Source: a virus | Lineage: Duplodnaviria; Caudoviricetes | Reading direction: 5' to 3' (one strand) | Length of the DNA stretch: 64,000 bases | Virus record (IMG/VR): IMGVR_UViG_3300035696_000004 | Coordinates: 128,001 to 192,000 of that record | Part shown: positions 1-64,000 of the stretch, piece by piece | Position numbering within the stretch: the first letter of the stretch is position 1 | How the letters are laid out: every line of letters begins with the position of its first letter | Position numbers and translations under genes: made by a program | The notes under the pieces: model-generated | What the model was told of the DNA's origin: nothing | The model's database searches: none | The model's input: the letters and a program-made list of their open reading frames with translations, nothing else

Positions 1-126
1 GTCAGCCGCAGCCAGATCCACCGGAGCTTCCATCACCAGGAGTTCTTCTTCTTCCATCGACAGGGTGTACATACCACCGACGGGAAGATGTGCGGATTCA
101 ACCGCGAGATTCAGAATCGAACGCAT
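1..126 (-). CDS. Internal head protein paralog, 5' part only (runs off the window)
   Basis: Read manually: ATG at 126 gives MRSILNLAVESAHLPVGGMYTLSMEEEELL..., preceded by AAGGT. Same MRSI start as the 200..1504 protein; acidic leader with AVE/SME prohead-protease-type sites. Confidence 0.75.
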   Translation of the reverse strand, partial: MRSILNLAVESAHLPVGGMYTLSMEEEELLVMEAPVDLAAAD

Positions 127-157
127 GTTTCGTTTACCTTGTATCGAGAGAGTGATT

Positions 158-182
158 GGGAGAGACTCATCGAGTCTCTCCC
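158..182. other. Intergenic stem-loop between internal-head paralogs (terminator or processing/stabilising hairpin)
   Basis: GGGAGAGACT-catcg-AGTCTCTCCC, perfect 10-bp stem. Confidence 0.6.
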
Positions 183-199
183 TCTGAAGAGGTGCTGGC

Positions 200-1504
200 T
201 TACTTCTTGCCGTATTGCTTCAGCGACTGTTCGCCGTAGGCCAGGAACGCCTTGGTGGCGCTCAGGGTGTACAGGGCAAACTTGACGTACGGCTGATCCA
301 CGATGTTCGGGAAAGCCGAAGCGATCTTCTGAGCCTTTTGGATGTTGGCCTTCTTGGCTTCGTCGGCTTCCTTGCCGGCGGCGCCGTCCAGCTTTTCAGC
401 AGCGGAGATGGCCTTCTTCTTCAAGTTGCTGGCGGCTTCCTTCGAGGAACGATAGTTCTTCAGGATGCCGGCGATGGCTTTCGCTTCCTTGGCCAGCGCG
501 ATGACTTCTTGCGAGGTCAGGGTCTTCAGTTCGAGTTCCGGTGCCTTGGAGCCCTTCTTGAACTCGGTCACCGTACCGCCTTGACCGGCCAGGCCGTCGA
601 TGTTTTCGGCTTGGAAGAACAGGACCGCTTTCCCGCCCGGGAGTTCGGGGGTGGACAGGAGCTTGGTGTTCGGACGCGCTTCACCGTGACCTTGGTCGGT
701 GCTGGCGGCGGTCAGACCGGCCGGGGCATGGGACGAGAAGCTTTCGGTCGGAGCAGCGCCACTGGTCGCGATGGCTTCCAGAGCGGTGACAGCGGCTTCA
801 CCCGCGGTACCGGCCATCGCCTTCCAACCGTTGAAGATTTCTTCAGCGGTCTTCTTCAGGACAGCCATGCCGGCTTGTCCGGCGGCGGAGCCGATGTAGA
901 TTTCCTTGACGATGCCGGGGCTGGCGAAGTTTTCCTTCTTGTCGCCGGTGGTCTTGGCGGCAGCAGCCAGCAGCGCATCAGCACGCTTGTCGAGGGTTTC
1001 GTAGGCACCGAACAGTTTGTTCCAGTGGTCTTCGATGAACTTCCAGGCCTTTTTCAGAGCCTCGATGATCTTCTTCCAGATGTCTTTGATCTGGTCGCCG
1101 ACGGCTTCCAGGGCGAACTGCGTCGCACGCGTCCGACTGGAGGCTGCACCGAAGTCTTCCAGAGCCGGCATCGGCTTCACGGACAGACCCAGGCGACCGA
1201 CTTCACGTTGTACTGCCACTTGGAAGATGCGGGCGCCGTACTTGTCGAAGCCACCATTTTGCAGGGCTTCTTGAGCGACTTCTTCCAGTTCACCCAGGGC
1301 GTCGACGGTTTCGCCGGCTTCTTCGGTGTTGGCTTGGTCGGTTTCGACTTCGACGTCGGAATCGTTCACTTCCAGGACGTCGTCGGACAGTTCAGCGCCG
1401 GTCTCGGCGACTTCAACGGCTTCAGGGGTGGAACCGCCTTCGAGTTCACGACGACGTTGTTCTTCTTCCAGGGCAACACCAAAACTTCTGCGAATGGAAC
1501 GCAT
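200..1504 (-). CDS. phiKZ-like internal head (inner-body family, gp93/gp162-like) protein
   Basis: 434 aa. Acidic propeptide with repeated A-x-E sites, then ALE|AVGDQIKDIWKKIIEALKKAWKFI, typical of this paralog family; Ala/Lys-rich; strong codon bias. Confidence 0.8.
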   Translation of the reverse strand: MRSIRRSFGVALEEEQRRRELEGGSTPEAVEVAETGAELSDDVLEVNDSDVEVETDQANTEEAGETVDALGELEEVAQEALQNGGFDKYGARIFQVAVQREVGRLGLSVKPMPALEDFGAASSRTRATQFALEAVGDQIKDIWKKIIEALKKAWKFIEDHWNKLFGAYETLDKRADALLAAAAKTTGDKKENFASPGIVKEIYIGSAAGQAGMAVLKKTAEEIFNGWKAMAGTAGEAAVTALEAIATSGAAPTESFSSHAPAGLTAASTDQGHGEARPNTKLLSTPELPGGKAVLFFQAENIDGLAGQGGTVTEFKKGSKAPELELKTLTSQEVIALAKEAKAIAGILKNYRSSKEAASNLKKKAISAAEKLDGAAGKEADEAKKANIQKAQKIASAFPNIVDQPYVKFALYTLSATKAFLAYGEQSLKQYGKK

Positions 1505-1613
1505 TTGAATCTCCTATTGCAATAGGTACAGCATTTGATTAATCAAGGGTAAAGGAACGACAGTACGCGCGCGGTACTTACAACAAGCGATGGTTCTAAA
1601 ACCGCTATAGTAT

Positions 1614-2219
1614 TTAGTCACGCACCCCGAAGAGGATGTGCAACGACAACAGCATGTCTTCAAAACCACCACATTGGGTCATCCACACCTGAATCAGGTG
1701 AAGGATGGAAAGACCTTCGGACTCGCTAGCCACAAGCCTGAACACGTCTTTAGCGATTTGGGTGCGCTGCATGTCTTCTCCGGATTCGGAAGCGATCGTC
1801 AAGAGCGCCATCCAGGTCTGGAGGTCCATGGAGCGGTGTCCGGTCATAATAAACCGAAAGGTATCGTCCAGAAAGTCACGATGCAGTTCGGAGCAGGTCG
1901 GTGATGCCATCTGGATATCGTACCAGATCGGGACCAGGCGCTGACCAAAAGCCTTGAGCGCGACCTTAAATACGCATTCACGGAACTCGAACATATCCGT
2001 GATCAGACGGTTTTTCAAATACCGCTGATACAGCTGATCGAGCTCCGCGTTTGATTGGATTTGTTCCGGGTTCGTATCTTGGAACAACCGCAGTGTGGGT
2101 TCCACACGCCGGAGACGAGCCTGTGCAGGAGAAATGGGCTTGGGCACCTCACACGGAAGTGCCCTCCCAACAAACCCCCGCGGATAGATCTGTAGATCCA
2201 GAGCGCCAGGGTTAGGCAT
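1614..2219 (-). CDS. Conserved chimallivirus hypothetical protein (head module)
   Basis: ATG at 2219 with GGAG 7 nt upstream, overlapping the upstream gene's stop; lies between the gp90-like and internal-head genes. Confidence 0.65.
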   Translation of the reverse strand: MPNPGALDLQIYPRGFVGRALPCEVPKPISPAQARLRRVEPTLRLFQDTNPEQIQSNAELDQLYQRYLKNRLITDMFEFRECVFKVALKAFGQRLVPIWYDIQMASPTCSELHRDFLDDTFRFIMTGHRSMDLQTWMALLTIASESGEDMQRTQIAKDVFRLVASESEGLSILHLIQVWMTQCGGFEDMLLSLHILFGVRD

Positions 2220-3114
2220 ACTTTTGCTCCATGCGGGTGATGTCAGCATTCAAACGCTTGATGCGCTCTTCTGCGTACATGATTTGTTTTTGGACCGATG
2301 CGTCCGGCTTGCCCTGGGAGATCTTTTCCAGATTCAGCTTTTGCAGCTGGACCAGCTTCAGTTCTTCCCGAGCCGCGTTGTAGCGTCGAACTTGCATTTC
2401 GGCAATGCGCATCCCGAAGTGGAAGAACGGGTTCAGGACCACCGAGACGAAACCCATTTTCAACGGATCCACTCGGTTCATCCCGACCGTTTCCGGTACG
2501 GTGTGAACGTTGTCTTCCGTGATCTGGATATCCGGAATGGCTTCCATCTTCTTCTTGACGTCGCCATCCGTCCCTGCGCACACATTCAGCGCCGTCACGA
2601 AGTTCACGAAGTTCTGATCGATCCAGTCGTAATCTGCCGGCGCCATGGCATCCGCAACATTCAGTTCGGCATCATCTTGAGCCGATGCGGTTTCCATGAC
2701 GAACGTATAGATCAAGAAGCGACGCGCGTAACGCGCCACGAAACCCGAGAACTCGACGTATTGAAGGAGCTGTGCCTTCATGAACGTCAAGCCACTAGCC
2801 GCGGTAGTCGGGGTGAAGACCTGTTCAGCCAGATGCTCCACATCGATCAGGTTCCGCAGCACTTCGGGTAGCAGCGAATCGATCGTATTGATGATGTTGC
2901 CGCTCTTCTTGTTGATCAGGGAGTTGAACGAGCCGATCTTTATTTCCATCTGCTCGGACTTGAACTTCCAGGACTTGAGCAGCGGTAGCGCGACCCGGCT
3001 GTAAGCGGGAATCGTTTCCTTCTCGAGTTCTGCTTTGATCTTGATGATCTCGCCGAGGATCTCATCCTTTTCGAGCATCGGAACCAAAGACTTCACGAAT
3101 TTATCGATTTTCAT
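2212..3114 (-). CDS. Virion/head structural protein, phiKZ gp90-like
   Basis: ~300 aa, coiled-coil C-terminus; synteny in the gp84-gp93-like block; AAGGT upstream of ATG 3114. Confidence 0.65.
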   Translation of the reverse strand: MKIDKFVKSLVPMLEKDEILGEIIKIKAELEKETIPAYSRVALPLLKSWKFKSEQMEIKIGSFNSLINKKSGNIINTIDSLLPEVLRNLIDVEHLAEQVFTPTTAASGLTFMKAQLLQYVEFSGFVARYARRFLIYTFVMETASAQDDAELNVADAMAPADYDWIDQNFVNFVTALNVCAGTDGDVKKKMEAIPDIQITEDNVHTVPETVGMNRVDPLKMGFVSVVLNPFFHFGMRIAEMQVRRYNAAREELKLVQLQKLNLEKISQGKPDASVQKQIMYAEERIKRLNADITRMEQKYA

Positions 3115-3130
3115 TTGCACTTACCTTGTA

Positions 3131-4459
3131 TCACAGGGCCGGACTGTGACCCAGACTGTAGGCCTTCAGAATGTCCGATACATCCGGACCCGAGGATTTC
3201 GCGCTCATCTTGAGTTCACGGGACGACACTTCGGTCTTCTCGTTGATACCGCGAGAATAGAACGTGATGCGGTCCAGGCTCTTGTCGATGACGACGATGA
3301 ACATGAGCGACGTCGGTTCGAATAGCTTTTCACGAACCTTGAAGTCCTTGATCTGACCGTTGATTTCCAGTTCGATCTTGGCCTTGGTCGTTTCGGACAT
3401 GATGACCATATTCGAAGCCGTCGCGACGGACGGGTTGCCAGAGACCAGGGTAGCGAGTTGGTTGGCACGCTTACGCATCAGGATGTTGGTGTACGCACCA
3501 TCCTTGTCAGCCATCAAATGGCGACGGTGTGCTTCGATCACGTCCAAGCAGAGCACGATGTCACGGATGAAGGCCAGGCGGCCCGACTTCCAACCATGGT
3601 AACGTTCATGCGCGCTCGTATCCTTGCTGGAACTGGATAAATTATGAACCAACGATTCAGAAGGAAGCGAACTCGTGACCAGACGAACCGAAACAGGGAT
3701 CGTGGTACTCTGATTCCCGTCCTTCAATTCGACAGCCAGCATCTTGCCGACGGCGAGGTTGGAGAGTTCCTTGAGGGATGCCAGCGTATCGCGACCAAAC
3801 GAGACACCTTGGTCGTGACCGTACATCGCTTCGAGGAATGTCTCTTTCTCGGTCTTGTTCCCGCTGTTGGCGTTTCCGGTGGAGCCTTTACCTCCGCCAC
3901 CATTACCGTTGCCATTGCCCTTACCGCCACCGAACATGCCGTTCGGAGGACCGCCAGCGGCTGTCGTGGCGTTGTTGACCTTCTCGGCTTCGTCCTGCGC
4001 TTTTTTCTTGGCATCGGCACCCGAAAAACGACCGGCATATTTTGCCGCTTGCGCGGCGCTCAACGCTTCAGCAGCGTAGGTGTCACCAGGTGTGGGAAGA
4101 CCGAACTTGTAGCTTTCTTCGGCAAGCATGTAGCCTGCCAGACTCGTCCCCGAGCTCATCAACGCATCGCCAGGATTGCGGTGCGGATTCAGCTTGTCGA
4201 GCTGTTTGATCACGTCGATACGACCGACCTGTTGCGAAATCGCAACCCCTTGCAGGTAGAAGCCTGCAAACCGCGAGAGCAACGTCTGCAACAGATCGTG
4301 CAGGCATTCTTCGTTCATGCAATCGGTGTCGATCAGAACGATAGGTTCAACACGCGTCGGTCTCGTGTAGTCGATGAGCGAATCCGATTTACCGCTCCGC
4401 CACAGATCGCCTATGCGACGCAGAGCACTGATGCCGATGGTGGCAAGGTCGAAGGACAT
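3131..4459 (-). CDS. Virion/head structural protein, phiKZ gp89-like
   Basis: 442 aa; recalled family motifs (DSLIDYTRPTRVEP, LDKLNP.R, RYHGWKSGRLAFIRDIVLC); synteny. Confidence 0.7.
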   Translation of the reverse strand: MSFDLATIGISALRRIGDLWRSGKSDSLIDYTRPTRVEPIVLIDTDCMNEECLHDLLQTLLSRFAGFYLQGVAISQQVGRIDVIKQLDKLNPHRNPGDALMSSGTSLAGYMLAEESYKFGLPTPGDTYAAEALSAAQAAKYAGRFSGADAKKKAQDEAEKVNNATTAAGGPPNGMFGGGKGNGNGNGGGGKGSTGNANSGNKTEKETFLEAMYGHDQGVSFGRDTLASLKELSNLAVGKMLAVELKDGNQSTTIPVSVRLVTSSLPSESLVHNLSSSSKDTSAHERYHGWKSGRLAFIRDIVLCLDVIEAHRRHLMADKDGAYTNILMRKRANQLATLVSGNPSVATASNMVIMSETTKAKIELEINGQIKDFKVREKLFEPTSLMFIVVIDKSLDRITFYSRGINEKTEVSSRELKMSAKSSGPDVSDILKAYSLGHSPAL

Positions 4460-4495
4460 AATGGCTTTCCTTACATTTCAAGATTGGAGATTTAA

Positions 4496-5590
4496 ATGAG
4501 TACGACGCCTATCGCTCTTCCGAATGTTTCTACAATACTGGGGTCGTCGACAAGCAGTGATTTGAGTAATCTCTTTCAAACACTGCCCTCTGGCCGGATG
4601 GCGACTCCAATCGGTGACAGTTTCTGGGGGATTAACCAACTCAGTCAACCCCCAGCAATCACCATCAACCGGGACATGCATGGTCTGGTGTTTTTCACAC
4701 GTCCACGACTCAACCTGACCAATGACAACATGAGTAACGTCCGTATCTTCACGCCGCTCATGAGCACCAACCAAGACAGTATTCAATGTGCGCTGCGTTC
4801 GTATCTGGATCCGACGCTGGCACTTTCGTCATCGAACGCGATTGCGTCTTCTGTCGTTGACCCGCATCAGGCCTTCATACCTATTCTCTCAAACCACATC
4901 TTGTCGGCAAACGGATGGCCTGATCTTGATGCAGGGACATTCGTTGCACACGAGGGGGTTTATAAAGAAACATGGAGTTTTATCGATAGCATCGTTCGGA
5001 ATTATTCGACATACGATATCACGGCCAATTTCCGCAATATCCCCGGCGATCCGATCACTATGTTGATCTTTTATTGGTTGCATTATGCTGAGAATGTGTA
5101 TCTCGGAGATATGTCTCCGTATACGGATGCGCTCTTGCAAAATGAAATCGATTATACGACCCGGATTTATCGACTCGTCTTGGACGCAACCAAGACCAAA
5201 GTCCAGAAGATCGGTGCCACAGGTGCAGCGTTTCCGATCTCGTGTCCCGTGGGAGCATCGTTTAACTTCGAGTCGTCTCATCCGGTCAATGCAAGTAATG
5301 ATCAAATCCCCATTACGTTCCGTTGTATTGGTGCCATGTATCATGATGACATGTTAGTGCATGAATTCAATCTGACGGTACAAGCATTCAATGCCGGGAT
5401 GAAAGACGCCAATCGAACCAATTTGTATACGCAGATCCCGATGGCGTATCTGAGTCTGTTCAGGAACCGCGGGTATCCTCGTATCAATCCGGACAATTAC
5501 AATCTCGAATGGTGGGTCAGTACCTCGGCTTACAACACGGTAGTTGCCAGTCTGAATTCATCTACCATTGCTTCCAGTGAAAACTACTAA
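4496..5590 (+). CDS. Virion structural protein, phiKZ gp88-like
   Basis: 364 aa; motifs HGLVFFTRPRLNL and IDYTTRIYRLVLD; co-oriented with the gp87-like gene. Confidence 0.65.
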   Translation: MSTTPIALPNVSTILGSSTSSDLSNLFQTLPSGRMATPIGDSFWGINQLSQPPAITINRDMHGLVFFTRPRLNLTNDNMSNVRIFTPLMSTNQDSIQCALRSYLDPTLALSSSNAIASSVVDPHQAFIPILSNHILSANGWPDLDAGTFVAHEGVYKETWSFIDSIVRNYSTYDITANFRNIPGDPITMLIFYWLHYAENVYLGDMSPYTDALLQNEIDYTTRIYRLVLDATKTKVQKIGATGAAFPISCPVGASFNFESSHPVNASNDQIPITFRCIGAMYHDDMLVHEFNLTVQAFNAGMKDANRTNLYTQIPMAYLSLFRNRGYPRINPDNYNLEWWVSTSAYNTVVASLNSSTIASSENY

Positions 5591-5607
5591 TCTCAATAGG
5601 TGGTAAA

Positions 5608-8562
5608 ATGGCTACGGAAACCATTAGTGCGTTGTTGAGCAATATGGACAATTACAAGTTCAACCCTGCGCTGATCCAGCAAGACATGTTCAGTCATTTG
5701 AACTATGTGACGAACGGCGATGTCACCATCGTTGATCCGAGTAACCCATTTGTATTTGCCATGGAGGCAGCGTGTGTTCTGACCGCAGGTTTCATGGCGC
5801 AGGACGAAGTCTTGACGCGACGGCAGTACCCGTCACTTGCGCAGACGGTCGATGATCTCTATTACCACATGTCGGACAAGGACTACATCAATCGCTTTGC
5901 CAGTCCGTCCAAAGTAGCGGTACAGTTCATCTTCAGTGAAACGGAACTGGCTGCCCTCCTGGTGGAAGATACCAGTACGGGGATTTACAAGATCGTTATT
6001 CCTCGCAATACGTACGTCACCGTGGGAGGCGCGACGTTCAGTCTCCAGTATCCGATCGAGATTCGTCAAATGCCTCACGGCGGCTGGCAGGTGGTCTACG
6101 ATACGACCACGGTATCACCCCTCCAGACGCTCTCGACCAACGTCATTGACTGGAAGCTCGTCAACAACAATGACGTCACCTGGATGTGGTTTGAAGTCGA
6201 TATGTACCAATTCGACATCATCACCCAGACGGAAAGTGTGACAGCAGCGAGTGCGGTGAATGTCAATGTATCGTTGACATCGGGTATGCAATATTACTAT
6301 TGCCGTGTCTGGTATCAAGATACGACGACATCCGAGTGGGTGGAAATGGCGACGACCCATAACCCACGCGTCTACGACCCGCTCACGCTGACGGCTGTCT
6401 TGCAGTTGGATTCAGGGACACTGAATGTCACCATTCCGGAAATCTACATCACGCAGTCTCTGCTGAGCTCGCATATCCGGATCGACGTCTACGAGACACA
6501 AGGCAATATCACACTGGATCTGAGCGTGTACGACCAGTCGAGCTTTGTGACGACGTTCTACTGGGTCGATACCAATGACTCTACGATTTACGTAGCGCCA
6601 TTGACGAAACTCAAAACGTACAACGCCTTCTCGGACGGGATCACTAATGGCGGGACAGACGCTTTGTCATTCAGTGATCTTCGAACACAGGTCATCACGA
6701 ATGCGATTGGTTCCCCGTCGCTACCGATCACCAACGTCCAGCTGGCAACCGCTGCGCAAGAGAATGGCTTCAATATCGTAGCGAATGTCGACAACATCAC
6801 GAATCGTCGATTCCTAGCAACGCGACTCTTGCCAGCACCAACAGAAGACACGCTCATCACTGCGGCGAATGCCAGTATCGAAACACTCGTAACAACGATG
6901 GCAGCCGCAACGAAACTCGCCAGCGTCGTCGATAACGACACGAGTATCACGATTACACCGGATACGCTATTCCTTGACAAGAATGGCTCCATCTCCCTGG
7001 TGCAAACCGCCGTCGTGAAAGCACTGTTGGCCATGACGCCTGAGAACAGAGCAATCGCTGTGACGGGTGCAGGCTATTACTACACGCCGTGGCACTATGT
7101 GGTGGATATGTCTGGGAGCGAACTGGATGTCCGTCCTTACTATCTGGATGGTCCGACCGCAGGACCCAAGGTATTTGTCGGTGAGAACGACACGACGTTG
7201 TTGACGGTGAGTGCAGATACCTACGGGATCTCCAGAACGGATACGGGTTACAAACTGACAGTGACGACGACGTCGAATACAGCGTTCCAAGCACTGAAGG
7301 ACGATACGATCTATGTCCAACTAGCCTACATCCCGTATGGCGAAACGACGTATGCTTATCTGAACGGTGTCTTCCAAGGTGCTACAGGGACCACAGGTGC
7401 TAGCGAGCGGATCTACACGTTTGACCTTTTGACCAACTTCAATGTGACGTCGGATGACAATCTCCAGTTGTCCAAGTTCACGATGACGGACACCACCGTC
7501 CGTACGACGGATTGCCCGCTGACTCAGACGTTTGAGTTGCTTTGGGCGACCTCGGCGACGTTATCGAGCACGTACACGAGTGACACCATTGACAACTACC
7601 TCGGTAAGTATCTGCTGCCGACGAACATCAAGGGCGTGACGCATGAGCAATTGACGATTGTCTTTGGTCAATCGCTTGATGCATTGTGGAGTACCTCTCG
7701 GACGACGGCTTCGTCAGTGACGTATGAAACGTATTCGGTGAATGTTCCGAATTACTGGAAGGAGGATGTTTACAAGGTTCAGGACACGGCCACGGGTAGC
7801 ATCATTGGATTCAACTCAGATGGTTCGATCCTGATGGAAAAGCTTCACTCTATCGGGGATCCGGTGCTGGACAGCAATGGAAATCAGACCTATCTGCATT
7901 TGGCTGGAGACACAGTGCTGGATGCTTCGACAGGACTCCCTGTTGCGGCGTCTGTAAGGGGGCTAGAACAACAGATTGATCTCATGTTGATCGATGCTGT
8001 CTACTGGTTCGCTACGGACTCCACAGCGGTCTCCTATCGGTCCGAACTGATCAAGACGTATCTCAGCTGGATCGTTACGGACTTGCCTGAAATCCAGAGC
8101 TATTGCTTGGAAGAGACGGAAATCTACTTCCACCCGCAAGCGACCCAGGGTCAGATCGCTGTATTGCCAGCAGGTGGTGTTCAGCAAGAGATCGATGCGG
8201 CTCAAAGTTTTGTGGCGAACTTGTATGTTTCCAAGTCTGTCTACAACAACTCGAGTCTGACATCGAAGTTGTCGTCTACGACGATCTCGACACTCGCAAC
8301 CGCACTACAGAGTGAGACGGTATCGATGAGTTCGATCATCGACACGTTGTCGGGTCTCTACGGGTCGGATGTTATCAGCTTCTCGATCTCTGGTCTCGGG
8401 GGTTCGAGCAACGACTTCAACGCTGTCACGGTGGTCAATGGGGAAACCCGTTTGAGTCTGGCGAAACGCCTGACAGCTCAAGCGGACAACACGTTGATTG
8501 TGGAAGAAGCGGTGACGGTCAACTTCATTATTTACAAACCGTCAACGACGTCGGTTAGCTAA
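5608..8562 (+). CDS. Large virion (probable baseplate/tail) structural protein, phiKZ gp87-like
   Basis: 984 aa, Thr/Ser/Val-rich beta-type composition; N-terminal VDPSNPFVFAMEA motif; synteny. Confidence 0.7.
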   Translation: MATETISALLSNMDNYKFNPALIQQDMFSHLNYVTNGDVTIVDPSNPFVFAMEAACVLTAGFMAQDEVLTRRQYPSLAQTVDDLYYHMSDKDYINRFASPSKVAVQFIFSETELAALLVEDTSTGIYKIVIPRNTYVTVGGATFSLQYPIEIRQMPHGGWQVVYDTTTVSPLQTLSTNVIDWKLVNNNDVTWMWFEVDMYQFDIITQTESVTAASAVNVNVSLTSGMQYYYCRVWYQDTTTSEWVEMATTHNPRVYDPLTLTAVLQLDSGTLNVTIPEIYITQSLLSSHIRIDVYETQGNITLDLSVYDQSSFVTTFYWVDTNDSTIYVAPLTKLKTYNAFSDGITNGGTDALSFSDLRTQVITNAIGSPSLPITNVQLATAAQENGFNIVANVDNITNRRFLATRLLPAPTEDTLITAANASIETLVTTMAAATKLASVVDNDTSITITPDTLFLDKNGSISLVQTAVVKALLAMTPENRAIAVTGAGYYYTPWHYVVDMSGSELDVRPYYLDGPTAGPKVFVGENDTTLLTVSADTYGISRTDTGYKLTVTTTSNTAFQALKDDTIYVQLAYIPYGETTYAYLNGVFQGATGTTGASERIYTFDLLTNFNVTSDDNLQLSKFTMTDTTVRTTDCPLTQTFELLWATSATLSSTYTSDTIDNYLGKYLLPTNIKGVTHEQLTIVFGQSLDALWSTSRTTASSVTYETYSVNVPNYWKEDVYKVQDTATGSIIGFNSDGSILMEKLHSIGDPVLDSNGNQTYLHLAGDTVLDASTGLPVAASVRGLEQQIDLMLIDAVYWFATDSTAVSYRSELIKTYLSWIVTDLPEIQSYCLEETEIYFHPQATQGQIAVLPAGGVQQEIDAAQSFVANLYVSKSVYNNSSLTSKLSSTTISTLATALQSETVSMSSIIDTLSGLYGSDVISFSISGLGGSSNDFNAVTVVNGETRLSLAKRLTAQADNTLIVEEAVTVNFIIYKPSTTSVS

Positions 8563-8572
8563 CGGCATAAAC

Positions 8573-8596
8573 GCCCAGAGGCCTAGGCCTCTGGGC
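8573..8596. terminator. Bidirectional stem-loop between convergent genes
   Basis: GCCCAGAGGC-ctag-GCCTCTGGGC; flanked by GGCATA and TATGTC. Confidence 0.75.
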
Positions 8597-8602
8597 ACTA
8601 TG

Positions 8603-10108
8603 TCACTTCTTGAAGAAGTTCCTGAGTTTCATGCTGAAATTCTTGCGCTTCGAGTCCGTTTCTTTCAGGCTTGCTTGGAAGTCGTGCATGGCCTTTTCAG
8701 CCGCAATATTCCCATTGCCTTTAATCTCCGAATACATCTTTGCGCAGAATCGCGACCCGAATGCAATCACTTCGCTCATGTAGTACATGTAGCTCAGCCG
8801 ATATCGATTGACTTGGTCATAGACCACGTGCAAGTCAATCAGGTCACCGTGGATCGCGTAGAGAGCGGCTCTCAACGGACGAGCATGCTCTGCTGGCATT
8901 CCCACGGCAGTCGGATCGGCAGCGGCGTTGCCAATGAAGATTTCAAGGTCTTCGATCGTCTTTGTCAGGAGTTCGACTTGACCAACCGACTTCGGAACCC
9001 AATCCATCAGTTTGATAAAGGCGCTATTACGATCCGAAGCACGAGCGGCTTGATTCAGGATGCCTTCTAGGGTCAGTTTCTTCGTGACGACCTTGCCTTT
9101 CAACGAATTGGCCTTGGTCACCAAACGTTGATTGACTTCTTGCAGGGTCAGATCTCCTCCATCGAACGATACCGTAATCTTCCCGGTGATCGAAGCGAGT
9201 TGCTTGTTCGCCACAGCGAAGTTGGCTTGCTTCTCATCATCCGGTTGGTTCTTCATGGATTGCTTGAAGATTGCCAGGATCGCTTTGACGCGAGAATCCA
9301 TTTGGACCAGCATCGACTTCGAGGCGTCAGCAAGTCGTTTGACTTCTTGGGTGTATTCACCTTCATCCAAGATATCATGCATCATGGCGTCGCCACTACG
9401 CAGCAGGTCACGGAAAGCGGTTCCCATGGAACCATCCGAGATCAACTTGTCGACGATAGCATCGATCGAGTTGACGTCTTCCGTAGCGCCTTTGCTATCG
9501 GCGATGGTCACACCGCGACGAACTTGGAACTCGACCTCACGCGCCGCATCTGCCGCCTTCTTGAGATCGACGCCCATGTCCTTGGCATCACTGGCATCGG
9601 TCTGACATTCCTCTGCGAGCTCTTGAGCATCCTTTCGGATCTCTTGAGCCATTGCAGCGACACCTTTGTCTTTGGTGGCACCATCAGCCTTCTTCCCGAG
9701 CATCCAACGGATGAGGCGGTAGAGAAGATACATAAGAGCTGCGGACGCTGCCACAATAGCAGCCCAGATCCCCCCGGTAATCGCTTCCAGAGAAACAGTG
9801 TAGCGTGTCGCGGTCGGTTCCTTGGTATAGAATCCAATCGGAGACCCGTGATCGAAGTCAGGGATCAGACGTTGGGCCTCCATCGCGAAGGATTGCGACA
9901 TACCGCCAGCTTTCAGGATATCGTCCAGCAGATATCCCAAATCCTCCAGGGCGTGACCGGCATCAGTGAAATCCCCCATGTCACCCAGATCGAGTGGTGC
10001 CAACGGAATACCGCCAGAACTCACCATGGAGCCGGATTCTTCAGGAATGAGGGTCTCTTCATGCTGGGTGATATCGTCCACCCAGGAATTCAAGTTCCCA
10101 TCAGTCAT
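8603..10108 (-). CDS. Head protein with cleavable propeptide, phiKZ gp86-like
   Basis: 501 aa; acidic leader ending SLE|AITGGIWAAIVAA followed by a hydrophobic helix, as in chimallivirus ejection/head proteins. Confidence 0.65.
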   Translation of the reverse strand: MTDGNLNSWVDDITQHEETLIPEESGSMVSSGGIPLAPLDLGDMGDFTDAGHALEDLGYLLDDILKAGGMSQSFAMEAQRLIPDFDHGSPIGFYTKEPTATRYTVSLEAITGGIWAAIVAASAALMYLLYRLIRWMLGKKADGATKDKGVAAMAQEIRKDAQELAEECQTDASDAKDMGVDLKKAADAAREVEFQVRRGVTIADSKGATEDVNSIDAIVDKLISDGSMGTAFRDLLRSGDAMMHDILDEGEYTQEVKRLADASKSMLVQMDSRVKAILAIFKQSMKNQPDDEKQANFAVANKQLASITGKITVSFDGGDLTLQEVNQRLVTKANSLKGKVVTKKLTLEGILNQAARASDRNSAFIKLMDWVPKSVGQVELLTKTIEDLEIFIGNAAADPTAVGMPAEHARPLRAALYAIHGDLIDLHVVYDQVNRYRLSYMYYMSEVIAFGSRFCAKMYSEIKGNGNIAAEKAMHDFQASLKETDSKRKNFSMKLRNFFKK

Positions 10109-10556
10109 TCTCGCGCTCCTTCAGGAGAAATTCCAGCTCGTTGGCCAGACTGAAGATTTCATCGTTCCATTTGTTCAGGAACTCGATCTCTTCCGGCGAT
10201 ACGACCGAAGCCACACCGATCAAGCTCGAGAAGAAGCAGCTGTTAGCCTTCTGGGTGATCAAGAAAGGCTTCGGGAAGGCAGCGTTGTAACGCACCTGCC
10301 AGAAACGCTTGGTGAGCTCTACCGCCCACTTGGTGTTGAAGACAGAGCCTTCATTGACGTAGTCGATCAGGTCGTAGCTCTTCGACATCCCGTTATCCAT
10401 GAAGTACCCGTGGATATCCGTCGTTTCAGCAGAAGGCAGACCCACTCGCTTGGCCGCGACCGTGGCGACAGCAGCCGCCAGCACCTTCTGGCGCTGCGAA
10501 GCATCTTGGACGAGCGTATTCAGGCGCTGGTTGAATTTGATCATAATCGGGTTCAT
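10101..10556 (-). CDS. Virion-associated conserved protein (gp85-like)
   Basis: 151 aa, overlaps the start of the next gene; synteny. Confidence 0.6.
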   Translation of the reverse strand: MNPIMIKFNQRLNTLVQDASQRQKVLAAAVATVAAKRVGLPSAETTDIHGYFMDNGMSKSYDLIDYVNEGSVFNTKWAVELTKRFWQVRYNAAFPKPFLITQKANSCFFSSLIGVASVVSPEEIEFLNKWNDEIFSLANELEFLLKEREND

Positions 10557-10568
10557 TCTTGTCTTCCT

Positions 10569-11867
10569 TTATGCCAGAATGGTGAGTTCTTTTGCTTTGA
10601 CGAAGAGGTCGTTGGCGACCAAGCTTTCGAGTTCTTGTTGGAGGGTTTCGGCGGAGAGACGCTTCTTCTGACTGGACGAGAAGAAACCCCATACCACATC
10701 GAACCACTGACGGCGGTCATTGACAGCCTTCAGGTATTCATCCACGATAGCGATGTCCTCGAGGATCTTTTCGATGGCCTTTTTGTCCAGACCCTTGACC
10801 TTGAGGTTTTCGACCATCTCGTTGCGAATACGTTTTGCTCGCACGCCAGGGCGATCATAGATCGTCGAGCCCAGACCATCCACTGCCGTAAAGATCATCC
10901 AGCCAAACGCCGTGTACATACTCAGGAGTGTCGCTACGCCACCCGATACAGCCAGAGCGATCGTCAAGATGAGCAGGATCGTCTTGAGCGCTTCCATCGC
11001 AATGTACTTGCCTGTCGTACGGAACGAGATGTGACCCGCTTCCCGGCTCAACTTGTCCAGGAACGTCAGGAGATGGCGACCTGCACCGTAACGACCAGCG
11101 TACTGGTCAGCGAGTTGCTCCCAGTTGTTGGCGTCATAAATGTTGGTGCCGAGTGCGGAGATGGATTCTTTCACCGCTGCATTGACGATGACCGTTTCCA
11201 CGACCGTCTTGTTGTTCGACTTGGTGAGCTCTTGGACATCCAGGTCGGAGAGCTTCATGGCTTTGCGTGCAGCGATCAGGAGCGTTTCTTTTTCCGGTAC
11301 GCTATACGAACCATCCAGACCGCGTGATACCCCTGCCAAGACTTGGTTGTTCGTCATGGAACGACTGATGTACTCGAGGTACGTCATCAAGTGACCGACT
11401 TCATGCAACGTTGCTGCTGCAAATTCTTCGGACGTGTACTTCTTGTTGAGGAGCAAAGCGGACGATACGTAGATACGGGACTTCATTTCCGAGAACACAC
11501 CCGTCACCCGACCCGTCTGGATGTTGACCGATCCCCGAGCCATTTGTTCGGCATTCTTCACCATGGCCAGACCTTCACGGTCATGGAAGTAATGACGAAT
11601 GTAGCTATTGATCAGAGGGTTGTTGCGGTTGATATCCGGGATATCCACTTCAAAACCACCGTAGCCCAGTACGAGCTCGACATTCAAGCCGCCTTCTTTA
11701 CCGCCGGTGTGGTTCTTGATAATCGCTTGGACCATCGCGAGTTCATCAGAACCTTCCAGTTGATCAGCCGTCAGCGCCCGGATCTCATCATACGCCAGGA
11801 CGAGTTCCTTAAAAAACAAATCGCTCTGAAACGCTACCGCTTCAAAGCCCATTCCAAATTTTCTCAT
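10569..11867 (-). CDS. Virion protein with zincin metallopeptidase motif (gp84-like)
   Basis: 432 aa; AAATLHEVGH (HExxH), downstream EQLADQYA, and a C-terminal hydrophobic segment. Confidence 0.7.
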   Translation of the reverse strand: MRKFGMGFEAVAFQSDLFFKELVLAYDEIRALTADQLEGSDELAMVQAIIKNHTGGKEGGLNVELVLGYGGFEVDIPDINRNNPLINSYIRHYFHDREGLAMVKNAEQMARGSVNIQTGRVTGVFSEMKSRIYVSSALLLNKKYTSEEFAAATLHEVGHLMTYLEYISRSMTNNQVLAGVSRGLDGSYSVPEKETLLIAARKAMKLSDLDVQELTKSNNKTVVETVIVNAAVKESISALGTNIYDANNWEQLADQYAGRYGAGRHLLTFLDKLSREAGHISFRTTGKYIAMEALKTILLILTIALAVSGGVATLLSMYTAFGWMIFTAVDGLGSTIYDRPGVRAKRIRNEMVENLKVKGLDKKAIEKILEDIAIVDEYLKAVNDRRQWFDVVWGFFSSSQKKRLSAETLQQELESLVANDLFVKAKELTILA

Positions 11868-11950
11868 GATGAAATCCTGGGGGACTATTTAAAAATTATC
11901 AAACGGTCTTATCGTTTGACTGAGAATTATCACAGAATTAAAGGGCGGCT

Positions 11951-13681
11951 ATGGCTAAAATCCCAAAAGATGAGATTGCAGGTTACGAGTGCCGATTCGC
12001 TGTACACATCCCTCCACCTCCGGGGGAACACAACGACTACCACTTGATCAAAGAAGTCATTCACCTCAAGGATGGCTCTCGCGTCCCAAATATCCGCATC
12101 AAAGAGAATTTCAAACGTTCCTTCTACGTCACCAAGAAAGGGTTTCAAAACCACAAGAGCAAGAAGGAATGGGAAGACATCGATAAGCTCAACAAGTTCG
12201 AGTGCACGCAAAGTGAACTCCAATTTGCTGTCGCTAAAGCCCTGGGTGCAACAGGCAAGATGGACAAATGGGTACCGACCCCGATGCAAGTCGGTAAGAA
12301 AGGATCACGTAGCCCATATCTCTACGGTAGTGACATTCTCTCCACGGCGATCATCAAACGACAATACGCGGAAGCCTTCCCGACACTCAACACACCCTAT
12401 TCGGTAGCCTGTTTCGATACGGAAACCGATATGGAGAATGGCACCGGCGAAATTATCATGGCGACGCTCTCTTTTGGGAGTAAAGTCGTTACGGCTGTTC
12501 GGCGTGACTTTCTCAATGGTGTCGCGAATGCAGAAGAACGTGCTCGCGAGATGTTTCAACGTTATCTCGGCAATATCACGGATAGCGATGGCAATGTTAC
12601 AAACCTCGTCGAGAGTCGAAAGATCGATTGGGAACTCAAGATCGTCGACACAGAGATCGAGATCATCACGACGTGCTTTAAACGAGCACACGAGTGGAAG
12701 CCGGACTTTGTAGCTATCTTCAATATCGACTTCGATGTCCCGAAGATGCTCGATGCCTGCAAACGTGCCGGTGTAGATCCCAAAGATATCTTCTGCGATC
12801 CTTGTATACCGAAGGCCTATCGGTTCTTCAATTACGTTCAGGGACCGCGCCAAAAGAAGACAGCCAAAGGGGACATCACTCCGCTCAAACCCCATGAGCA
12901 GTGGCATACGGTCTTTTGTCCGGCGAGTTTCTACTTTATTGACGCGATGTGCGTCTATAAAAAGATCCGGAACGCTGAGCAGGAAGAGCCCTCGTACAGT
13001 TTGGATGCGTTGCTCAACAAGCATCTTGGGTTGCGTAAGCTGAACTTTACGGTGGCAGATGGTTTTGTTAAGGCCGACTGGCATATCTTCATGCAGACGC
13101 AATATAAGCTCGAATACGTCATTTACAACGTGTTCGACTGCGTCTCGATGGAGTTGCTCGATGAGAAGACAAAGGACTTGTCGATCGCGATGCCGATGCA
13201 GTCGGGAAGTTCTGACTTCTGCAACTTCAAGTCACAGCCTCGCCGTACGGTTGACAACTTGCATTTCGTCTGCCTGATGCGAGACAAGGTCATTGGGTCG
13301 ACGTCTGATGAGATGTCGGACGGATTCGATGGGTTGACTTTGGGCCTTGACGATTGGATCGTTACCCTGCCGGCACACTTGGTGATGGATAATGGTCTTT
13401 GTATCATCGAGGAATATCCGGCGATGCGCACCAATTGCCGGGCGCACATAGGTGATTTGGACGTTTCGGCAAGTTATCCAAATGGCGAGTGTGTCTTCAA
13501 TGTTTCGAAAGAGACGACCCATACAGAACTCTGTTCTATTGAGGGTGTGGACGAGGAACTCCAGCGATTGGAAGGTGTCAATCTCAGTGCAGGGCCAACG
13601 AATGCACTTGAAATTTGTCACCATCTAATGGGGATGCCCACGTTGGATGAGCTCCTCGAATCATTTGAAGATGCTGCCTAA
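11951..13681 (+). CDS. Split family-B DNA polymerase, exonuclease plus motif-A subunit (phiKZ gp82-like)
   Basis: 576 aa; Exo I CFDTETD, Exo II FNIDFD, Exo III YNVFD, PolB motif A DLDVSASYP. Confidence 0.85.
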   Translation: MAKIPKDEIAGYECRFAVHIPPPPGEHNDYHLIKEVIHLKDGSRVPNIRIKENFKRSFYVTKKGFQNHKSKKEWEDIDKLNKFECTQSELQFAVAKALGATGKMDKWVPTPMQVGKKGSRSPYLYGSDILSTAIIKRQYAEAFPTLNTPYSVACFDTETDMENGTGEIIMATLSFGSKVVTAVRRDFLNGVANAEERAREMFQRYLGNITDSDGNVTNLVESRKIDWELKIVDTEIEIITTCFKRAHEWKPDFVAIFNIDFDVPKMLDACKRAGVDPKDIFCDPCIPKAYRFFNYVQGPRQKKTAKGDITPLKPHEQWHTVFCPASFYFIDAMCVYKKIRNAEQEEPSYSLDALLNKHLGLRKLNFTVADGFVKADWHIFMQTQYKLEYVIYNVFDCVSMELLDEKTKDLSIAMPMQSGSSDFCNFKSQPRRTVDNLHFVCLMRDKVIGSTSDEMSDGFDGLTLGLDDWIVTLPAHLVMDNGLCIIEEYPAMRTNCRAHIGDLDVSASYPNGECVFNVSKETTHTELCSIEGVDEELQRLEGVNLSAGPTNALEICHHLMGMPTLDELLESFEDAA

Positions 13682-13691
13682 GGTGACATAT

Positions 13692-14069
13692 ATGGAAGAC
13701 CCTTACAGACTTTGGACAATTCAAATGGGTAGTTGGCGGGTAGCGAGGGATAGAGGGATCAAGTTTCTCGATATCACGGCAAAATCCGGCATTGCGCTGT
13801 TTGCTCCTGATTTCTCATTAGTCATGGGGTACAAGAACGGTTCTGTTAGTGAGGAGGAATACACTCGGCACTATCTAGACAAGATGATGAGGAGTCAGAG
13901 AAGCGCTCCTAATTACTGGAATAACCTGCAACGTTATCACGACATTGCGTTCGCGTGTTACTGTCCACCTGATGTCTTTTGTCATCGGCATTTGTTTAGA
14001 GATTTAGCAAGTGAACATTTGATCAAATTAGGTCACTCTGTTGAATTGATGGGTGAGTTACAAAAATAA
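13692..14069 (+). CDS. DUF488-like protein
   Basis: ATG 13692 after AAGGTG; FAPDF...EEEYTRHY and CYCPPDVFCHR motifs. Confidence 0.6.
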   Translation: MEDPYRLWTIQMGSWRVARDRGIKFLDITAKSGIALFAPDFSLVMGYKNGSVSEEEYTRHYLDKMMRSQRSAPNYWNNLQRYHDIAFACYCPPDVFCHRHLFRDLASEHLIKLGHSVELMGELQK

Positions 14070-14098
14070 ACAAAGAAAAAAAAGAATGGTGGTGATTG

Positions 14099-14126
14099 CC
14101 CCCTGAGAGCCTAGGCTCTCAGGGGG
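14099..14126. terminator. Bidirectional stem-loop between convergent operons
   Basis: CCCCCTGAGAGC-ctag-GCTCTCAGGGGG, 12-bp stem; A-tract upstream gives a U-tail on the minus strand. Confidence 0.8.
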
Positions 14127-14135
14127 TGTATGACG

Positions 14136-14306
14136 TCAGTGCAGCTTTTGTAGCGCGCATCGGCGCGCATTGTTGATCAGGAGGGTACGTTCCAGACCCG
14201 GCAGGGTAGGTAGGAGCGTTTGTTCGTAGGCACGGAGATAGTCGGCTAGGGCTTCACCGACACGGCGGTCACGGAACTTTACGGAGGTACGATCAGTAGG
14301 TCTCAT
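14136..14306 (-). CDS. Small hypothetical protein (56 aa) absent from the ORF track
   Basis: AAGGAG 5 nt before ATG 14306; MRPTDRTSVKFRDRRVGEALADYLRAYEQTLLPTLPGLERTLLINNARRCALQKLH; ends just before the terminator. Confidence 0.7.
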   Translation of the reverse strand: MRPTDRTSVKFRDRRVGEALADYLRAYEQTLLPTLPGLERTLLINNARRCALQKLH

Positions 14307-14371
14307 GATGACTCCTTGACGATGAAATGACCGCGATCAGATATAGTCACGGTCGATCTAGCAGAATGATT

Positions 14372-15079
14372 TCAGAACCCCATTGACATCATGAGGTCTA
14401 TGATTGTCCGAGTACCCGTGCGACCCAGATTCGGGAGCTTGAGCAGCGCTTCTTCTTTCACCACCATCAAGTCCAGCAGGTTGTTGATTCCTGCTGCGAT
14501 GAGGGTATTTTTCACCCGTTGTTGCAACGGCAGCCGTTCGACAGGTACATGGGCCAGCAAGCCGACAGGGATCGCACGACCCTGCACTTGACGCAAGGTG
14601 CGTTTCGTTTCATCGTACTCGATGAAACCGGACGAGTAATACGGGGCTTCGATCGTAGACGAACCCGTCAGGGTGTCCAAAACACGTTCCAAAGCCTCTT
14701 GAGTCGGGTAGAAGTACCGGACCCGTTTATCTTCGGCAGGCCCCAAAACCATGGCGGCATTTGTGTCGTCCTTGGCCGACGGGTCGATCTGACCTGCGTT
14801 TACGACCTTGCTCAGGTCCGACGCACTGATGATGCGTTTCAGATCTTCGAGGGGGATGTGGGTTTCGCTGGCCGCGATCCCATCCACATCGGACTGGGAG
14901 AGGACGTACAAGAACGGGAACACGCTCTCGTCCATATAGGTCAGCAGATGCATACCGCATTGCTTTTCGAGCTCTTCAATACCCGCTGCGTTTTTCACGT
15001 AGTAGGTGTTTTCGAAGACCTTGACACACGCGTCACCTGCCAAGATTTTGAGCAGGGGGGAATTGTTAGTTTTAGCCAT
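14372..15079 (-). CDS. Protein with C-terminal RNA polymerase alpha-CTD-like domain
   Basis: C-terminal PVERLPLQQRVKNTLIAAGINNLLDL...LLKLPNLGRTG aligns by eye with RpoA CTD ([26 protein letters not shown]...LLKTPNLGKKS). Start ATG 15079 after AAAGGA. Confidence 0.8.
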   Translation of the reverse strand: MAKTNNSPLLKILAGDACVKVFENTYYVKNAAGIEELEKQCGMHLLTYMDESVFPFLYVLSQSDVDGIAASETHIPLEDLKRIISASDLSKVVNAGQIDPSAKDDTNAAMVLGPAEDKRVRYFYPTQEALERVLDTLTGSSTIEAPYYSSGFIEYDETKRTLRQVQGRAIPVGLLAHVPVERLPLQQRVKNTLIAAGINNLLDLMVVKEEALLKLPNLGRTGTRTIIDLMMSMGF

Positions 15080-15092
15080 GGTGTTTCCTTTG

Positions 15093-15545
15093 TTAGATGA
15101 TGGAGGTGAGATGGTGAACATACGGGAAGCGCTTGCACTTCATGCCAAAACGCCCGTGGTCGGCCGGTAAAGGTTCGAGCGTGGCCGGATTAAAGCCGAG
15201 CCAAGCGATAATGCTTTCCCGGGTGAAGAAGTGGACAGTACCTTTGTACTCGTCGTAATTCATCGGGGTGACTGCTGCGCAGACCAGTGACACGATATCG
15301 ATAGGTCCATCGACTTCGAAGCTGTACATGCCGCGAGCCACCCCGTAGATGTTCTGGTCTACCACTTTATACAGGAAGGTGTAACTGGTGTCGCAGAGCG
15401 CCAAGACTTCAACAAGTCGCCGCTCCGGGGCGGCGAAGAGCTCCTGGAGATCATCACCGGGAAGAACCTTGTAAGAACACTGTACCGACCGGACATTGTA
15501 AATGCAATCGATGCGGTCCCCGACAGAAATCAGTTTGGTCATCAT
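15093..15545 (-). CDS. Hypothetical protein
   Basis: 150-aa ORF co-oriented within the operon. Confidence 0.7.
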   Translation of the reverse strand: MMTKLISVGDRIDCIYNVRSVQCSYKVLPGDDLQELFAAPERRLVEVLALCDTSYTFLYKVVDQNIYGVARGMYSFEVDGPIDIVSLVCAAVTPMNYDEYKGTVHFFTRESIIAWLGFNPATLEPLPADHGRFGMKCKRFPYVHHLTSII

Positions 15546-15575
15546 TTTTTAGATCTCTCTTATTAGACAGAATAG

Positions 15576-15601
15576 CACCCGGGGACCGAAGTCCCCGGGT
15601 G
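15576..15601. terminator. Intra-operon stem-loop
   Basis: CACCCGGGGAC-cgaa-GTCCCCGGGTG; UUCG loop on the minus strand. Confidence 0.65.
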
Positions 15602-15612
15602 TCGTGATGTGA

Positions 15613-15801
15613 TTATTTCTTGGCGGCGATGCTCGACAGGAACGCCTTGACGTAATCGTCAAGAAACTCGTTTTCACGAATATCCCTGAACTTGAGAACG
15701 AACCGCTTCAGGGTATCTTCCCGTAGCCCGGGGTGCACTTTAATCGCGGCTTCGAGTAGCGACTTGAGTGCGAGGGCTTGCGTTGTTGTCGATCTGCTCA
15801 T
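15613..15801 (-). CDS. Small hypothetical protein (62 aa)
   Basis: ATGA coupling with the upstream ORF. Confidence 0.65.
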   Translation of the reverse strand: MSRSTTTQALALKSLLEAAIKVHPGLREDTLKRFVLKFRDIRENEFLDDYVKAFLSSIAAKK

Positions 15802-16016
15802 GGTGCGGTTTCGGCCTGCTGTTCTTTCTCCAGCAGATCCGCGTACTCCGTGAACATTTTTGCATCGCGAGAAAACTTCGAGTACGCGATATCACCCGGA
15901 CCGCAGGCCTCTGCCATTTCTTTCGACATGTTAGCCAGATCGCGCGCTTCGGCGAGGGTGAGACCGGGAACCTTGGATTTGTAAAGGACGAGACAACCGA
16001 GTTCGGCTGGAGTCAT
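15798..16016 (-). CDS. Small hypothetical protein (72 aa)
   Basis: AGGAG RBS before ATG. Confidence 0.7.
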   Translation of the reverse strand: MTPAELGCLVLYKSKVPGLTLAEARDLANMSKEMAEACGPGDIAYSKFSRDAKMFTEYADLLEKEQQAETAP

Positions 16017-16042
16017 TTTGTTCTCCTGGTGTTAGATAGGGT

Positions 16043-16531
16043 TCAGTTGAAATGGTCGTGGGCTTCTTTCAGACCACATCCCATGGTCGCGCGGTAAAAT
16101 TTCACCGCTTCGATCTTTTTACCTTGTGCGATGAGCTCTTTGCACTGGCGGTCGAGGTCGTCGACACTGATGGTGCTCGCAGGTAGCATCTGCTTACGCA
16201 GTTCATCAAGCTCACGGCGATAGCTGTTGATCACCGTGCTGAGGAGGCTCTCGTATGCCATCTTTTCTTCCATGGTCGGAGGATTCGATGCGAAGGGGAG
16301 TTGTTCGACCTCCTTTACCGTTTCTTGAAGAATCTTGACCAGAGAGTTCGGACTGTCGGTCAGATCGTACGGTCCCGGGCTCACGTGCTTCTTGACGAGG
16401 GCGCCTAGGACGATCAGAGGTTTGGCTACCTCGAGCTTCTCCTCGAGCTCCATGGTTTTGGCAGCTTGCTTGGCCAACTGCTCCCGGACTTCAGCGAGGG
16501 TGAGGCAGGTTGAAACAAAAGATTCGGACAT
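16043..16531 (-). CDS. Coiled-coil protein with C-terminal ribosomal L7/L12-CTD-like motif
   Basis: KKIEAVKFYRATMGCGLKEAHDHFN resembles bL12 K.I.VIK.VR..TGLGLKEAK; AAGGAG RBS. Confidence 0.7.
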   Translation of the reverse strand: MSESFVSTCLTLAEVREQLAKQAAKTMELEEKLEVAKPLIVLGALVKKHVSPGPYDLTDSPNSLVKILQETVKEVEQLPFASNPPTMEEKMAYESLLSTVINSYRRELDELRKQMLPASTISVDDLDRQCKELIAQGKKIEAVKFYRATMGCGLKEAHDHFN

Positions 16532-16563
16532 TGGGTACTCCTTGTTAGTAGAGAGTGGTGCCG

Positions 16564-17010
16564 TCAGTGGTCGAGTGACCGGGTAATGACAGCACCGACC
16601 AGGCCGGCGAGCGACAGAAGCTCACCTTCCAGTGCCCGCAAACGACGCATGTCGTCGTCGGTGTATTTGGAGGGATCCGAGGGGAGATCATCCACGACCC
16701 CGTGGACGATTTCTTTGAGCGGGAAGCGGACCTCGAGGACGACCTCTTGACCTGCGTCTTGGCTCGTATCGGCGTACGCCATGACGGTCCGGTGCAGCAA
16801 TCCGTCGAGGGCGTTGCTGTCGGTGAGTAGGCAGTCGTAACCGGGTTTGTTCTTGTTCTTGACGTAATCGACGATGTCGATCGTTGCCACGAAACGAGCA
16901 CGACCGCTATCATCAACCGGAAGGATCCTTTTCGAAATGGCGTCATCGCCAGAGGCGCTGTCTTGATCCGAATTCTGAATCGGGGGTTTCTTCATGAAAC
17001 GTTTGAACAT
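16564..17010 (-). CDS. Hypothetical protein
   Basis: ATG 17010 after AAGGA; 148 aa. Confidence 0.65.
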   Translation of the reverse strand: MFKRFMKKPPIQNSDQDSASGDDAISKRILPVDDSGRARFVATIDIVDYVKNKNKPGYDCLLTDSNALDGLLHRTVMAYADTSQDAGQEVVLEVRFPLKEIVHGVVDDLPSDPSKYTDDDMRRLRALEGELLSLAGLVGAVITRSLDH

Positions 17011-17020
17011 GGTTTTCCTT

Positions 17021-17572
17021 TCACCACTTCGTGTTTTCAGACCAGGTCGATCCTTCAAGAACTTCCATCGACCATGGCTTGTTACCAGCATAGTGCCACC
17101 CGAGGTCCTTAATGTATCGAGCCGGAAGGGTGCTGCCTTGTTTGGTTCGGATCACGACACCGCGGTCTGTGTCGGGATAGGTAGTTTTGCACGGCAAAAA
17201 CCCGGCCCGCAATGCGCTTCGCACGGAGACCGGAGTGAGTTGGTCACCCACAACCGCGAAGAACATGTGGGGCGGACTCGACAGTGCCAGTGTGACTTCT
17301 TCAACCTCCTTCTCTTCCGGGGACGACAAGTTGGTCATGAGCGCAGAGAGATTGCCGAGACCCAGTGCGTTGGCTAGGAGCTCGAAAGGGTGTTGGTTAT
17401 CCCAACCACGACCCGTTCGGATCTCGGACGACTCGACCCGATCAATCGATTGCATGAAGTCTGCGAATGCGGTACGGAATTCGGATTCCGTTTCACCTTC
17501 ATGCGGCTGACGGAAGTTGCGCAGCTCGGCGCGATCTTTGAGGGATTCAAAATCCGGGAAAGACATCGGCAT
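17021..17572 (-). CDS. Hypothetical protein
   Basis: 183-aa ORF in the operon. Confidence 0.65.
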   Translation of the reverse strand: MPMSFPDFESLKDRAELRNFRQPHEGETESEFRTAFADFMQSIDRVESSEIRTGRGWDNQHPFELLANALGLGNLSALMTNLSSPEEKEVEEVTLALSSPPHMFFAVVGDQLTPVSVRSALRAGFLPCKTTYPDTDRGVVIRTKQGSTLPARYIKDLGWHYAGNKPWSMEVLEGSTWSENTKW

Positions 17573-17586
17573 GGTGAATTCTTTCT

Positions 17587-17889
17587 TTATTTGAGTTGGT
17601 CGGCCAGGGCTTCCGAAGGATCACGGATGAATTCGTAAATGGCTTGGTTAGCCGCGGCATCGAAGGCAAAACCAGCGGCTATTTTATCCATGAGGTCCAT
17701 CTTGTTGCACAAGGTTTCGAAACGCTCCATGTATGCCGAGCGGTGTGCAGTCAGCAGGGTTTTTAAAGCCCGTGCGAATTCGACATAATCCTCCAAATAG
17801 AGGAGTGTGGCGATCGCATCAGAGGCGATATGGGTCTTGTACAGCTCGACGAGTTTCTCGAGTACTGTACGTTGTTCGGGGGTCAGCAT
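17587..17889 (-). CDS. Hypothetical helical protein
   Basis: AAAGGA upstream of ATG 17895/17889. Confidence 0.65.
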   Translation of the reverse strand: MLTPEQRTVLEKLVELYKTHIASDAIATLLYLEDYVEFARALKTLLTAHRSAYMERFETLCNKMDLMDKIAAGFAFDAAANQAIYEFIRDPSEALADQLK

Positions 17890-17899
17890 GACCATTCCT

Positions 17900-18295
17900 T
17901 TAGTAGACGGGTTTGCTGAGCCGTGCAAGAAGATCCGTCACCATAACAGCAACGTCAGAAGGGTTCTCGGTATTGTGTTCGATCCAGGTTTCCAGCTGTT
18001 GGGCAATCGCTAAGGAAGCGATCGCTGTCAATTTCGAAATGACGATTACTCTTTCCAGAGCAAAACCCTTTCCAATACCGTCGAAAAAGGACGGGTACTT
18101 CAATTGAGTTCTGTCGCAGCACAATTGTGCGATTATCTCGAGTTTCCCGGAGACTTCGCTTGCCAGCACACGCTGGTCGGCGGCGGTCTTGACGAAGTCG
18201 TAGTCCGTTTTCTTGAGAAATTCTTCGAGAGCATACACGAGGGACTTTGCATGGTCTTTTTGGATATGCTCGAACAGCTCTTTGTCAAACGACAT
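17900..18295 (-). CDS. Hypothetical protein
   Basis: 131 aa; GAGG RBS. Confidence 0.7.
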   Translation of the reverse strand: MSFDKELFEHIQKDHAKSLVYALEEFLKKTDYDFVKTAADQRVLASEVSGKLEIIAQLCCDRTQLKYPSFFDGIGKGFALERVIVISKLTAIASLAIAQQLETWIEHNTENPSDVAVMVTDLLARLSKPVY

Positions 18296-18307
18296 GAGAT
18301 CCTCTTT

Positions 18308-18694
18308 TCAGTGATTGCTGGACACTCGGCCGAGCAGTTCTTTCATGGTGGCGTCCGCAGCGGCGATGTTGAGATTCTCCAGTCCCTTTATTTTTTCAAG
18401 GAGCTTTTGATGCATGATCGCCATCGTCTGGGTCTGAAAGAAGACCGCCACGTAGCTGAACTCAAGACCGTTCATCTCGTCGCGATTAAGAGTACCGTTG
18501 ATAAGAAGCTGCTTTGCAACCTCTTCACCGGCACCGTAGAGCATCCCCATGATCTGGGTATTGACCATTTTTTTGTGTTCTTTCGAAACGAGCATTTCGG
18601 GATCGAAAGAACCCAACAGTTGATCGATGGTGGGGATGAGCGCTTTCGCCCCCATTGCGCAGATTTCATCCAGTTTAGTAAAATCGATGTTCAT
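18308..18694 (-). CDS. Hypothetical protein
   Basis: 128 aa; AAGGAG RBS. Confidence 0.7.
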   Translation of the reverse strand: MNIDFTKLDEICAMGAKALIPTIDQLLGSFDPEMLVSKEHKKMVNTQIMGMLYGAGEEVAKQLLINGTLNRDEMNGLEFSYVAVFFQTQTMAIMHQKLLEKIKGLENLNIAAADATMKELLGRVSSNH

Positions 18695-18737
18695 GTTCGT
18701 TACTCCTTATTAAAGTGGCAGAGACAGGTCAGGTGAT

Positions 18738-18923
18738 CTAGCGCCAGTCAGACGGGCGATGTACGACGCCGCCTTCGGGTACGTAATGGACACTACCGGG
18801 TTCGCAGTAGGCGCAGGTGCGATATCCCGGTCCGAGGTATACTTGGCGCGCCGGAACAACAACGCAGCCTGTGAAGAGGCTGCAAAGCAGCCCAATGAGC
18901 ATGATCTTAAGTGCGGTTTTCAT
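18738..18923 (-). CDS. Small predicted lipoprotein
   Basis: MKTALKIMLIGLLCSLFTG|C: positive N-terminus, hydrophobic core, lipobox; GGAG RBS. Confidence 0.7.
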   Translation of the reverse strand: MKTALKIMLIGLLCSLFTGCVVVPARQVYLGPGYRTCAYCEPGSVHYVPEGGVVHRPSDWR

Positions 18924-18927
18924 GGCA

Positions 18928-19218
18928 TTACTCCAATCTGTTTTTGGTGTTGTGCACGTGGCGTTTTACACACCACGGTGCTTTATCTTCGTTCGATTTC
19001 AACTGAACGCCCTGGATAGTCTTGAACGCTTCGATGGCGTCAGCGAGTTGTTTCCGAGCAGCGTCGATGAGCTCGGCGTACTCTTCATCACTTTTATCGC
19101 TCGCGTCATCAAAGTTCGTATTCGTAACGACCCAGCGCTTCAACTGATCGTCGTACTTGAACTTTACGTTGTAAAGCTCGTCCTTGTGCTGGACCTGTAC
19201 TTGGATTCCAAGCGACAT
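18928..19218 (-). CDS. Hypothetical protein
   Basis: 96 aa; AAGGAG RBS. Confidence 0.7.
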   Translation of the reverse strand: MSLGIQVQVQHKDELYNVKFKYDDQLKRWVVTNTNFDDASDKSDEEYAELIDAARKQLADAIEAFKTIQGVQLKSNEDKAPWCVKRHVHNTKNRLE

Positions 19219-19227
19219 GATAGCTCC

Positions 19228-19650
19228 TTAGCGATGAAATCGACCGTCTTGAAGAAGGGCGTTTTCTACCGCTTCTTTCGTGAGACCCGAGATCTTCACG
19301 AAGTGGTAGGCTTTGTACTTAGCCCAGAAAACTCCCAGCGTCCCAAGGCAAACCATGGCTTGAAGCTCACTGTGTCCGTTGGAGATATACAGATACAAGA
19401 AGGAGGCAAGGGTGATAATGATCGGGTTCCCCGATACATACATCACGTTACCGACGAACTTGCTGCGCTGTGTGCGTTTGTTCAGCTCCGGCCACCGATA
19501 CATCACGGAGGCCATCACGACGAATGCAGACCAGTCGGCGCCCTTTTGGGTGAAGTATTTGTAGTTCGAAATAATAATCCCCGAACCAATGGCGGTCAAG
19601 GTAGAAAGGGTCCAACCAGACAGTAAAAACACCATGATGAACTTAGACAT
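19228..19650 (-). CDS. Predicted multi-pass membrane protein
   Basis: ATG 19650 after GGAG; three to four hydrophobic segments. Confidence 0.65.
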   Translation of the reverse strand: MSKFIMVFLLSGWTLSTLTAIGSGIIISNYKYFTQKGADWSAFVVMASVMYRWPELNKRTQRSKFVGNVMYVSGNPIIITLASFLYLYISNGHSELQAMVCLGTLGVFWAKYKAYHFVKISGLTKEAVENALLQDGRFHR

Positions 19651-19736
19651 GATTCGATACTCCGTATTAAGGTTAACAACGAAAAGAAGGTCTCTATGGA
19701 AAACCACCGGGGCTCGATGGTCTTCGGTCGAGAGCC

Positions 19737-20159
19737 TCATGCGGCTACCGCGACAGTCTCCAAATCGCGACTACCGATGAATCCGTAATCATCGAAGTCC
19801 AATTCGGAATAGGTGACTTGTTTGGCGTATAGCCAATGCAGTTCGCTCAGCAGGTGCTGGGCCTTTTCGGGCAGGGCGATACGCTGTGCCTCGAAAACGT
19901 AGTAGTAGGTATCGTGGTCGACACAAATGTCGCCATGGACGATACCCATACGGGTTGCTCTCGGGTACAGGCAACTCTCGATCTTGCCGCCGCGAGCAAC
20001 TTCACGTGCCAGGTTCATGAAGAAGAGCGGTAGCCTGGCCGCCCACCCCCCTGTTTTGTAAAAGTGCACCTTGACGGACTTTCCGTCATCGACGTAGGTG
20101 ACTTTCTTTACGTCTTGGAGACGAATCTCCAGATCGCGTATGACATCACTGGCATCCAT
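19737..20159 (-). CDS. Hypothetical protein
   Basis: ATG 20159 after GGAGG. Confidence 0.65.
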   Translation of the reverse strand: MDASDVIRDLEIRLQDVKKVTYVDDGKSVKVHFYKTGGWAARLPLFFMNLAREVARGGKIESCLYPRATRMGIVHGDICVDHDTYYYVFEAQRIALPEKAQHLLSELHWLYAKQVTYSELDFDDYGFIGSRDLETVAVAA

Positions 20160-20160
20160 G

Positions 20161-20670
20161 TTACCCTCCGGAATTCTCAGGTTTGTTGAAAGCAGCGTTT
20201 TTGGCTTCCGTGAACGCTTGTTGAAACTCCATACCACCGTTGAGTGCTTCGATGCGAAGTTGCTCTTCGCGATCCCGGCCCGTACGGTAGATCTCGGGGT
20301 CGAGCGAGAAATCGTAGTACCAGTCGTGATTCTCGAGCTTCTCCTTGAACAGATCCAGCGGCGTCATGAAGCGCCGAAGGTCCTTGAACTTGGCTTCGTA
20401 GTACTGCCGGAGCCGGTTCAGTTTGTTGACGTAGCGATCTTCCATGAGTCGACACGCCGATTGAGCACGTTCATCCATGGCGAGATCCTGGTGCTCGATG
20501 TATTCGAGGATCCCTTGCAGACCGTGGTGCCGGGCCGCTTTGAACAGGTTGGCTTCTTCCTGGGCGCTCTGGAACAGATCGTAGAGCGTATCCGTTTCGA
20601 AGACCCAGCGATGCTTTTTGAGCGCTTCGATCAAAGCTTCGAGCGTATCGATTTGTTGAGGGGCAGGCAT
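20161..20670 (-). CDS. Hypothetical protein, first gene of the accessory operon
   Basis: 169 aa; AAGGAG RBS; C-terminal HDWYYDFS motif. Confidence 0.7.
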   Translation of the reverse strand: MPAPQQIDTLEALIEALKKHRWVFETDTLYDLFQSAQEEANLFKAARHHGLQGILEYIEHQDLAMDERAQSACRLMEDRYVNKLNRLRQYYEAKFKDLRRFMTPLDLFKEKLENHDWYYDFSLDPEIYRTGRDREEQLRIEALNGGMEFQQAFTEAKNAAFNKPENSGG

Positions 20671-20750
20671 GATTGTTACTCCTTACTATCGTGGTAAAAG
20701 ATCGACATTAGTTGTACGTTCTTGCATGATTACTACCTAAAGTCATGCGA

Positions 20751-20780
20751 GTAATATGTCAGTGAAATAATCTGGAATCG
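20751..20780 (-). promoter_or_regulatory. Phage early-type promoter motif
   Basis: Minus strand CGATTCCAGATTATTTCACTGACATATTAC; matches five other copies and ends in a TATATTAC-like element known from phiKZ early promoters. Confidence 0.7.
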
Positions 20781-20796
20781 TCCTTTTTGAGGGCAT

Positions 20797-20822
20797 AGAG
20801 GGAGGCCTCGCGGCCTCCCTCT
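20797..20822 (-). terminator. Stem-loop downstream of the macrodomain gene
   Basis: AGAGGGAGGCC-tcgc-GGCCTCCCTCT. Confidence 0.7.
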
Positions 20823-20823
20823 T

Positions 20824-21282
20824 TTACTCGTAAATCTCGATTTCCATCGGCAAATCATCCAGCCACTTCACCATCAACTCCTTCACACCACCCCATCCGA
20901 GTTTCCCCTTACCGCAGCCAAGTCTAGGAAATGCAATTCGTTCCACTCCCCAGAATCGCCAGAGTCGACAAAACTCCTGAAGACCTTCATCAATGTATTC
21001 CATCTTGGATGGATTTCTCCAATCCACCTTTGTTGGAAAGAGCAAGATACGTTTACCGTTCCACGTTGCCTGACTGGTCACCATGATACAGCGTAACGTT
21101 TCATCGCCATTGCGAAAGTTGTTGATGTTGCAGAAGCCTTTATAGATCGCCTCCAGTCCATCGTACCGCTGTTTAAAAGCGAGGGCGAGTCCGTTACCCA
21201 TAGTCCCGACAATGTTGACAGGTACGACCAATACATCCATGTTGGATTGGAAGATGTCTCCATTGGGGACAAAGGTAATCAT
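20824..21282 (-). CDS. DarG/TARG1-like macrodomain (ADP-ribosyl glycohydrolase)
   Basis: GDIF...VNIVGTMGNGLALAFK, FPTKVDWRNPSKMEYIDEGL, IAFPRLGCGKGKLGW: the full DarG-type macro signature. Confidence 0.85.
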   Translation of the reverse strand: MITFVPNGDIFQSNMDVLVVPVNIVGTMGNGLALAFKQRYDGLEAIYKGFCNINNFRNGDETLRCIMVTSQATWNGKRILLFPTKVDWRNPSKMEYIDEGLQEFCRLWRFWGVERIAFPRLGCGKGKLGWGGVKELMVKWLDDLPMEIEIYE

Positions 21283-21668
21283 CTCTGCTGCTCCAGTTTC
21301 TTCTGTAGGGCTGCAAAGGCCGAGGCCTCCTTATCGATCTTCTCTTGCTTGACCAAACTGATGCGCATGATCTCCTCCACGATATACGTGGGTTGAGCAA
21401 GGAGTTCGAAAATAGAGCACCCGAACTTCTCCGCGACTTTCCGTTCTTCGAACTGTGCTATTCTGTCGAACAGAGGGGATATCTTGACAGTGTCCTCGCA
21501 GTCATGATGCGCGACCACTTTCATGGTGTGCGGATCCCTGTCGTTGATGTGGTCGTAGATCCCGTAATCGGTATCGTACTTCTCAGCCATGTACAATCTG
21601 GCATCCGTAGACACGAGATTCACATTGCTGATATCGAAGGCACGAGATAGCTCGGCTTGATGATTCAC
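21279..21668 (-). CDS. Conserved protein, probably also the -1 frameshift extension of the upstream gene (tail/baseplate chaperone T-like)
   Basis: GTG start with weak RBS; its frame stays open back through a T8 run in the upstream gene. Confidence 0.65.
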   Translation of the reverse strand: MNHQAELSRAFDISNVNLVSTDARLYMAEKYDTDYGIYDHINDRDPHTMKVVAHHDCEDTVKISPLFDRIAQFEERKVAEKFGCSIFELLAQPTYIVEEIMRISLVKQEKIDKEASAFAALQKKLEQQR

Positions 21669-21712
21669 CTTGCTTCCGAATAAAGGATCTATTGCGTGCT
21701 GACCACCCCCTT

Positions 21713-23329
21713 TTAGCGTAGGTAGATTCTCTCCGCCGCCTGTTCGACCAGGATAAAAAAAACGCTCACAGCATCGATCGGGACCAGGTGCGGATGGCGC
21801 GGAAGCTTGTTCTCTTCCCGTTCATCTACCGACGGAACAGCGATGACGGAGTAGCAGGTGTCGTCGATGAAATCCCGTACACCATCGAAGAACTTTTCAC
21901 GAGCCTCGTCGTTCGAACTGAGTTCCGACAGGACATTGTTGATGTCTTCGCGGGACTCAATCACCCCGTTGCCAACTTCGATCGACGCAACAAAGTGCGC
22001 GTAATCGCGCATGATTGTCGCTTGACCTTGGCGCCAGATGTATCGGTTGCGTTCGTCGGGGTCTTGTTGCAGACCGAAGGCACGATCGACCATCGTAACG
22101 ATGCCGTCCACCCACTGCTGACCGCTGTCGAGGTGTTCGCGAATGGACGGGCTCTTCAAGTTAATGGAGAGCACTTCGTTCAGTTCGAGCTTACGACCCT
22201 TGTCGAGGGCAAACTCGTCGCGATACTTCTGGATCGATGCCAGAGTCATGGAGCCGGACGTACGCTGGCTCATGTGTTGCTTCTGCCATTTCGTCAGCGA
22301 ATTGCTGTCGGTCCATTGGAGACGACCCAGTGCTACCATTTCTTTGACGGTATAGTCCACCTTCCCGCCTTCACCCAGGATGGAGCGGCTGTATTGGAAG
22401 CCGTTCGGGTAGATAGCGAGTGCAAAGCCCCACGCCAGATGCTGGAGATCCTGAGCCGTGATCAAGTCCAGAACCGCAGCACCTTGCTTTTCTTTGATCG
22501 TCGTATCGAAGATATGTTCGATCACCGTCTGGACGAGGATGTTAGCGATGAACACACCCATGTTCGAGAACACGGCACCGTTGGTCATGCGACCGAGACG
22601 GATCTTCTCATCCGCGATGCGGCGCTCCATCTCGAGTACGGTACTGTCACTCGGGGTCTTGAGGGTCAGCCAGAAACCCGAATGCCACAACGGGATCTGT
22701 ACGACGCCCCCAAGACCGATGGATTGACGAACACGCATGACGGCGGCTTCACCGGTGAGCTTGTTGTCGTCACCGACGAAGTTGACCTTGGGAGGCGCTG
22801 CCCGCATGCGGCCGGCTTCACCTTCGACGTATTGGAGCCATCTCGAATCTTCACGATCGACGGAAGCCGTAAAGCTTTCCTTGTCCGGAAGCCCCGGAGA
22901 GATTCGGAAACCTTCCTGGAGAGTCTGCATCCACTCTTGGCCGGGCTCAACGTTGGGGCGTTGTTCGGCTTTTCGTTGGACATCGACACGTCGACCACTC
23001 GGCAGCACCAGCGTAATGGCGTCTTCGTTCCACTTCTTGCCTTCGGCGAGAGGGATCAAACACGCGTAATCTTCTTGCGTGGTTTTGGAGTCCGTTTGTT
23101 CGATCACCGGTGCGGTGATATCGATGGATTCCTCGTCATCCTGGGGACTGGGAATGACAGGCATTTCGGCTTCTGGGAGTTCCGACACCAGTCGACCACG
23201 ACCATGGTGTCCGTGGTGTGCAGGGGTCTCGGGGCCTGGGTCTTCAGCCTTGCTGGGTTCTTGCGCACTCGATACGAGCGTGATCTCGGGGGCTTCGCCG
23301 AATTCATCCTGGCGATCGGTCTCTTCCAT
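21713..23329 (-). CDS. Conserved chimallivirus protein, putative tail/baseplate assembly chaperone (G-like)
   Basis: 538 aa; acidic disordered N-terminus; QIPLWHSGFWLTLKTP motif; AAGGAG RBS. Function inferred. Confidence 0.6.
   Translation of the reverse strand: MEETDRQDEFGEAPEITLVSSAQEPSKAEDPGPETPAHHGHHGRGRLVSELPEAEMPVIPSPQDDEESIDITAPVIEQTDSKTTQEDYACLIPLAEGKKWNEDAITLVLPSGRRVDVQRKAEQRPNVEPGQEWMQTLQEGFRISPGLPDKESFTASVDREDSRWLQYVEGEAGRMRAAPPKVNFVGDDNKLTGEAAVMRVRQSIGLGGVVQIPLWHSGFWLTLKTPSDSTVLEMERRIADEKIRLGRMTNGAVFSNMGVFIANILVQTVIEHIFDTTIKEKQGAAVLDLITAQDLQHLAWGFALAIYPNGFQYSRSILGEGGKVDYTVKEMVALGRLQWTDSNSLTKWQKQHMSQRTSGSMTLASIQKYRDEFALDKGRKLELNEVLSINLKSPSIREHLDSGQQWVDGIVTMVDRAFGLQQDPDERNRYIWRQGQATIMRDYAHFVASIEVGNGVIESREDINNVLSELSSNDEAREKFFDGVRDFIDDTCYSVIAVPSVDEREENKLPRHPHLVPIDAVSVFFILVEQAAERIYLR
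21755..21763 (-). other. Candidate -1 programmed frameshift slippery site (U UUU UUU)
   Basis: G-TT-TTT-TTT-ATC near the end of the 538-aa ORF; the -1 frame is open and joins 21279..21668. Confidence 0.6.
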
Positions 23330-23335
23330 GTTTTG

Positions 23336-23911
23336 TTACTCCTTGTTTTCAGCAGCCGGCACGTCTTGTGCGGATTCGGTTTCGGGTTTTGCTTCTTCGG
23401 CAGGTTCCGTGAAGCGCTTGACCGGGTCGATGCCGGCTTCGACGTCTTCGACGATCTGGGTAAGCGCTTTGAGACGCAGCTCCGCCGCATTCGTTTGTTC
23501 GAGGATGTGATTGACCGTCGGGGTCAGGACGGATTCCGCCTTCAGGGCGAAGGCGCTGTAGAGTTCCAGAATCTGGAAGGGCACGGTGGAGAAGACTTCT
23601 TCCATCGTCGTGTCACGGCGACCGTATTCTTTGTGTTGGTCGTAGATTTGGTTGAGCTCAAGCGCCATGGATTCGATGTCACGACGCAGGGTGCGGACGT
23701 TGATCAGGAACGTGGCCCCGTCGGCGATTTGTGCGATCAACTCTTTGCGATTCAGCACGATGCCGAGGGCGCTTTGGGACGCCAGACCCAGCGAACATTT
23801 CTTGTACATGTCGTCCAGGTCGCGCCACAGATCACGGCTTTGCGATTCAGCGAGGTCCGCTTTTTTCTTCTGTTCGTCACGCTCCATGCGGTTCAGCGAT
23901 TTCTTGGTCAT
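23336..23911 (-). CDS. Conserved hypothetical helical protein
   Basis: 191 aa; GGAGAG RBS. Confidence 0.7.
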   Translation of the reverse strand: MTKKSLNRMERDEQKKKADLAESQSRDLWRDLDDMYKKCSLGLASQSALGIVLNRKELIAQIADGATFLINVRTLRRDIESMALELNQIYDQHKEYGRRDTTMEEVFSTVPFQILELYSAFALKAESVLTPTVNHILEQTNAAELRLKALTQIVEDVEAGIDPVKRFTEPAEEAKPETESAQDVPAAENKE

Positions 23912-23928
23912 TCTTCTCTCCAGGCGAT

Positions 23929-23956
23929 GTGAAATAGGTATCTTAAATGAGAATAC
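23929..23956 (-). promoter_or_regulatory. Possible degenerate copy of the early-type promoter
   Basis: Plus strand GTGAAATAGGT...AGAAT resembles the 55118 copy; lies in a divergent intergenic region. Confidence 0.35.
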
Positions 23957-24042
23957 TTTGATTGAGTTTAAAGAGCAGTGACACTCGGGCTATACCATGC
24001 CCGCGCTCTGTATTTTTTAACGATTACTGGGAACTTACTTCC

Positions 24043-24879
24043 ATGCAAGCGGATATCAGAGAATATTTAACAGCGACGGTGACACCCGAACTCTTAACGG
24101 TGATCGAAGAAGCCCTCGATATGTTCGAACGGGTCGGTCTCAACGATTGCGACAGTCAGTTGCAGGAAATCCTGTTGTCTGCGAGTGCGATGGATATGCA
24201 CGAGCCTAACGATGCAATTATCGATCTGATCAATTCCAGTCAGGTGTTCATCCTGAAGCAACATAGTATCGTTTTAAATGATGGGGCACCGATTACGGTG
24301 AGGACCCAGATTATCAATGGTCTCCTGGATCTCGAGGATTATGAAAGTCCTGAGATGGTCGTCCTGGCCGCCCGGATTGATGGTGATCCGGTCGAGCGTT
24401 TGGCTGAAGTTCTGAGCCTGACTACGCTCTTTACAGCAGACGAACTCGCCCCGTATTTTGAGGATGTCTCTGTCAGTCTCCTCAATCTCATCATCGATCA
24501 AGCGACTCTCAAAATCAACGTCCAACTCGATGAAGAACCTGCTGCTTCGTTTGATGACAAACCTGCCGCAAAATACTTCCTGGATCTCGGTGCACCTGAT
24601 CTCATCATCATGCGATACATCCGCGACGGGATGCATATCGGATATCCGCTCAAAGTGTATCTCGACCAATTTGGTCATGAGCTCGAAGACCTACCGGTAC
24701 AATCGATCGCACAAAATCTGATCATGACGTGTCTCGTTTCGTCCGATGCCAAAGACACGATCAAAGCTTCGATTGACTTGTGTATCGACATGTACATCAC
24801 GGACATCAATGTCATCACTCGCGTCGGGCAAGAAATCAATACGCAACTCGCCAGGATGGTGAACCATGAAAAAGTTTGA
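24043..24879 (+). CDS. Conserved hypothetical protein upstream of the virion RNAP subunit
   Basis: ~278 aa, acidic and helical; start uncertain (TTG 23962 or ATG 24043). Confidence 0.65.
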   Translation: MQADIREYLTATVTPELLTVIEEALDMFERVGLNDCDSQLQEILLSASAMDMHEPNDAIIDLINSSQVFILKQHSIVLNDGAPITVRTQIINGLLDLEDYESPEMVVLAARIDGDPVERLAEVLSLTTLFTADELAPYFEDVSVSLLNLIIDQATLKINVQLDEEPAASFDDKPAAKYFLDLGAPDLIIMRYIRDGMHIGYPLKVYLDQFGHELEDLPVQSIAQNLIMTCLVSSDAKDTIKASIDLCIDMYITDINVITRVGQEINTQLARMVNHEKV

Positions 24880-26173
24880 CTATTTCATTGCAGCCTGCCG
24901 ATCTGAACTCTATCGCCGTAGAGCCTGGGTAATCTCGGCGTTTGCAAAAACATTCGAAGGTCCGGATGCTTGGAAGAAAGACCCGTATCCGTATCGGATT
25001 GTTCAGACCCCGGCGGGTCATTTCTTTATCGACCCTGACAAAGACATGACATTGACCAAACTCGAGGATGCTGATCCAAACAAACCCCCCTTCTATATAA
25101 AGGATAGAATCAAGATTGATGGCCGGATTGTTCCGAACGTCACGAAAGAGATCGAAACCAACTACGGCAATCTGTTGGCGAATGCGATCTTGCTGATCTA
25201 TCCTTTCGGAAAAAAGATCAGTTATCTGGAAGGTCGATTCTCAGCGTCGGATATCGAAAACATCATTCTTCCTCGTTTGAAAGACTCGCCAAAAGAAGGT
25301 GCTCCTCGAAACAACGATGACATTTACGTGGACGAGTATTTGAAGTATACCAATGCTGCTATGTACATTCAGGCGTTCATGCAGCTCTGGTGTCCTGCTG
25401 CCAGTCCAAAGACCATGACACCTCCTCCGGGTGTAGCTGAGTTGAAAGCACGACTCCTAGCGGAAAATAAAGATCACCTGAATGAACCCGCCACGATCGC
25501 CAAGATCATGAAGGAGTTGATCAAGTACGATTCCGAATGGCTGAAGGGTGATATCGCTGAGCGCTTTCTGGCAGACAGCGGCAAGCTTCGCAAGAATGTT
25601 CGGGCGAAGTTGTTCTTGATGCAAGGTGCTGTGGATGGTTTCGAAGATGGTGTTGATGTTTCCTTGATTCGCAACTCTCTGGTGGAAGGTTGGGATGTTG
25701 ACCAGTTTGCGGAACTCAACAATGCTTCCCGGGTCGGTTCGTTTAACCGTGGTGCCGAGACCATGCTCGGTGGCGAAGCTGTTAAGTGGTTGCTTCGTTC
25801 TTCGTCAAACATGGCGGTGACCAAGGATGATTGCGGATCTCGTCTGGGGATGCCTGTTTTCCTCGATGAATCCAAAAAGAAAAAGTACACGGGTTTCAGT
25901 GTCGTGACGCCGACGGGTCACGAGGTATTGAGCGAAGAGAACTTTGCAAAGTATCTCGGCAAAAATGTGCTGATTCGAAGTCCCCAATTTTGTAATCTCG
26001 GAAAGACCGACTATTGCGCGTGTTGTGTCGGTCCGCGATTAGCGGCAAGTCCGACAGCAATCTCGTCGGCTGTGTCGGAATATGGGAGTACTTTTTTGAA
26101 TTTGTTCATGAAGAAGATGCACGGGACTTCTCTTGAATTGGCCCATATGGACTATAAAACGTCCATTACGTGA
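24866..26173 (+). CDS. Virion RNA polymerase beta-prime subunit fragment (phiKZ gp80-like)
   Basis: 435 aa; bridge-helix region SRVGSFNRGAETMLGGE, DDCGS, and zinc site RSPQFC...YCACCVG. Confidence 0.9.
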   Translation: MKKFDYFIAACRSELYRRRAWVISAFAKTFEGPDAWKKDPYPYRIVQTPAGHFFIDPDKDMTLTKLEDADPNKPPFYIKDRIKIDGRIVPNVTKEIETNYGNLLANAILLIYPFGKKISYLEGRFSASDIENIILPRLKDSPKEGAPRNNDDIYVDEYLKYTNAAMYIQAFMQLWCPAASPKTMTPPPGVAELKARLLAENKDHLNEPATIAKIMKELIKYDSEWLKGDIAERFLADSGKLRKNVRAKLFLMQGAVDGFEDGVDVSLIRNSLVEGWDVDQFAELNNASRVGSFNRGAETMLGGEAVKWLLRSSSNMAVTKDDCGSRLGMPVFLDESKKKKYTGFSVVTPTGHEVLSEENFAKYLGKNVLIRSPQFCNLGKTDYCACCVGPRLAASPTAISSAVSEYGSTFLNLFMKKMHGTSLELAHMDYKTSIT

Positions 26174-26265
26174 GTGGCTGTATTTTACAGCCCTCCCTCT
26201 ATCTTGTAGGTGATGAAGCGCGCGCAAGTACTTGTCACCTACTGTTAACTACTCTGGAGTGCAAT

Positions 26266-27990
26266 ATGACCGATCCCGTTGTTCAAACGAATAGCGAAGT
26301 GTTCGCTGTTCAAGGTGCGACCGATACGTCGACAGTGCAGGTAGCGGCCGCTACCCCTGCTGCGGCTGCCTCTGTTGCGACTGACACCACCCAAACCCCT
26401 GCTGCTGCCGATGCCTCGACTGTCGCAGCTACTCCTGCTACTGATTCGGCAAGCACCACCGATCAAGTTGCTACCACCGCGGCCGCTGCCGCCAGCACGG
26501 ATTCCAGTGCAACGACTGCGGCTACGCCCGCATCGAATCCGGATGCAACGGCGACCGTAGATGCGACCGCGGCGGCTACTCCGGTGGCTTCGCCGGACCC
26601 TACGAGTGCCGCCGATGCGACCACTACCGCATCGGGAGACACTGCCTCCTCGACGGATGCCAGTACTGCTGCGTCGGTAGCAACGGCTACCGATACTCCG
26701 GCTACCGACACCACCCAAGCGGCGGCAGCATCGACTACCGCTGCGCAAACGACGACCGACGCGTCGTCCAGTTCGACGCAAACCGCAGCCGCTACTGATA
26801 CCAGCGGCTCTACGGATGCCTCGGCATCGGAAGCTGACCAAGGGGTATCGACCAGTCCGACACCCAGTAGCGTGCCGGATGTGGAAGGTGTTCCGGATGA
26901 AGCCGAACCGGATACCGATGAAAGCCAAAGCACGACCAGCGCCGCGGACACTGCCGCGGATTCCTCCAACGAACCGGCTGTACCCCAAATACAACCCGGT
27001 TCCGTGGTTGAAACCAGCAGTGATAACGCTTCTTCTGGGGCAAGCAGCGACGCTCCTGATTCTCTTTCTGCAACAGGTGAACAAGTGACTGATGCAAACA
27101 CGACCTCCTCGGCTGATGCTGTGGCTACCAGCCAAACCGATCAAACCGCTGTGGCTGGTGCCACGAGCACGAGCACTGACCAAAGCGCAACGACGGCCAC
27201 CGAACCCGCCGCTGTTTCCGATACCGGGGATACCGCTACCCAAACGAGCGGAACTGATGCTTCGGCTGACGCAAGCGGGGACGCCTCGACCCAAGCCAGC
27301 GCTGATACCAGTACCGATGCCAGTACGGGTCAAGCTGCAACGGGTGATTCCGGATCCGTACAAGATCAATCGGTCGCGGCTGCACCGAGCAACGATGATG
27401 CTGCTGTGCCGACTGCTGCCTCCGGGGCAACCGTGGTAGGTGTCGCCGACGACAGCGAACCCCTACTGCCGGATACGGGTTCGAGCGGTGTCGAAGTCGA
27501 CCAAGGCGATGCAGTGGACGAATCGGAATATCTGTCCGCTGATCAGCTGAGCGATATCAAGGAACAGTTGTCTGCTCCGGCCGCCAACGACCTGATCGTC
27601 ATCCAGGACTACATCGCCACGATGGCACCGGGCATTCCGATGGAAATGCTCGAAGGCTCGCGCCGTCAAGTGCGGTTCTTCCGTGCACTGCTGCACGCGA
27701 TCAACAACACCGATGTGGACTTCCAACTGCTGTTCACGACGATCCTGGGTCTGTTCAAGAAGCATGAAGATACGGTCTTCCAAGCCGGGTACGTGTTCCG
27801 TTTCTACGCGGACATGCCGATGTCGAAGTCCGAACTGATCGCATTCAAGAACATCATCAGCCTGCTGACGAAGACCGCTGATCCGCTCAGCCGTCGTCTG
27901 GTTCTGAAGCAAGTCGACATCGAAAAGGCTCTGTCTCACGGTATCACCGAGCAAGGCCGCAAGAACCTGTTGACGTTCTACAAGCTGTAA
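26266..27990 (+). CDS. phiKZ gp79-like protein with ~420-aa Ala/Thr/Ser/Asp-rich disordered N-terminus
   Basis: ATG 26266 after GGAG; folded C-terminal ~140 aa (IQDYIATMAPG...RRQVRFFRAL...VFRF). Confidence 0.75.
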   Translation: MTDPVVQTNSEVFAVQGATDTSTVQVAAATPAAAASVATDTTQTPAAADASTVAATPATDSASTTDQVATTAAAAASTDSSATTAATPASNPDATATVDATAAATPVASPDPTSAADATTTASGDTASSTDASTAASVATATDTPATDTTQAAAASTTAAQTTTDASSSSTQTAAATDTSGSTDASASEADQGVSTSPTPSSVPDVEGVPDEAEPDTDESQSTTSAADTAADSSNEPAVPQIQPGSVVETSSDNASSGASSDAPDSLSATGEQVTDANTTSSADAVATSQTDQTAVAGATSTSTDQSATTATEPAAVSDTGDTATQTSGTDASADASGDASTQASADTSTDASTGQAATGDSGSVQDQSVAAAPSNDDAAVPTAASGATVVGVADDSEPLLPDTGSSGVEVDQGDAVDESEYLSADQLSDIKEQLSAPAANDLIVIQDYIATMAPGIPMEMLEGSRRQVRFFRALLHAINNTDVDFQLLFTTILGLFKKHEDTVFQAGYVFRFYADMPMSKSELIAFKNIISLLTKTADPLSRRLVLKQVDIEKALSHGITEQGRKNLLTFYKL

Positions 27991-28023
27991 ACCTCGAAAC
28001 ATGTTATGATAGCCCGGTCCCTG

Positions 28024-28046
28024 CCCTAGGTGCGAGTCACCTAGGG
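28024..28046 (+). terminator. Stem-loop terminator
   Basis: CCCTAGGTG-cgagt-CACCTAGGG, T-tract about 11 nt downstream. Confidence 0.6.
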
Positions 28047-28093
28047 TGGTGATTGGGTTTTTTATTACTCTATGTAAAAAAAGGGGTTTGACA

Positions 28094-28945
28094 ATGGATC
28101 TTTATAAAACGGTGGCTGGGTTTTTTGTGCGTGGATCCGATGAAAAAGACACGGTACCTACAATGGCAGGTGTTCCGACTGTTGACCCCAACAAGACACT
28201 CGTGGTTGAAAAACCCGCTACCTATATCAAAGCGCCCAAAGCGCCTGATAAGCGGGACAGGATCATCAAACGACTGGATGTGTTTCAGCTGATGCAATGT
28301 TTGCCGATGCCGGAAGAACGTGCCAAAAAGTACTTGAGCAGTCTTAATGTTGCTATTGAAAAATACAGCATCAATACCGCAAAGCGCCTTGCGGCTTTTC
28401 TGGCTGTCATTGGGGATGAATCGCAGAACCTCGAATGCATGACGGACCCAATGAACTATTCGGCTCAAGCTCTAGCTGAGCGATGGCCACAGATGTATGC
28501 GGATCGATTCTCCAAGGCGAATAACAACGCCATCACACCGAATGGTTTGGCCAAGAGCATTTCTGGAACGGCACAACCCATTGCCAATGTGACGTACGCC
28601 GATAAGCTCGGGAACGGCGGACCGAGTTCGAATGATGGTTGGAAGTTCCGACCTCGTGGCCCGATGAAAGTGGTAGGTCGTGCGTTTTACACACACTTTG
28701 CTCAACATCTCGGGGTCGATGTCGTAACTAACCCGGACCTGTTGACTGAACCTAGCTACGGGATGTTGGCTGCTGGGGCGTTCTGGGCTTCGTACGGAAT
28801 GAACTTCTACCTGGCTCACGACCAATTCGAACAACTCTGCTTGGCGATTGAAGACATCAAGGGAGCAGGAGCGGTAAAAGATGTGATCGGGTTAGAGATC
28901 AAACTCGAGTCGTATCAACGTTGCTTGGAAATCCTCACCAAATAG
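28094..28945 (+). CDS. Glycoside hydrolase family 19-like (endolysin-type) protein with degenerate motifs
   Basis: RLAAFLAVIGDES...MNYSA, YADKLGNG...DGWKFRPRG, NPDLL...AAGAFW follow the GH19 pattern. Confidence 0.75.
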   Translation: MDLYKTVAGFFVRGSDEKDTVPTMAGVPTVDPNKTLVVEKPATYIKAPKAPDKRDRIIKRLDVFQLMQCLPMPEERAKKYLSSLNVAIEKYSINTAKRLAAFLAVIGDESQNLECMTDPMNYSAQALAERWPQMYADRFSKANNNAITPNGLAKSISGTAQPIANVTYADKLGNGGPSSNDGWKFRPRGPMKVVGRAFYTHFAQHLGVDVVTNPDLLTEPSYGMLAAGAFWASYGMNFYLAHDQFEQLCLAIEDIKGAGAVKDVIGLEIKLESYQRCLEILTK

Positions 28946-28954
28946 CGTCATAGG

Positions 28955-28978
28955 CCTCAGGAGCGTACGCTCCTGAGG
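28955..28978. terminator. Bidirectional stem-loop between convergent genes
   Basis: CCTCAGGAGC-gtac-GCTCCTGAGG; flanked by CATA and TATG. Confidence 0.75.
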
Positions 28979-28992
28979 TTTTATGCTGCCAG

Positions 28993-29487
28993 TTAAGGCC
29001 AATACTCGTTTAAGAGTTTGATGCGCACAGCGGGGTCTACAGCCGTATTTCTGGAGAGGAGCTCAATGGCTTTCTCTCTGTCGTAAAACTCATACTTGGA
29101 TGAATCTCCAGCTCTCCCCAAGAGACCTTTGTTTCTTGCCGTCGCTTGTGCTGTATAGAAACGCGTCAGACTTCCGTTGTACCAACGACCATCATCATCG
29201 ACTGCCATCTCTCGTCCTGTGTGATTCTGAATCAATGAGGTTTCGGAGATGCTATCCAGATCAAGCATAATGGCGACTTCTTCGAGACATTCCTTTATAC
29301 AGGCGACTTCGCCTTTGTCTCCATCACGACCACCTCCTGGAAATCCATACCAACCACCGCCATCAACAATCAAAACCCGATCCCCGTAGAAGACAGCGAC
29401 CTCAACACGTTCTCGGATCGCCGTATTTTCCTCTTCTAATGCTGCACGCAATAATGATGTCATTTCAAACCCCATGAGTTCTATCAT
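28993..29487 (-). CDS. NUDIX hydrolase
   Basis: FPGGGRDGD...IKECLEEVAI Nudix box. Confidence 0.75.
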   Translation of the reverse strand: MIELMGFEMTSLLRAALEEENTAIRERVEVAVFYGDRVLIVDGGGWYGFPGGGRDGDKGEVACIKECLEEVAIMLDLDSISETSLIQNHTGREMAVDDDGRWYNGSLTRFYTAQATARNKGLLGRAGDSSKYEFYDREKAIELLSRNTAVDPAVRIKLLNEYWP

Positions 29488-29515
29488 AATAGTCTAAACA
29501 GAAACAAAAAAAAAA

Positions 29516-29531
29516 GGAGCCCTAAGGCTCC
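29516..29531 (-). terminator. Intrinsic terminator of the lipoprotein operon
   Basis: GGAGCC-ctaa-GGCTCC followed by a U10 tract on the minus strand. Confidence 0.7.
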
Positions 29532-29561
29532 CGGACCACAAGACCCTGAGGGGTCCTGTAG

Positions 29562-30209
29562 TCAATTGGGGACGTCAACTTCAACCGGGTCGGTGGCATC
29601 CGGGTCCTCGGAAGTGACGAGAGCCTTATGGGTGCCGCTGACCGCGGGGTTGGTCTGAGCAACACTACCCTGTTGGGGATCCTGTACCGGCCCTTGAAAG
29701 ACAGGCGCCTGCGGAACCATTTGAGCAGGTTGCACCAAATGCGGTTGCTGATATTGTTGTTGTTGGTACATCGCCAGCCGTTGGCGTTGGAGCTCACGGG
29801 TATGGGTCAAGTACTGTGCTTCCTGTACATACCGACCCACACTCGGATCGTAATAGATCCGGGGTTGTTCGGGAGCGTAGTGCACGACCCGTTGCGGAAC
29901 AACCGCCGGGTAGTTCACCGACGTTACGGGCGCCACGTATTGCGGCACCACGTTGTTATACGACGGCGCAGCCACGTTGTTGGGTTGGCTGTTGTTGTTG
30001 ATGATCGGGGTCGGGGTCGTGATGTTGTTGTTCACGACCACGTTCGGCTGTTGGGGTTGTTGGTACTGCTGTTGCTGCTGGCGCTCCATCATGGCGCGCT
30101 GGTAGCCTTCTTGATATCCGGGCTGTTGCCACGCTTGTTGGGGTTGGGAAGCGCAGCCAGTCAGACCAGCGACGAGGGAAAGAACAGCAACAATGAAGAG
30201 GGTTTTCAT
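29562..30209 (-). CDS. Predicted lipoprotein with Gln/Asn/Pro/Tyr-rich low-complexity body
   Basis: ATG 30209 after AAGGA; MKTLFIVAVLSLVAGLTG|CASQ lipobox. Confidence 0.8.
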   Translation of the reverse strand: MKTLFIVAVLSLVAGLTGCASQPQQAWQQPGYQEGYQRAMMERQQQQQYQQPQQPNVVVNNNITTPTPIINNNSQPNNVAAPSYNNVVPQYVAPVTSVNYPAVVPQRVVHYAPEQPRIYYDPSVGRYVQEAQYLTHTRELQRQRLAMYQQQQYQQPHLVQPAQMVPQAPVFQGPVQDPQQGSVAQTNPAVSGTHKALVTSEDPDATDPVEVDVPN

Positions 30210-30273
30210 GATGAGAGTCCTTGGTATTAGACAGGTTACCGGACGACCGAATAGCCGCCCGGAGGATTCATGG

Positions 30274-30798
30274 TCAGTTGTTGTCTTCCAGGAGGTCCTT
30301 GATGTTGTCGACCTCGCCGGCGATGGTGTAGAGCCTGATGTATTCGGAAACGGGAATCTGGGAATCGGACAGGGACTTGAGGGCCTGACGCGCTTGACTT
30401 TCATCATCTTCACGGAAACGACTCGCGTTCGCGGTGTCTTGCGCGAAGAACATCAAGATCGCCGGCAAGCCGACGGCGCCGCTGGTCGGGATTTTCGTTT
30501 CACGCGTCAAATGCATGTAGATCGACAGCCGGCGAGCGATGTTGGTGACGTACACTTCATGCAGATGATTCGTGTAACGTTCGAGCATCACCAGGTTGCC
30601 TAGATGCGTACCGAGCATGATCCCCTTGCGACCGTAACGATCGACAAACTTCACGATCTTCAGCGGTTCCAGTTTGGCGGCGCCGATGGTCACGAGTCCG
30701 TCAAGGTATTCAGTGGCATTATAGTGCTCATCGGTCAGTTCGATGGTGTCCTCGATTTTGTCGAAGAGGGCGGTAAAGAGGGTGGTGACGGTGTTCAT
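30274..30798 (-). CDS. Hypothetical protein
   Basis: 174 aa; AAGGA RBS. Confidence 0.7.
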   Translation of the reverse strand: MNTVTTLFTALFDKIEDTIELTDEHYNATEYLDGLVTIGAAKLEPLKIVKFVDRYGRKGIMLGTHLGNLVMLERYTNHLHEVYVTNIARRLSIYMHLTRETKIPTSGAVGLPAILMFFAQDTANASRFREDDESQARQALKSLSDSQIPVSEYIRLYTIAGEVDNIKDLLEDNN

Positions 30799-30849
30799 GG
30801 TAGTTCCTTTATACGGTGTGATAGGAGAGTTCGACTGTGGGTCAATGCA

Positions 30850-31119
30850 TTAATGCAACAGGTCGCTTACTGCAAGAGCCCGACCATTCGGATGGCTCTT
30901 TACCCAGGCAGCATGCTGCTCGAGGATATTTTTCTGGCAGTACGGGGTGTTGGCCGGGTTCCCGAGACCGTAATGGTCCACACGTTCTTTTACGCAGTCC
31001 GCGTACTTCGTTGCGTAACTGGTTTCAAACTGACTCGTGAAGGCTAATACTGCGAGAGCCACAATGGTCAGGAAGACAATGAAGGGGAGCGAAACGGCAC
31101 TACTTTGAGAATGATGCAT
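30850..31119 (-). CDS. Small membrane-anchored protein
   Basis: N-terminal TM helix (FIVFLTIVALAVLAF), two Cys; AAAGGA RBS. Confidence 0.7.
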   Translation of the reverse strand: MHHSQSSAVSLPFIVFLTIVALAVLAFTSQFETSYATKYADCVKERVDHYGLGNPANTPYCQKNILEQHAAWVKSHPNGRALAVSDLLH

Positions 31120-31191
31120 GGTGTATTTCCTTTTTAGGTTGTGTTAGACATTTCTTGAGACGCCCTCGTAAGAAGGCGTCTGGGGAAAGGT

Positions 31192-31899
31192 TTAGTTCGG
31201 TTCAACAGCCTCGGCGAAACCCAGGCTGGCGGCGGCCGTAGCAAAATCCTGACAGTCCGCGAAACCTTCCTTGCCAAATGTCCGGGCATTGCTGCAAACC
31301 AGCTTTGCGGCCGAACCCGCTTCATTGTTGGTCATCGCCAGACCGAGGAACCCGTGATCACCCGTTTTCCGGACCAGGTAAATCGAGGTCTGGAATTGGC
31401 TCGTTTTGGTAGCGATGATTTCCACCGGTGTGCAGGGCTCGTACCCCGACGTATCGGATGCGTAACCGAACTGACACGTCGTTGCTTCGACGTATTCTGC
31501 CGGGAACTTTTCGCGGTGGAGGGCCAGGAGAGCCGGTTTGACGAGGGTCTTCACGGACGACATCGTGGTTTCGAACACCGAGATGAACGCACCGATGCTG
31601 TCGATGATCGGTTGGGAAACGCTGATCACACCGGACCAGAACGACAGGTACCGGATGGTTTCTTTTTCCGGGATCTTGATCGAGATCTGGCTATTGGCAT
31701 ACTCGATTACAATCGGCTCCTGACCGGGCTTGCAGGTCGGCGTGTAGATGCCTTTGGTGAGGAGTTCATTCACGATTTCGAAGGCATCGTCAGCGATGTC
31801 AACATCGAAATCAAAACCGCGCAGGATGTCGGTCAGCTGGCAACCAATCTTGCGGGCTGCTTCAAATTCGGAGAGTTCGATAACGATTTTCATGATCAT
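31192..31899 (-). CDS. Hypothetical protein
   Basis: 235 aa; AAAGGA RBS. Confidence 0.7.
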   Translation of the reverse strand: MIMKIVIELSEFEAARKIGCQLTDILRGFDFDVDIADDAFEIVNELLTKGIYTPTCKPGQEPIVIEYANSQISIKIPEKETIRYLSFWSGVISVSQPIIDSIGAFISVFETTMSSVKTLVKPALLALHREKFPAEYVEATTCQFGYASDTSGYEPCTPVEIIATKTSQFQTSIYLVRKTGDHGFLGLAMTNNEAGSAAKLVCSNARTFGKEGFADCQDFATAAASLGFAEAVEPN

Positions 31900-31965
31900 T
31901 CCTTTATGCGTTTATTAGACAACAAGAAAGACAGGATAGCATGATTGCTACTCAATGTCAATCCA

Positions 31966-31995
31966 GTTATATAGGTTTGAGATATTCTGGAATCG
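31966..31995 (-). promoter_or_regulatory. Phage early-type promoter motif
   Basis: Minus strand CGATTCCAGAATATCTCAAACCTATATAAC. Confidence 0.75.
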
Positions 31996-31998
31996 CGA

Positions 31999-32505
31999 TT
32001 AAACGTCCACGGTTTCTGCCTCTTCGCAGAGCAGGTCAATAATGCGTTTGACTGTACTACGATGCAACGGCATGAGGCGTTCCAGAAGCTCGAGCGCTTC
32101 TCTGGGGACGAACCCTTTCCAGCGAGCGGCCAGCGCCTTGAGTTCTTCATTCATGGCAAATTCGCTTTCCGCAAAGATCTTCAGAAGGGCCTTCGATTCC
32201 AGCACCATCTTCAGAAACAGCCCGATCCGATCGTCGAACTTATGCGGGAGTTTTTCTCGCCATGTGGCGATGGCCTGGTGTTCTGTCATTCCCAGACCTT
32301 GGAAGTATGCCAACTTCCCGCGACGGACCAAATCCCGGGTTCGGGCATTGGTTGGAACCAAGATTCGGCGTTCTTCGTAATCGTAGTACGTCACGATGAT
32401 CCGTGAATCCCAATCGGTATCCGGGGAAAAGGCTTTGTTGAGATCCGGAACAAACCCAAAGTTCCGGATGGCGATGATATCGAGATCTTGTTGTGAATAA
32501 TACAT
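31999..32505 (-). CDS. Hypothetical protein
   Basis: 168 aa. Confidence 0.7.
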   Translation of the reverse strand: MYYSQQDLDIIAIRNFGFVPDLNKAFSPDTDWDSRIIVTYYDYEERRILVPTNARTRDLVRRGKLAYFQGLGMTEHQAIATWREKLPHKFDDRIGLFLKMVLESKALLKIFAESEFAMNEELKALAARWKGFVPREALELLERLMPLHRSTVKRIIDLLCEEAETVDV

Positions 32506-32527
32506 GGAGTCTCTTCCTTGTCATTAA

Positions 32528-32552
32528 ACCGCCCTCCGCAAAAGAGGGCGGT
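32528..32552. terminator. Intergenic stem-loop
   Basis: ACCGCCCTC-cgcaaaa-GAGGGCGGT. Confidence 0.6.
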
Positions 32553-32561
32553 CAGAGGGTT

Positions 32562-33107
32562 TTAGTTCAGACGACTATCAGCCCAGTACCACAGGGTCGG
32601 CCACTTTCCGCTATCGCAGATTTTCTTGATGGTGCGCGGGTCGTGATGCGAACTCCGTACCGCTTCCATGACACTCGGGTAGTAAATGCCGTTGACGACC
32701 ACCGGCTGCTTTACGGTGGCTTTACCCGGGCCCGCAGGGTTGGGTGCAAACTTCGGGTCGCGGCCATTATTGATAGCACGCGGTGCGTCTTTCGGAGGGG
32801 TATCGAGCTCGAGGGCGGATTTCCTGCCAGTCTTCTTGGACACCTTTTCCTTCAGTTCCTCGGTCGGTTCCTGGGTAGCTTCGGTTTTCGGTTTCACCTT
32901 CCTGACCTTCTTGGGTTTCTTTTCACCCGCTTCCGGTTCAGGCGGCATGTCTTTCGGTGTAGCCGGAAAGAGTTCGCTCTTCGTGAATCCGTAGGTCGCG
33001 ATGGCGGCCAGCGTATTCTTCAGCGCTTGCTTGCGCTTGGCTTCGATGAGTTCGCCAACAAAGATGTGGAGCCCTTGGAGCTGTTCGAGAGTGTATTTCT
33101 TCAACAT
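32562..33107 (-). CDS. Chimeric protein: H-NS-like oligomerisation N-terminus, Lys/Pro linker, NUMOD1-like DNA-binding C-terminus
   Basis: TLEQL...LIEAKRKQAL...AIATYGFTKSELF resembles BpH3/Bv3F/HvrA N-termini; C-terminal KQPVVVNGIYYPSVMEAVR. Confidence 0.65.
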   Translation of the reverse strand: MLKKYTLEQLQGLHIFVGELIEAKRKQALKNTLAAIATYGFTKSELFPATPKDMPPEPEAGEKKPKKVRKVKPKTEATQEPTEELKEKVSKKTGRKSALELDTPPKDAPRAINNGRDPKFAPNPAGPGKATVKQPVVVNGIYYPSVMEAVRSSHHDPRTIKKICDSGKWPTLWYWADSRLN

Positions 33108-33180
33108 ACGCGTATTCCTTTTTAAAAGATATTAAACAGTACAACACATTACGACATGATTATTATTCAATGTCACCTGA

Positions 33181-33210
33181 GTTATATAGGTTTGAAATAT
33201 TCTAGAATCG
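33181..33210 (-). promoter_or_regulatory. Phage early-type promoter motif
   Basis: Minus strand CGATTCTAGAATATTTCAAACCTATATAAC; near-identical to the chimallin promoter copy. Confidence 0.75.
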
Positions 33211-33243
33211 TTTATTTTGACAAAGAAAAAATAGGGGCATAAA

Positions 33244-33267
33244 CCCCCGCTCCTTGAGGAGCGGGGG
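33244..33267 (-). terminator. Stem-loop terminator
   Basis: CCCCCGCTCCT-tg-AGGAGCGGGGG; flanked by GGCATA and TATGTC. Confidence 0.7.
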
Positions 33268-33271
33268 AGCC

Positions 33272-33781
33272 TTATGTCTCATAGTGAATCCAGTCTGCTT
33301 CTTTGTTGAGGATGAGAGCTTCTGTTTCTTGCCACGTTTGCTCAAGGAACTTGGCAACGGCGTTGACAGATCGAAAGCGAATGCCGTTGAGAATAACCGC
33401 ACGCATCTTACGACGAGAGGGTGTGGATGCGGTCGATTCGGATTTCTGTGGTTTGATGGCTTTCCATCCAGGCCCTAGTTGAAGAAACTTCTTTCTTACA
33501 GGGGCTTCAGGTGGACGATATTCGGCTTTTGCAGGGGGCGTCTTCTCGTTGAAGATCGCTTCAAGTAAAGAATCCACCGTATTTTCACCGGTGGTTGATG
33601 CGGTCGTGATGGAGAGAACCTCTTCACCCTTTTCTTCAGGTGCCGGAAAGAACGCGCTGATGAATTCGGATCTCATGGATTCGAGCTTCATTTCTGCGCC
33701 AGCAATCAACGAACGAGCATAGCGCAAATCATTAGCGAGTTGGCAAAAATCATTCACGAGTGCTTCTTTGGTCTTAGCCAC
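33272..33781 (-). CDS. Hypothetical protein with C-terminal NUMOD1-like HTH
   Basis: GTG start after AAGGA; RAVILNGIRFRSVNAVAKFL motif. Confidence 0.65.
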   Translation of the reverse strand: MAKTKEALVNDFCQLANDLRYARSLIAGAEMKLESMRSEFISAFFPAPEEKGEEVLSITTASTTGENTVDSLLEAIFNEKTPPAKAEYRPPEAPVRKKFLQLGPGWKAIKPQKSESTASTPSRRKMRAVILNGIRFRSVNAVAKFLEQTWQETEALILNKEADWIHYET

Positions 33782-33858
33782 CGTCTTTTCCTTGTTATTA
33801 GAGGGTCAGTAAAGTGAGCGAGCTTTACCGATCCCTATTCCACACATTCGTTGCCATT

Positions 33859-35391
33859 CTAGATCCTCATCCCCGAACGCTCAATATTACATTTCAGGGC
33901 TTCGTCTTTTAAGAGTTCCAATTTGTGGCGATGGTAGTCAATCGCTTTCGGAACATCTTCGCACACCAAGTACGCAAAGTCTGGTGTTCGGCCATCATTC
34001 AACTCTCTCAAACGGCCAGCGCCTTGGATGTTCCCTTGGCTACTGTTGAGTGCGACAGTCAACAAGACACGTTTGAGACCCGGTATATCGACGTTTGTCC
34101 CTGCCGACCCGAGTGTTGTCACACTGATGTCCATTGTCATCAAGTTGCTGTACGGATCACCCTGGACGTATCGCCCTATATTGAATTCGTAGTAATAGCT
34201 CCTCAATTGATTAGTCAGGTACGTGCAAAATTCAACAGTCGAAGCGTAGATGACCATTCGATCTCCCCGGATGTACTCGCCCATGAACATCCCGTCTACG
34301 CACTTGATAATCAAATCGACGTACCCTTTCAGAGCCTCTTTGTTCTTCATGATACTTTGTTCAAATGCAACATGAGAGTAACGAGTATCACCGGGTTGGG
34401 TCGTACGAATTCGATCGGGATGCTTCAGATGGTACATGATGGCGGTGGCACGGATGAACTTGTGTACCGTCAACGGAACAAACCGCATACTCCCTGGGTA
34501 AGCCACCTCGTACATCTTGTTCACGAAGTCGTCGTCTGACTTCAATGTTCCGGACAACGAGATCGAATATGGCGTATGCGTGTAGAGATCAATCTTGAAG
34601 TTCAGGTGGAAGTCTTGGTGCAGCTCGTCCACGACCCGGCAAGACTTGATGTGTTCGAACAGATCCTCGGGCAGGCATGCGTAACCGAGATCCAGAATCT
34701 TTGCACCTTCATGTTCGTACAACTTCAACCAGTTTTGAATGGTCTTGTTGGAAATCAGGATGACCTTGGCATCAAGCGCATCAAGAGACGCTAATTCCAG
34801 CAGCGCCTTTAGCTGCTTCGAGCCTTCGACCGTCATGACATCTTCAGGCTCAATATCGAGCGTCTTGACAGCGTCCCGAACCCATTTATCAATGTAGCCG
34901 GGTCGCAAGACATACGCTGGACGATACCCTAAGTCATGCACAATCTGCATCGAACAGTAGGATTTACCACCACCCGGTTTCAGAGTCAGGACTTTACTGG
35001 CTTTGTGAACATCCTTTTTGGCGTACGCAATTGCCTCAGGTTGATCTCGCTTCGGATCAGGTACCCAACCATCACGGATAGGGAGATCGAAGTGTGGATA
35101 GCTCGGAATGGGTCGTGTGACGTACTCTATCATGCTTTCTTTGATAAAGTCTGCCGCCATGCACGCTTTAAAATCCTCCAGTGTGTTAATGTGGAAACGG
35201 TACTCTTTTCTGTTTTTACTGCGGGCAGCGAACACTTTCAACATCTTGTAAATCATTCGCCTACCCTTGCGTTCATATCCCCACTGTGCATAACGCTTTG
35301 CAAATCTCTCCACAGCCGAGTAGGCCCGTGGAGAGATCCGTGTACACACAAAGTGGTGAGACGCGATGGTGACTCGCAACTCAGCCATCAT
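33859..35391 (-). CDS. uvsW: SF2 DNA/RNA helicase, UvsW-like (phiKZ gp75-like)
   Basis: Walker A LKPGGGKS, VVDELH, SLSGT, GTNVDIP and QGAGRLR. Confidence 0.85.
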   Translation of the reverse strand: MMAELRVTIASHHFVCTRISPRAYSAVERFAKRYAQWGYERKGRRMIYKMLKVFAARSKNRKEYRFHINTLEDFKACMAADFIKESMIEYVTRPIPSYPHFDLPIRDGWVPDPKRDQPEAIAYAKKDVHKASKVLTLKPGGGKSYCSMQIVHDLGYRPAYVLRPGYIDKWVRDAVKTLDIEPEDVMTVEGSKQLKALLELASLDALDAKVILISNKTIQNWLKLYEHEGAKILDLGYACLPEDLFEHIKSCRVVDELHQDFHLNFKIDLYTHTPYSISLSGTLKSDDDFVNKMYEVAYPGSMRFVPLTVHKFIRATAIMYHLKHPDRIRTTQPGDTRYSHVAFEQSIMKNKEALKGYVDLIIKCVDGMFMGEYIRGDRMVIYASTVEFCTYLTNQLRSYYYEFNIGRYVQGDPYSNLMTMDISVTTLGSAGTNVDIPGLKRVLLTVALNSSQGNIQGAGRLRELNDGRTPDFAYLVCEDVPKAIDYHRHKLELLKDEALKCNIERSGMRI

Positions 35392-35402
35392 TTCCCGATC
35401 TT

Positions 35403-37421
35403 TTAACGACGTTTACTGAAAACCTCAAACGGCATGATGAGACCATCCATCGGGTGGTTGGCTCGTTTCGGATTGAGATACGATTCCGGTGACGTGAAAG
35501 CCTTGTGGTGATGTTCGAACGCCATGAGGGGAGCAGCACTTCGTTTTTCCATCGTGGCGCGCATGACGCCGAGACCCGAATCCGTCCCTACCTTGGGCAA
35601 ACGATAATCCTCATCCTCTTCATCGGCGCTTCGAATCATGCAACCATACATGATCACTTCAAGAACTTTCAAGTTGACATCCAGTTTGCTATTGACCAAG
35701 TCGAAGAACTCAGTCAAGAACGCATCTGGAGAAATTACTTTGTCACGTTCATAGAGATTCTCTACGGACGACTCAAGCAACTGGGCAATCTCGTTGGAAT
35801 AATCGCTCATGTTGGCATGCTTGAGAGGGAGCGTCAGAATCTCTTTAGACCAATCCCAACCCTTCATCGAGATGTTGTAATTCCCCATCTCGTCGATTTC
35901 ACGCTTACCGTCTTTGATCGCGTGGTTCAGGAGAGCATACGACATAGATGCCATACGTTTTTCAACAGCGACTTCGAATTCCACGAAGGTTTCGCAATCT
36001 TTCTCCTTTACCAGGAAGCCAATGACTGGCATTTCAGAAACGCGAGTGATGCTGTGGTCCTCGGGACGACCCGATGCAAAGATGTCTGTCAGACCAGTAG
36101 CGAACTTCGGAATCACCACTAGCGTAACATCGCGACCTTTCAGGTTGTCACTCAACAGATAGGAATATCCGTCAGGAGATACCTTGAGATAGCGCGACAT
36201 GTGATCATCAGTAATCTTGATCTGCTTGACCACCGCATTACCATCCAAGTGCTTCACCGAGATCACCGACTGAGATTGCGGCTCGCACATTGTGACGGTA
36301 CACATGTGTCCCAGATTCGTTCCTTCCGGGACATCGTCACTCAGACGACCAAAGCAGACGGAACAAACGCCATACGGGTCAGGGTGCTGACAATGGTGAA
36401 CGGAACGCATCTTGATCGTTGTTCCAATCAGGTGCGTATCCGTTGACATGACCTCCTCCAGAACCCCTTCATCAGACATGTAGAATGCGCCGACGATATT
36501 CGGGAGATCACCCTTCACCAACACTTCCCCTGTCTCATCATCCACCTGTCGAGGTCGGATATGGAAGTGCGTATAGGTCGTGCTGCCGCAGTCACAATGA
36601 TGCAAGTTCTGCACCACTTGATCCATCAGTTGCAGACGCCTTGAGAAATACTCAGCCTTTTGCAGCGGAGATTTCGCAAAGATCGACGCCTTCCCTGCTG
36701 ATCGAGACTCCATCATGGAATCACACAGCTTACGGAACCCTTCGGCATAACCTCGTTTGATCGGATGACGGAACGTGATCGAATCCAGTTCTGTCAAGTT
36801 ACCTCGTGGTCCGATACATTGCTGCACCTGACTGCTCTTGACAATAGAAGATCGCATCCCTTTAGAGATCGGGTTGTCCGGAAAGAGCTCCGCTGACGCA
36901 ACGGTTTTCATCACCGTGTTCGTCGCCCACTCGATAGACTTCTGCGTGTCGTTCATGGCCATCTTGATTTTCAGGATCTCGGGATGATCCAGAATCTCAA
37001 TGAAGTTCAAGATATCCAACGACATCTGCATCGGCCGTGCCCGATTACGGAGATCGTTGTACATCAGGTTGAACAACTGATACACACGCTTGGATAGAGC
37101 ATCCCGGGAGGTTGGTCCCGAGTCATTCTGATACTTGTCATACGTCGACCACATGCAGTTGCCGAGAATTTCCAGGTGCGTGCCGCTGTTATACCGTTTA
37201 CTGCCGAGAATCTTTGTCACGTGATGCTTCATCAGCATCGGTGTGTTTCGAAACTCGCGATGGAACTCCCACGCATATGAGCTATAACACGTAGAGATCC
37301 AATCGACTTCCATTTCACCATCGTCGAAGACCAGGATAAAACGCCCTACTAGGCTTGTCCACAGATAGTCTGTTGAATAGTCCAGCAGGGTTCTGGCTAA
37401 TATTCTTCGCATTATTACCAT
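35403..37421 (-). CDS. Non-virion RNAP beta-prime middle/C-terminal subunit (phiKZ gp74-like)
   Basis: AEYFSRRLQL, DCGS, RSVHHC...CSVCFG zinc site, CEPQSQSVISVKH trigger loop. Confidence 0.9.
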   Translation of the reverse strand: MVIMRRILARTLLDYSTDYLWTSLVGRFILVFDDGEMEVDWISTCYSSYAWEFHREFRNTPMLMKHHVTKILGSKRYNSGTHLEILGNCMWSTYDKYQNDSGPTSRDALSKRVYQLFNLMYNDLRNRARPMQMSLDILNFIEILDHPEILKIKMAMNDTQKSIEWATNTVMKTVASAELFPDNPISKGMRSSIVKSSQVQQCIGPRGNLTELDSITFRHPIKRGYAEGFRKLCDSMMESRSAGKASIFAKSPLQKAEYFSRRLQLMDQVVQNLHHCDCGSTTYTHFHIRPRQVDDETGEVLVKGDLPNIVGAFYMSDEGVLEEVMSTDTHLIGTTIKMRSVHHCQHPDPYGVCSVCFGRLSDDVPEGTNLGHMCTVTMCEPQSQSVISVKHLDGNAVVKQIKITDDHMSRYLKVSPDGYSYLLSDNLKGRDVTLVVIPKFATGLTDIFASGRPEDHSITRVSEMPVIGFLVKEKDCETFVEFEVAVEKRMASMSYALLNHAIKDGKREIDEMGNYNISMKGWDWSKEILTLPLKHANMSDYSNEIAQLLESSVENLYERDKVISPDAFLTEFFDLVNSKLDVNLKVLEVIMYGCMIRSADEEDEDYRLPKVGTDSGLGVMRATMEKRSAAPLMAFEHHHKAFTSPESYLNPKRANHPMDGLIMPFEVFSKRR

Positions 37422-37436
37422 CCCCCTTTTTCTTTC

Positions 37437-38372
37437 TTACTTCACGTTCTTGTATACGAATTTGATACCAGACGTCGACAGCAGGTGTTTAACCAGCTGT
37501 AGCGGGCGAGAACCACCCAGAGGGATTTCTTTTCGATTGACCAGACTCTCCACATTGCTCGGCATGACAGCCGACATGAGATTGTGCAACAGGTGCCGGT
37601 GAGTAAACGGGCTGTTGTTTCGATCCAGTAGTTCCGCTGTCACCTCAGGTCCTACGTACGAGGTATACAGACGGATCTCAGCTTCACCCAATGCTCGAAC
37701 GGCATTGTTACGGCACGGCATGGAATACTTATCCGTGTTGGTTACCTGAGACAGGACACCAAAGTGCTGGTACTTACCGGACGATACGGCAGCAGCATCA
37801 TCACCGATCTTTTCAAGCAGCATCATGTACACACTACCGATGCGCACAGGGGTCTCTGTAACACCAGGAACCCCGTACTCATCTACATAGGTCACAGGTC
37901 CGTAAACGGGTGCATAACCTCGACTTTCACAATGTCGAATGATATCGGAATATTCATTCTCGTTGTCGGTCGGGTAGTAGATATAGATGCCTTTCTCAAC
38001 AATAGATGCCAGATGGCCTCGACGACGAGCAAGTTTGTCCGGTCTCGCCATGATCAAGCTATGCATCCGGGCAGAAACGCACTCGTAGTAGCCCATGAGA
38101 TAGTCCCAGATCCGATTGAGTTCATCGGGTTGCTGAGTTTCCATCTGAACAATGCGTTCGAGAGCGCCTTTGTAGTCGCCTTCCTGAACACCCAGCATTC
38201 TACGCACACGCTTGGAGACATCACGACTTGCTGCGTTGATGTATTGCTCGTAGAGACGGCTCACGTTCATCCGATTGACGGTTGAAAGGCCGTCCATCAC
38301 GATGTCTGCACGATTACCTTCCGAGTCCACGGGCATTTCTTCGGGTTTGGCAATGTAGCAGATGACGCCTTT
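37437..38372 (-). CDS. Non-virion RNAP beta C-terminal subunit, exon 2 (phiKZ gp73-like part)
   Basis: Starts KGVICYI; contains NRADIVMDGLSTVNRMN and RALGEAEIR (RFGEME homolog). Confidence 0.9.
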   Translation of the reverse strand, partial: KGVICYIAKPEEMPVDSEGNRADIVMDGLSTVNRMNVSRLYEQYINAASRDVSKRVRRMLGVQEGDYKGALERIVQMETQQPDELNRIWDYLMGYYECVSARMHSLIMARPDKLARRRGHLASIVEKGIYIYYPTDNENEYSDIIRHCESRGYAPVYGPVTYVDEYGVPGVTETPVRIGSVYMMLLEKIGDDAAAVSSGKYQHFGVLSQVTNTDKYSMPCRNNAVRALGEAEIRLYTSYVGPEVTAELLDRNNSPFTHRHLLHNLMSAVMPSNVESLVNRKEIPLGGSRPLQLVKHLLSTSGIKFVYKNVK

Positions 38373-39750
38373 CCTTTTGTCCACTTGATCCGTTGTGTCT
38401 CCCGACACGCTCTATCAAGCCGGTGCGATTCCTGGCACCCGCCTCAGGCTTTCCCTGAGGAGCAGACTATATCTTCACCTCCAGCATGACCTGGTAAGGT
38501 GCTTCCTATTTCCCCGGAGATGGCTATCTCCCGTGCACCTAAGCACTGACCCACTTGAGTGGTACACCGTGGTAAGCGGTTAGTCGTTGAACTCCTCCCA
38601 TTCTCGCTGTCGTAGCGAGGGCAGGGGTTAGCTGCGGATTACCCAATCTTTGCCTCTTTTACCGTACCTGAATGATTAGTTCAGCCCTCACGATCATTTC
38701 TAATCATGAGTTGGTGTGCAAAGCTCTCAGGGACTTCCCGTCAATTAAAGAAGGTTTCATTAACTATTTCTAATTAATGAGGCGGGTTGTGAAAATCCAT
38801 CCATCCAGATTCTTGTCGGTATCTAATCGACTTAAAATACTGGAACGATCGACATTAAAATGCCTAGCACATTGAGTCAACGATCCAAACTCCATTGTTT
38901 TCCCGCCTTTACTAGCGCACAGCGGGATTGCGCTGGTGCCCTTCAGACCGCGATCGTAGCGATACGGTGTTTCTGAATAGCTGTCTCGAACGTTGAATTC
39001 TTTATCGGGATAAATCTCATTCCCGTACTGCGCTAACACAGGGATTGATTTTCCTGGAGCCCCGTATAACTGGTGGCGCTTCAGAAGTTCCCTTGTCGAA
39101 TAAACTTCCTCTATGGAACCGTTCGAATCTTTCACTGTAACCATGTACCTCGACGGGGGTACCAGTTCAGTTCTATTTTCATAAAACCACGGTTCAGGGT
39201 CATTCGCACACCGGAACTCATACTTCCCGGCGACTAACTTCCCAAACATTTTTGGTCGCAGATCTACTATTCTGACGTCTTTCCCTAATCCCATGAATTC
39301 AGCAGCTTGAGTTATCGAGTGGAAATAGGACACTTCTCCTGTGAAGTAATCTCTAACTCTACACGGGATGTTGTCCCGTCTCAACCCGCTATTGACAGCA
39401 TGGTAATTATTCCCGGAGTAGCTTGTCCATTCGAGGTTTTCGTACCAGTTATTTCCTGGATGAGCGTCGATATGGTTCACAACGGTAAAATTATCAGGAT
39501 CGGGATTATAAACCCATGCCAAAGCGACTGCTCTATGCACGGGCAAGGTCTCTGTCTTGGATCCTCTGAAAGTATCCACGGCGAGATAGCCATTAAGAAG
39601 ATAAGGGGTGAGCATTATCTTTCGTTCTACTGAAACGATTGTGCCCACTCTGTCCACGGCATAATGTTCATATCCCGGAATTATCCGAAACATTTCATCT
39701 TCCATTCATGCTCCTTTCAACTAAAGGGATGAACGGACTTTCACAATTCC
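38373..39750 (-). mobile_element. Group I intron (1378 nt) with HNH homing endonuclease, in the nvRNAP beta gene
   Basis: 5' exon ends in U, intron ends in G; splicing restores DTAGG|KGVIC. P1 with GUGA tetraloop and U.G pair. Core elements AAUUGACGGGAA, AAUCCGCAGC, GUUCAACGACUA and AAGAUAUAGUC. Confidence 0.9.
38770..39705 (-). CDS. HNH homing endonuclease (NUMOD4-like + HNH + NUMOD1 repeats)
   Basis: VHRAVALAW...VVNHIDAHPGNNWYENLEW; FHSITQAAEF and FGSLTQCARHF repeats; own AAGGAG RBS. Confidence 0.9.
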   Translation of the reverse strand: MEDEMFRIIPGYEHYAVDRVGTIVSVERKIMLTPYLLNGYLAVDTFRGSKTETLPVHRAVALAWVYNPDPDNFTVVNHIDAHPGNNWYENLEWTSYSGNNYHAVNSGLRRDNIPCRVRDYFTGEVSYFHSITQAAEFMGLGKDVRIVDLRPKMFGKLVAGKYEFRCANDPEPWFYENRTELVPPSRYMVTVKDSNGSIEEVYSTRELLKRHQLYGAPGKSIPVLAQYGNEIYPDKEFNVRDSYSETPYRYDRGLKGTSAIPLCASKGGKTMEFGSLTQCARHFNVDRSSILSRLDTDKNLDGWIFTTRLIN

Positions 39751-40962
39751 ACCACCAGCCGTATCAGTCAGCTTAAACCCGATGTTCGGCGTGATCTCGT
39801 ATTCAATGACGAATTCGATTCGCCAATCATCCAGAGCTTCCTTGCGGTAGTTCTTTTTGATCGGGTCACGTTCGGCCATCGTATTGTGGCCGACTACCGA
39901 AATGGCTTCCACTTCCATCCGATGAAGTTCCCGGGTGATGTTCAACTTCCCGTGACGCTCCCTTCGGATGCGGCGCAGCTCATCCAGAATACCTTGGTAA
40001 AACTCTCGACGACCTTTGTCGTACTTGAGCAACTGGGTATCCATTCCGACGGGTAGGCCGACCGTATTGCTTCGGTTCTCGTGCCAGACACGGATATCTT
40101 TGATGCGACCACCCGGTCCCGCGGCATAAACGAGGTCATCGAAGACATAGTTTATTTTCCGCAGACCATAGGCACTTTGCTCGACCAGTGCAAGATCCAA
40201 GTCATAATCTCGCAGCGCCAGCAAGAGTCCGTCTGGTCTTACCTCTTCCCCAATATCAGGGAATGCTTTGAAAACCTCGTCTGTCCCCATCAGGTTAAGT
40301 GGGAAATTATTGAGCCCAAAGGAAGCCGACCTAACTTCGTACGTCTTGAACCGAAGCTCTGGCAAGACATCCTCGCAGATCATGATTCCGTCTTCAGCGA
40401 CGGCTTCATGTGAGAGATAGGCGATATTGAGCTCACGCCCAAAGCAATAGTTTCCGTTCTCCGTGACAGCCGGGGAATCAAGAAAGATTTCTCCTTTTTT
40501 GATTTCTTCTCCTCGACGGAGTCTGGAGTACGGTTTTTTCTTGACGTAATCGAAACCGAAATACTGATGCTGAGAACAATAGTTCGTCAGATTGATCATC
40601 CCAATCTCGTTATTGTCCTCTCTTTCGTACAAGACCACCGTTTGCGGATTGATCTTGATCGAGTCAACATCATTGGTTCTCTGATATCGTTCGATCTTTT
40701 TCAGGATACGCCCCTGATGAGGCATCTTCACTGAGAAGGTATATTTCCCGAATTCACGTTCCATCCCTGTTTGAATTCGGCGTTCCGTCATCCCCTTTAT
40801 GATCAGGTACTGTCCGATATGGCTTGCAAACATCTGGACCCGTGAACTGGAAATCGCTCCAATGAACGGATTCAGGCCGCACGTATCGAGAAACTCCCGC
40901 CGGAGTTGGTTCTGTTCTCGATACCATGGCAAATCACTATACGTCAGCGTTTCTTGACTCAT
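39751..40962 (-). CDS. Non-virion RNAP beta C-terminal subunit, exon 1 (phiKZ gp71-like part)
   Basis: SSSRVQMFASHIGQ, GRELNIAYLS, AEDGIMI, IGFKLTDTAGG. Confidence 0.9.
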
Positions 40963-41016
40963 TACAGAACCCTTGTTTAGGTTTTGAATCTTCTTACTGG
41001 ACACAACTACTAATTA

Positions 41017-41045
41017 GTAATATGTGTCTGAAACATTTTGGAGAG
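41017..41045 (-). promoter_or_regulatory. Early-type promoter motif variant upstream of the beta gene
   Basis: Minus strand CTCTCCAAAATGTTTCAGACACATATTAC. Confidence 0.55.
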
Positions 41046-41049
41046 TTTT

Positions 41050-41397
41050 ATGGCGACCGATATTAGTAACCTCATGGCAGGTACGACACAGCTCGTATAT
41101 TACGATGAAGATTTTCGAGCGGTCTTGGAAGACCACATGACGATACTCCAAACCTACACCAATACCGTGAAGGTCGCTATTCAACCTGGCGATGCGGCGA
41201 CCTTTGTGAACGACTTCTACGGGCTCATGGCGTATCTGGGTGAGCCTCCTCAACGGCATTGGCTATTGATGCGGATGATGGGATTCACATCCCCTGACCA
41301 AAGCGATGAAACGCTCACCTATTACTTGAAGCCCGATACGACGTTTGTGGAGCGACTTCGCTCGTACTACATGACCAATCATACCGTGAAGGCTTGA
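41050..41397 (+). CDS. Conserved small chimallivirus protein on the opposite strand
   Basis: ATG 41050 after GGAGAG; RAVLEDHM...DFYGLM...HWLLMRMMGFTSP. Confidence 0.7.
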   Translation: MATDISNLMAGTTQLVYYDEDFRAVLEDHMTILQTYTNTVKVAIQPGDAATFVNDFYGLMAYLGEPPQRHWLLMRMMGFTSPDQSDETLTYYLKPDTTFVERLRSYYMTNHTVKA

Positions 41398-41448
41398 GTT
41401 GGGTTAATACAAAGTATGTATGGTGAAAGTAAAAAAGAAAAAGACATA

Positions 41449-41474
41449 GGAGAGAGGGGCGAACCCCTCTCTCC
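41449..41474. terminator. Bidirectional stem-loop between convergent genes
   Basis: GGAGAGAGGGG-cgaa-CCCCTCTCTCC; flanked by GACATA and TATGCT. Confidence 0.8.
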
Positions 41475-41494
41475 TTATGCTCTCACTTTACGAC

Positions 41495-42796
41495 TTAGAA
41501 CCCAGGACCGCGACGACCGCGACCGTACGGATCAGGACGTCCAACGCCACGACCCGCGGTTTGACCGCCATTACTCAACGTGGCACGCCCGGCGCTCGGA
41601 GGTGCACGACGCAAGACCTGGCCACGCCCCAGCCAGGGTTGAGCGGCTTGCTCGTTTTGGTACGGATCGTTGTACGGATCACGTTCATACCGTTGCTGCT
41701 GGTATTGCGGCTGTTGCCGAGCGAGGTGACGTGCGGCGAAGTCCGCGAAGTCCGCACCGCCCTTTGCCGTTTTCGCAGGAGTGACCGGTTCGACACGGCC
41801 ACGAGGTTCCGGAACAGCCATCCCGATTTCAGCAGCCGTCGGTTCAGCACGCTGTTGACGAGTGACGACCGGACGATCTTCTACCTCCTTGGCAGCTTGC
41901 TTGATCTTGTTGAAAGCCGGTGCACCTTCATTGCCAGGAAGCATCGGAATCATCCGGATCTGGTTGAGCAAGATCTTCATGTCTTCGGCAGTAGGTACCC
42001 AAGCCATGTCGAACTTCAATGCATTCATGCCGGGGATGCCATCCCCGAACAACTCACACTGCGCATTGATTTCTTTTGCCAGATTCCGACCCAGTAGCAG
42101 CAACGATTCGAAGTACGGTGCAAACTTCGAATCACTCCCCGCGTAGTAGTTTTCGGGATGTTCGAGGTCCGGGAAGAGATACTCGAGAACCCCCAAGAGC
42201 GTATCGCGGGCTTTATTGCTGATCTTGACGCCGTGGAATTCTCCTTTGGCTGCCTTCAGTGCTGTGTAGAACGGGAAAGATACAATCCCCGCGCGAGCGA
42301 ACACCTGCTCGCCGATATGACCGCTTCGCTTCAGGTAGATCTTGACGAAGAGTTCATCTTCCTTGGTGGCCGGAATCTTCGACATGATGCTCTTGAAGGC
42401 CTGGATGGTCTTCTCATCGGCTGCCGACGCTTTCGACAGAAAAACTTGCTGAGGCGTCGAGAGCTTGGTTTGTTCAGCAGGCGAGGCGGCCAGTTCGAGC
42501 AGCAATTTGACCTGTGCGCCGATCACCTGGTTGAACCGGATGTTCATGGCCTTCCTGAACCGAGTCAGGACTTCAGATTCCCCGCAGGAAACCTCCTCCC
42601 AGCCCGGATGGAACGCGACACGCTTCGACCAATCCGAATCTGCCATGTGCTCGCGACTCGGCAAAACGAGTCGCTTACCACTCATGGTGAACGGGCGGTG
42701 GTTACCGTTTACATCTTGGGTGGATAGGCAGTCATCGCTGGTGACATGAAATCCAGCGAAGGTCAGGACACTGCGATAAAACTCGATCAGATCCAT
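41495..42796 (-). CDS. Chimallivirus core protein (phiKZ gp70-like) with RG/Q/Y-rich disordered tail
   Basis: 433 aa; synteny between the PicA-like and beta genes. Confidence 0.65.
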   Translation of the reverse strand: MDLIEFYRSVLTFAGFHVTSDDCLSTQDVNGNHRPFTMSGKRLVLPSREHMADSDWSKRVAFHPGWEEVSCGESEVLTRFRKAMNIRFNQVIGAQVKLLLELAASPAEQTKLSTPQQVFLSKASAADEKTIQAFKSIMSKIPATKEDELFVKIYLKRSGHIGEQVFARAGIVSFPFYTALKAAKGEFHGVKISNKARDTLLGVLEYLFPDLEHPENYYAGSDSKFAPYFESLLLLGRNLAKEINAQCELFGDGIPGMNALKFDMAWVPTAEDMKILLNQIRMIPMLPGNEGAPAFNKIKQAAKEVEDRPVVTRQQRAEPTAAEIGMAVPEPRGRVEPVTPAKTAKGGADFADFAARHLARQQPQYQQQRYERDPYNDPYQNEQAAQPWLGRGQVLRRAPPSAGRATLSNGGQTAGRGVGRPDPYGRGRRGPGF

Positions 42797-42814
42797 TTTC
42801 TTTTCCTTGTTGTC

Positions 42815-44287
42815 TTAATAGCCGCTAAACTGCCGACCCGATTCATAACCACTACCGGCGAAATCTTGCGGGAGCGATATTGTCGGAAGAACTTCGTTGA
42901 TGAAGTTCTCAAACCGCTCGGCTGTCGCTCTGACGTGCTGATTGTTGTACGCGAAAACCGGGGTGGCCAACGAGTTACTGAACGACGGCGCCACGAAACG
43001 CTCCGTCGGATAACCATCCAGCTCGATATCGATGATGGTATCGCCCATGAGGTCGAGAGTCATTTCGATAGCAAAGCCAATTTCACCTTGGTAGCAGATA
43101 TCGTTCAGTACTTCGCAGATGGTTCGAATCCGGAGATTCTCGGCAGGATAGGTCAGATCCATGTTCGAGAAACTGCGCAGACCCATGGGTTGGAAGGCCA
43201 CTTGGGAGTTCATGGTTCGATTGGTGGCTTTGAAGGCAGCCCACGTCAGACCCGATTCCATCATGATGCCCGGGATCGATTGACTCAGGATGCAGGCGAC
43301 CTGCGTGATACGGTCCCGACCGTCCCAAGGACTGGTGTCACCAGCATGATGCAGCCGGTTCCGTTCCAGATTCGGCATGATGATCGCTTCGGTCACGTCT
43401 TCGTAACCCGGAGACAACCGTTCCAGATCACGCAACGTGAAGTAGTTCGTCGAGGCCACACCTTGGATACTGGCCAGCGATTTCAGGAACGTGTCGTTCA
43501 TCACAGCGGCTTCAGCGACCTGATCGCCATTACGGGCATCGCTGAAGATCGAACCGCCTGTTTTCCCGAGAGCCATCAGGGATTGAGCATCACGATAGCT
43601 CGACAGGATACGGCTGGTATAGACCGCCGAATTGGCGTTGCCATAACGGCTCTTGCGGGGCGCCGCTGTGGACATCGTACGACCATCGATCACATCACCT
43701 TCGTCGTCCGGAAGATGTGTGGTTTGCATCTGAGCCAACAGGTCGGTCGGGCGCATCATGACCTGGTTGTTGGTGTCGATGACGTTTGCGTAGCTGTTGT
43801 TGGCGAGCAGTTGGCTGGAGTTGGCGATCACCGACCGGGGTTGCGTAACGCCATGGACGCGCACCATTTCTTCACGGATGAGGGTCGTCGAGTTGATGTA
43901 GAACTCGAGATCCGGATTGATGGTTTGTTGCAACGTGATGTCGCGCGATGCGCTGTACCCCATTACCAGCTCGGTGATCTTGCTCCCGCGAAGGTTGTCC
44001 GTTTCGACTTCCATCATGAAACGGAACCGCGGCTCATTCCAACCTTCCGGAATCGGAATGATATCCTTTTGATCGACAGCGATGGCTGGTGCCAAAATCT
44101 GATTGGCCAGGCCCGATACCGCCATCGAGCTCAGATCCTGATTCTGCTCGATGCGTTCCGCGATCTGATTCACGGCGTCGTGGGTAAAGTGCGCTTCGAA
44201 AGGACGCGAAAACTGCGCCCCATACGTACCCGTTTCGTGGATGAAAAAACGGGTGATTCGAACACTGCTGTTATCGTCGAAGAACAT
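42815..44287 (-). CDS. picA: Phage-nucleus protein import factor PicA/Imp1 (phiKZ gp69-like)
   Basis: 490 aa immediately downstream of the gp68-like gene; ETGTY..QFSRPF and GW.EPRFRFMMEVE motifs. Assigned mainly by synteny and size. Confidence 0.7.
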   Translation of the reverse strand: MFFDDNSSVRITRFFIHETGTYGAQFSRPFEAHFTHDAVNQIAERIEQNQDLSSMAVSGLANQILAPAIAVDQKDIIPIPEGWNEPRFRFMMEVETDNLRGSKITELVMGYSASRDITLQQTINPDLEFYINSTTLIREEMVRVHGVTQPRSVIANSSQLLANNSYANVIDTNNQVMMRPTDLLAQMQTTHLPDDEGDVIDGRTMSTAAPRKSRYGNANSAVYTSRILSSYRDAQSLMALGKTGGSIFSDARNGDQVAEAAVMNDTFLKSLASIQGVASTNYFTLRDLERLSPGYEDVTEAIIMPNLERNRLHHAGDTSPWDGRDRITQVACILSQSIPGIMMESGLTWAAFKATNRTMNSQVAFQPMGLRSFSNMDLTYPAENLRIRTICEVLNDICYQGEIGFAIEMTLDLMGDTIIDIELDGYPTERFVAPSFSNSLATPVFAYNNQHVRATAERFENFINEVLPTISLPQDFAGSGYESGRQFSGY

Positions 44288-44330
44288 GGGGTTTTCTTTC
44301 GTAGAAACGTGTTATCGTTAACTGCGCTTT

Positions 44331-45929
44331 TTAAAGTTGTTGAGTTCGGCTCGCCAGCGCTTGATCTCTCTGGATCTCTACCATCTCGAGAGCGAAACGT
44401 GCCAGATTGATCTTGAACTCGTAACTCAGGGAATAGTACCGAGAATTCTTGTTATTGGTCACGGTACTCAACCATTCATCCGGGATTGTCAGTAACCATC
44501 CGTTGGCTTTGAATTGTTTTTCCAACGAATCTATCGCTTGGATTGCATGGTTTTTCTGCAAGTCCAGCTTTTTGCCAGACGTCTTGCGGCGATACGGATA
44601 AAACTTATCGAACTCTTCGAGCATGCTCTTGGGGATGCGCGCCCGACTGTCGTCCAACAGCACCGTCGGTTGGTCAAACGACCTTCTTCGATTGGTGTTA
44701 ATGGCCGTGATCAGCGCAGCCAGCTCGTAATGACCACGATGCCAGAGAATGGCTTGTGCGACAGCCAAGAATTCCACCAACGTCGAGACATCGAAGTGCT
44801 CACTCGAGTGGGTCGGGATCCGAATCGACATGACCATTTGAGCGATCTTCTCTTGGCAAGGTTCCAAGGTCTGACCAATGAGGGCTCTTGCCGATGTCAA
44901 GGACGCAGTCACCAACTCTTTCGGGATACCAGGCGCCAGCGCCTCGGCCAGTTTGTACGGCTTGTGGATAGGAGATTCGATAATTGCGATATCCCCATCC
45001 GTGACCTTCATCTTGATCTTGACGTTTTCCAGACCCGAGAGATTGCTTTCATCATTCCCGTTATCCGTCGGAGCACGCTTGTCTTTGATAGCACCTTTGA
45101 AGTTGGTATCGATCCCTTTCAGTCGATTGCAGACGAACTTGAAGATGACCTTCCCAAAGGCCTTCTTCGGATCAATACCACGGATATCCATGCTGGAAAT
45201 CTTTCGCACAATGAGGAGTGCGAGAATCCATTTTGGGATATCTTCGGAACTGATGCCGGCGATAATAGCACTCGCTAGCTTCTTTCGATCCGCCGGGAGC
45301 GAATCGATCACGTAGTCACGCAACCGAACCATAGCACCCGAGTTATAGAGCGGCGTCTTGCCCAGGAGCTGGTACGCCTCGTACTCTTTCCAGTTCGTCC
45401 CGGCACTGCGTTTGATCCGGGCAATGTACTCACCCCAGACCATATAGATCGGACGTAGGATAACCGACAAGGCGAGGATTTTCTTGTAGTCGTCCCGCAG
45501 GATGGTTTTGGTTTTGTTACCAATCATCCCATCAACGAATTCATCCGCCAGATCCGTTGGGATCGTGATACCAGATCGGAAATACACCCAATCTGCCAAT
45601 TTGGCAGGATCGTGGAGTTCGACGAGCTCGGCGATATCGTCCATGAGCACGAGGGAGAGATCGTGTTCATCGAGAATCGATTCGAGGTGGTCTTTGATCT
45701 TCGACATCGAATTGAAGATGTCGCCCTGTTGTTCGTTCGGTAACGTCGACCAATAGGCGTTGATTTGTTCGAACGGGTCGTAATCGTTCGAGTCGTCATC
45801 GTCGCGGCTATTGGTATTTTTTTCGATCAGAACAAACGTAACACGCTGTTCGTTTTTATTCTGGTCGAGACCAATGAGATGTGCTTCATTGGCGACGCTA
45901 TCAAATAGTACCCCCACTTTCAAGCGCAC
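44331..45929 (-). CDS. Non-virion RNAP sigma-like promoter-specificity subunit (phiKZ gp68-like)
   Basis: FEQINAYWSTLP...DY...LRP...WGEYI...WHRG...YP match the recalled gp68 sequence; 532 aa. Confidence 0.85.
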   Translation of the reverse strand: MRLKVGVLFDSVANEAHLIGLDQNKNEQRVTFVLIEKNTNSRDDDDSNDYDPFEQINAYWSTLPNEQQGDIFNSMSKIKDHLESILDEHDLSLVLMDDIAELVELHDPAKLADWVYFRSGITIPTDLADEFVDGMIGNKTKTILRDDYKKILALSVILRPIYMVWGEYIARIKRSAGTNWKEYEAYQLLGKTPLYNSGAMVRLRDYVIDSLPADRKKLASAIIAGISSEDIPKWILALLIVRKISSMDIRGIDPKKAFGKVIFKFVCNRLKGIDTNFKGAIKDKRAPTDNGNDESNLSGLENVKIKMKVTDGDIAIIESPIHKPYKLAEALAPGIPKELVTASLTSARALIGQTLEPCQEKIAQMVMSIRIPTHSSEHFDVSTLVEFLAVAQAILWHRGHYELAALITAINTNRRRSFDQPTVLLDDSRARIPKSMLEEFDKFYPYRRKTSGKKLDLQKNHAIQAIDSLEKQFKANGWLLTIPDEWLSTVTNNKNSRYYSLSYEFKINLARFALEMVEIQRDQALASRTQQL

Positions 45930-45981
45930 ATGTTCCCCCTTTACTCCGTATTAGAAAACACTGGATTACAAGCTCATTTCA

Positions 45982-46010
45982 GTAATATGTGATTGAGATA
46001 TTCTGGACTC
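45982..46010 (-). promoter_or_regulatory. Early-type promoter motif upstream of the gp68-like gene
   Basis: Minus strand GAGTCCAGAATATCTCAATCACATATTAC. Confidence 0.7.
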
Positions 46011-46029
46011 CTACCTAAAAGACATGAAG

Positions 46030-46061
46030 GCAAATCCCAAACCGTGAGGCCTGGGATTTGC
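46030..46061 (-). terminator. Stem-loop after the 137-aa gene
   Basis: GCAAATCCCA...TGGGATTTGC. Confidence 0.6.
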
Positions 46062-46080
46062 ACATCAAGACGTATGCCGA

Positions 46081-46494
46081 TTACTTGGCGGCTTTGGCGT
46101 AGGCGACTTCAGCGGCCACGTAAGCAGCCAGAGCAACAGCACCGGCAGAGCCAGCTTGGAACTGGCTGGCATTGCGGCGCGTCACACCCAGACGCGCGGT
46201 CAGGGACTTGCCTTGGTAACCGGCGGCCACGTTCGCCAGATAGGTACCGGTGTTTTCGTCCCAGTCGACCGTTGCGACGGACAGTCCGCGGCGATCGAAG
46301 ATCTGGAGACCGTTCGGGGTTTGAATCCCCGAGAAGGAATAGTCCGGATTCCCGGACGAGGTGACGATTTCGAGGAACACGACTTCAGCGATCGTATCCT
46401 GGACAGCAGCGTTCTGCGGCGAAGCTTCGTCCGCGGTCAGCGAGATGAGGTTGCCGGTCGCGCCCGATACCAGCGGAAGGGAAAGCAGTGCCAT
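46081..46494 (-). CDS. Hypothetical beta-rich protein located in the core block
   Basis: 137 aa; AAGGAG RBS; strong C/T third-position bias. Confidence 0.75.
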   Translation of the reverse strand: MALLSLPLVSGATGNLISLTADEASPQNAAVQDTIAEVVFLEIVTSSGNPDYSFSGIQTPNGLQIFDRRGLSVATVDWDENTGTYLANVAAGYQGKSLTARLGVTRRNASQFQAGSAGAVALAAYVAAEVAYAKAAK

Positions 46495-46546
46495 TTGGAG
46501 CTCCTTTGGTTAGGCTCTTTGGGTAAAGAGCCATACGATTTTCAGA

Positions 46547-47287
46547 TCAGAACGGCATGTCGTCATCGATCTCTTGTTGTCGCTGACCACCGCCGTTGTT
46601 GTTGTTCCAGTTGCTGCCGCCACCATTGCCACCGTTGTTGCTACCCTGGTAACTGCCGTTGTTGTTGTTGTTGCCGCCTTGATTCGGGCGCGGACGCGGC
46701 GGAACCAGTTGTTGGGTCGCGATCGTGGAGAGCAGACGTTCGAGCACATTGCAGCGGCCGGTAGCATCCAGAACGGACATCTCGGCTTCGCTGAACTGTT
46801 CGCCAGTTTTGTGGTAGTACGCATGCCAGTCGTTGGTGCCGAACTTGAAGACGATCCGCGGACGGGACTTGTCGTACGCAACGATGCAGATGTAGACGAC
46901 ACCATTGGCATCCTTGCCGACGTAGGTGGTCGACTCGACCATTTTGCCATCGGGTTTCTTCTGGACCCAGCGCTGCTTCAGGTTTTCGATCTTGAAGCCG
47001 ATTTCTTTCTTTTCCGGTGTCGGCACGAAATCGATCGCATGGCGCAGCAGGATCAACATCTTTTCGAAGTTCGGAACATCCATGTTGGCCGAGATGCGAC
47101 CACTGTCGGCATCACCTTCCACATTGGTCCAGACGGTGATCCGCGGTTCACCTTTGTTGAAGCCAAACCGCAGTTGGGCTTTCTTCCCGTGATCATTGTC
47201 GGCGGTCATGATCAGTTTCGGGTTGTCGAAGCCGGTCATTTCTCGTTGCTGACCGCCATTGTTGTTGTACTCACCAGCCATGCTCAC
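46547..47287 (-). CDS. chmC: ChmC-like nucleic-acid-binding shell-associated protein with an SSB-type acidic tail
   Basis: 246 aa; Asn/Gly-rich disordered termini around a folded core; position between gp66-like and gp68-like genes; ends EIDDDMPF. Confidence 0.6.
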   Translation of the reverse strand: MSMAGEYNNNGGQQREMTGFDNPKLIMTADNDHGKKAQLRFGFNKGEPRITVWTNVEGDADSGRISANMDVPNFEKMLILLRHAIDFVPTPEKKEIGFKIENLKQRWVQKKPDGKMVESTTYVGKDANGVVYICIVAYDKSRPRIVFKFGTNDWHAYYHKTGEQFSEAEMSVLDATGRCNVLERLLSTIATQQLVPPRPRPNQGGNNNNNGSYQGSNNGGNGGGSNWNNNNGGGQRQQEIDDDMPF

Positions 47288-47340
47288 TCCCTTCAGGTAA
47301 CTTGATTCGCTGTATCATTAGATATCTCAGCGACGTATTT

Positions 47341-48216
47341 TTACACGATGATGGACTTCACGAGTTCTTTGGCCCACGGATTCTTGAGCCGATCAACGCA
47401 CAACCGAATACGATCCGTCGTGGTCGTTTGATTCCAGTTGCTGGCAGTGGCAAGTTCGACCAGATCCTTTTTAAGGGATGCTGCCATAGGTCGAAAGTGC
47501 TCACTGTCTCCAAAGATCTGGATGAAATCTTCCCTGAACGGAATCATGGAGAGGTCTTTCCCATTCAGATATTTGGTATACCATAATGCTCGCGGTTTGA
47601 GGGCACCTGTATGACTTTCCAACAAGACCAGTTCCCCAAACTCAGGGTACGACAGCAGATCATACGCGTAATGCGTCATGATGAGCGTCTTTTTCTTGCT
47701 AGTGGGACGGAGCTTCAATGGAAAGGTGCACACATCGTAATCTTGTCGTTTCACCCCCTTTAGTGAATCGAGGACGTGCTGTACTGCCTTGTGAAGTGTC
47801 GACGTGTAGATTTGTTGCTTGGGCGTTGAGTCGACCCTCAACGTCGCTCGCGGGTACTTCTTGTCCATCCTTTCGTAATTACTCACATAGAACACCACAC
47901 GCGTTCGTTCTGCGGTCTCATGGTTCACGATACCGGCGATCGTCTCCATTTCTTGGAGAATCGCGTCTCCGATATGGTTCGGCATGGCCGACATCGCGTC
48001 TTCGCGATTCAGCGATCCATTGAGGTTTCGAAAGAGTGTTCGGATGTTGATCCAAACTTCCTGAAACCCCATGGTGAGTGGTGGTGTTTTGTGTTGGATG
48101 TCGGGATGGATGTTCAACAGGCTTTCCAAGCCAAGGCTCGAACCGATACTGACTGGTAATTGTCCGACTTCTCGGCTCGAGATGACTTCAGATGAGGCAC
48201 TAGCGGCCATCAACAA
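47341..48216 (-). CDS. Chimallivirus core protein (gp66-like), possible 5'-3' nuclease/PIN-like fold
   Basis: WINIRTLFRN, THYAYDLL, LLESHTG and QIFGD motifs; fold inferred. Confidence 0.6.
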   Translation of the reverse strand: MLMAASASSEVISSREVGQLPVSIGSSLGLESLLNIHPDIQHKTPPLTMGFQEVWINIRTLFRNLNGSLNREDAMSAMPNHIGDAILQEMETIAGIVNHETAERTRVVFYVSNYERMDKKYPRATLRVDSTPKQQIYTSTLHKAVQHVLDSLKGVKRQDYDVCTFPLKLRPTSKKKTLIMTHYAYDLLSYPEFGELVLLESHTGALKPRALWYTKYLNGKDLSMIPFREDFIQIFGDSEHFRPMAASLKKDLVELATASNWNQTTTTDRIRLCVDRLKNPWAKELVKSIIV

Positions 48217-49322
48217 ATCCTTTCAATAATAGAGGAAGCCAAATCCAGCACTTCCGCTCGAGTCCCCTTTCCTGCCATTCGTTCCAATAGCAAACTTTGG
48301 ATATTATCCCGAGTGATAGCAATTGGATCAAATAGCGTCTCGTTTTCAATGATGATTTCTTTTTCTTCGGAAGCATCGCTGGGGTTCTTTGACCAGTTGA
48401 ACAGAGGATGTCGTCTGATCAATGCATCCATATTGGCAAAGATCGGGTTAGTATACTCACCCACAACACGTACATGCGCGCCAGCTTGAAGCTTCTCGAC
48501 TTCACGATCAATTTTCTCGATCGTCTCCTCCAAACTCAACTCACCGCAATGTACCGTAACAAACTCAAGAGCACCGTCATTATCGACGAATCGAAATTCA
48601 TCACGACCGTTGGCTCTGAGTGTTGCTCGAACATATCCCTTCTTCCCTTCTTCCCCGTGGGACATTCGATCAAATGAACCCTGGGCAAAGATATGCTCCC
48701 GTCGAGAACGGACATGGACGTGACCGATGCTGATGAATCGCTTCACCAACTTCAGGTATTCATCCCCGTTGTGTCTCGGGATAGAAGCAGGTGCCGCAGG
48801 CGGTAGCTGGTGATCAAACTGCCCGTGCATGATAGCGATATCCACTGACGTCAGGCCTTTGGCTCGAATCAGTTCTTTCACCTGCACCAGTGTCACATCT
48901 GTAGACGGATGCCACTCATCGGGTACGTAGAGGACGTTATATCCTTTTATGTTCTCGATATGCAGCGTTTTGACGTACAACACGTCCGCATGTGCTCCAC
49001 TGATTGTGTTGAGCGTTTCGAAACGCCGAGATTGCTGCCAATCATGCGACCCTGTGCCTTCAAGGATGCGGAGCATGACGTCATGTTTCTTGCACAGCCG
49101 CAACAAATCAGAAATCCAGAAATCAATTTCTCTAAGGTCGTCTCCATTCGACACCAAGAGATCGTCAAAGACGTCTCCGGCTAAAAAGAGAACATCTAAA
49201 GAAGCGAATTCAGCGTTGTCGCTGAATGGTTTCCCTAGATTCTGTATCATCATTGAGACAGGGTTACGGCGATGACCCAGATGCAGGTCGCTCGCCGATG
49301 CCAGGTTGAGATCAGAGTTCAT
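48210..49322 (-). CDS. sbcD: SbcD/Mre11-like metallophosphoesterase nuclease (gp65-like)
   Basis: SDLHLG, AGDVFD, GTGSHD, MHGQF and IGHVH motifs. Confidence 0.85.
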   Translation of the reverse strand: MNSDLNLASASDLHLGHRRNPVSMMIQNLGKPFSDNAEFASLDVLFLAGDVFDDLLVSNGDDLREIDFWISDLLRLCKKHDVMLRILEGTGSHDWQQSRRFETLNTISGAHADVLYVKTLHIENIKGYNVLYVPDEWHPSTDVTLVQVKELIRAKGLTSVDIAIMHGQFDHQLPPAAPASIPRHNGDEYLKLVKRFISIGHVHVRSRREHIFAQGSFDRMSHGEEGKKGYVRATLRANGRDEFRFVDNDGALEFVTVHCGELSLEETIEKIDREVEKLQAGAHVRVVGEYTNPIFANMDALIRRHPLFNWSKNPSDASEEKEIIIENETLFDPIAITRDNIQSLLLERMAGKGTRAEVLDLASSIIERIC

Positions 49323-49968
49323 CGAATTCGGTATAATCGAGGAGAGGTGCCGGTTTCACTTCTTCGGTAGCTTCTTCCGGGCTACCGATCTTTTCGAGAT
49401 CAACCGGTGTGACCAGGTTGTACTTCTTGAAGATCGCACCCCAGCGTTTCAGGTATTCAACAGCCGGACCGTCACCCTTCATGACGTTGAAGTGGGAATG
49501 CAGACGACTATCCAGATACGCCTCGGCGTTTTTGGGACTTTGGTTCATGAGCTGTTGGGCTGTTTTGACCAGGTGCCCTACACCACCCAGGACACCGAAT
49601 CGCGCCTTGATGTCGGATGGCTTGATGGCTTCACGATCGTACAGAGGCGGTACCGTGAAGAGAACAGGGCCGCCGATATATTCGACGACGTCTACTTCTT
49701 TAAACGTCCCGGACAGGTCGGTATCCGCATCGCCACCCGATGCAGTATGGACCCAGAGATCGATGTCCCCGCCATTGGGGCATTCGTACGTGGTACCAGT
49801 CAGATGGTTGGCCAGAATCGGTAGAAACACGCCGACGAAGATCCGTTCGATCACTTGGGCATTTCCGGTGCGCCTGGTGGCATCATCAAGCAGTCGCTTG
49901 GTTCCTTTGACATCCAGCGAATCTCTCTGCGATGCCAGATTTCCGAAATTGATTCCCGATACCGCCAT
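49312..49968 (-). CDS. Conserved hypothetical protein
   Basis: 218 aa in the core operon. Confidence 0.7.
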   Translation of the reverse strand: MAVSGINFGNLASQRDSLDVKGTKRLLDDATRRTGNAQVIERIFVGVFLPILANHLTGTTYECPNGGDIDLWVHTASGGDADTDLSGTFKEVDVVEYIGGPVLFTVPPLYDREAIKPSDIKARFGVLGGVGHLVKTAQQLMNQSPKNAEAYLDSRLHSHFNVMKGDGPAVEYLKRWGAIFKKYNLVTPVDLEKIGSPEEATEEVKPAPLLDYTEFDEL

Positions 49969-49970
49969 GA

Positions 49971-50393
49971 TTAGGCACTCCCTGTATTGTTGAGGTTTTC
50001 GACAATGGAGAAGACAGAGTCTCTCGCTTGGATGGCTTTACCAACCGAATATTCGACGCTTTGGTACGTCACGGTGATAGTGATGACTAGCGTCACGCTA
50101 TTGGTCACGTTGGAGCTCGACCAGGCATCACTGGTGATTTCGACTTGTGCGGAACTGTAATACCGCGCAAACATCGCCTCCAGCGCAGACCGGAGAGACG
50201 AAATGGTTGCTGAGATATCCAGAGGTTTTTGAGCCAAGAGATACTGAATGCTCGTAATCGCACTCGGGTAAATATACGTCTGGAGGTAATCCGTTTCGAA
50301 ACAGTACGTGAACAACCGATCCAGTTGCTCCTCGATACCATATACCCAGCCACGATCATCCATCGTCGGGACCGGAATTGAATTAGTTGTCAT
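49971..50393 (-). CDS. Conserved hypothetical protein
   Basis: ATG 50393 after GAGGA; 140 aa. Confidence 0.7.
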   Translation of the reverse strand: MTTNSIPVPTMDDRGWVYGIEEQLDRLFTYCFETDYLQTYIYPSAITSIQYLLAQKPLDISATISSLRSALEAMFARYYSSAQVEITSDAWSSSNVTNSVTLVITITVTYQSVEYSVGKAIQARDSVFSIVENLNNTGSA

Positions 50394-50496
50394 GGGGGTT
50401 TCCTCGATATGATCACAAGATGATACCGGGGTGTAAAAAAGCAAGAAAAAAAGTACGGTATAAAAAGGAGAAGCCCGAAGGCCTCCCCTTTTCGGT

Positions 50497-51135
50497 TCAC
50501 AGTTTATTTCTGTAAATGCTGGACGGATCTTCTGCACCTTCCCGCAGCGCAATCTCGATCGCGTTCCAAGCATGGTTCTTGATATCGGAAACTTCCTCAC
50601 ATGTCAAGTCACGGTCACCTTCAACCAAATCCTCAACATAGTGCGTTATTTTCCAATCCGGACCTTCTTCTCCTTCCGATACCACCAGATCTTCCACGAC
50701 ACCGTCCATGACTCGCCGATAGTCGTAGTGGTCCTCACCGATTTGACCCGGATACAGATCCACATAGCTATCGGAATAGCCATCGATCTCTTGATCGAAG
50801 TACTTTCGTCTCGCGTACTTGTTCGCCATCAGGTAACGTTGCATCACCTTAGGCGCTTCTTGCAGTTGAGAGATATCCGTCAAGGCTCGAATCGTGTTGG
50901 GTGAGAACAGCATCTTCGTTCGTCTGAGCGCTGCTTTGCCCTTACGAACCGCTTCACTTCCGTGGAAGCTTTCGAATCGCTCTCTGGCAGAACTCATGAA
51001 GGCACGCCCGGCATCGGTCAACGTATTCGAAACCGCGCTGAACTGCTGCTCGATATACGAAATTGTACCGGGATGATCGTCACCGTAGACAAGGTAGTTG
51101 AACGCCTCCATCCCACCTGTCGAAACTTGAATCAT
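50497..51135 (-). CDS. Conserved hypothetical protein
   Basis: 212 aa; MQRYLMAN...GYSDSY...DYRRVMDG motifs; GAAGGA RBS. Confidence 0.75.
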   Translation of the reverse strand: MIQVSTGGMEAFNYLVYGDDHPGTISYIEQQFSAVSNTLTDAGRAFMSSARERFESFHGSEAVRKGKAALRRTKMLFSPNTIRALTDISQLQEAPKVMQRYLMANKYARRKYFDQEIDGYSDSYVDLYPGQIGEDHYDYRRVMDGVVEDLVVSEGEEGPDWKITHYVEDLVEGDRDLTCEEVSDIKNHAWNAIEIALREGAEDPSSIYRNKL

Positions 51136-51152
51136 TCCTTCACCTCGTTTAG

Positions 51153-51377
51153 CTACGCTTCGGGTATTTCCATAAACCTCTCGAAAGCCCCTGGGGTGGT
51201 GTTTTCTTTTCCGCTATGGATCAAATTGGAGATTGACGCCACAGTAGGTTTTGGCATAGCCAGGTTGCCTGTTACCTTTCGGGGTTTCTTCAAGTCAAAC
51301 ACGCCTTTATGGGGCGCTAGATTTTCGTGCGCTCTGGCCATGAAATTATCAAGACACAGAGTGAAGTTGAGCTGATC
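51153..51377 (-). CDS. Non-virion RNAP beta-prime N-terminal subunit, exon 2 (gp56.1-like)
   Basis: Begins with D of the catalytic DFDG|D motif. Confidence 0.85.
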   Translation of the reverse strand, partial: DQLNFTLCLDNFMARAHENLAPHKGVFDLKKPRKVTGNLAMPKPTVASISNLIHSGKENTTPGAFERFMEIPEA

Positions 51378-51805
51378 CAATATACATTGTACACATTGCT
51401 GTGTTTTTATCAGGACGTGACTCCTGTCGGGACCGATTCCAGTCGGTGCCTGTCCGATGATTTCGCACCGGTTGAGGTCATATCTTAGCCTATACTACAG
51501 CTCTTTCCGTTTGGGGCGCACTTGCTACCCTACTCTACTCGCTTTAATCGTCGTGTCACGACGACCACCTGACTTTATACAGATGTGATTATGCTTTCGC
51601 AATAGCTTTCGATGACCGTCGAACACACTTCCCAGTGGGAAGCTTCGTTGCGGATTGCCCGACACATGCCTCTTTTACCGTACCTGAATGATTAGTTCAG
51701 CCACATTCCTATTACTAAGAATGTTTGGTGTGCACTGTCATTTACGGATGCTCAGTCCGTGGGTGTCCCCGTCAGTTAGAAAAGTTTAACGATGGCAATC
51801 AATTC
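51378..51805 (-). mobile_element. Group I intron (428 nt), no endonuclease ORF, in the RNAP catalytic motif
   Basis: GAUGGU|...GCCAUC P1 with U.G pair; P10 UGAUU/GAUCA; terminal G; core AACUGACGGGGA, AAUCCGCAAC, GUUCGACGGUCA and AAGAUAUGACC. Confidence 0.9.
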
Positions 51806-53074
51806 ACCATCAAAGTCGCAGTTCATCGCGACGACGGCTAGGAACGATATCGAAACGGTCGGATCACTCATGTCTGTCTTGACACGCGAGATCCCTACAG
51901 CTTGACACGAGCCTCGATTCAGACTCGGGTTGCGCTGCATAGTGGCCGGAATAGCTCCGCCAGGTGCTTCGGCTATCAGTTCCTTAAACAACTCATCCAG
52001 GAGCGGATGATACTGCGTGGTATATTCATTCAACAGCGCGAAGATATCATTCGGGCTGAATCCACGTGCTTCTAGCTTATTTGCCAAATGCACGCGCAAT
52101 ACCGTCACCGCCAAGTTCCACGGGATATGGATCTCGTCGTAGAAGTGCGAACCCGTCAACGATGATACGACAGCCCGGAAACTGAAGTGGGCTCTCGAAC
52201 CGAACACGTGTTTACGAAGGATCCCTTGCTTCTTCCCCAACGTAAAGCGATAGACCGACTCGTAATACGCGGCGAGCTGGACAATCGTTTTCAATGTTCT
52301 GTTCTCTTTCACCTGGACGGTGAAGTTGTTGAGATCAGAATCAATCCCCGCCATCGTCTGGATCGCATCGATCGAATCCAGAATGATCGGGTCCATGTAG
52401 CGACCCACATTCGTATTCTCTACGACGAGTAGGGCGCGATTAGGTAGCGGGATATAGTCAGAGAAGATGGCATCCCGGTATCGTTCCAGAAACTTCTTGA
52501 AGCTGGTCTTCTTTCGGCCAGGCTTCGCGAAGAGCCGCATCGAATAGAGTCCATCTATAATGGCATCGAAGTTCTGGATGAACGCGTTATAGCCTCGCCT
52601 TACATTGAGGCCCATCAGCATTTCATTGACAGCCGTGATGTATTTGCTTTGCTTCGAGGATACCTTGTAATACGGATCACAAATCCAACGAATGACTTCG
52701 AAGCCGCCTTTCGTGAACTCCCTTTTCATCATCGTCCAGACAACAGGGTTGATTAACTTTTCAACCCCATTAGGACTACGGATCCAGAGGAGCGGATCGA
52801 TCTTCTTTTCAAACTTTGCAACGACCGGAGTGCCGCACTCTGGGCAGATGACAGGATCTTCTGCATTCAGCTTATGCTCACCAAACGTCGCATTACACGA
52901 GCAAGCTGGGATGTTGGATAACACATCCCCTTCAGTTGCCGTATAGATGAGTTCGTTGAGTTGGCGTTTCGAGTCTTCTGATTGATTGTTGTAGTCATTC
53001 AGAATAATCGGGATGTGCGCGGTCTGCTGCTGGAACAACAGGTCATGATTCTCGAGACTAAGCGATACCCCCAT
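51806..53074 (-). CDS. Non-virion RNAP beta-prime N-terminal subunit, exon 1 (phiKZ gp55-like)
   Basis: Zinc-binding CSC/CPEC, LRKHVFGSR, RAVVS, QRNPSL, MNCDFDG. Confidence 0.92.
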
Positions 53075-53108
53075 TTTCAATCCTTTTTTACAAATTGAGG
53101 GAAAAAAA

Positions 53109-53130
53109 AGCAGACCCCGAAAGGTCTGCT
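53109..53130. terminator. Terminator after chimallin
   Basis: AGCAGACC-ccgaaa-GGTCTGCT with A/T tracts on both sides. Confidence 0.8.
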
Positions 53131-53147
53131 TTTTCAGTGCTCAGCTC

Positions 53148-55025
53148 TTAGCGGCGAGCCCAGCGGCCGAATCCGGCTTGGCTGACGGTCTGGCCGTTTT
53201 GACCATATTGCGATGCGAACATGCTGCCCGAGTCGCGGCCGCCGATGACGGCGGACTGACCATAGCGAGCGGTAGCGCGCGGTTGGCCGGCGTTTTCGAT
53301 CGTCGGCAGTTGGATGGAAGCGTTCAGGCCAGCGGCCAGGGCGCCACGTACCAGCGCTTCGAAGAAGGCCGGGTTGAACGTTTGACGACGGTACATGCCG
53401 GTGATGGTCGGACGAACCAGCTTGCGGATGATGTTTGCCCGCAGCGAGTTCAGAACCACTTCCGGAGAACGGCGATCCAGCAGCGAGTCGGACCAGTCCT
53501 TGACGACGGACAGATCGGTATCACCGGTGGCGTTCAGAACGTACAGGTGATCGATTTCGCGCAGGTCGCGCATCACGCCTTCGGCATCGCGGAAGAAGCC
53601 CTGATGGATACCGACCGTGTGATCCAGGAACACAGCACGCGGATGGTCACCGTAGATCTTCAGGAACTCGCCGTTGGTGAGGAAGTTGGCCGTGTCGAAG
53701 ATGCGATCGATTGCATCGGTGTCACCCGAACCCGCCAGACCGAATTCGCTGGTCAGCCAGGTGTTGGCGCCGGCTTCGGCGACGTCGATGGATACCAGCA
53801 TGCCGGGATGGAAGTACGCCGCGATCATGTCGTGGTGGAATTCCGGGCGATAGGTATCCGACTTGGTCGGGACACGTTCTTCCACACCGTCGATTTCCAG
53901 ACCGATAGCGCCGATGTCCTTGAAGTCCACATCGGACGTACCGAACTGAGCCGGACGGAAGGCTTCAGCCCACAGGTTGTTTTCGGCCAGACCGAATGCG
54001 GGGATCAGTGCCAGCAGCTGGCTGCCGAGGGACGGCAGTTGGGCGCAGATCATTTCGGTGATGACGTACTCGGCACGGTAGGTTTGTTGGCTCAGGACTT
54101 GGCCGGTGGAGCGAGCGAACGGGTTACGTGCTTGCGCATTGGCCGGTTCGTAGACCAGGTTCATGAAGCCCTTGACGGTGGTGATCACTTCGGTGCGGTC
54201 AACGACAGCGTTGCGGCGATCGCGTTGATTTGCGGAGGCCACGAGTTGTGCGATGGTTTCACCACGGATCGGCAGGCCGACGGCATCGGTTTCGGTCGGT
54301 GCGTTGAAGGCCGGCTTGATCACCAGCTGAGCATCGTTCTTCGCCAGGGCGATGTTCAGGCCGGGGAAGTTGCCCGAGATTTCTTCCAGCGCCATGCAGC
54401 AGGCTTGCAGCGCGTTGGCGGTGGTGCGGTGAACCAGCTTGTCGTCTTCGATGTTGTAGTCGCGCGGAACGACTTCGATGTCGGCATCGAGTTGACGCAT
54501 GTTCGGGTACACCAGGGCAACAGCGTTGCGCACTTCATCGATGAAGGCGCCGTCGGCGGCAGCCGATGCGTAACGCGGGTCTTCGAAATTCACGCCGTTG
54601 TGCGGAACGAACTTCGATTGGAACGGATCGGAAGAACCTTCCAGCAGCAGCGTATGGAACGCGACGGCCGTCGGCTTTTGTTCGCCGACCGGGCGATAGG
54701 TGACAGCGACGATCAGGGCAGACAGGGCGATGTTGCTGTTGTTGTTCTTGTCCAGTTCGAGGAAACGCATTTCGAACAGGTCGGAGAGCTTCTTGGCCGG
54801 TTCCGCCATGGCTGCGCGCAGGCTGGAGAGGATGGCCGATGCGGGATTGGTACCGATACCGCGATGAGCGACATCGCCGAGACCGGTCCAGGAGAACGTC
54901 GAACCATCATCTTGTTCGGCGGTACGACCACGAGCAGAGCCGCCCAGCGGACGGCGAGCAGCGCCCAGTTCTTCTTCGGCAGCGGCATTGGCGGTGGTGG
55001 TTTTTTGGTTTACTTGCAGTACCAT
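53148..55025 (-). CDS. chmA: Chimallin, major phage nuclear shell protein (phiKZ gp54-like)
   Basis: 625 aa directly upstream of the nvRNAP beta-prime N gene (canonical synteny); strongest codon bias in the window; own early-type promoter and terminator. Confidence 0.88.
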   Translation of the reverse strand: MVLQVNQKTTTANAAAEEELGAARRPLGGSARGRTAEQDDGSTFSWTGLGDVAHRGIGTNPASAILSSLRAAMAEPAKKLSDLFEMRFLELDKNNNSNIALSALIVAVTYRPVGEQKPTAVAFHTLLLEGSSDPFQSKFVPHNGVNFEDPRYASAAADGAFIDEVRNAVALVYPNMRQLDADIEVVPRDYNIEDDKLVHRTTANALQACCMALEEISGNFPGLNIALAKNDAQLVIKPAFNAPTETDAVGLPIRGETIAQLVASANQRDRRNAVVDRTEVITTVKGFMNLVYEPANAQARNPFARSTGQVLSQQTYRAEYVITEMICAQLPSLGSQLLALIPAFGLAENNLWAEAFRPAQFGTSDVDFKDIGAIGLEIDGVEERVPTKSDTYRPEFHHDMIAAYFHPGMLVSIDVAEAGANTWLTSEFGLAGSGDTDAIDRIFDTANFLTNGEFLKIYGDHPRAVFLDHTVGIHQGFFRDAEGVMRDLREIDHLYVLNATGDTDLSVVKDWSDSLLDRRSPEVVLNSLRANIIRKLVRPTITGMYRRQTFNPAFFEALVRGALAAGLNASIQLPTIENAGQPRATARYGQSAVIGGRDSGSMFASQYGQNGQTVSQAGFGRWARR

Positions 55026-55117
55026 TTTTCGTTCCTTGTTTACTGTGGAGAGATTATACTACTTTGTTACTTCGTCGACGAGGAGAAACCAAAATTCTTG
55101 GTTCAGTTCTCAGGTAT

Positions 55118-55147
55118 GTGATATAGGTTTGAAATATTCTAGAATCG
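55118..55147 (-). promoter_or_regulatory. Early-type promoter of chimallin
   Basis: Minus strand CGATTCTAGAATATTTCAAACCTATATCAC. Confidence 0.8.
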
Positions 55148-55277
55148 ACCTCAGACCACAAAACTGATACCATAGCTCCCAGCCGGCGAAGCCGACGGGT
55201 GGTAAGAAGATTTCTCTTCTCTATAGGATAGAGGTATATCCTGTAAAAAATAACTTAGTCTTCTTACCGGGGGGGCT

Positions 55278-56858
55278 TTATTCACGGTTAAGTTCAGTCA
55301 CCCGAACCTGTGCATCCAGCTCATAACCGAGCACGAGGTGGGTCTTGATCACTTGCCCGGCATCGTCTACGATCTTGAAGTAGACTTCAGCATTACCGAG
55401 CTCAAGACCGATCAGTCCCTTTGCCTGGACGAAGAGCTTGTCGGACCCCGGTATTTCAAATACATGATCAAGAGTCAAGGTCCGGTAGTTTCCGACCGGG
55501 TCTTGAATAAATTCCCCAGAGACTTGGTATCTCGAAACCTCTCCGGTATCCGCCAAGACATCGATAGCTTTCAGCCGGATCGGTTGTTCGAGTGCCATTT
55601 CGTAGGGCTCGCGGATTACCCCAACACTTGCCAGACCAAGAAGGTTCGTCTTCGAGTTGGCTTTGAGCGGTTTGGTCGGAACAACCCCACCAACAGCATT
55701 CATGACATGCTTAACTGGGATAGCGTCCACGAAATGATGCGCAGAGATCTCCTGATAGTACGGGATGAACTCCACGATTTCCGAATCCGTCAGCCGCACA
55801 TACCGCGGCTCAATTAACGCCGGTTTGGATTCGTTGTGCAACACGGGTTCGAACGTGACTCTTCGCGCCGACAGATTGTAGCCCGCGACCACGAGGTTGT
55901 CCTCAGTGGGTAGAGCTTCAAACTTCATCTCGAGATCGCCGGTTTCGAGATTCAGTTCCCCATCCACATAAACATCGACCGTTTTGAATTGACCATCGAT
56001 CAACAGTGCAGAAGGGCGACCGTAATGCAGTTCCAGTGTTTTGAACTCATGGTTCGCACTGAAAACGAACTGACTCGCGGCGAGATCGTCGGTATGGCTG
56101 ATCTTGAAAAACGGACCCGTCTCCTCGTGACCTTTCTTCGAAAGGTAGAGGGTTTTGAGTCTGACTGACGGATCAACTTGATCGCCAACAGATACCGCCC
56201 CAGAATCAATCAGCTCTTGGGTCTGAGAGATCGCGAGGAGATTCACTTTTACGCCGGCTTTCAAGGGCCGGGTCGTTATTGGCTTATCGGAACCCTCGAT
56301 GAATACCACGGATTGCTCGGAGTTAGCCAGGAGGTGACCGTCGTGTTCCGGATTCCAGATAGCGTGCAACTCTTTTGCTGTGACTCGGATATACGATTGA
56401 TGATTGACCCACTTTGCCATATCTGGCCTGTAATCCCGCACCTCATCCCAGGTAGGGTCCAACACCACCTTGTGCTCTTTGGCAACTTCATGCAGCGCAT
56501 CCGACCAGCCGTCGGGGTGTTTGCGGTCCTCAGAGACCACAGCGGGGATAACAACCGGTGCTCCTTCGACCATGGCACGATAGATCAGATAGCACCGCGT
56601 GTCTTTACTGATGGTTTTGTGGAGTGCTTCCATTTCGCCTTCGAACATCCAGTCCGGGATCTTCCCTTCGATCCGACCCAAATGTTTGAGTAGTTCGCTG
56701 AGTGTCCGGCACCCGAGATCGAAAGCGGTCATGATGTTTCGAGCAAGCCCCGAATACATTTCTTCTGTCGGGACCAGCGGAACGAGTTTCAGATTGCTGG
56801 ATTCACACACCAGATGGTCTCCTACGAGGTTGCCGAAGTTGTCGGTGATATTAGTCAT
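55278..56858 (-). CDS. Protein with two tandem major-capsid-protein insertion-domain-like repeats
   Basis: TTRPLKAGVKVNLL...DQVDPSVRLKTLYL...GYNL and PTKPLKANSKTNLL...PIRLKAI...GYEL; both resemble a recalled phiKZ gp120 segment (TTAPLKANVRLDLM...DTIDPAGRLKNLFV...IGFELD). Confidence 0.6.
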   Translation of the reverse strand: MTNITDNFGNLVGDHLVCESSNLKLVPLVPTEEMYSGLARNIMTAFDLGCRTLSELLKHLGRIEGKIPDWMFEGEMEALHKTISKDTRCYLIYRAMVEGAPVVIPAVVSEDRKHPDGWSDALHEVAKEHKVVLDPTWDEVRDYRPDMAKWVNHQSYIRVTAKELHAIWNPEHDGHLLANSEQSVVFIEGSDKPITTRPLKAGVKVNLLAISQTQELIDSGAVSVGDQVDPSVRLKTLYLSKKGHEETGPFFKISHTDDLAASQFVFSANHEFKTLELHYGRPSALLIDGQFKTVDVYVDGELNLETGDLEMKFEALPTEDNLVVAGYNLSARRVTFEPVLHNESKPALIEPRYVRLTDSEIVEFIPYYQEISAHHFVDAIPVKHVMNAVGGVVPTKPLKANSKTNLLGLASVGVIREPYEMALEQPIRLKAIDVLADTGEVSRYQVSGEFIQDPVGNYRTLTLDHVFEIPGSDKLFVQAKGLIGLELGNAEVYFKIVDDAGQVIKTHLVLGYELDAQVRVTELNRE

Positions 56859-57049
56859 TTTTCATCTCTCCTGATCGACTCCTTTATAAGGGGGTCGCAT
56901 TTCTTGCACAAGTATCGATTTACTCCGCCCATGAAAATAGCACCACACCCGCTACACTTATTCATGGAGTCGCCATTTTCATACTCGAAATCTTCCTCGT
57001 AGTCGTGTCCCGGATTACGAGGCGTATTGTTCGTTGCTGTCAGCGCCAT
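56855..57049 (-). CDS. Small zinc-ribbon protein
   Basis: CSGC-x12-CKKC; coupled to the downstream gene by ATGA. Confidence 0.65.
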   Translation of the reverse strand: MALTATNNTPRNPGHDYEEDFEYENGDSMNKCSGCGAIFMGGVNRYLCKKCDPLIKESIRRDEK

Positions 57050-57091
57050 TTCACCGTCCTAATCGTATAGACAATCTTTTTGGCCTGGGTC

Positions 57092-58189
57092 ATGTACAAC
57101 ATCTTCAATTTGATGCCTGGCGCATCGCTACCGGTTCTGTATGCTCAGAACTGGAACACCGTAAGCGCCGGACTTAGGCGCAATATCGAAACCGTCACGA
57201 ATTACTACCATGATAATCCGATGGCCGTACAAGGCGATCATTTTCTGGTGCGTTTACTTGGTACATTGGATATTCCATTGGCGTTAAATATCTACAGGTT
57301 TTACGATTACCTCTCGTACTCCTCGTTGGATTTGTCAATGGCGTTGAAGATGACTTCCTCTATTTATAAAGGAAGTGTCTTTAATGGTGTCTTTTATGGA
57401 CCCGGTACGACTGAGGTCTTAATCGCTCATAGCGAGGACTTTGATCCTGTTGATGCTGAGCGTAACTGGGAGACCTTAAAGCCCATCAGGGTGCTGCGCC
57501 ATCCTCGCAGTGACCTGATGATGAATATCTTGGACGGTTCCCATACAAGCCGAGAAACTGGGTTCGCTGTCATCGCGATTAATATCCCGATGTTGGCTAT
57601 TCAATTTCGAGCGTTCCTGAAGCGGGAAGAAGAGATTGCTGAAAAGACGGGGGACTCGACCTACTCTGTCCTTCACTATGTCCGAATGTATGCACTACCC
57701 AGCATGATTGAGAGTCATTTGGATTATGTGCTATTTAATAGGATCAACAACCTATTAAATGGTCGTGACAATCACAGGAGCCTCAAGAAACATTCCTTTG
57801 TGATTCCCGACTACTCGGATCGACTGGATGCCATTCAAATGGTCATCTTGAGGAATCTGGCTCATGTCGGAAAGACCTTCACGGGTATTCTGAGAAATGT
57901 GCCTGCGCTGAGTCGCAAGGATATGGACCAAGTCATGCTCGTACCCGATATGGCTTTGACTCGGCAGGTTCTCTGGGCGTTGAGTGTATCTCGATTCCCT
58001 GCCATTGATTTCATGCTGACGGCATCCAGGGAACGCCCCGATACTCGAAATGGTCAAGAGATCAATCGTTTACTCCAAGCGCTGCGCAATATCAAGACCA
58101 GTAATCTGATCACCTCTGTGCTTCCTAGCCAGATCAGTGATCTGCTTCAAGACGAGATGGACACCATTAGCCGAAAGCTCAGGTCATAA
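57092..58189 (+). CDS. Virion/head structural protein (phiKZ gp52-like)
   Basis: ~365 aa; GLRRNIETV..YY...HFLVRLL and GVFYG..T.EVLI motifs; start uncertain. Confidence 0.7.
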   Translation: MYNIFNLMPGASLPVLYAQNWNTVSAGLRRNIETVTNYYHDNPMAVQGDHFLVRLLGTLDIPLALNIYRFYDYLSYSSLDLSMALKMTSSIYKGSVFNGVFYGPGTTEVLIAHSEDFDPVDAERNWETLKPIRVLRHPRSDLMMNILDGSHTSRETGFAVIAINIPMLAIQFRAFLKREEEIAEKTGDSTYSVLHYVRMYALPSMIESHLDYVLFNRINNLLNGRDNHRSLKKHSFVIPDYSDRLDAIQMVILRNLAHVGKTFTGILRNVPALSRKDMDQVMLVPDMALTRQVLWALSVSRFPAIDFMLTASRERPDTRNGQEINRLLQALRNIKTSNLITSVLPSQISDLLQDEMDTISRKLRS

Positions 58190-58191
58190 CG

Positions 58192-58213
58192 CCCCGGGGC
58201 AAATGCCCCGGGG
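58192..58213. terminator. Bidirectional stem-loop between convergent genes
   Basis: CCCCGGGGC-aaat-GCCCCGGGG; flanked by CATA and TATGCC. Confidence 0.7.
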
Positions 58214-58223
58214 TCTATGCCGT

Positions 58224-58385
58224 CTAGTGGCCGTAATTGAAGCCGATGACGAATCGTTTGCCTGTCACTGTGTTCTCTACCTTTCGATCAATGAAACCGC
58301 AGCAGCCCTGCGCGAGGGCTCGACTGTACGCTTCCGAAGGCTTGTTATTTCCATCGAGTCTCGAGTTAAACGTGAACTCGCTCAT
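58224..58385 (-). CDS. Small protein (53 aa) with GCCG...IGFNYGH motif, absent from the ORF track
   Basis: GAGGA before ATG 58385; MSEFTFNSRLDGNNKPSEAYSRALAQGCCGFIDRKVENTVTGKRFVIGFNYGH; fills the gap between the polymerase gene and the hairpin. Confidence 0.7.
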   Translation of the reverse strand: MSEFTFNSRLDGNNKPSEAYSRALAQGCCGFIDRKVENTVTGKRFVIGFNYGH

Positions 58386-58388
58386 GGG

Positions 58389-60527
58389 TCAATCCTCAAA
58401 CATGTAGTCGTAATCGCTTACCAGACGTGTCAGCTTCTTGTTGTCCATGTAAACACCTAGTGACTCCAGGATGATATAAAAAACCGAGCACGTGTCATGC
58501 ACCAACTTACGAATACCGGCGGCTTCGAGGATCTCTTTTGGCATCCCTTTGCTCGAGACGATCTGGTCCGGAACATACAGGGTACCAATGTAGTTTTTCT
58601 TGTTCCGTTCGATCCATTCGGTAAATCGTTTTGCTAAGTCACGGTCTTCCATATTGGCGATCCATTCCCGAGTCTTTGCGGAAGAGTTCACAATGGTGGT
58701 GACTTTACGACACGTGTACGGTGGAGGATCCACAAAACCATACTTCGGGCCAAATACATCGTTCCAAAGCGTGTAGTGTGCGTAATTGGATTCCGTCTCA
58801 CCTTTAGTGTAGGCCTCAGCGGGTTTGATCTGAGCGCGACGTAAAAACGTCGTGCTGCCTTTTTCAATATCGGCAATCATAGCTCGCTCGGTCTCACAGA
58901 TATGTTTCAGAATCGCTTTGATCTTGATCTTCTCACCATTGATGATTGACATCATTATATTTGACATCATTTTCTTCGCATCTTTGATGATCTCTACCGG
59001 AGCATTGGAAGACTTCAGATGCACACCTTTGATTTCCTCCTTGAACTTTCCGAACACATTCCCTTCTTGGCAACTGATGAGTGCAAAGTAGTGCTTTGCG
59101 ACTTGTGTCGTAACAAAGGCATCAAACTTGAACTCATTCTTCATGGCGATCTGATGCAGGCGCTTCTTCTCAACACCGAAGTTAGCGGACATCTTTGCCA
59201 GGATGTGCGTGATGGTCTGCGATGCGAGCCAAATCATCGTAGCGGCAGTAGCCATACAGGGTTGATCAAAACCAATTTGACCACGATGCCATTCTACCCA
59301 GTCCTGAACTGTGAAGATGGTCGAGTCTGTGTCAGAGGTCACTGCGCAACGACGTACACTGCGCGGAAACCAACCGACAGAAGCGGGGACATTGTCTGTA
59401 ACCCAGAACGCTCGGATGAAATCACTATACCCGCTGATGGTTCCCCAAGCATTTTCGACCGTGGCTGCAATCAGCTGTTCCGTCTCCGTCCCAACGATCT
59501 CCTTCTCTTCTTTACCTTTGGTCTCTTCGCAGCAAATCTGAACAGCCAGGATTTTGTAATCCTCATGGCGACTCTTAATGACTTCGCTTGGCTTCTCAAA
59601 TGTGCCCGTCCCTTTAGCCGTCAGTTTATCCAGGAAGGTTCTGACGAATTCAGGGTTAAAGACGCGCAGGAAGTACATGTCACCCACGTACACGAAAGCC
59701 GAGCGTTCGATATCGTTGAGTTTTCCGATATAGTTCTCAATCTTCTGCATCGCGACCCGGTTCCGCCAGTACAGTTTGGCAGAGTACTTGATGCAGTCGA
59801 CTGTTTCCTTTACCGAAGGTGCGCGGATACCGTACTTGATCATCACACGTTCGAGTTCAACCAGATCCGTTTGGGTAATGATGGACGTGATATTATTCGT
59901 AACGATCTCGGGCGACCAATAATGCCGGTTGCCGCAGAGGAACTTTTCGTTGTTCGCATTGCCATACCCTGAGGTAGACCGGCAATTTGATGTCAACGTG
60001 TTGTGGGCAGTCTTGTTGTACAACGGTGTCGATGGCGTGACGTGTCCACCAGAGATAGCATTGTTCCCGAGCTTCTTGTTGTTTTGCTCGTGATTCTTGA
60101 TATCTTCCAGTTCCTTGTTCTTAGCCATCTTGGCAGCGAACATTTCTTTCTTTGCCTTTTTACGGGCAGCTACGCCATCATCGATATACAAGCTTAGCAA
60201 CGACTGTTTGACGGTGCAGTTCAGATACGTCGTCAGCGTCGGCGCAATCAGATCACCATTATTGATAGCACCTCGAATGTACCCCCAGAGCGTTCCTTCC
60301 TTGACTTCACGGTCCCCGTTCTCTTGGCGCTCCAAATACATGACATTCGGATCTTTGAAAGGGCGTTCGCCGGTAGGGGAAAGCAAATTCTTGATATGGT
60401 TCTGGCAATCCTCAAGAGGTCTGCCTGTCATTTTGTGCAAATACAGAGAACCTTGCTTGAGATAGTGGTTGAGGATACCAATATCTCGAGTATAGTCCTC
60501 TGATGCTAATACGAATGGGTTATCCAT
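58389..60527 (-). CDS. Split family-B DNA polymerase, polymerase subunit (phiKZ gp50-like)
   Basis: KLGNNAISG (motif B) and SDTDSTIF (motif C); KGVHLKSS. Confidence 0.88.
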   Translation of the reverse strand: MDNPFVLASEDYTRDIGILNHYLKQGSLYLHKMTGRPLEDCQNHIKNLLSPTGERPFKDPNVMYLERQENGDREVKEGTLWGYIRGAINNGDLIAPTLTTYLNCTVKQSLLSLYIDDGVAARKKAKKEMFAAKMAKNKELEDIKNHEQNNKKLGNNAISGGHVTPSTPLYNKTAHNTLTSNCRSTSGYGNANNEKFLCGNRHYWSPEIVTNNITSIITQTDLVELERVMIKYGIRAPSVKETVDCIKYSAKLYWRNRVAMQKIENYIGKLNDIERSAFVYVGDMYFLRVFNPEFVRTFLDKLTAKGTGTFEKPSEVIKSRHEDYKILAVQICCEETKGKEEKEIVGTETEQLIAATVENAWGTISGYSDFIRAFWVTDNVPASVGWFPRSVRRCAVTSDTDSTIFTVQDWVEWHRGQIGFDQPCMATAATMIWLASQTITHILAKMSANFGVEKKRLHQIAMKNEFKFDAFVTTQVAKHYFALISCQEGNVFGKFKEEIKGVHLKSSNAPVEIIKDAKKMMSNIMMSIINGEKIKIKAILKHICETERAMIADIEKGSTTFLRRAQIKPAEAYTKGETESNYAHYTLWNDVFGPKYGFVDPPPYTCRKVTTIVNSSAKTREWIANMEDRDLAKRFTEWIERNKKNYIGTLYVPDQIVSSKGMPKEILEAAGIRKLVHDTCSVFYIILESLGVYMDNKKLTRLVSDYDYMFED

Positions 60528-60590
60528 TTTCTGTCCCCTTTATGCACAACATGAGTCAGCAATATAAAAAATTAAATGAGGGCATAAAAA

Positions 60591-60608
60591 GCGAGGCGTT
60601 AGCCTCGC
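60591..60608 (-). terminator. Stem-loop terminator
   Basis: GCGAGGC-gtta-GCCTCGC with U5 on the minus strand. Confidence 0.6.
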
Positions 60609-60640
60609 TCAAATAAAGAAAAAAAGAATAAGAAAAAATA

Positions 60641-60960
60641 GGAGAGACCCGAAGGTCTCTCCCGTAACTTCCAGCGAACCCCATCACTAAGTTGAAACAG
60701 CCAGGCAGAGATCAACCAAGGAACTCACGAAAGGGGGGAACGTGAGCCAGTATCGTCCGGTGCGTGACGGACAACTGTTTAATCCCGATTAGACCTCAAA
60801 GTCCGCCGCTAAACAAGGTATGGAAAACAGCGCACCAACCTGGCGTTCAACAAAACAACTCCTTGGTTCCCACCAAAGTTCACACTAACCTTCCGCGATG
60901 ACTCAGCGTACCAATCAGTGTAAGGACCGTTGCGTGCCCTTCCTCAAACAATTAGACAGA
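60641..60960 (-). ncRNA. Candidate structured non-coding RNA ending in an intrinsic terminator
   Basis: ~320 nt without an ORF of 60 aa or more; several local and long-range stems; GGAGAGACC-uucg-GGUCUCUCC plus U-tract at the 3' end. Confidence 0.4.
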
Positions 60961-61004
60961 ATGATAAAAAATCACCCGCCTAATCTACTCTCCACACAGT
61001 ATAT

Positions 61005-61409
61005 CTAACTCGATACCGTGAGTGTGACGGAAGTGAAGCCGTTTGCACTCAAAGCGTTCTTGATATCGGTCAGCTGATCCGGTGTGACATTCCCGATGAC
61101 AGCCGTGATGGTCTTCATCGAGTAAACCACAATCGATGAAGCATTGACCCATGGCACGCCTAGATATTCGATGTTTCCATTGGCGTGTTTGATCTTCAGC
61201 CAGTTGTACTGGGTCGGATCGTCGGGTGTACCAGAAGGCAGATACGGATACATCCGGGTGTGTTCGGCGTAGGTGTCCGTAAAGAGATTGGCGGTCGCCT
61301 GGTCAAAGACGGCCATGACGGTAACGCCGGTGTAGTCTGTGCCGAGTAAGGTGGAAGGGTATACGCCAAACGTATACGCGGTTCCTACCTGAAAATCATA
61401 CGCTGCCAT
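61005..61409 (-). CDS. Conserved chimallivirus small protein, possibly virion-associated
   Basis: 134 aa; AGGAG RBS; YP..LLG...H...YPYLP..TPDDP..Y pattern. Confidence 0.75.
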   Translation of the reverse strand: MAAYDFQVGTAYTFGVYPSTLLGTDYTGVTVMAVFDQATANLFTDTYAEHTRMYPYLPSGTPDDPTQYNWLKIKHANGNIEYLGVPWVNASSIVVYSMKTITAVIGNVTPDQLTDIKNALSANGFTSVTLTVSS

Positions 61410-61442
61410 GGCGGCTCCTGTATTGAATGTATGTTTCTAAAT

Positions 61443-61805
61443 CTACGCGAGTGACCTCACGACGATATCACCCCCCTCGAGAAGCTCATGAAAAGCAAAC
61501 ATCAACGAGGGTTCGCCGTCTTCATCAATCGAAAATGCGTTGAGGTCATTCAAATGGTCATATAAATTCAGGGCGACGCTTTGTGCGCTCGCTACCATTT
61601 GGGCGACTTCTTCATCAGGTGCCGGATTCAAGATGAGTTTGTCAAAATTCGGAAACTGATCTAAAATGACGTCCTTGAAGTTGTTCAAATGGAAAACCAT
61701 CAAATCAAAAATCTGCATGATGATCTCGACGACGTCGTCGTCCGTCAGACATTGGCAATCACACAGAATCTCCACGGCTTCTTTACTGTCTAAAATGAGG
61801 AGCAC
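61443..61805 (-). CDS. Acidic hypothetical protein
   Basis: 120 aa; GTG start overlapping the upstream stop. Confidence 0.65.
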   Translation of the reverse strand: MLLILDSKEAVEILCDCQCLTDDDVVEIIMQIFDLMVFHLNNFKDVILDQFPNFDKLILNPAPDEEVAQMVASAQSVALNLYDHLNDLNAFSIDEDGEPSLMFAFHELLEGGDIVVRSLA

Positions 61806-62257
61806 GATACATTCCTTAATCGATTGTGAGGAATCCTCGACAACACAATGATTTCGTCGTTATGGAAGTAATAGAGGTACGGAAAGTATTTATCGTTTCT
61901 CACATGAGTGAGGGGGTCGTCGTAGCCCCGTATTGTTTTTATCGTGTACGCTAATTCTTCCATCCCTTTAATGATCTCGTCGTAAAACGAATCAAAGATT
62001 TTATTCAACGCCTCACTGTTGAATAAACTAGGGTCACGTACTTTGTATTTCAATGTATCAACTGCCAACCCTACCGCCGCTTTGAGGGATGCGGTGTGGT
62101 CTTCAAACACGATGGCTGAAACAAACTGGTCGAGGAGAGCAGCTTGATCAAACGAGTGATAACGACTGAGGTGTCGAAATACCCACATAAGGCCCGCCGG
62201 CATATCGAAAACGATATGCTTGGGCGGGAATTTACGGTCGGATTCGAGTACTGGCAT
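61790..62257 (-). CDS. Hypothetical protein
   Basis: 155 aa in an overlapping operon. Confidence 0.65.
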   Translation of the reverse strand: MPVLESDRKFPPKHIVFDMPAGLMWVFRHLSRYHSFDQAALLDQFVSAIVFEDHTASLKAAVGLAVDTLKYKVRDPSLFNSEALNKIFDSFYDEIIKGMEELAYTIKTIRGYDDPLTHVRNDKYFPYLYYFHNDEIIVLSRIPHNRLRNVSCSSF

Positions 62258-62666
62258 GGATAATCAAACTCGTGTCTAGCCATTCCACATAATGCGGATC
62301 AATGAAGAATGGCTTTGTGTTGAACAATTGGTCCATCATTGATTTCACGTGGGATTCAATCTCGGTTACAGCATGCTCGACATTCGAGAGTTCAGAGAGC
62401 GCATAAGCTTGTTCTGCGGCGGTCACCTCTTCAAAATCGTATTGAGAATCGCAATATCGTTCTACGACTTCTTGCATGACAAGAGACCGCACCTCGAGTC
62501 CAGTGAAGTGCGTCTCTTCTATTTTTATCTTGGCCCAGTCTCGTGATTGAGAATGGACCGACCACTGAATGACATCACGAATTCCGTCGTCCAGGAACGC
62601 AAGCAAACGCTGCGAACCTGAGCAGGCTTTTATGATGTCATCTGTGGGAAGAATGATTCGGGGCAT
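62232..62666 (-). CDS. Hypothetical protein
   Basis: 144 aa; GGAG RBS. Confidence 0.65.
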   Translation of the reverse strand: MPRIILPTDDIIKACSGSQRLLAFLDDGIRDVIQWSVHSQSRDWAKIKIEETHFTGLEVRSLVMQEVVERYCDSQYDFEEVTAAEQAYALSELSNVEHAVTEIESHVKSMMDQLFNTKPFFIDPHYVEWLDTSLIIHASTRIRP

Positions 62667-63039
62667 CTGGAAACTCCACCGTAATCACCAGATCAAAGAC
62701 ATTCTCGATCGCAGCTGCCTTGATCATCGGGTCATTGAATCGGATCCCTGGGATGAGATACGCGATGTTTTCAATCAAGATCCCATAGGCGTTATGCACG
62801 CTATCGTGCGCGTCCTCAGGAGGGAAACCATGCGATTCAAGAATCGATTTAGACTCTTCCAGAAACACCCGGGTACCTTCTGAGCCCAATGTCTTCTGGA
62901 ATATGTCGTTAACAATAGCCTGAACGACAGACTGGACCGGGTCATGATCGGCGAATTCGGGATCTGACGAAATCGTTTTCGCCCGTTCATTGATCACATT
63001 GAAGATTTCTGAGCACGAGATGACAAACTGTGTTTTCAT
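62638..63039 (-). CDS. Hypothetical protein
   Basis: ATG 63039 in an ATGA overlap with the upstream stop. Confidence 0.65.
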   Translation of the reverse strand: MKTQFVISCSEIFNVINERAKTISSDPEFADHDPVQSVVQAIVNDIFQKTLGSEGTRVFLEESKSILESHGFPPEDAHDSVHNAYGILIENIAYLIPGIRFNDPMIKAAAIENVFDLVITVEFPDAPNHSSHR

Positions 63040-63764
63040 GCTTTCCATTCTCCTGACGCCATACGGCGTTCCCAATCGTTGATCCGATAGTCGCGGTGCC
63101 GCTCTAAATAGAGAGTACCGTTATCCATTCGGAACTGATGGACGATCCAGTGGTTTTTGCCGAGGGTATCCAAAATTTCTTTTTGTACGCCACTCATCGC
63201 ATACGTGATGTGCTCGAGTAGCTGATGGCGTTCTTCCACGAGATCCGGACAAATGCGTTCTTCTTCCGGGACCGATCGTTGGCTGGCGTAGGATAGCGCC
63301 ACCACAGGTTCGAGGATCAATGACTGATCCGGATAGACAACCTGGATAGGGTACAGGAAGTCATTGATCGCGTTGTCATGCGCATGGCAGCAGAATCGAG
63401 GTTTCTTAATCCATGCTGCATGGGAATTCAACATCACCTTCACGCAGGCAGCGATGATCTCGATTCCTCGAATCGGTCGGGTAGGGGTGTCCAGTAATTT
63501 CTTGGTTTTCGCAAGCGGTAAGATGATTTCACCGTATTCATTACGGACATCCGCAATGATCTTGCTTTTGTCGTTGATGAACCCCGCTACACCGTTTTGG
63601 TAGTAGATCGTGTTCTTCCGGATAACGGGCTCGGTACGCCCCGGAAGAAACAACCCGCAAGCCAGGTTGAGGCAATCCAGAGGAAGCAACCAACGATCTG
63701 CGACGAGTTCGATTTCACTGGCTTCTTCGTCGATGGCAAAGGAAAAGATTTTCTCGGGTGTCAT
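63036..63764 (-). CDS. Conserved chimallivirus hypothetical protein
   Basis: ATG 63764; ~242 aa; C-terminal DYRINDWERR. Confidence 0.65.
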   Translation of the reverse strand: MTPEKIFSFAIDEEASEIELVADRWLLPLDCLNLACGLFLPGRTEPVIRKNTIYYQNGVAGFINDKSKIIADVRNEYGEIILPLAKTKKLLDTPTRPIRGIEIIAACVKVMLNSHAAWIKKPRFCCHAHDNAINDFLYPIQVVYPDQSLILEPVVALSYASQRSVPEEERICPDLVEERHQLLEHITYAMSGVQKEILDTLGKNHWIVHQFRMDNGTLYLERHRDYRINDWERRMASGEWKA

Positions 63765-63783
63765 TTCTTGATGCCTTGTTGGG

Positions 63784-64000
63784 TTATGCGTAATAGTACC
63801 AGATATACAGATCCATCCCTTCGAGCGAGACTCGATTAGGTTTGGCGTTGTTATACACTTTCGGGACTTCAACAAATCCAGACACCAACCGACTCAGACT
63901 CAGACAGGTACATCGATTCTGGACTCGGTCGTAAACTTCCATCAGGGCATTCGTGACGGGGAGTTGGTTATCCGATACGAACAAATGGATCCGTTCGAGT
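63784..64000 (-). CDS. 3' part of a gene entering from beyond the window
   Basis: The frame of the 66-aa ORF stays open to the window edge (LERIHLFVSD...). Confidence 0.55.
   Translation of the reverse strand, partial: LERIHLFVSDNQLPVTNALMEVYDRVQNRCTCLSLSRLVSGFVEVPKVYNNAKPNRVSLEGMDLYIWYYYA

Follow-up and report, generated by a model that had tools for sequence, protein, structure and literature searches.

Phages are known to act on the C-terminal domain (CTD) of the host RNA polymerase (RNAP) alpha subunit by means of enzymes: T4 Alt/ModA ADP-ribosylate R265, and phiKMV Rac acts by acetylation and cleavage (PMC7552054). The chimalliviral protein described here concerns the same host function, the use of promoters that depend on the alpha-CTD; but whereas Alt/ModA and Rac modify the host domain enzymatically, it has a copy of that domain, and no enzyme fold was detected in its 235 amino acids. 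Free alpha-CTDs are also found at the C-terminus of phage proteins of 130-240 aa, for instance Goe8_c00050 of Bacillus phage vB_BmeM-Goe8 (QDP42789.1), A0A2P1JY10 of Rhodococcus phage Finch and entries from uncultured phages such as A0A6J5L490. As far as they are identified, these phages are not chimalliviruses, and the front domains are unrelated to that of the protein studied here. The Goe8 alpha-CTD is far more faithful, with 12 of 15 RpoA-invariant residues compared to 7 of 15 in the chimalliviral protein. In BFVD and the ESM Atlas there are further phage alpha-CTD entries, among them that of Rhodococcus phage Finch and some sigma-4 fusions; most annotated "phage" alpha-CTD matches in GenBank are host rpoA. 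A functional study of phage alpha-CTD homologues was not found in our literature search, for which most subscription papers were outside reach. The chimalliviral protein is a new fusion variant within this database-labelled class of phage alpha-CTD fusions.

The takeover of host transcription by chimalliviruses is poorly defined. Their RNAPs lack alpha, as the first-pass annotation of this DNA had held, and do not stably bind it (PMC13282480). In the genome studied here, the alpha N-terminal domain (PF01193, PF01000) has no match anywhere. Since the phage RNAPs are without an alpha subunit, DNA and host factors are the only targets left for a free alpha-CTD. The window, that is, the whole stretch of 64,000 nucleotides that was analysed, belongs to a virus record of 219,772 bases with a terminal repeat, which is a complete chimallivirus genome. 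It encodes chimallin (phrog_4795, E 2e-73; PDB chimallins, E 1e-14 to 4e-26) and split beta/beta' RNAP genes (two RNAP subunit PHROGs matched), so that the marks of the Chimalliviridae, chimallin and split beta/beta' RNAP in a genome of >200 kb, are all present. The DNA polymerase is nearest to that of Burkholderia phage FLC9 (58%), followed by Ralstonia phages RP12/RP31 (52%), and this kinship hints at a betaproteobacterial host.

The alpha-CTD is encoded at the end of a minus-strand gene of 235 codons (Table 1). A longer start at ATG 15121 would overlap the upstream gene, whose stop lies 13 nt 5' of the alpha-CTD gene; the assembly gene calls give 235 aa. The protein was called identically in independent ENA and JGI assemblies, and the DNA of locus L034 is identical at 708 of 708 bases. 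With a codon model trained on 13 core genes of the phage, the gene scores 0.20 per codon compared to a median of 0.11, which places it in the top quartile of the phage's genes; the score is alike in both halves of the gene, and the five other frames are all negative. These results show that the open reading frame is a real, ameliorated phage gene. Host contamination as its source was ruled out by the flanking phage genes, the phage-like codon use and the lack of an alpha N-terminal domain.

Table 1. Features at and around the alpha-CTD fusion gene and further features of the window (window positions)
Feature	Position	Strand	Basis or remark
Alpha-CTD fusion gene, 235 aa	14372..15079	-	Open reading frame; alpha-CTD behind an orphan N-terminal region
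Alpha-CTD domain, residues 177-235 (about E. coli RpoA 254-312), without the 313-329 tail	14375..14551	-	PF03118, PDB sequence and fold matches
N-terminal region, residues 1-172	14564..15079	-	Acidic, net -8; homologue not found
Shine-Dalgarno-like AAAGGA	15086..15091	-	6 nt 5' of ATG at 15079
Upstream orphan gene, 150 aa	15093..15545	-	Gene call
Downstream orphan gene, 56 aa, basic, last of block	14136..14306	-	Gene call
11-bp GC-rich hairpin, TTCG loop, weak T-tract	15576..15601	-	Between promoter and last three genes
12-bp hairpin, T-run 12 nt downstream	14099..14126	-	Convergent end of block
Phage promoter-like motif heading the orphan block	20748..20779	-	Score 30.5; motif also at chimallin gene
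Other sites of the motif	31963..31994; 33178..33209; 41014..41045; 45979..46010; 55115..55146	-	
162-aa orphan	16043..16531	-	L7/L12-CTD-like C-terminal motif, below cut-off
61-aa open reading frame	18738..18923	-	Signal peptide, lipobox-like LFTGC
Macrodomain gene	20824..21282	-	PF01661
DUF488-N3a gene	13647..14069	+	
526-aa protein gene adjoining chimallin	55278..56858	-	90-residue match to major head protein family, phrog_3231, E 1e-16

The first-pass annotation had reported that the last 59 residues align with the RpoA CTD, and had proposed a profile search and a structure prediction as checks; both agree with it. PF03118 (RNA_pol_A_CTD), the sole Pfam family matched in the protein, covers residues 177-228 with 32.9 bits (E 5.4e-8), above the curated cut-off of 23.8, and the top PDB sequence matches are all RpoA (E 0.002-0.02). 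A model of the CTD (64 residues, 172-235, built from a five-row alignment; pLDDT 75) ranked RpoA CTDs first. With Foldseek, RpoA chains fill the first 20+ rows, and 1lb2 superimposes at an rmsd of 0.7 A over 47 columns, with E for RpoA CTDs only 0.06-0.1. With VIA-align, the top five rows are RpoA CTDs (Z 6.1-7.7; best three 7.7, 7.0 and 6.9), and the best of them has an rmsd of 1.9 over 52 residues, compared to Z 6.0 for the Rad51 N-domain and 4.2 for NusA-AR2. The four-helix helix-hairpin-helix (HhH) fold of the model is thus nearer to the alpha-CTD than to Rad51-N, SAM or NusA-AR, by small Z margins. In the ESM Atlas, the domain matches alpha-CTD clusters with TM 0.82-0.87. At 55 residues, individual E-values and Z margins can be expected to be modest, and they are; profile, sequence and fold nevertheless concur that the domain is an alpha-CTD.

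Compared to the RpoA CTD (RpoA 249-329; PF03118; PDB 1lb2, 3n97, 1z3e), the phage domain has the same fold and core residues, the PNLG hairpin, and R265, N268, N294 and G296. The alignment is ungapped over 256-311 with a constant offset of 77 to E. coli numbering, giving R188=R265, N191=N268, N217=N294, G219=G296, T221=K298 and G222=S299, so that the residues first reported as kept (R265, N268, G296) and as replaced by T/G (K298/S299) are exact. That annotation did not mention C269T, E302T, the loss of the 261 acidic patch or the end of the protein at about residue 312. In contrast to RpoA, the phage protein has no alpha N-terminal domain and is therefore unable to assemble into RNAP; it is instead fused to a 172-aa orphan region, and TIGR02027, the full-RpoA model, gave 28.9 bits, below its cut-off of 227.8. 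Identity to the nearest RpoA CTDs is 36-38%, and it reaches 41% over 56 residues with proteobacterial RpoA. Long branches dominate in a tree of 32 alpha-CTDs, which identified neither donor nor monophyly and did not separate single from several acquisitions among the chimalliviral alpha-CTDs (AU p 0.34).

The N-terminal region makes up 73% of the protein and is not explained by any match. Neither for the whole protein nor for residues 1-172 was a homologue found in a search of 5.8 billion sequences, a HMMER scan of 1.84 billion, viral and metagenome contigs, 36 related genomes or PHROGs. The ESM Atlas gave no fold relative of this region (TM <= 0.33), and a paralogue of the protein was not found in its own genome. 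The region is alpha/beta in a low-confidence model; single-sequence AlphaFold of the whole protein reached a pLDDT of 37, too low for a fold to be read from it. A likeness by eye to the N-termini of two related alpha-CTD proteins, L036 and L037 (see below), failed with a hhalign probability of 0.6%.

The fidelity of the domain was assessed against 25 distinct RpoA CTDs, a panel weighted to Pseudomonadota (the loci best matching the query) from which L068 was left out. Over 255-311, 15 positions are invariant in the 25 RpoAs. The phage domain keeps 7 of them (L262, R265, N268, L270, L281, N294 and G296) and changes 8 (V264Q, C269T, K271I, K298T, S299G, L300T, E302T and L307M). The term "mimic" in the first-pass annotation therefore holds as regards true alpha-CTD homology and overstates the fidelity, since 8 of 15 RpoA-invariant residues are changed. 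The DNA-binding 265 determinant comprises residues 265, 268, 294, 296, 298, 299 and 302 (PMC10853779); it is incomplete in the phage domain, which keeps 4 of 7, including 3 of the 4 residues named as DNA contacts in PMC10853779, and loses K298, S299 and E302. The 287 determinant, used by CRP-type activators (285-289, 315, 317 and 318; PMC10853779), is mostly lost: E286 and L289 are kept, T285K and E288A are changed, and 315-318 lie beyond the stop codon; position 287, variable in RpoA, is E. The 261 determinant, an acidic patch for sigma region 4 (PMC1874639), is lost through D258E, D259R, E261P and K271I. In addition, acids were lost at D259, E261, E273, E288 and E302 and K/R gained at 259, 267, 285 and 301, and the net charge over 256-311 is +2 compared to -2 to +1 in the 25 RpoAs. 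Judging from these residues, the phosphate-binding surface survives, and the activator and sigma surfaces do not. Across six chimalliviral alpha-CTDs only N268, L270, L281, L289, G296 and I303 are invariant; N268 and G296 together with four core residues suggest that the fold and the phosphate-binding hairpin are conserved, and not a protein-docking patch. R265 is missing from 2 of the 6, and in two of the other chimalliviral proteins the alpha-CTDs are acidic (net -2 to -4).

The gene is optional in chimalliviruses. Alpha-CTD proteins are encoded by 3 (2 above cut-off) of the 32 IMG/VR contigs that share its DNA polymerase, and by 1 of 16 near-complete related records; the domain was found in none of 14 cultured relatives. 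Weak PF03118/A4 matches in RSL2 and pEa_SNUABM_54, below cut-off and in 670-723-aa or short frames, were not counted. The three contigs are all chimallin-positive. Their proteins L035 (245 aa, two domains), L036 (241 aa) and L037 (342 aa) likewise carry a diverged alpha-CTD at the C-terminus and keep N268 and G296, but they lie at other genomic positions, and their N-terminal regions show no detectable kinship to that of the protein studied here. The alpha-CTD has thus been placed behind unrelated front domains in different phages. The tandem alpha-CTDs of L035 (L035:943-1680, plus strand) differ from each other, the first being basic and without R265, the second acidic with R265, N268, C269, N294, G296 and S299. 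L036 (L036:1450-2175, minus strand) and L037 (L037:709-1737, plus strand) have in common an N-terminal domain, about 43% identical, and by eye a HigA-like HTH gene lies within about 1 kb 3' of each.

The alpha-CTD gene is the second to last of about 16 small minus-strand genes (20670-14136), most of which have no family and no counterpart at related loci. This orphan block sits between a conserved 538-aa core gene with the macrodomain gene and the DNA polymerase. At its head stands a 32-base promoter-like motif, approximately CTAGAATATTTCA-N4-TATATTAC, which was scored with a matrix trained on five other sites, the site at the block being excluded. Genome-wide, 17 sites were found, all on one strand (6 in the window and 11 more), one of them 5' of chimallin, compared to 0 in shuffles. 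Because chimallin, behind the same motif, is among the first genes transcribed, the motif is probably an early promoter of the virion RNAP. FLC9, which lacks an alpha-CTD, has four sites of the same promoter class; a motif variant is present in FLC9 and G010 and was not found in RP12. The motif lies 5.7 kb upstream of the alpha-CTD gene on the same strand, and the gene is probably expressed early, with the upstream 150-aa gene probably co-transcribed. The GC-rich hairpin that intervenes is possibly an attenuator or RNA-stability element, and the hairpin at the convergent end of the block is a likely terminator.

We propose that the protein is an optional accessory in which a long-diverged alpha-CTD, as a DNA-binding module of weak specificity, takes an orphan domain to host DNA, with a probability of roughly 0.45. 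The alpha-CTD would act as a weakly specific HhH DNA binder, in which the equivalents of R265, N268, N294 and G296 and the extra basic residues would grip the DNA backbone and minor groove, probably leaning to AT-rich DNA, and it would carry the N-terminal domain, an oligomeriser or effector, onto the DNA. The host chromosome would be the likeliest target because the protein is made in the cytoplasm and the phage genome is enclosed. There its effect may be competition with host RNAP for UP-element promoters, or the delivery of the N-terminal activity; at AT-rich upstream elements, competition would follow if the protein oligomerises. The retained part of the 265 determinant, the basic shift, the invariance of N268 and G296, the portability of the domain and the chimallin-type promoter argue for this reading, as does a host-genome-binding regulator reported in chimallivirus RAY (PMC13282480). 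Against it count the acidic alpha-CTDs of the two other chimalliviral proteins, the hairpin between promoter and gene, and the degradation of the host chromosome by several chimalliviruses. Also counted against it, a lone alpha-CTD without the alpha dimer binds DNA poorly. In alanine scans, the residues at K298, S299 and C269 are needed for UP-element function in E. coli, which for C269 and S299 is documented in PMC1874639. Since K298T, S299G and C269T fall on these RpoA-invariant positions, DNA binding may be weak or lost. The competition at UP elements suggested in the first-pass annotation would be compatible with the 4 of 7 residues kept and the net charge of +2. Competition with host RNAP, if it occurs, would make the protein a counterpart of T4 Alt/ModA and phiKMV Rac that needs no enzymatic activity, and would offer a test case for the phage alpha-CTD fusions, a broad class that is labelled in databases but unstudied. 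Its significance is limited by the degenerate domain and by the gene being an orphan from an uncultured phage, and Goe8 is the easier model. A broader version is possible but doubtful, namely that nucleus-forming phages repeatedly capture a host alpha-CTD as a polymerase-free early takeover factor, which would occupy UP elements of strong host promoters (e.g. rRNA) or titrate R265-face factors and so shut host transcription by competition, the alpha-less phage RNAPs being immune.

The same residues may be read otherwise. The domain could be a protein decoy, which we consider unlikely, that binds 265-face host factors (SoxS/MarA-type activators, NusA-AR2) or sequesters an R265-recognising enzyme or sensor, e.g. 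the ADP-ribosyltransferase of a competing phage, with K298T and S299G removing DNA binding. Off DNA, SoxS and MarA contact the 265 determinant, and R265 is a target of ADP-ribosylation by T4 (PMC9638938); a reference given in PMC7171158 indicates that NusA-AR2 binds the UP-element site. The pattern itself, with R265, N268, N294 and G296 kept and the hydroxyl/lysine pair of the hairpin lost, would suit a decoy, as would the weak L7/L12-CTD-like motif in the same block. However, a decoy should track the near-invariant host surface, whereas more than half of the invariant positions differ, the branch is very long, and R265 is not kept throughout the chimalliviral domains. With most of the 287 and 261 patches gone, a decoy for CRP-type activators, part of what was first suggested, or for sigma region 4 is disfavoured; for SoxS/MarA and NusA-AR2, which also use the 265 face, sequence alone cannot separate a decoy from DNA binding.

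Rather improbable, in our view, is a repurposed or decaying alpha-CTD, a structural or protein-interaction domain with the job residing in the N-terminal region and no link to transcription. The low identity to RpoA CTDs, the failure of the tree to single out a donor and the large orphan portion would fit it, and alpha-CTD-like domains do occur in unrelated architectures (sigma-4 fusions, NusA, and a weak match of the relatives to BREX PglW); but the exposed, non-structural R265, N268 and N294 survive about 60% change elsewhere, the frame is intact and the codon use is phage-like. The first-pass annotation had also suggested an accessory supplying alpha-CTD function to the phage RNAP. Such a factor, imported into the phage nucleus, would give UP-element-like contacts or repress early AT-rich promoters, and the alpha-less split RNAPs, the long AT-rich promoter motifs and the varying rifampicin dependence among Ralstonia chimalliviruses (PMC5468394) could be cited for it. 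We judge it very unlikely because the gene is sporadic (29 of 32 related contigs, including 15 of 16 near-complete records, and all 14 cultured relatives lack an alpha-CTD), the same promoter class serves FLC9, which has no alpha-CTD, and RP12, also without one, replicates in rifampicin (PMC5468394). In addition, phage RNAPs form no stable complex with alpha (PMC13282480), and the gene is not among the RNAP genes but in an orphan neighbourhood.

Several minor observations were made in related loci and in the window. The Goe8 alpha-CTD gene is present at both genome ends (L041:1959-2591 and near 156.5 kb), and Goe8 is the most tractable cultured model. Within the orphan block, the 56-aa protein downstream of the alpha-CTD gene is by eye strand-helix-helix, like ribbon-helix-helix regulators, with no Pfam or PDB match, and the 61-aa reading frame may encode a small lipoprotein. 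The 162-aa orphan would be a second host-like fragment in the block, its scores all being below cut-off (PF00542 E 0.015, TIGR00855 E 0.02, PRK06771 E 1e-4). The block is flanked by the macrodomain and DUF488-N3a genes, and the macrodomain could bear on ADP-ribosylation conflicts, R265 being a known target.

What the first reader, a model, noticed from the sequence alone, without database searches (positions are those of the whole stretch)
16043..16531. Ribosomal bL12 C-terminal-domain mimic on a coiled-coil stalk
Seen: C-terminal KKIEAVKFYRATMGCGLKEA matches the bL12 helix-turn-helix that contacts translational GTPases; an N-terminal heptad region is present; the bL12 N-terminal dimerisation domain is not evident. 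Established: bL12-like genes occur in phages. Inference: it may bind EF-Tu/EF-G/IF2 to modulate translation, or act as a decoy. It shares an operon with the alpha-CTD protein.
Basis: partly seen in the sequence, partly recalled or inferred. Interest (0 to 1): 0.6.

Follow-up and report, generated by a model that had tools for sequence, protein, structure and literature searches.

The report
Miniature ribosome-stalk motif in jumbo phage
A small early gene of a peat-bog giant phage ends in a 40-residue, three-helix module that copies only the factor-binding helices of ribosomal stalk protein bL12; such phage genes were reported in 2019, so this is a real but ordinary new member whose function is untested.

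Summary
The ORF (16043-16531, minus, 162 aa) and its motif are real, but it is not a bL12 C-terminal domain. Only helices 4-5 are present (Pfam L12 model positions 9-32 of 67, below cut-off), and the protein ends there. Residues 123-162 belong to a separate ~40-aa three-helix 'mini-L12' module (57 bits to a leave-one-out profile; true L12 34, shuffles under 10). The module occurs as 2-6 tandem copies in many bacterial, mostly membrane-anchored proteins and singly in many phage orphans. It keeps the bL12 GTPase-binding face (K65, K70, R73 equivalents; K84 is His here). Binding to translational GTPases is plausible: a fold with EF-G gave weak support, and the motif is fused to an RF-1 domain in Pseudomonas phages. 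The N-terminal 115 residues are helical, heptad-like and without relatives. The gene lies in a probable early operon, but a terminator-family hairpin separates it from the alpha-CTD gene. Mizuno 2019 already lists phage 'bL12' proteins with the same partial motif, one on a coiled coil, and this scan found similar genes on other DNA before. Best reading (about 50%): a non-ribosomal tether for host translation factors. New member of a known kind.

The parts
16043..16531 (-). ORF, 162 aa (P0001): orphan helical N-terminal part plus C-terminal mini-L12 module; 11th of 13 genes behind the promoter at 20746-20781
   Evidence: GC3 0.66 like neighbouring and core genes
16538..16543 (-). Shine-Dalgarno-like AAGGAG, 6 nt before the ATG
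   Evidence: sequence
16382..16525 (-). Long N-terminal helix, residues 3-50; heptad-like at 10-37 (5 of 8 a/d positions L/I/V/M/F against 15% elsewhere); no relatives found
16187..16351 (-). Amphipathic helices 61-76 and 87-115 (second heptad-like stretch) joined by a Pro-rich linker; no relatives found
16127..16165 (-). Module helix 1 (residues 123-135): family-specific helix that stands where bL12 has strand beta-1
16046..16120 (-). Module helices 2-3 (residues 138-162), equivalent to bL12 helices 4-5 (E. coli 64-88); K139, I140, V143, K144, R147, L154, K155, E156 match; H158 replaces K84
20746..20781 (-). Member of a repeated AT-rich promoter-like family (about 13 clear copies in the genome, all minus strand); probable early (virion RNA polymerase) promoter of this gene array
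   Evidence: early assignment inferred from PMC7598289
15576..15601 (-). 11-bp G+C-rich hairpin with UUCG loop and CTATT tail, one of 44 such hairpins in the genome; probable terminator between this gene array and the alpha-CTD gene
   Evidence: z -6.2
14372..15079 (-). Neighbouring 235-aa protein with RNA polymerase alpha-CTD domain; downstream of the hairpin, not shown to be part of the same unit
   Evidence: (PF03118, 32.7 bits, cut-off 23.8)

Best explanation
An early accessory protein of a nucleus-forming (phiKZ-like) jumbo phage that carries one 'mini-L12' module. Shown: the module is a three-helix unit whose helices 2-3 are homologous to bL12 helices 4-5, the part of bL12 that binds IF2, EF-Tu, EF-G and RF3; it has neither the uL10 anchor nor the uL11-binding half of the CTD, so it is not a ribosomal protein. 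Inferred: helix 1 replaces the beta-sheet as the packing partner and leaves the basic face free; that face binds the acidic G-domain surface of host translational GTPases weakly; the N-terminal helices oligomerise or dock on a partner and so give avidity or a location. The protein then works as an off-ribosome tether that holds host translation factors near phage translation early in infection. It is a dispensable, lineage-specific modulator, not a core gene.
For: Profile of the module hits only bL12 64-90 in the PDB (hhalign 96% over 32 columns). In 422 bacterial repeats the exposed positions are the best kept: K65 86%, I66 89%, K70 93%, R73 96%, L80 99%, K84 95%; K84 cannot come from query bias because the query has His. 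Buried positions differ from bL12 (V68 is Ala in about 100%, V72 mostly Tyr), as expected for a new packing helix. AlphaFold2: three helices, pLDDT 83.5 alone and 94-98 in the full protein; matching predicted folds in viral proteins (rmsd 0.5-0.6 A over 35-37 residues) and bacterial clusters (TM 0.74-0.82). Helices 4-5 are the GTPase site (PMC6753160). Co-fold with E. coli EF-G 1-290: weak support, score 0.59, best control 0.00, runs agree in at least 84% of contacts, partner pLDDT at least 82; that mark was reached by 58 of 80 solved complexes and 2 of 110 mismatches, but at 0.60 or under by only 7 solved and both mismatches, and it may come from memory of solved bL12-EF-G complexes. The motif is fused to an RF-1 domain in P. 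syringae phages (PF00472 58 and 50 bits). Bacterial relatives carry 2-6 copies on flexible linkers, mostly behind a membrane anchor with positive-inside topology (72 of 75), like a multi-headed cytoplasmic stalk. Early-type promoter upstream.
Against: No binding or expression data. K84 equivalent is His, V87 is Phe and helix 3 ends at once. Only one module per chain, and free bL12 heads bind factors weakly (own knowledge). Three bacterial gene neighbourhoods showed no translation-related context. Many bacterial carriers are membrane proteins with sensor-like outer domains, which suggests a target other than translation factors. The tether role of the N-terminal part is pure inference: it has no relatives and the full model has pTM 0.44. 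The host is unknown; EF-G was an E. coli stand-in.
Confidence: 0.5

Rival explanations
1. Decoy or inhibitor: an oligomer of the protein soaks up a host translational GTPase, or shields it from a host abortive-infection enzyme that attacks EF-Tu, and so slows host translation or blocks defence.
For: Same binding face as in the best explanation; early-type promoter; heptad-like helices could multimerise it; other host-mimic domains lie nearby (alpha-CTD).
Against: The phage needs the same factors. One weak head per chain against very abundant factors (own knowledge). Expression of a phage bL12-domain protein did not disturb 70S profiles (PMC6375957). Host bacteria carry the module in 2-6 copies, which fits poorly with an inhibitor.
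Confidence: 0.15
2. The module shares ancestry with bL12 helices 4-5 but is a general interaction unit with another target (for example a membrane protease or chaperone complex, RNA, or other copies of itself); the phage borrowed it from the bacterial membrane-protein family.
For: 106 of 148 bacterial carriers have a predicted membrane helix, some with zinc ribbon and outer domains; no translation genes nearby in three loci; the phage copy is closer to this family (57 bits) than real bL12 is (34 bits); very varied fusion partners in viruses.
Against: The most conserved surface residues are exactly those of the factor-binding face; RF-1 fusion; weak EF-G pass.
Confidence: 0.25
3. A decaying or near-neutral passenger: a captured module at the end of an orphan gene, with a damaged third helix and little function.
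For: K84 to His, V87 to Phe, stop right after the helix; no match in five related jumbo phages (no positive control in those calls); no relatives of the N-terminal part.
Against: Intact ORF with ribosome-binding site and genome-typical GC3 in both parts (0.68 and 0.64); all invariant family positions kept; His at the same place in the full-length bL12 domain of phage EK8 rIIB.
Confidence: 0.08
4. A true phage ribosomal protein that replaces host bL12 on the stalk.
For: A Salmonella phage bL12-domain protein was seen in ribosome fractions by one peptide (PMC6375957).
Against: No dimerisation domain, no strands, no helix 6, no K95/L106 that bind uL11 (PMC3505967); in the same 2019 paper the tagged protein did not pull down ribosomes.
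Confidence: 0.02

Closest known systems
Virus-encoded bL12-domain proteins of Mizuno et al. 2019 (PMC6375957), above all Sulfitobacter phage phiCB2047-B AGH07436 (126 aa), Dinoroseobacter phage DFL12phi1 (106 aa) and Ralstonia phage RSB3 BAN92321 (98 aa)
   Same: Small phage proteins without the bL12 anchor. These three also match only the helix 4-5 part of PF00542 (model 5-38, 8-36, 6-40 of 67). AGH07436 has the same layout: coiled-coil-like N-terminus, motif at the very end.
   Different: This copy has the full family helix 1 and scores much higher to the repeat-module profile (57 bits against 24-33); different N-terminal sequence; host virus is a 220-kb nucleus-forming jumbo phage, whereas the cultured examples of 2019 were under 80 kb. 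The N4-like rIIB fusion (EK8) holds a complete CTD (1-67/67), which this does not.
Bacterial non-ribosomal 'ribosomal protein L7/L12' repeat proteins, NCBIfam PRK06771 (NF005269) and Pfam DUF6793 overlap
   Same: Same ~40-aa three-helix module; best NCBIfam hit is PRK06771 positions 53-87 (E 1e-4); 884 proteins match residues ~120-161; Atlas clusters at TM 0.74-0.82.
   Different: They carry 2-6 copies about 59 residues apart, mostly with a membrane anchor; the phage protein has one copy, no membrane helix, and His for the 95%-conserved Lys. Their function is also unknown.
Ribosomal protein bL12 (L7/L12; PF00542, PF16320, TIGR00855)
   Same: Helices 4-5 with the basic factor-binding face (E. 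coli 64-88).
   Different: No N-terminal dimer domain, no hinge, no beta-sheet, no helix 6, no uL11 site; different core (Ala and Tyr at V68 and V72); below all curated cut-offs.
RF-1-domain / L12-motif fusion proteins of P. syringae phages (phiPsa267 QNN99931, VCM CUR44383)
   Same: Small phage protein near a genome end with the helix 4-5 motif as its last domain.
   Different: Their N-terminal part is an RF-1 domain (GGM in place of GGQ); here it is an orphan helical region.

Membership tests
Ribosomal protein bL12 | N-terminal dimerisation / uL10-binding domain (PF16320) | tested here: not met
   No hit in P0001 at E up to 1; Salmonella bL12 gives 64 bits
Ribosomal protein bL12 | Complete CTD, three helices and three strands (PF00542 1-67, at or above 25.9 bits) | tested here: not met
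   Model 9-32 only, 16 bits; predicted structure has no strand; protein ends at the equivalent of residue 88
Ribosomal protein bL12 | Factor-binding face on helices 4-5 (K65, V66, I69, K70, R73, L80, K84; residue list from own knowledge, region from PMC6753160) | tested here: inconclusive
   K65, K70, R73, L80, K81, E82 kept, V66/I69 conservative, K84 is His; EF-G co-fold weak pass
Ribosomal protein bL12 | uL11-binding surface (K95, L106, cleft between helices 4 and 6; PMC3505967) | tested here: not met
   These residues lie beyond the stop codon
Ribosomal protein bL12 | Incorporation into 50S and stimulation of GTPases | not testable with these tools
   needs bench work
Phage bL12-domain proteins (Mizuno 2019) | Phage protein with detectable homology to PF00542, embedded in unrelated sequence, no anchor | tested here: met
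   hhalign 96.3%, E 2e-9; PDB bL12 hits to 5.6e-10 with the profile; jumbo phage genome
Mini-L12 three-helix repeat module (defined here; overlaps PRK06771, DUF6793) | Amphipathic helix 1 with conserved Leu-hydrophobic-x-x-Gly before the motif | tested here: met
   L133, I134, G137 match columns of 81%, 58% Leu and 83%; helix 123-135
Mini-L12 three-helix repeat module (defined here; overlaps PRK06771, DUF6793) | Ala at bL12 V68, aromatic at V72, invariant Arg and Leu | tested here: met
   A142, Y146, R147, L154; 56.8 bits leave-one-out
Mini-L12 three-helix repeat module (defined here; overlaps PRK06771, DUF6793) | Tandem copies and membrane anchor, as in most bacterial carriers found | tested here: not met
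   One copy, none elsewhere in the genome; single-copy forms are common in viruses, and the search favours multi-copy proteins, so this is not taken as defining
PRK06771 equivalog | Full-length score at or above 90 bits | tested here: not met
   22.9 bits, positions 53-87 of 97 only
Coiled-coil stalk | Continuous heptad repeat forming a dimeric coiled coil | tested here: inconclusive
   Two short heptad-like stretches broken by Pro-rich linkers; model pTM 0.44 without alignment for this part; oligomer state not tested

The most novel reading that the evidence does not exclude
The helix 4-5 factor-binding face of bL12 exists as an autonomous, so far undescribed three-helix module. Bacteria use tandem copies on membrane anchors as ribosome-independent 'stalks' that gather translational GTPases at the membrane, and phages graft single copies onto varied proteins (coiled coils, RF-1 domains, rIIB) to steer these factors. 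Several published 'phage ribosomal protein bL12' genes are then this module, not ribosomal proteins, and this jumbo-phage protein is an early host-translation adaptor.
Probability: 0.3. Interest if true: 0.7.

Novelty: new member of a known kind. Interest (0 to 1): 0.36.

Why it matters
For this gene alone, little: phage bL12-like genes with the same partial motif, one on a coiled coil, are published. The wider point is that the motif belongs to a free three-helix module, usually mis-annotated as ribosomal protein L7/L12, that is common in phages and in bacterial membrane proteins. If it binds translational GTPases, it gives a small, testable handle on how phages steer host translation and corrects counts of 'viral ribosomal proteins'.

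Tried and rejected
Word-based homologue searches found only the protein itself; no full-length relative in viral contigs or cultured phages. The RSL2 hit to residues 35-74 lies on the opposite strand of an annotated gene and the Vibrio phage exonuclease hits are coiled-coil noise. Atlas searches of the whole protein and of residues 1-118 gave nothing usable. Fold searches of the PDB gave only generic three-helix matches (best Z 6.0 for the module, 6.3 for the full model); bL12 was not listed, which shows nothing either way for so small a helical query. A frameshifted or read-through remainder of the CTD: rejected, the next gene starts 26 nt after the stop and reads show no variant. A second degenerate module in the next gene (15798-16016): 2.3 bits, within shuffle range, rejected. 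No match in FLC9, RP12, FLC1-1B, Xoo-sp14, RTH11 or RSL2; searches had no positive control. No RNA holder listed. Sigma-70 promoter scan at chance level. Primary mutagenesis papers (PMC5939111, PMC1356325, PMC7401292) were not held, so single-residue roles rest on my own knowledge. Ten literature searches found no description of the repeat module; the library is partial. Conservation in the viral-contig set is biased by the search pattern and was not used.

Full report
Setting. The window lies in a 219,772-base single contig with a 127-base terminal overlap, so a complete circular assembly, without tRNA genes. The polymerase-like gene at 11951-13681 is closest to Burkholderia phage FLC9 (58%) and Ralstonia phages RP12/RP31 (52%), with the flanking core genes in the same order, so this is a phiKZ-like jumbo phage. 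The holders are peat metagenomes (two of them may be the source). The host is unknown; the nearest cultured relatives infect Burkholderiales.

Observation. The ORF 16043-16531 (-) encodes 162 aa with a clear ribosome-binding site. The identical protein is called on six contigs, and a run from another study covers the C-terminal end and stop with no difference. GC3 is 0.66, like its neighbours, in both the N-terminal part and the module. The quoted motif is at residues 138-157. Against Pfam it gives Ribosomal_L12 at 16 bits, E 0.015, model 9-32 of 67, under the 25.9 cut-off; no dimerisation domain. NCBIfam gives PRK06771 (E 1e-4) ahead of TIGR00855 (E 0.02), both far under cut-off. PDB sequence hits to Thermus L7/L12 are E about 0.8 over 25 residues. 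On these alone the match is marginal.

What the C-terminus really is. A full-library phmmer search returned 884 proteins at E up to 0.001; of the 150 listed, all but one spurious repeat protein match only residues about 120-161. They hold 2-6 copies of one ~40-residue unit, median spacing 59 (21, 95, 27, 1 and 4 proteins with 2, 3, 4, 5 and 6 copies); multi-copy proteins rank first because scores add up. Named members are bacterial and are labelled 'ribosomal protein L7/L12', though each repeat matches only PF00542 positions about 9-37. A profile built without the phage protein scores it 56.8 bits over residues 124-159; real Salmonella bL12 scores 34.1 and only over the helix pair; the best of 2000 shuffles scores 9.8; no second copy exists in the genome. 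AlphaFold2 gives three helices, 123-135, 139-150 and 154-161, no strand (pLDDT 83.5 alone, 94-98 in the full chain). The same predicted fold occurs in viral proteins (rmsd 0.5-0.6 A) and bacterial clusters (TM 0.74-0.82); the PDB gave only generic bundles. Homology to bL12 is firm but limited to E. coli residues 64-90 (hhalign 96.3%; profile against PDB to E 5.6e-10). So the unit is a stand-alone 'mini-L12' module: bL12 helices 4-5 plus a new leading helix in place of the sheet and helix 6.

The binding face. bL12 binds IF2, EF-Tu, EF-G and RF3 through a positive patch on helices 4 and 5 (PMC6753160); K65, V66, I69, K70, R73 and K84 are the usual residues named (own knowledge). In 422 bacterial repeats these columns read K 86%, I 89%, I 85%, K 93%, R 96% and K 95%, with L80 99%. 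Selection by the query inflates most of these, but not K84, where the query has His. Buried columns differ from bL12 (V68 to Ala in about 100%, V72 mostly Tyr), which fits a repacked core with the outer face kept (inference; I had no coordinates to measure this). The phage copy keeps K139, I140, V143, K144, R147, L154, K155 and E156, but has His158 for K84 and Phe161 for V87 and ends at 162. His also stands there in the complete bL12 domain of phage EK8 rIIB. The uL11-binding residues K95 and L106 (PMC3505967) are absent. A co-fold of the module with E. coli EF-G 1-290 gave weak support: 0.59 against a best control of 0.00, at least 84% shared contacts, partner pLDDT at least 82. The mark was reached by 58 of 80 solved complexes and 2 of 110 mismatches, but at 0.60 or under by only 7 solved ones and both mismatches, and bL12-EF-G complexes are solved, so the pass may show likeness only.

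Context from other carriers. In cultured phages a bacterial repeat finds 112-133 records, and 24 viral contigs were confirmed; the module sits at the start, middle or end of unrelated 90-500-aa proteins. In P. syringae phages of the phiPsa374 group the motif follows an RF-1 domain above cut-off, an independent tie to translation. Of 148 bacterial repeat proteins, 80 have an N-terminal and 26 a C-terminal predicted membrane helix, and 72 of 75 scored N-anchored ones have more Lys/Arg after the helix, so the repeats probably face the cytoplasm. Three bacterial neighbourhoods gave no common theme. Five related jumbo phages and RSL2 gave no match, so the gene looks lineage-specific, with the caveat that searches lacked a positive control.

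N-terminal part. Residues 1-115 have no relatives. They are predicted as helices 3-50, 61-76 and 87-115, with heptad-like patterns at 10-37 and 87-117 and Pro-rich breaks. 'Coiled-coil stalk' is a fair guess, not a result (pTM 0.44, no alignment for this part, no distinctive fold match).

Transcription. The gene is the 11th of 13 tightly packed minus-strand genes behind a copy of an AT-rich motif family at 20746-20781, with about 13 clear copies in the genome; such motifs are early promoters in RNA-polymerase-encoding jumbo phages (PMC7598289), so early expression is inferred. The array ends at an 11-bp hairpin at 15576-15601 (z -6.2), one of 44 similar hairpins. The alpha-CTD gene (PF03118 above cut-off) lies two genes beyond it with no family promoter in between, so it may be reached by read-through, which is reported in a relative (PMC11512511), but a shared operon is not shown.

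Mechanism. Best (0.5): an off-ribosome tether whose module binds translational GTPases weakly and whose helical part gives avidity or location. Shown: homology, fold prediction, conserved face, lack of ribosome anchor. Inferred: binding, oligomer, benefit to the phage. Rivals: another target for the module (0.25), decoy or anti-defence shield (0.15), decaying passenger (0.08), true stalk protein (0.02).

Comparison with what is known. Mizuno et al. 2019 (PMC6375957) list seven cultured phages with bL12 domains, variably placed in unrelated proteins. Three of them checked here match only model positions 5-40, and Sulfitobacter phage phiCB2047-B AGH07436 has the same layout of coiled-coil-like N-terminus and terminal motif. 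So the kind is published; it works like the bL12 head but is not a bL12. This scan also noted similar phage genes on other DNA. What I did not find described, in a partial library, is the module as a separate fold with tandem membrane-anchored bacterial forms. Verdict: real, new member of a known kind, interest 0.36; the module-level reading (probability 0.3) would deserve 0.7.

Noticed in passing
L049:1231-1623, L050:1225-1704: P. syringae phages (phiPsa267, VCM and many relatives) encode a 130-159-aa RF-1-domain protein with GGM in place of the catalytic GGQ, fused to the bL12 helix 4-5 motif: a possible release-factor mimic or ribosome-rescue modulator.
   Followed up: partly
P0002-P0150, e.g. 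P0010, P0061, P0062; L044, L045: A large bacterial family with 2-6 tandem mini-L12 modules, mostly behind an N-terminal membrane helix or between a zinc ribbon and a membrane helix with an outer domain; annotated wrongly as ribosomal protein L7/L12.
   Followed up: partly
L002:2764-3117 (KF147891.1, around 10779-10850, minus): Pseudomonas jumbo phage PaBG has an ORF of about 117 aa, not annotated in this record, with a diverged copy of the motif (E 1.1e-6).
   Followed up: partly
L005:1474-1740, L051:777-1097: In N4-like roseophages R7L and DFL12phi1 the motif gene directly follows and overlaps the gene for RNA polymerase subunit 1.
   Followed up: no
window 14372-15079 (-): Alpha-CTD domain confirmed above the Pfam cut-off; the likely start is 15079 (235 aa, good ribosome-binding site) rather than 15121.
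   Followed up: partly
whole genome; window 8587, 14115, 15591, 20812, 28969, 33258, 41464: 44 G+C-rich intergenic hairpins of 9-17 bp, many followed by CTATG, TTATG or CTATT instead of a T run; the TATG matches the phiKZ late start motif, so some may be terminator and start site in one.
   Followed up: partly
window 15798-16016 (-): The next gene (72 aa) has a short stretch that looks like the end of the module (GLTLAEARD) and like the start of P0001; not significant against shuffles.
   Followed up: yes
window 18738-18923 (-): 61-aa ORF with a signal peptide and lipobox-like Cys followed by a Cys-rich tail, in the same early array.
   Followed up: no
window 13647-14069 (+): DUF488-N3a (PF22751) gene, convergent with the alpha-CTD array at a shared hairpin near 14110.
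   Followed up: no
L003:2566-4650: Escherichia phage EK8 rIIB holds a complete bL12 CTD (PF00542 1-67) with His at the K84 position, the same change as in this gene.
   Followed up: partly

What the first reader, a model, noticed from the sequence alone, without database searches (positions are those of the whole stretch)
21279..23329. Candidate -1 programmed frameshift fusing a 538-aa and a 129-aa core gene (lambda G/GT-like)
Seen: 13 codons before its stop the 538-aa ORF reads GTT TTT TTT ATC (T8 at 21755-21762, heptamer U UUU UUU). The -1 frame is open from the stop at 21822-24 through the slip site for 31 codons (FFYPGRTGGGENLPTLKGGGQHAIDPLFGSK) directly into the GTG of 21279..21668, which has only a weak RBS. 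A small CCTG-gtcgaa-CAGG hairpin follows the site. Established: tailed phages make tail chaperones G and GT by -1 frameshifting. Inference: this pair is the chimallivirus equivalent, giving a ~540-aa and a ~685-aa product. I do not recall this being described for phiKZ-like phages.
Basis: partly seen in the sequence, partly recalled or inferred. Interest (0 to 1): 0.8.

Follow-up and report, generated by a model that had tools for sequence, protein, structure and literature searches.

The report
Conserved -1 frameshift in jumbo-phage gene
A run of eight T's near the end of a core gene (the phiKZ gp77 homologue) of this uncultured nucleus-forming giant phage very probably makes some ribosomes slip back one base, so that one gene yields a 538-residue and a 683-residue protein; the same unannotated signal is kept in every relative examined, and the protein's fold resembles the phage T4 baseplate-hub assembly chaperones gp26/gp51.

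Summary
On the minus strand, the 538-codon ORF (23329..21713) reads GTT TTT TTT ATC (T8 at 21762..21755). The -1 frame is open from 21821 through the run into the "129-aa gene".

I examined 73 related loci (19 GenBank phages, 54 IMG/VR contigs; proteins 21-44% identical):
- 72 have a T5-T8 run at the same invariant Phe-Phe.
- In those 72 the 0 frame stops 7-39 codons later, and the -1 frame stays open for 149-191 codons.
- The one exception, RTH11, has lost one T from the run.
- 57 of 69 distinct sites are T_TTT_TTY; all 69 keep T_TTY at the A site.
- 54 of 61 have no ATG/GTG/TTG before a conserved His..Pro.Phe-Gly motif. In the window that motif lies upstream of the GTG.

"ORF2" is therefore the C-terminal extension of a 683-aa long form. 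It is most likely made by ribosomal -1 frameshifting; transcriptional slippage is the main rival.

By predicted fold the protein is not a lambda G/GT relative.

I found no paper describing this. This scan has already reported the same frameshift on other genomes, including phiKZ and Goslar-like phages.

The parts
21713..23329 (-). ORF1, the 0-frame product (short form, 538 aa). It is the homologue of phiKZ gp077, PhiPA3 gp074 and 201phi2-1 gp136, and belongs to phrog_4585. Residues 1-79 are predicted disordered; 80-538 are folded.
   Evidence: AF2 model pLDDT 81, pTM 0.80
21755..21761 (-). Slippery heptamer T_TTT_TTT inside the T8 run at 21755-21762. Phe524 is the P-site codon and Phe525 the A-site codon.
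   Evidence: Conserved as T_TTT_TTY in 57 of 69 distinct orthologous sites, and as T_TTY at the A site in all 69
21716..21754 (-). 0-frame tail of 13 codons (ILVEQAAERIYLR) that only the short form carries. It completes the C-terminal helix. The stop codon is at 21713-21715.
   Evidence: tail pattern x-L-L-x-Q-K/R-x-x-x-I-x-x-R conserved; helix 520-537 at pLDDT about 93
21279..21761 (-). -1-frame reading of 160 codons plus stop, giving the C-terminal extension of the 683-aa long form. It comprises a flexible Gly-rich linker, the conserved H-x-x-x-P-x-F-G motif and a helical domain that ends in a 35-residue helix.
   Evidence: AF2 pLDDT 84
21675..21698 (-). Conserved His..Pro.Phe-Gly motif (HAIDPLFG) in the 'bridge'. 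It lies upstream of the only candidate start codon of 'ORF2'.
   Evidence: His conserved in 53 of 61; 54 of 61 loci have no ATG/GTG/TTG between the run and this His
21279..21668 (-). The '129-aa ORF' as a gene caller sees it (GTG start, weak GGAAG upstream). I read it as the distal part of the extension, not as a gene of its own.
   Evidence: phrog_12109; called N-termini of homologues are ragged, starting at profile positions 1 to 59
21739..21752 (-). It is probably a by-product of the conserved Leu..Gln codons and not a stimulator.
   Evidence: across 67 sites the 60 nt downstream have mean z = -0.54 and share no structure

Best explanation
The 538-codon gene and the downstream '129-aa gene' are one gene with two products.

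Most ribosomes read GTT TTT TTT ATC in frame and terminate 13 codons later. This gives the 538-aa short form, whose last residues complete a C-terminal helix. A minority slip back one base while the two tRNA-Phe sit on TTT TTT (heptamer T_TTT_TTT, 21761-21755). These ribosomes then read Tyr-Pro-Gly-Arg..., a Gly-rich linker, a conserved H..P.FG motif and a 110-residue helical domain, giving a 683-aa long form.

Shown by comparison:
- the site, its phase and the open -1 frame are conserved throughout the Chimalliviridae;
- most orthologues lack any start codon for the downstream part.

Inferred:
- the shift is ribosomal rather than transcriptional;
- its efficiency is unknown;
- both isoforms are needed in a set ratio;
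- the protein acts as a baseplate-hub/tail assembly chaperone, like T4 gp26/gp51, with the long form's extra domain recruiting a further partner, in the way lambda GT does.
For: 1. Layout. In 72 of 73 loci the 0 frame ends 7-39 codons after a T5-T8 run at the invariant Phe-Phe, and the -1 frame runs on for 149-191 codons. The +1 frame shows no such pattern. The loci cover phiKZ-like SL2, PhiPA3, Goslar, SPN3US-like SPFM17, RAY, EL-like GXNNA8, Vibrio VP4B and sm033, Ralstonia, Burkholderia and Xanthomonas phages, and 54 IMG/VR contigs. The exception, RTH11, has T7 where its four relatives have T8. Its downstream part is still in the ancestral -1 frame.

2. Synonymous-site selection. The codon before the P-site codon ends in T in 57 of 69 distinct sites, although it encodes 10 different amino acids (ACT, GTT, ATT, CTT, AGT, TAT, GCT, GGT, AAT, CAT). 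The P-site codon is TTT in 64 of 69. The A-site codon is TTT in 54 and TTC in 15, which is the freedom X_XXY_YYZ allows. In the window TTT is only 33% of Phe codons. T4 gp26 carries the same FF motif as TTC TTT.

3. No independent start. 54 of 61 distinct loci have no ATG/GTG/TTG between the run and the conserved His of H..P.FG. The first start comes at codon 138 of 160 in L026, at 82 in L041 and at 72 in L028. In the window the motif (21698-21675) lies upstream of the GTG.

4. The bridge is conserved as protein in the -1 frame.

5. The shift window is pinned. A -1-frame stop lies 1-2 codons upstream of the shifted A site in six loci (L041, L043, L047, L060, L061, L065). The 0-frame stop lies 8 codons downstream in L055. 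Only the T run lies between them.

6. Gene callers give ragged N-termini and no fused form. There are 1742 cluster representatives; the best 150 are all 97-186 aa and begin at profile positions 1-59.

7. The T8 is reproduced in an independent metagenome assembly.

8. Motif class. H_HH.U_UU.Y heptamers are among the efficient -1 motifs in E. coli, and U_UU.Y is the second-best tetramer (PMC4066793). G_GU-type P sites are used by T7 gene 10 (PMC5009743).

9. Fold. The ORF1 model matches 'baseplate hub assembly chaperone/protein, T4-like' entries in BFVD at E 4e-4 to 1e-2, probability 0.97-1.0, TM by target 0.42-0.50. It also matches an ESM-Atlas cluster that is 84% PF12322, with TM by target 0.61 over 246 residues. 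T4 gp26 and gp51 are both PF12322. T4 gp26 ends ...CPECGK...FFELL, like the chimallivirus CPxC...FF-T-L-L.
Against: - No trans-frame protein, peptide or ribosome-profiling data were available. All evidence is comparative.
- I found no conserved stimulatory element. The 60 nt downstream have mean z = -0.54 with no common structure, and 34 of 69 sites have no SD-like match upstream. Without a stimulator, U_UUU_UUU is a weak shifter in E. coli (PMC5009743), so efficiency may be low.
- Twelve of 69 sites lack a canonical heptamer: G_TTT_TTY in 7, G_GTT_TTT in 3, A_CTT_TTT in 2.
- A T7-T8 run could also cause RNA polymerase slippage. Sequence alone cannot separate the two.
- The function rests on fold similarity only. 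The PF12322 HMM does not hit the protein or the genome and hit only 1 of 49 relatives, at E 0.008. Profile-profile comparison with a gp26/gp51 alignment is not significant.
- The Churi homologue (gp256 = phiKZ gp077) was listed among proteins detected early in infection (PMC11849849). That fits poorly with a late morphogenetic chaperone.
Confidence: 0.8

Rival explanations
1. Transcriptional slippage. The phage RNA polymerase stutters on the T run and adds one U to a fraction of the mRNAs. Standard translation of those mRNAs then gives the same 683-aa long form.
For: The window has a T8 run, and 10 of 64 loci have T8 while 39 have T7. U7 and A7 runs are avoided in all three frames of E. coli genes, possibly because of transcriptional slippage (PMC4066793). 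The chimallivirus RNA polymerases are unusual and have not been tested for slippage. The lack of any conserved ribosomal stimulator fits a mechanism that needs only the run.
Against: 15 of 64 loci have only T5-T6, which by own knowledge is shorter than the runs known to give useful slippage in bacteria (8-9 or more). Selection acts on the base before the two Phe codons, which is T in 57 of 69 sites. That is the position the tandem-tRNA model specifies. A-site TTC is tolerated in 15 sites, and G_GTT_TTT sites resemble T7 gene 10. No RNA data exist for this phage.
Confidence: 0.1
2. Two separate genes. The downstream ORF is translated on its own, from the GTG at 21668 or by termination-reinitiation after the ORF1 stop, and the shared -1 phase is incidental.
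For: Every database record whose annotation I read lists two genes or leaves the region blank. The window has a GTG with a weak GGAAG upstream. Seven of 61 loci do have a start codon before the conserved motif, for example the RP12 ATG overlapping the ORF1 stop.
Against: The -1 phase and an unbroken -1 frame back to the run occur in 72 of 73 loci, despite many indels in the junction. 54 of 61 have no start codon before the conserved H..P.FG motif, and several have none for 60-138 codons. The called N-termini are ragged. In the window the conserved motif would be cut off by the GTG start.
Confidence: 0.04
3. Artefact or decay. The T8 is a homopolymer sequencing error, or a recent frameshift mutation in what is really a single in-frame gene.
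For: Homopolymers are error-prone. RTH11 differs from its relatives by one T in this very run.
Against: An independent run and study gives the identical sequence. No in-frame fused form was seen in 73 loci, nor among the best 150 of 1742 cluster representatives. The 0-frame tail after the run is conserved and modelled as a confident helix.
Confidence: 0.01

Closest known systems
Phage lambda G/GT, and the conserved -1 frameshift of tail assembly chaperone genes of long-tailed phages (P2 E/E+E', Mu gp41/42); described in PMC5009743
   Same: A -1 shift close to the 3' end of a morphogenesis-type gene gives a short and a C-terminally extended form that share the N-terminal body. The downstream part has no start codon of its own. 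The arrangement is conserved across a whole phage group despite low sequence identity. Databases annotate it as two genes.
   Different: There is no sequence or fold similarity. The short form is 538 aa, not about 140. The gene does not lie between the tube and tape-measure genes. The slippery site is T_TTT_TTY rather than G_GGA_AAG. Binding partners are unknown.
Phage T4 gp26 and gp51, 'gp26 family baseplate hub assembly chaperone' (Pfam PF12322 T4_baseplate)
   Same: The predicted fold matches: TM by target 0.61 over 246 residues against a PF12322 cluster, and Foldseek probability about 1 against several T4-like hub assembly proteins. The C-terminal signature CPxC...FF-x-L-L and an earlier Cys pair are shared. 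T4 gene 26 also makes two products, gp26 and the internal-start 26'.
   Different: The chimallivirus protein is 2.5 times larger and has a disordered N-terminus. It does not reach the PF12322 threshold or hhalign significance. T4 makes its second product by internal initiation, not frameshifting. T4 encodes FF as TTC TTT and the protein ends 3 residues later. The window's protein has lost the four Cys.
Phage T7 gene 10 (10A/10B) -1 frameshift at G_GUU_UUC (PMC5009743)
   Same: The -1 shift happens on a U-rich Phe-codon site near the end of a structural or morphogenetic gene, with no nearby canonical stimulator, and gives a minor C-terminally extended isoform. Three orthologous sites here are G_GTT_TTT.
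   Different: The T7 extension is short (own knowledge) and the gene encodes the capsid protein. Here a 158-residue folded domain is added.
E. coli dnaX tau/gamma
   Same: A conserved bacterial-type -1 heptamer makes two isoforms at a fixed ratio.
   Different: dnaX uses A_AAA_AAG with an upstream SD-like element and a downstream hairpin, and its shifted product is the shorter one. No stimulators were found here, and the shifted product is the longer one.

Membership tests
Programmed -1 ribosomal frameshift site (X_XXY_YYZ type) | Slippery heptamer in phase with the 0 frame | tested here: met
   T_TTT_TTT at 21761-21755. T_TTT_TTY in 57 of 69 distinct orthologous sites, and T_TTY at the A site in all 69
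Programmed -1 ribosomal frameshift site (X_XXY_YYZ type) | -1 frame open from the site into a long downstream coding region, with the 0 frame ending soon after | tested here: met
   Window: 0 frame ends after 13 codons, -1 frame runs 158 further codons. 72 of 73 loci: 0 frame 7-39 codons, -1 frame 149-191 codons
Programmed -1 ribosomal frameshift site (X_XXY_YYZ type) | Site conserved among distant orthologues beyond what the protein sequence requires | tested here: met
   NNT codon before the site in 57 of 69, spread over 10 amino acids; P-site TTT in 64 of 69; window Phe TTT usage 33%; T4 gp26 uses TTC TTT
Programmed -1 ribosomal frameshift site (X_XXY_YYZ type) | Downstream part lacks its own initiation signal | tested here: met
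   54 of 61 loci have no ATG/GTG/TTG before the conserved motif; ragged called N-termini
Programmed -1 ribosomal frameshift site (X_XXY_YYZ type) | Stimulatory element (downstream structure or upstream SD-like sequence) | tested here: inconclusive
   No conserved downstream structure (mean z = -0.54). No SD-like match in 34 of 69 sites. Distant or nascent-peptide stimulators were not tested
Programmed -1 ribosomal frameshift site (X_XXY_YYZ type) | Trans-frame protein detected | not testable with these tools
   No RNA or proteome data for this phage
Lambda G/GT-type tail assembly chaperone | Gene lies between the tail tube (major tail) gene and the tape-measure gene | tested here: not met
   Neighbours are gp078-like, gp079-like, virion RNAP beta, a macro-domain gene and unknown small genes
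Lambda G/GT-type tail assembly chaperone | Small (about 100-150 aa) G-like body with sequence or fold similarity to G/GT, gpE or Mu gp41 | tested here: inconclusive
   The body is 538 aa. No Pfam hit. No such fold among the matches. The only hint is a sub-threshold language-model neighbour of the extension, P2 GpE at score 0.84
Lambda G/GT-type tail assembly chaperone | -1 frameshift near the 3' end giving G and GT-like forms | tested here: met
   Predicted from comparison only
T4 gp26/gp51 baseplate hub assembly chaperone family (Pfam PF12322) | Match to the PF12322 model above its gathering score | tested here: not met
   No hit for P0001. 1 of 49 relatives at E 0.008. No hit in the own genome at E up to 10, though the control genomes also gave no hit
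T4 gp26/gp51 baseplate hub assembly chaperone family (Pfam PF12322) | Shared fold | tested here: met
   ESM-Atlas PF12322 cluster: TM by target 0.61, 246 aligned, rmsd 4.8. BFVD T4-like hub assembly proteins: E 4e-4 to 1e-2, TM by target 0.42-0.50. Both sides are predicted models
T4 gp26/gp51 baseplate hub assembly chaperone family (Pfam PF12322) | Cys pair plus C-terminal CPxC...FF-x-L-L signature | tested here: inconclusive
   Present in 24 of 49 relatives and in T4 gp26. The window protein keeps FF-I-L but has lost all four Cys
T4 gp26/gp51 baseplate hub assembly chaperone family (Pfam PF12322) | Significant profile-profile similarity | tested here: not met
   hhalign of A2 against A4: probability 2%. 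Against T4 gp26 alone: 15% over the C-terminal motif
T4 gp26/gp51 baseplate hub assembly chaperone family (Pfam PF12322) | Required for baseplate hub assembly and absent from the mature virion | not testable with these tools
   Only indirect evidence: the Goslar virion paper does not mention gp81 or gp82, the numbers of Goslar's homologues by RefSeq locus tag, though the paper's own gene numbering was not checked
Transcriptional slippage site | Homopolymer long enough for RNA polymerase slippage (about 8-9 or more, own knowledge), conserved in length | tested here: inconclusive
   T8 in the window, but T5 x7, T6 x8, T7 x39 and T8 x10 among 64 loci. The slippage behaviour of chimallivirus RNAPs is unknown

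The most novel reading that the evidence does not exclude
Every nucleus-forming jumbo phage (Chimalliviridae) makes two isoforms of a core, gp26/gp51-like baseplate-hub assembly chaperone through an unannotated -1 ribosomal frameshift on T_TTT_TTY.

This would be a second, independently evolved case of the 'frameshifted tail chaperone' principle known from lambda G/GT. It occurs in a protein family that has no frameshift in T4, and it appears to work without any local RNA stimulator.
Probability: 0.5. Interest if true: 0.8.

Novelty: new member of a known kind. Interest (0 to 1): 0.7.

Why it matters
- phiKZ-like phages are intensively studied model and therapy-candidate phages. If this is right, all of the 18 annotated relatives' records I read misdescribe a core gene as two genes or leave the extension blank. 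Knock-out, Tn-seq and proteomic results for 'gp77' and its neighbour would need re-reading as results for one gene with two products.
- It gives a first functional lead (hub or tail assembly chaperone) for a core protein of unknown function.
- It suggests that fixing isoform ratios by frameshifting in tail-assembly chaperones evolved more than once.
- It offers a natural, stimulator-poor U-run shift site that works across many hosts (Pseudomonas, Erwinia, Vibrio, Ralstonia and others). That is of interest to people who study recoding.

Tried and rejected
- RNA evidence. No RNA holder is listed for this peat-metagenome phage. Reads were laid on DNA contigs, so T-run heterogeneity in RNA could not be examined.
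- First locus search. The search for related loci with the single protein found nothing. The alignment-based scan worked.
- Downstream stimulator. No shared structure.
- Upstream SD-like stimulator. Not conserved.
- Fused in-frame forms. None turned up in a word-indexed search for longer proteins or among the best 150 of an exhaustive profile search. The other 1592 hits were not inspected.
- Solved structures. No sequence match. No Foldseek match in PDB or Swiss-Prot AFDB for either part. VIA-align best Z values were 5.7 and 5.4, both on generic helices. The extension has no recognisable fold.
- Sequence link to T4 gp26/gp51. hhalign was not significant. The PF12322 search of the own genome was empty.
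- Extension as P2 GpE. This is only a sub-threshold language-model neighbour (0.84) and I did not use it as evidence.
- T4 gene 26. I checked it for the same trick. Its FF is TTC TTT and the stop follows 3 codons later, so no frameshift site is there.
- Literature. No mention of this frameshift in the chimallivirus core-genome paper, a 2026 jumbo-phage review, the Goslar virion structure paper or the 2016 recoding review.
- Complex prediction was not used, because this report claims no specific binding pair.
Full report
**Observation**

On the minus strand, ORF1 (23329..21713, 538 aa) ends with ...AGC GTT TTT TTT ATC CTG GTC GAA CAG..., followed by a TAA stop at 21715-21713. The T8 run is at 21762..21755. 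In frame 0 it reads Val-Phe-Phe, so the heptamer T_TTT_TTT (21761-21755) is in the X_XXY_YYZ phase.

The -1 frame has a stop at 21824-21822. It is then open through the run and reads FFYPGRTGGGENLPTLKGGGQHAIDPLFGSK into the GTG at 21668. It continues to the TGA at 21281-21279. The long form would be 683 aa.

The window comes from a complete 219,772-bp phage genome with terminal repeats, recovered from peat metagenomes. A contig from a second, independent run and study is identical across 21200-22233, so the T8 is not an assembly slip.

**What the gene is**

ORF1 belongs to phrog_4585 and the downstream ORF to phrog_12109. Neither has a Pfam hit. tblastn finds ORF1 homologues in 216 phage records, all jumbo phages of the phiKZ type. 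PhiPA3's annotation equates its homologue with phiKZ gp077, 201phi2-1 gp136 and EL gp47, and the downstream ORF with 201phi2-1 gp135.

**Comparative test**

I fetched 19 GenBank loci and 61 IMG/VR loci found with a protein alignment. The C-terminus could be located in 73 of these loci, counting the window.

- *Layout.* In 72 of the 73 there is a T5-T8 run at an invariant Phe-Phe. The 0 frame stops 7-39 codons later and the -1 frame is open for 149-191 codons. Proteins are only 21-44% identical to the window's and the junctions differ by many indels, so the constant -1 phase is not inherited by default.
- *The exception.* Xanthomonas phage RTH11 has T7 where its four closest relatives have T8. 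Its annotated ORF1 therefore runs on in the third frame. Its downstream part is still in the ancestral -1 frame.
- *Heptamers.* Among 69 distinct sites (RTH11 left out) the heptamer is T_TTT_TTT in 44, T_TTT_TTC in 13, G_TTT_TTY in 7, G_GTT_TTT in 3 and A_CTT_TTT in 2. All keep T_TTY at the A site.
- *Synonymous sites.* The codon before the P-site codon ends in T in 57 of 69, although it encodes ten different amino acids. The P-site codon is TTT in 64 of 69. The A-site codon is free to be TTT (54) or TTC (15). The window's own usage is 33% TTT for Phe and 24% GTT for Val. T4 gp26 encodes the homologous FF as TTC TTT.

**The downstream part is not a gene of its own**

- Aligning the -1-frame readings from the run onward shows a conserved H-V-x-x-P-x-F-G motif about 20 residues after the run, then a conserved domain.
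- In 54 of 61 distinct loci there is no ATG, GTG or TTG between the run and that His. In some loci the first possible start comes at codon 63-138 of about 160.
- In the window the motif (21698-21675) lies upstream of the GTG.
- An exhaustive profile search found 1742 cluster representatives. The best 150 are all 97-186 aa, and their called N-termini begin anywhere from profile position 1 to 59. That is what gene callers produce on a startless ORF. No in-frame fusion appeared there or in a search restricted to longer proteins.
- -1-frame stops 1-2 codons upstream of the shifted A site in six loci, and a 0-frame stop 8 codons downstream in another, leave only the T run as the common place where the frame can change.

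**Mechanism**

I favour ribosomal -1 frameshifting at about 0.8.
- The site is in the tandem-slip phase.
- Selection acts on the base that the model specifies.
- T5-T6 variants persist; by own knowledge these are too short for known transcriptional slippage.
- The non-canonical variants match precedents. G_GU-type P sites are used in T7 gene 10, and U_UU.Y is the second-best A-site tetramer in E. coli. H_HH.U_UU.Y heptamers are among the efficient ones (PMC4066793; PMC5009743).

Against a strong shift:
- I found no conserved downstream structure (mean z = -0.54 over 67 sites) and no conserved upstream SD-like element.
- U_UUU_UUU alone is a modest shifter in E. coli.

Transcriptional slippage remains a live rival at about 0.1, or a contributor, especially at T8 runs.

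**Products and function**

AlphaFold2, run with a 49-sequence alignment, gives a confident model of the short form (pLDDT 81, pTM 0.80). Residues 1-79 are disordered, followed by an alpha/beta body. A C-terminal helix spans 520-537, and the frameshift would cut it at Phe525. The 160-residue -1 reading models as a flexible linker plus a helical domain ending in a 35-residue helix (pLDDT 84).

Neither part matches a solved structure or Swiss-Prot model. In the viral model library the short form matches its chimallivirus orthologues and then a series of 245-290-aa 'baseplate hub assembly chaperone/protein, T4-like' entries (E 4e-4 to 1e-2, probability 0.97-1.0, TM by target 0.42-0.50). In the ESM Atlas the only named family among the 99 nearest models is PF12322 T4_baseplate (TM by target 0.61 over 246 residues).

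T4 gp26 and gp51 are both PF12322. T4 gp26 ends ...CPECGK...FFELL, which mirrors the chimallivirus CPxC...FF-T-L-L. Both families have an earlier Cys pair. Sequence-level tests fail. I therefore call this a fold-level relationship and not established membership.

The gene is not in a tube/tape-measure context, so it is not a G/GT family member. The working model is G/GT-like in logic only: both isoforms share the chaperone body, and the rarer long form carries an extra domain for a further partner.

One caveat: Churi gp256, the phiKZ gp077 homologue, was among proteins detected early in infection (PMC11849849).

**Novelty**

None of the 18 annotated relatives' records I read marks a frameshift. 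phiKZ-like SL2 annotates only a 46-aa ORF in the extension. I found no mention in the chimallivirus core-genome paper, a 2026 review of jumbo phages, the Goslar virion structure paper or the 2016 recoding review.

This scan has already reported the same frameshift on other DNA: phiKZ gp77 itself, Goslar-like phages and another uncultured chimallivirus. My tests were run independently and agree. The fold link to T4 gp26/gp51 is something I established here; those notes, as shown to me, do not mention it.

Noticed in passing
L007:2840-3060 (Xanthomonas phage RTH11, OQ790161): The annotated 627-aa ORF1 is an artefact of a T7 run where the relatives LucasX, L044, L051 and L054 have T8. After Phe the protein reads in the third frame (IFLPFSASAP...). 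This is either a sequencing error or a real indel in the slippery run.
   Followed up: partly
ORF1 residues about 317-324 and 502 (window 22360-22380 and about 21825); alignment A2: A four-Cys site (C...C in mid-protein plus CPxC about 30 residues before the FF) is all-or-none. 24 of 49 relatives have all four Cys. 25, including this window, FLC9 and RP12, have lost all four together with the CPxC loop. T4 gp26 has the equivalent CxC plus CPEC. It is probably a structural zinc site that has been lost repeatedly.
   Followed up: partly
window 20824-21282 (-): A macro-domain gene (PF01661) starts at an ATG that overlaps the extension's TGA stop (ATGA at 21282-21279). Goslar also has a macro-domain gene directly after its extension, so the synteny, and perhaps translational coupling, is conserved.
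   Followed up: no
window 21788-23932 (+): A 714-codon ORF runs antisense to ORF1 and the upstream gene. It has no support from homology searches of the sense genes and is most likely a spurious antisense open frame.
   Followed up: no
L072:2803-3300 (Pseudomonas phage SL2, phiKZ-like): The 167-codon extension has its first ATG at codon 87. The record annotates only a 46-aa ORF there, leaving about 320 nt 'non-coding' after gp77.
   Followed up: partly
L075:2436-2984 (Erwinia phage RAY gp266): The RAY record (protein version .2) extends the downstream ORF 135 nt back into gp267, overlapping the T8 run. The annotators evidently saw the long open -1 frame but called it an overlapping gene.
   Followed up: no
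L080:3803-5229 (phage T4 genes 26, 26' and 51): T4 gp26 and gp51 are paralogues; both match PF12322 end to end. Gene 26 has an annotated internal-start product 26'. So two-isoform expression exists in this family by a different route.
   Followed up: partly
window 23336-23911 (-): The upstream gene (191 aa) occupies the position that the gp078 homologue has in PhiPA3. It stops 7 nt before the ORF1 ATG. It has no family or fold lead. It is co-oriented and syntenic in all the relatives' records I read, so it may work with gp77.
   Followed up: partly

What the first reader, a model, noticed from the sequence alone, without database searches (positions are those of the whole stretch)
38651..51702. 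Two divergent group I introns share an identical 36-nt peripheral block
Seen: TGCCTCTTTTACCGTACCTGAATGATTAGTTCAGCC occurs at 38651-38686 and 51667-51702. It lies between the P and Q core elements (P5 extension; contains a CUGAA/UUCAG stem), while flanks and even P7 differ (GACUA/UAGUC versus GGUCA/UGACC, a compensatory change). Inference: perfect identity in a peripheral domain suggests a shared protein-binding or tertiary module (e.g. a common splicing or export cofactor in the phage nucleus) or recent gene conversion between the introns.
Basis: partly seen in the sequence, partly recalled or inferred. Interest (0 to 1): 0.6.

Follow-up and report, generated by a model that had tools for sequence, protein, structure and literature searches.

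The report
Shared P5abc piece in two introns
The identical 36-base block is the most conserved part of a well-known stabilising arm (P5abc) of group I self-splicing introns; near-identical copies occur in unrelated phages of unrelated hosts, so it is an ordinary ribozyme module and not a device special to this phage.

Summary
The 36-mer occurs exactly twice in the window and in the whole 219,772-bp phage genome. Both copies lie on the minus strand inside group I introns. These introns split the beta ('GG|KGV') and beta-prime ('DFDG|D') genes of a phiKZ-like RNA polymerase.

The block is the P5c hairpin, the GGU strand and the A-rich bulge of a Tetrahymena-type P5abc three-way junction. A 67-sequence alignment supports P5a, P5b and P5c by covariation: 95.6% of cells paired against 63.9% when shuffled.

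The module is generic. More than 119 IMG/VR contigs carry it, giant viruses included. The same P5c variant occurs in 36 IMG/VR contigs, 14 metagenome contigs, a Clostridia MAG, Enterococcus phage iF6 and a human-gut phage. One metagenome intron matches the first 33 bases exactly.

Within the closest sub-lineage, unrelated introns with equally divergent flanks share 31-35 of the 36 bases. The 36/36 match is the top of that distribution (1 of 89 pairs). That is weak evidence for a short gene-conversion patch on top of purifying selection. A phage-nucleus cofactor is not supported. Interest is low.

The parts
38651..38686 (-). Block copy 1. Junction GG 38686-38685; P5c hairpin 38684-38668; linker 38667-38664; GGU strand of distal P5a 38663-38661; A-rich bulge 38660-38654; top of the P5a 3' strand 38653-38651.
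51667..51702 (-). Block copy 2, with the same elements as copy 1, in intron 2.
38373..39750 (-). Intron 1 (1378 nt) in the RNAP beta-like gene. The 5' splice site follows the codons for '..TDTAGG'; the last base is G at 38373; exon 2 starts 'KGVICY'.
   Evidence: colinear with the intronless FLC9 gp370, 'TDCFGGKGVICK'. Rfam RF00028 75.9 bits at 38804..38442.
38770..39705 (-). Homing-endonuclease-like ORF (311 aa) in the 5' part of intron 1. Its stop codon overlaps the 5' strand of P2.
   Evidence: Pfam I-HmuI_NUMOD-like 1.8e-7 and NUMOD1 2e-4. tblastn matches to HNH endonucleases of other intron loci.
38648..38724 (-). P5abc three-way junction of intron 1. P5a 5' strand 38724-38718; junction 38717-38711; P5b with a GAAA loop 38710-38687; block; P5a 3' strand 38653-38648.
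   Evidence: The minimum-free-energy fold gives the three-way junction (z = -3.3). Covariation.
51378..51805 (-). Intron 2 (428 nt, no ORF) in the RNAP beta-prime-like gene, splitting 'NCDFDG|DQLNF'. P1 is 51812-51806 with 51796-51790, with a U.G pair at the splice site. The last base is G at 51378.
   Evidence: Not detected by Rfam.
51661..51739 (-). P5abc of intron 2. P5a 5' strand 51739-51732; junction 51731-51725; P5b with a GUAA loop 51724-51703; block; P5a 3' strand 51669-51661. An extra hairpin at 51760-51744 lies on the 5' side.
39751..41004 (-). Exon 1 of the intron-1 host gene (RNAP beta-like, N-terminal part).
   Evidence: 55.7% amino-acid identity to FLC9 gp370.
37437..38372 (-). 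Exon 2 of the intron-1 host gene.
   Evidence: Pfam RNA_pol_Rpb2_6 1.1e-7. 294 phage records match, all phiKZ-like jumbo phages.
51806..53080 (-). Exon 1 of the intron-2 host gene (beta-prime-like, ending in the catalytic 'NCDFDG').
51153..51377 (-). Exon 2 of the intron-2 host gene ('DQLNFTLCLD...').

Best explanation
The block is the 3' half of a Tetrahymena-type P5abc peripheral domain. It comprises the P5c hairpin, the short linker, the GGU strand that pairs with the invariant ACC, the A-rich bulge, and the first three pairs of the P5a 3' strand.

[quoted passage not shown] Together with tandem G.A pairs at the junction they fold into a rigid unit that buttresses the P4-P6 half of the ribozyme core. 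The GNRA loop of P5b provides a second clamp.

Because these residues make tertiary rather than Watson-Crick contacts, they cannot drift by compensatory change as the P5a and P5b stems do. They are therefore nearly frozen in the whole intron sub-lineage.

The two introns of this phage both belong to that sub-lineage. Their perfect identity is mainly shared descent plus strong purifying selection. No phage-specific function is needed. At most the last one to three identical bases call for an extra event.
For: (1) Position. Rfam places copy 1 in the P5 loop between the P4 strands. Intron 2 aligns at the same place.

(2) Architecture. The order is ACCAA, a GNRA-capped hairpin, GG, a second hairpin, then GGUAYGGUAAAA. 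This matches the published Tetrahymena P5abc sequence element for element (PMC2386494). [quoted passage not shown]

(3) Covariation on 67 sequences. 95.6% of cells are paired against 63.9% in shuffles (0 of 500 reach it). The covariation score is 0.83 against 0.20, and at most 0.17 when partners are slid. All 7 P5a pairs, all 8 P5b pairs and 3 of 5 P5c pairs change on both sides. ACC/GGU, the AA of the junction and GGUA.GGUAAAA are invariant.

(4) Generic occurrence. More than 119 IMG/VR contigs carry the module, giant-virus bins included. The P5c variant of this block occurs in 36 IMG/VR contigs. It also occurs in 14 metagenome contigs and one Clostridia MAG, in Enterococcus phage iF6 and in a human-gut phage. 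L181 matches the first 33 bases exactly. L166, L157, L186, L187 and L192 match 34 of 36.

(5) Among 17 non-redundant members of the closest variant, the 88 pairs other than i1-i2 with flanks no more than 70% identical share 31-35 of 36 bases. Three pairs from different samples (flanks 83-88% identical) are also 36/36.

(6) Each intron has closer P4-P6 relatives elsewhere than in the other intron. Intron 1 matches L189 and L187 at 83%; intron 2 matches L186 at 85%. So they are not recent duplicates.

(7) Co-resident introns in other contigs do not share their P5c blocks (L148, L174, L157, L040). Within-genome identity is therefore not a rule.
Against: The intron 1-intron 2 pair is the only 36/36 pair among 89 variant-A pairs with comparably divergent flanks; 7 of 89 reach 35 or more. 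It is 1 of 599 in the wider P5c sub-lineage.

The two share three minority states: U at block position 15, C at 23, and GCA at 34-36 with the matching UGC on the other strand.

Tertiary contacts are inferred by analogy and were not tested. The partner of the strongly conserved P5c loop in these introns was not identified. Intron 2 has no P2, so the Tetrahymena L2-L5c pairing cannot apply to it.
Confidence: 0.7

Rival explanations
1. Short-patch gene conversion. A heteroduplex formed between the two co-resident introns at the conserved P5abc core and was repaired over about 36-50 bp. This erased the few differences that the two lineages would otherwise show.
For: It is the only 36/36 pair among pairs with flanks no more than 70% identical: 1 of 89, or 1 of 599 in the wider set. 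Identity drops sharply at both edges of the block.

The two share rare states at positions 15, 23 and 34-36. The same genome holds a clear mosaic: intron 1 and a third intron are 79-100% identical from J6/7 to the 3' splice site, including a 47-nt perfect run, but about 50% identical upstream.

Domain shuffling between T4 introns at conserved core elements has been described (Bryk and Belfort 1990). I cite this from my own knowledge; it was not found in the held library.
Against: Unrelated introns already share 33-35 of the 36 bases, so conversion would explain only 1-3 bases. A rough estimate of chance identity within the closest variant is about 5% (my arithmetic on the table).

The identical 10-mer on the 5' side is separated from the block by a P5b hairpin that is only 58% identical. 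One continuous tract is therefore excluded. Same-site introns in other genomes carry near-identical blocks in both lineages (L189 for the beta site; L157 and L181 close to intron 2). No donor or direction can be inferred.
Confidence: 0.25
2. The block is a shared binding site for a phage-encoded splicing, folding or nuclear-export factor of this nucleus-forming phage, and that factor holds the two copies identical.
For: The phage does encode a homologue of the phiKZ nuclear shell protein. The P5c loop is more conserved than simple helix formation requires.
Against: The same block occurs in phages of Gram-positive hosts that are not chimalliviruses, in a human-gut phage and in a Clostridia MAG contig. 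The third intron of the same genome lacks it. Co-resident introns in other jumbo-phage contigs carry different P5c sequences. No candidate protein was identified.
Confidence: 0.04
3. The match is a chance repeat or an assembly artefact.
For: None.
Against: No matches were found in 100 dinucleotide-preserving shuffles. Both copies sit at the homologous structural position of two introns whose removal restores conserved polymerase motifs.
Confidence: 0.01

Closest known systems
[quoted passage not shown]
   Same: The order of elements is the same: P5a, ACCAA junction, P5b capped by a GNRA loop, GG, P5c, a GGUA strand, then the A-rich bulge. The junction and bulge letters are nearly the same. The expected role is the same: an independently folding buttress of P4-P6.
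   Different: Here P5c has a 4-5 bp stem with a 7-9 nt loop of conserved UAAY type, instead of the Tetrahymena pentaloop. The bulge is A4-5(GAG) instead of AAUAAG. The introns also carry long insertions between P7 and P3', where IA-type P7.1/P7.2 helices sit. Intron 2 lacks P2, so an L2-L5c (P14) contact is impossible there.
Group I intron with an HNH endonuclease (gp210) in an RNA polymerase beta gene of nucleus-forming phage PhiPA3 (PMC11620839)
   Same: It is a group I intron with a homing endonuclease that interrupts a conserved motif of a jumbo-phage multisubunit RNAP gene. Another PhiPA3 intron (L005, RF00028 71.7 bits) carries the same P5abc module with a compensated P5c stem.
   Different: The insertion sites differ. 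That paper is about the endonuclease, not the ribozyme periphery.
Phage introns of Gram-positive hosts: the Enterococcus phage iF6 nrdD-region intron and Staphylococcus Twortvirinae lysin introns
   Same: They are 70-76% identical to intron 1 over P3-P6. iF6 shares 31 of the 36 block bases.
   Different: The hosts, genes and phage families are unrelated, and none of these phages forms a nucleus.
Domain shuffling between T4 td and nrdB/sunY introns (Bryk and Belfort 1990; from my own knowledge)
   Same: It involves recombination between co-resident phage introns at short conserved core sequences. This is the mechanism invoked by the conversion rival and by the intron 1 / intron 3 mosaic.
   Different: It is shown experimentally in T4 and only inferred here.

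Membership tests
Group I intron (Rfam RF00028) | Score above the family gathering threshold | tested here: met
   Intron 1 scores 75.9 bits against a threshold of 50.
Group I intron (Rfam RF00028) | Score above the gathering threshold, intron 2 | tested here: not met
   No RF00028 match even at E up to 10 on the isolated intron. Its nearest relative L181, with the same P7 variant, is also missed. Ten other loci carrying the module score 52-77 bits.
Group I intron (structural definition) | Conserved P4/P7 core elements and helices P3-P9 in order, intron 2 | tested here: met
   The segment alignment shows the P4 strands, the J6/7-P7 element and the P7 3' element, with compensated P7 pairs. The unconstrained fold recovers P5abc, P6, P7 and the P9 hairpins. 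P3 (6 bp) and P1 (7 bp) were found by complementarity.
Group I intron (structural definition) | Precise interruption of a conserved ORF; U at -1 paired to G in the guide sequence; G as the last intron base | tested here: met
   Both exon joins are colinear with the intronless FLC9 orthologues. Both 5' exons end in U and both introns end in G. P1 of intron 2 is clear. P1 of intron 1 is weak: 5 bp, read by eye.
Group I intron | Self-splicing with guanosine | not testable with these tools
P5abc-type three-way junction | Three helices P5a, P5b and P5c supported by covariation | tested here: met
   18 of 23 pairs change on both sides, and 95.6% of cells are paired.
P5abc-type three-way junction | A-rich bulge 3' of a GGU(A) strand that pairs with (U)ACC; AA and GG at the junction able to form tandem G.A pairs | tested here: met
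   These columns are invariant or at least 90% conserved in 67 sequences. The same letters occur in Tetrahymena. The pairing geometry itself was not tested.
P5abc-type three-way junction | GNRA tetraloop on P5b | tested here: met
   GAAA in intron 1 and GUAA in intron 2; GNRA in most of the family. A receptor in P6 was not sought.
P5abc-type three-way junction | Mg2+-dependent tertiary fold docking on P4-P6 | not testable with these tools
   Inferred from PMC3439887.
Gene-conversion tract between paralogous sequences | Identity significantly above that of unrelated family members with equally divergent flanks | tested here: inconclusive
   36/36 against a range of 31-35 in the other 88 pairs: 1 of 89 pairs at 36, and 7 of 89 at 35 or more.
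Gene-conversion tract between paralogous sequences | Phylogenetic incongruence that identifies a donor and a recipient | tested here: inconclusive
   Near-identical blocks occur in relatives of both introns (L189; L157, L181, L186). No direction can be inferred.

The most novel reading that the evidence does not exclude
Co-resident group I introns of a nucleus-forming jumbo phage exchange ribozyme modules by short-patch recombination. Intron 1 would then be a three-way mosaic: its own P3-P6 backbone, a P5c/A-bulge patch shared with the beta-prime intron, and a P7-P9 half shared with the intron in the paralogous beta gene. The 36-nt identity would be a fresh conversion scar.
Probability: 0.25. 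Interest if true: 0.4.

Novelty: new member of a known kind. Interest (0 to 1): 0.2.

Why it matters
Mainly as a caution. Perfect identity of a short RNA segment between two divergent introns looks like evidence for a special shared function. Here it falls on the part of a classical peripheral domain that evolves slowest.

Three smaller points are useful:
- The Tetrahymena-type P5abc junction is widespread in phage and giant-virus introns, with a phage-typical P5c loop of UAAY type whose tertiary partner is unknown.
- The Rfam group I model misses a sub-lineage with a GGUCA/UGACC P7, so introns in jumbo-phage polymerase genes are under-annotated.
- Both catalytic subunits of this phage's RNA polymerase depend on splicing.

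Tried and rejected
- **Exact 36-mer in IMG/VR:** no hit outside the phage's own genome.
- **Rfam on intron 2:** searched twice with permissive thresholds; nothing found.
- **Fixed-spacing pattern around the P5c loop:** mostly chance coding hits, only five introns. It was replaced by a gapped pattern.
- **Block imported into intron 1 from the beta-prime intron lineage:** first suggested by same-site introns L137, L024 and L179, which have other P5c stems. Rejected when L189, a same-site beta intron, turned out to carry 33 of the 36 bases.
- **Same-site orthologues of intron 2:** L155, L157, L148 and L032 proved to sit at several nearby but different sites of the beta-prime active-site region. 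A clean orthologue/paralogue test was therefore not possible.
- **Pairing partner for the P5c loop:** read by eye. The full complement of the loop lies in the paired 5' strand of P5b in intron 1, and only a 5-nt complement lies in the P1 loop of intron 2. There is no consistent partner, so this was dropped.
- **T4 domain-shuffling paper:** the literature search did not find it in the held library.
- **Intron 1 helix coordinates:** They were read by hand.
Full report
**Observation**

The 36-mer is present exactly at 38651-38686 and 51667-51702 on the + strand. No further copies occur at up to three mismatches, and none in 100 shuffles. The window is bases 128001-192000 of a 219,772-bp virus record with terminal repeats, and the whole genome holds only these two copies. 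No ORF of 60 aa or more overlaps either copy.

Both copies are functional on the minus strand. Copy 1 lies inside an Rfam RF00028 match (75.9 bits, 38804..38442). It sits in the long insertion that the model places in the P5 loop, just before the P5 and P4 3' strands.

**The two introns**

Intron 1 runs from 39750 to 38373. The upstream exon ends '..FKLTDTAGG' and the downstream exon starts 'KGVICY..'. The intronless orthologue in Burkholderia phage FLC9 reads '..FKLTDCFGGKGVICK..'.

Exon 2 matches Pfam RNA_pol_Rpb2_6. The 311-aa ORF in the 5' part of the intron has NUMOD-type homing-endonuclease domains.

Intron 2 runs from 51805 to 51378 and has no ORF. It splits 'NCDFDG|DQLNF', the catalytic NADFDGD motif of a beta-prime-like subunit; FLC9 reads 'NADFDGDQLNF'. 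Rfam does not detect intron 2 even in isolation. Other evidence supports it:
- It has the P4 strands, the J6/7-P7 element and the P7 3' element, with a compensated P7 (GGUCA/UGACC against GACUA/UAGUC).
- It has a 7-bp P1 with U.G at the splice site, a 6-bp P3, and a terminal G.
- Its unconstrained fold recovers P5abc, P6, P7 and the P9 hairpins.

Ten related loci with the same P5 extension score 52-77 bits against RF00028.

The phage is phiKZ-like. Its polymerase exons match about 300 jumbo-phage records, at no more than 51% amino-acid identity. It encodes a homologue of the phiKZ nuclear shell protein next to the intron-2 host gene.

**What the block is**

Read 5' to 3' on the RNA, the region in both introns has these parts:
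- a covarying stem (P5a);
- the letters ACCAA;
- a hairpin capped by a GNRA loop (P5b; GAAA in intron 1, GUAA in intron 2);
- GG;
- a four-base linker;
- GGU;
- a run of A's;
- the return strand of P5a.

The published Tetrahymena P5abc sequence has the same elements in the same order, with nearly the same junction and bulge letters (PMC2386494). The block is therefore GG, P5c, the linker, the GGU strand, the A-rich bulge and the top three bases of the P5a 3' strand.

In Tetrahymena the A-rich bulge contacts the P5c loop. Tandem G.A pairs form at the junction, and Mg2+ ions are bound specifically in this core (PMC3439887). The block is thus the part of the domain held by tertiary contacts rather than by replaceable Watson-Crick pairs.

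**Structure support**

I aligned 67 non-redundant examples. RNAalifold predicts the three-way junction. Pair counting gives the following:

| Measure | Observed | Control |
|---|---|---|
| Cells paired | 95.6% | 63.9% in shuffles (0 of 500 reach it) |
| Covariation score | 0.83 | 0.20 in shuffles; at most 0.17 with slid partners |

All P5a and P5b pairs, and three of five P5c pairs, change on both sides. ACC/GGU and the A run never vary. The single-sequence fold of intron 1 gives the same junction (z = -3.3).

**How general the block is**

BLAST of intron 1 found the P3-P6 region at 70-77% identity in several places:
- Staphylococcus Twortvirinae lysin introns;
- Enterococcus phage iF6;
- a human-gut phage;
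- Pseudomonas phages HPP-Temi and PhiPA3.

The specific P5c variant of the block occurs in 36 IMG/VR contigs. It also occurs in 14 metagenome contigs and one Clostridia MAG contig. L181 matches the first 33 bases exactly, and five other contigs match 34 of 36. Several of these contigs are other jumbo phages with introns in the same polymerase genes (L179, L137, L024 and L189 at the beta site; L148, L155, L157 and L032 around the beta-prime active site). Others are unrelated.

**Is 36/36 more than conservation?**

Segment by segment, the two introns are 100% identical in the block and 26-67% elsewhere. In the P5c sub-lineage (42 non-redundant members, 861 pairs), the only 36/36 pair among the 599 pairs with flanks no more than 70% identical is this one.

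The closest variant has 17 members and the same junction and bulge type. Among its 89 pairs with such flanks, block identity is distributed as follows:

| Identical bases of 36 | Pairs |
|---|---|
| 36 | 1 (intron 1-intron 2) |
| 35 | 6 |
| 34 | 25 |
| 33 | 28 |
| 32 | 17 |
| 31 | 12 |

Three pairs from different samples (flanks 83-88% identical) are also 36/36. The excess to be explained is therefore one to three bases: a U at position 15, a C at 23, and the GCA that pairs with UGC.

Each intron has closer P4-P6 relatives in other samples than in its genome-mate. Near-identical blocks occur in relatives of both introns, so no donor can be named. The identical 10-mer on the 5' side is separated from the block by a P5b hairpin only 58% identical, which excludes one continuous tract.

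Co-resident introns in other contigs do not share P5c blocks. Within-genome identity is therefore not a rule, which argues against a shared cofactor. Any conversion here would be a sporadic event.

**Recombination in this genome**

A third intron lies outside the window, at genome 218395..216717 on the minus strand (RF00028 66.9 bits). It sits at the homologous 'GD|KAV' site of a paralogous beta gene. It is 79-100% identical to intron 1 from J6/7 to the 3' splice site, including a 47-nt perfect run. Upstream it is only about 50% identical, and it lacks the block. Exchange between introns therefore does occur in this genome. This keeps the conversion rival alive at about one in four.

**Verdict**

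The structural reading (a P5 extension acting as a tertiary module) is right in the generic sense. The phage-nucleus cofactor idea is not supported, and gene conversion is possible but weakly supported. The element is a new member of a known kind and of low interest.

Noticed in passing
Genome 216717-218395 (minus strand; outside the window, about 88717-90395 in window numbering), locus L004: A third group I intron (RF00028 66.9 bits) with an HNH_3/NUMOD4 endonuclease ORF lies at the homologous site of a paralogous RNAP beta gene. Its 3' half is 79-100% identical to intron 1, including a 47-nt perfect run, while its 5' half is unrelated. Intron 1 is therefore a mosaic.
   Followed up: partly
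window 20725-20780, 31940-31995, 33155-33210, 45956-46011, 55118-55147: Five copies of a 30-56 nt motif each lie 40-95 nt upstream of the start of a minus-strand ORF (starts at 20670, 31899, 33107, 45929 and 55025). The motif looks like a phage promoter or another 5' regulatory element.
   Followed up: partly
window 53148-55025 (-): Homologue of the phiKZ gp054 nuclear shell protein (chimallin; E = 8e-21, 25% identity), directly upstream of the intron-2 host gene. The gene order matches phiKZ gp054-gp055, where an HNH endonuclease gene (gp056) follows.
   Followed up: partly
Loci L148, L155, L157, L032 (IMG/VR jumbo-phage contigs): The coding region around the beta-prime NADFDGD motif is an intron hot spot. 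Two or three group I introns lie within about 100 nt of coding sequence at several different sites, leaving micro-exons.
   Followed up: partly
window 51378-51805 and locus L181: Rfam RF00028 misses intron 2 and its nearest metagenomic relative. Both have P7 GGUCA/UGACC. This is a blind spot of the model for one phage intron sub-lineage.
   Followed up: partly
window 38770-38779: The stop codon and last codons of the intron-1 endonuclease ORF overlap the 5' strand of the P2 hairpin. Translation of the ORF and folding of the ribozyme may therefore interfere with each other.
   Followed up: no
window 51744-51760 (-): Intron 2 carries an extra 17-nt hairpin inserted on the 5' side between P5 and P5a. 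It is absent from intron 1 and from most relatives.
   Followed up: no
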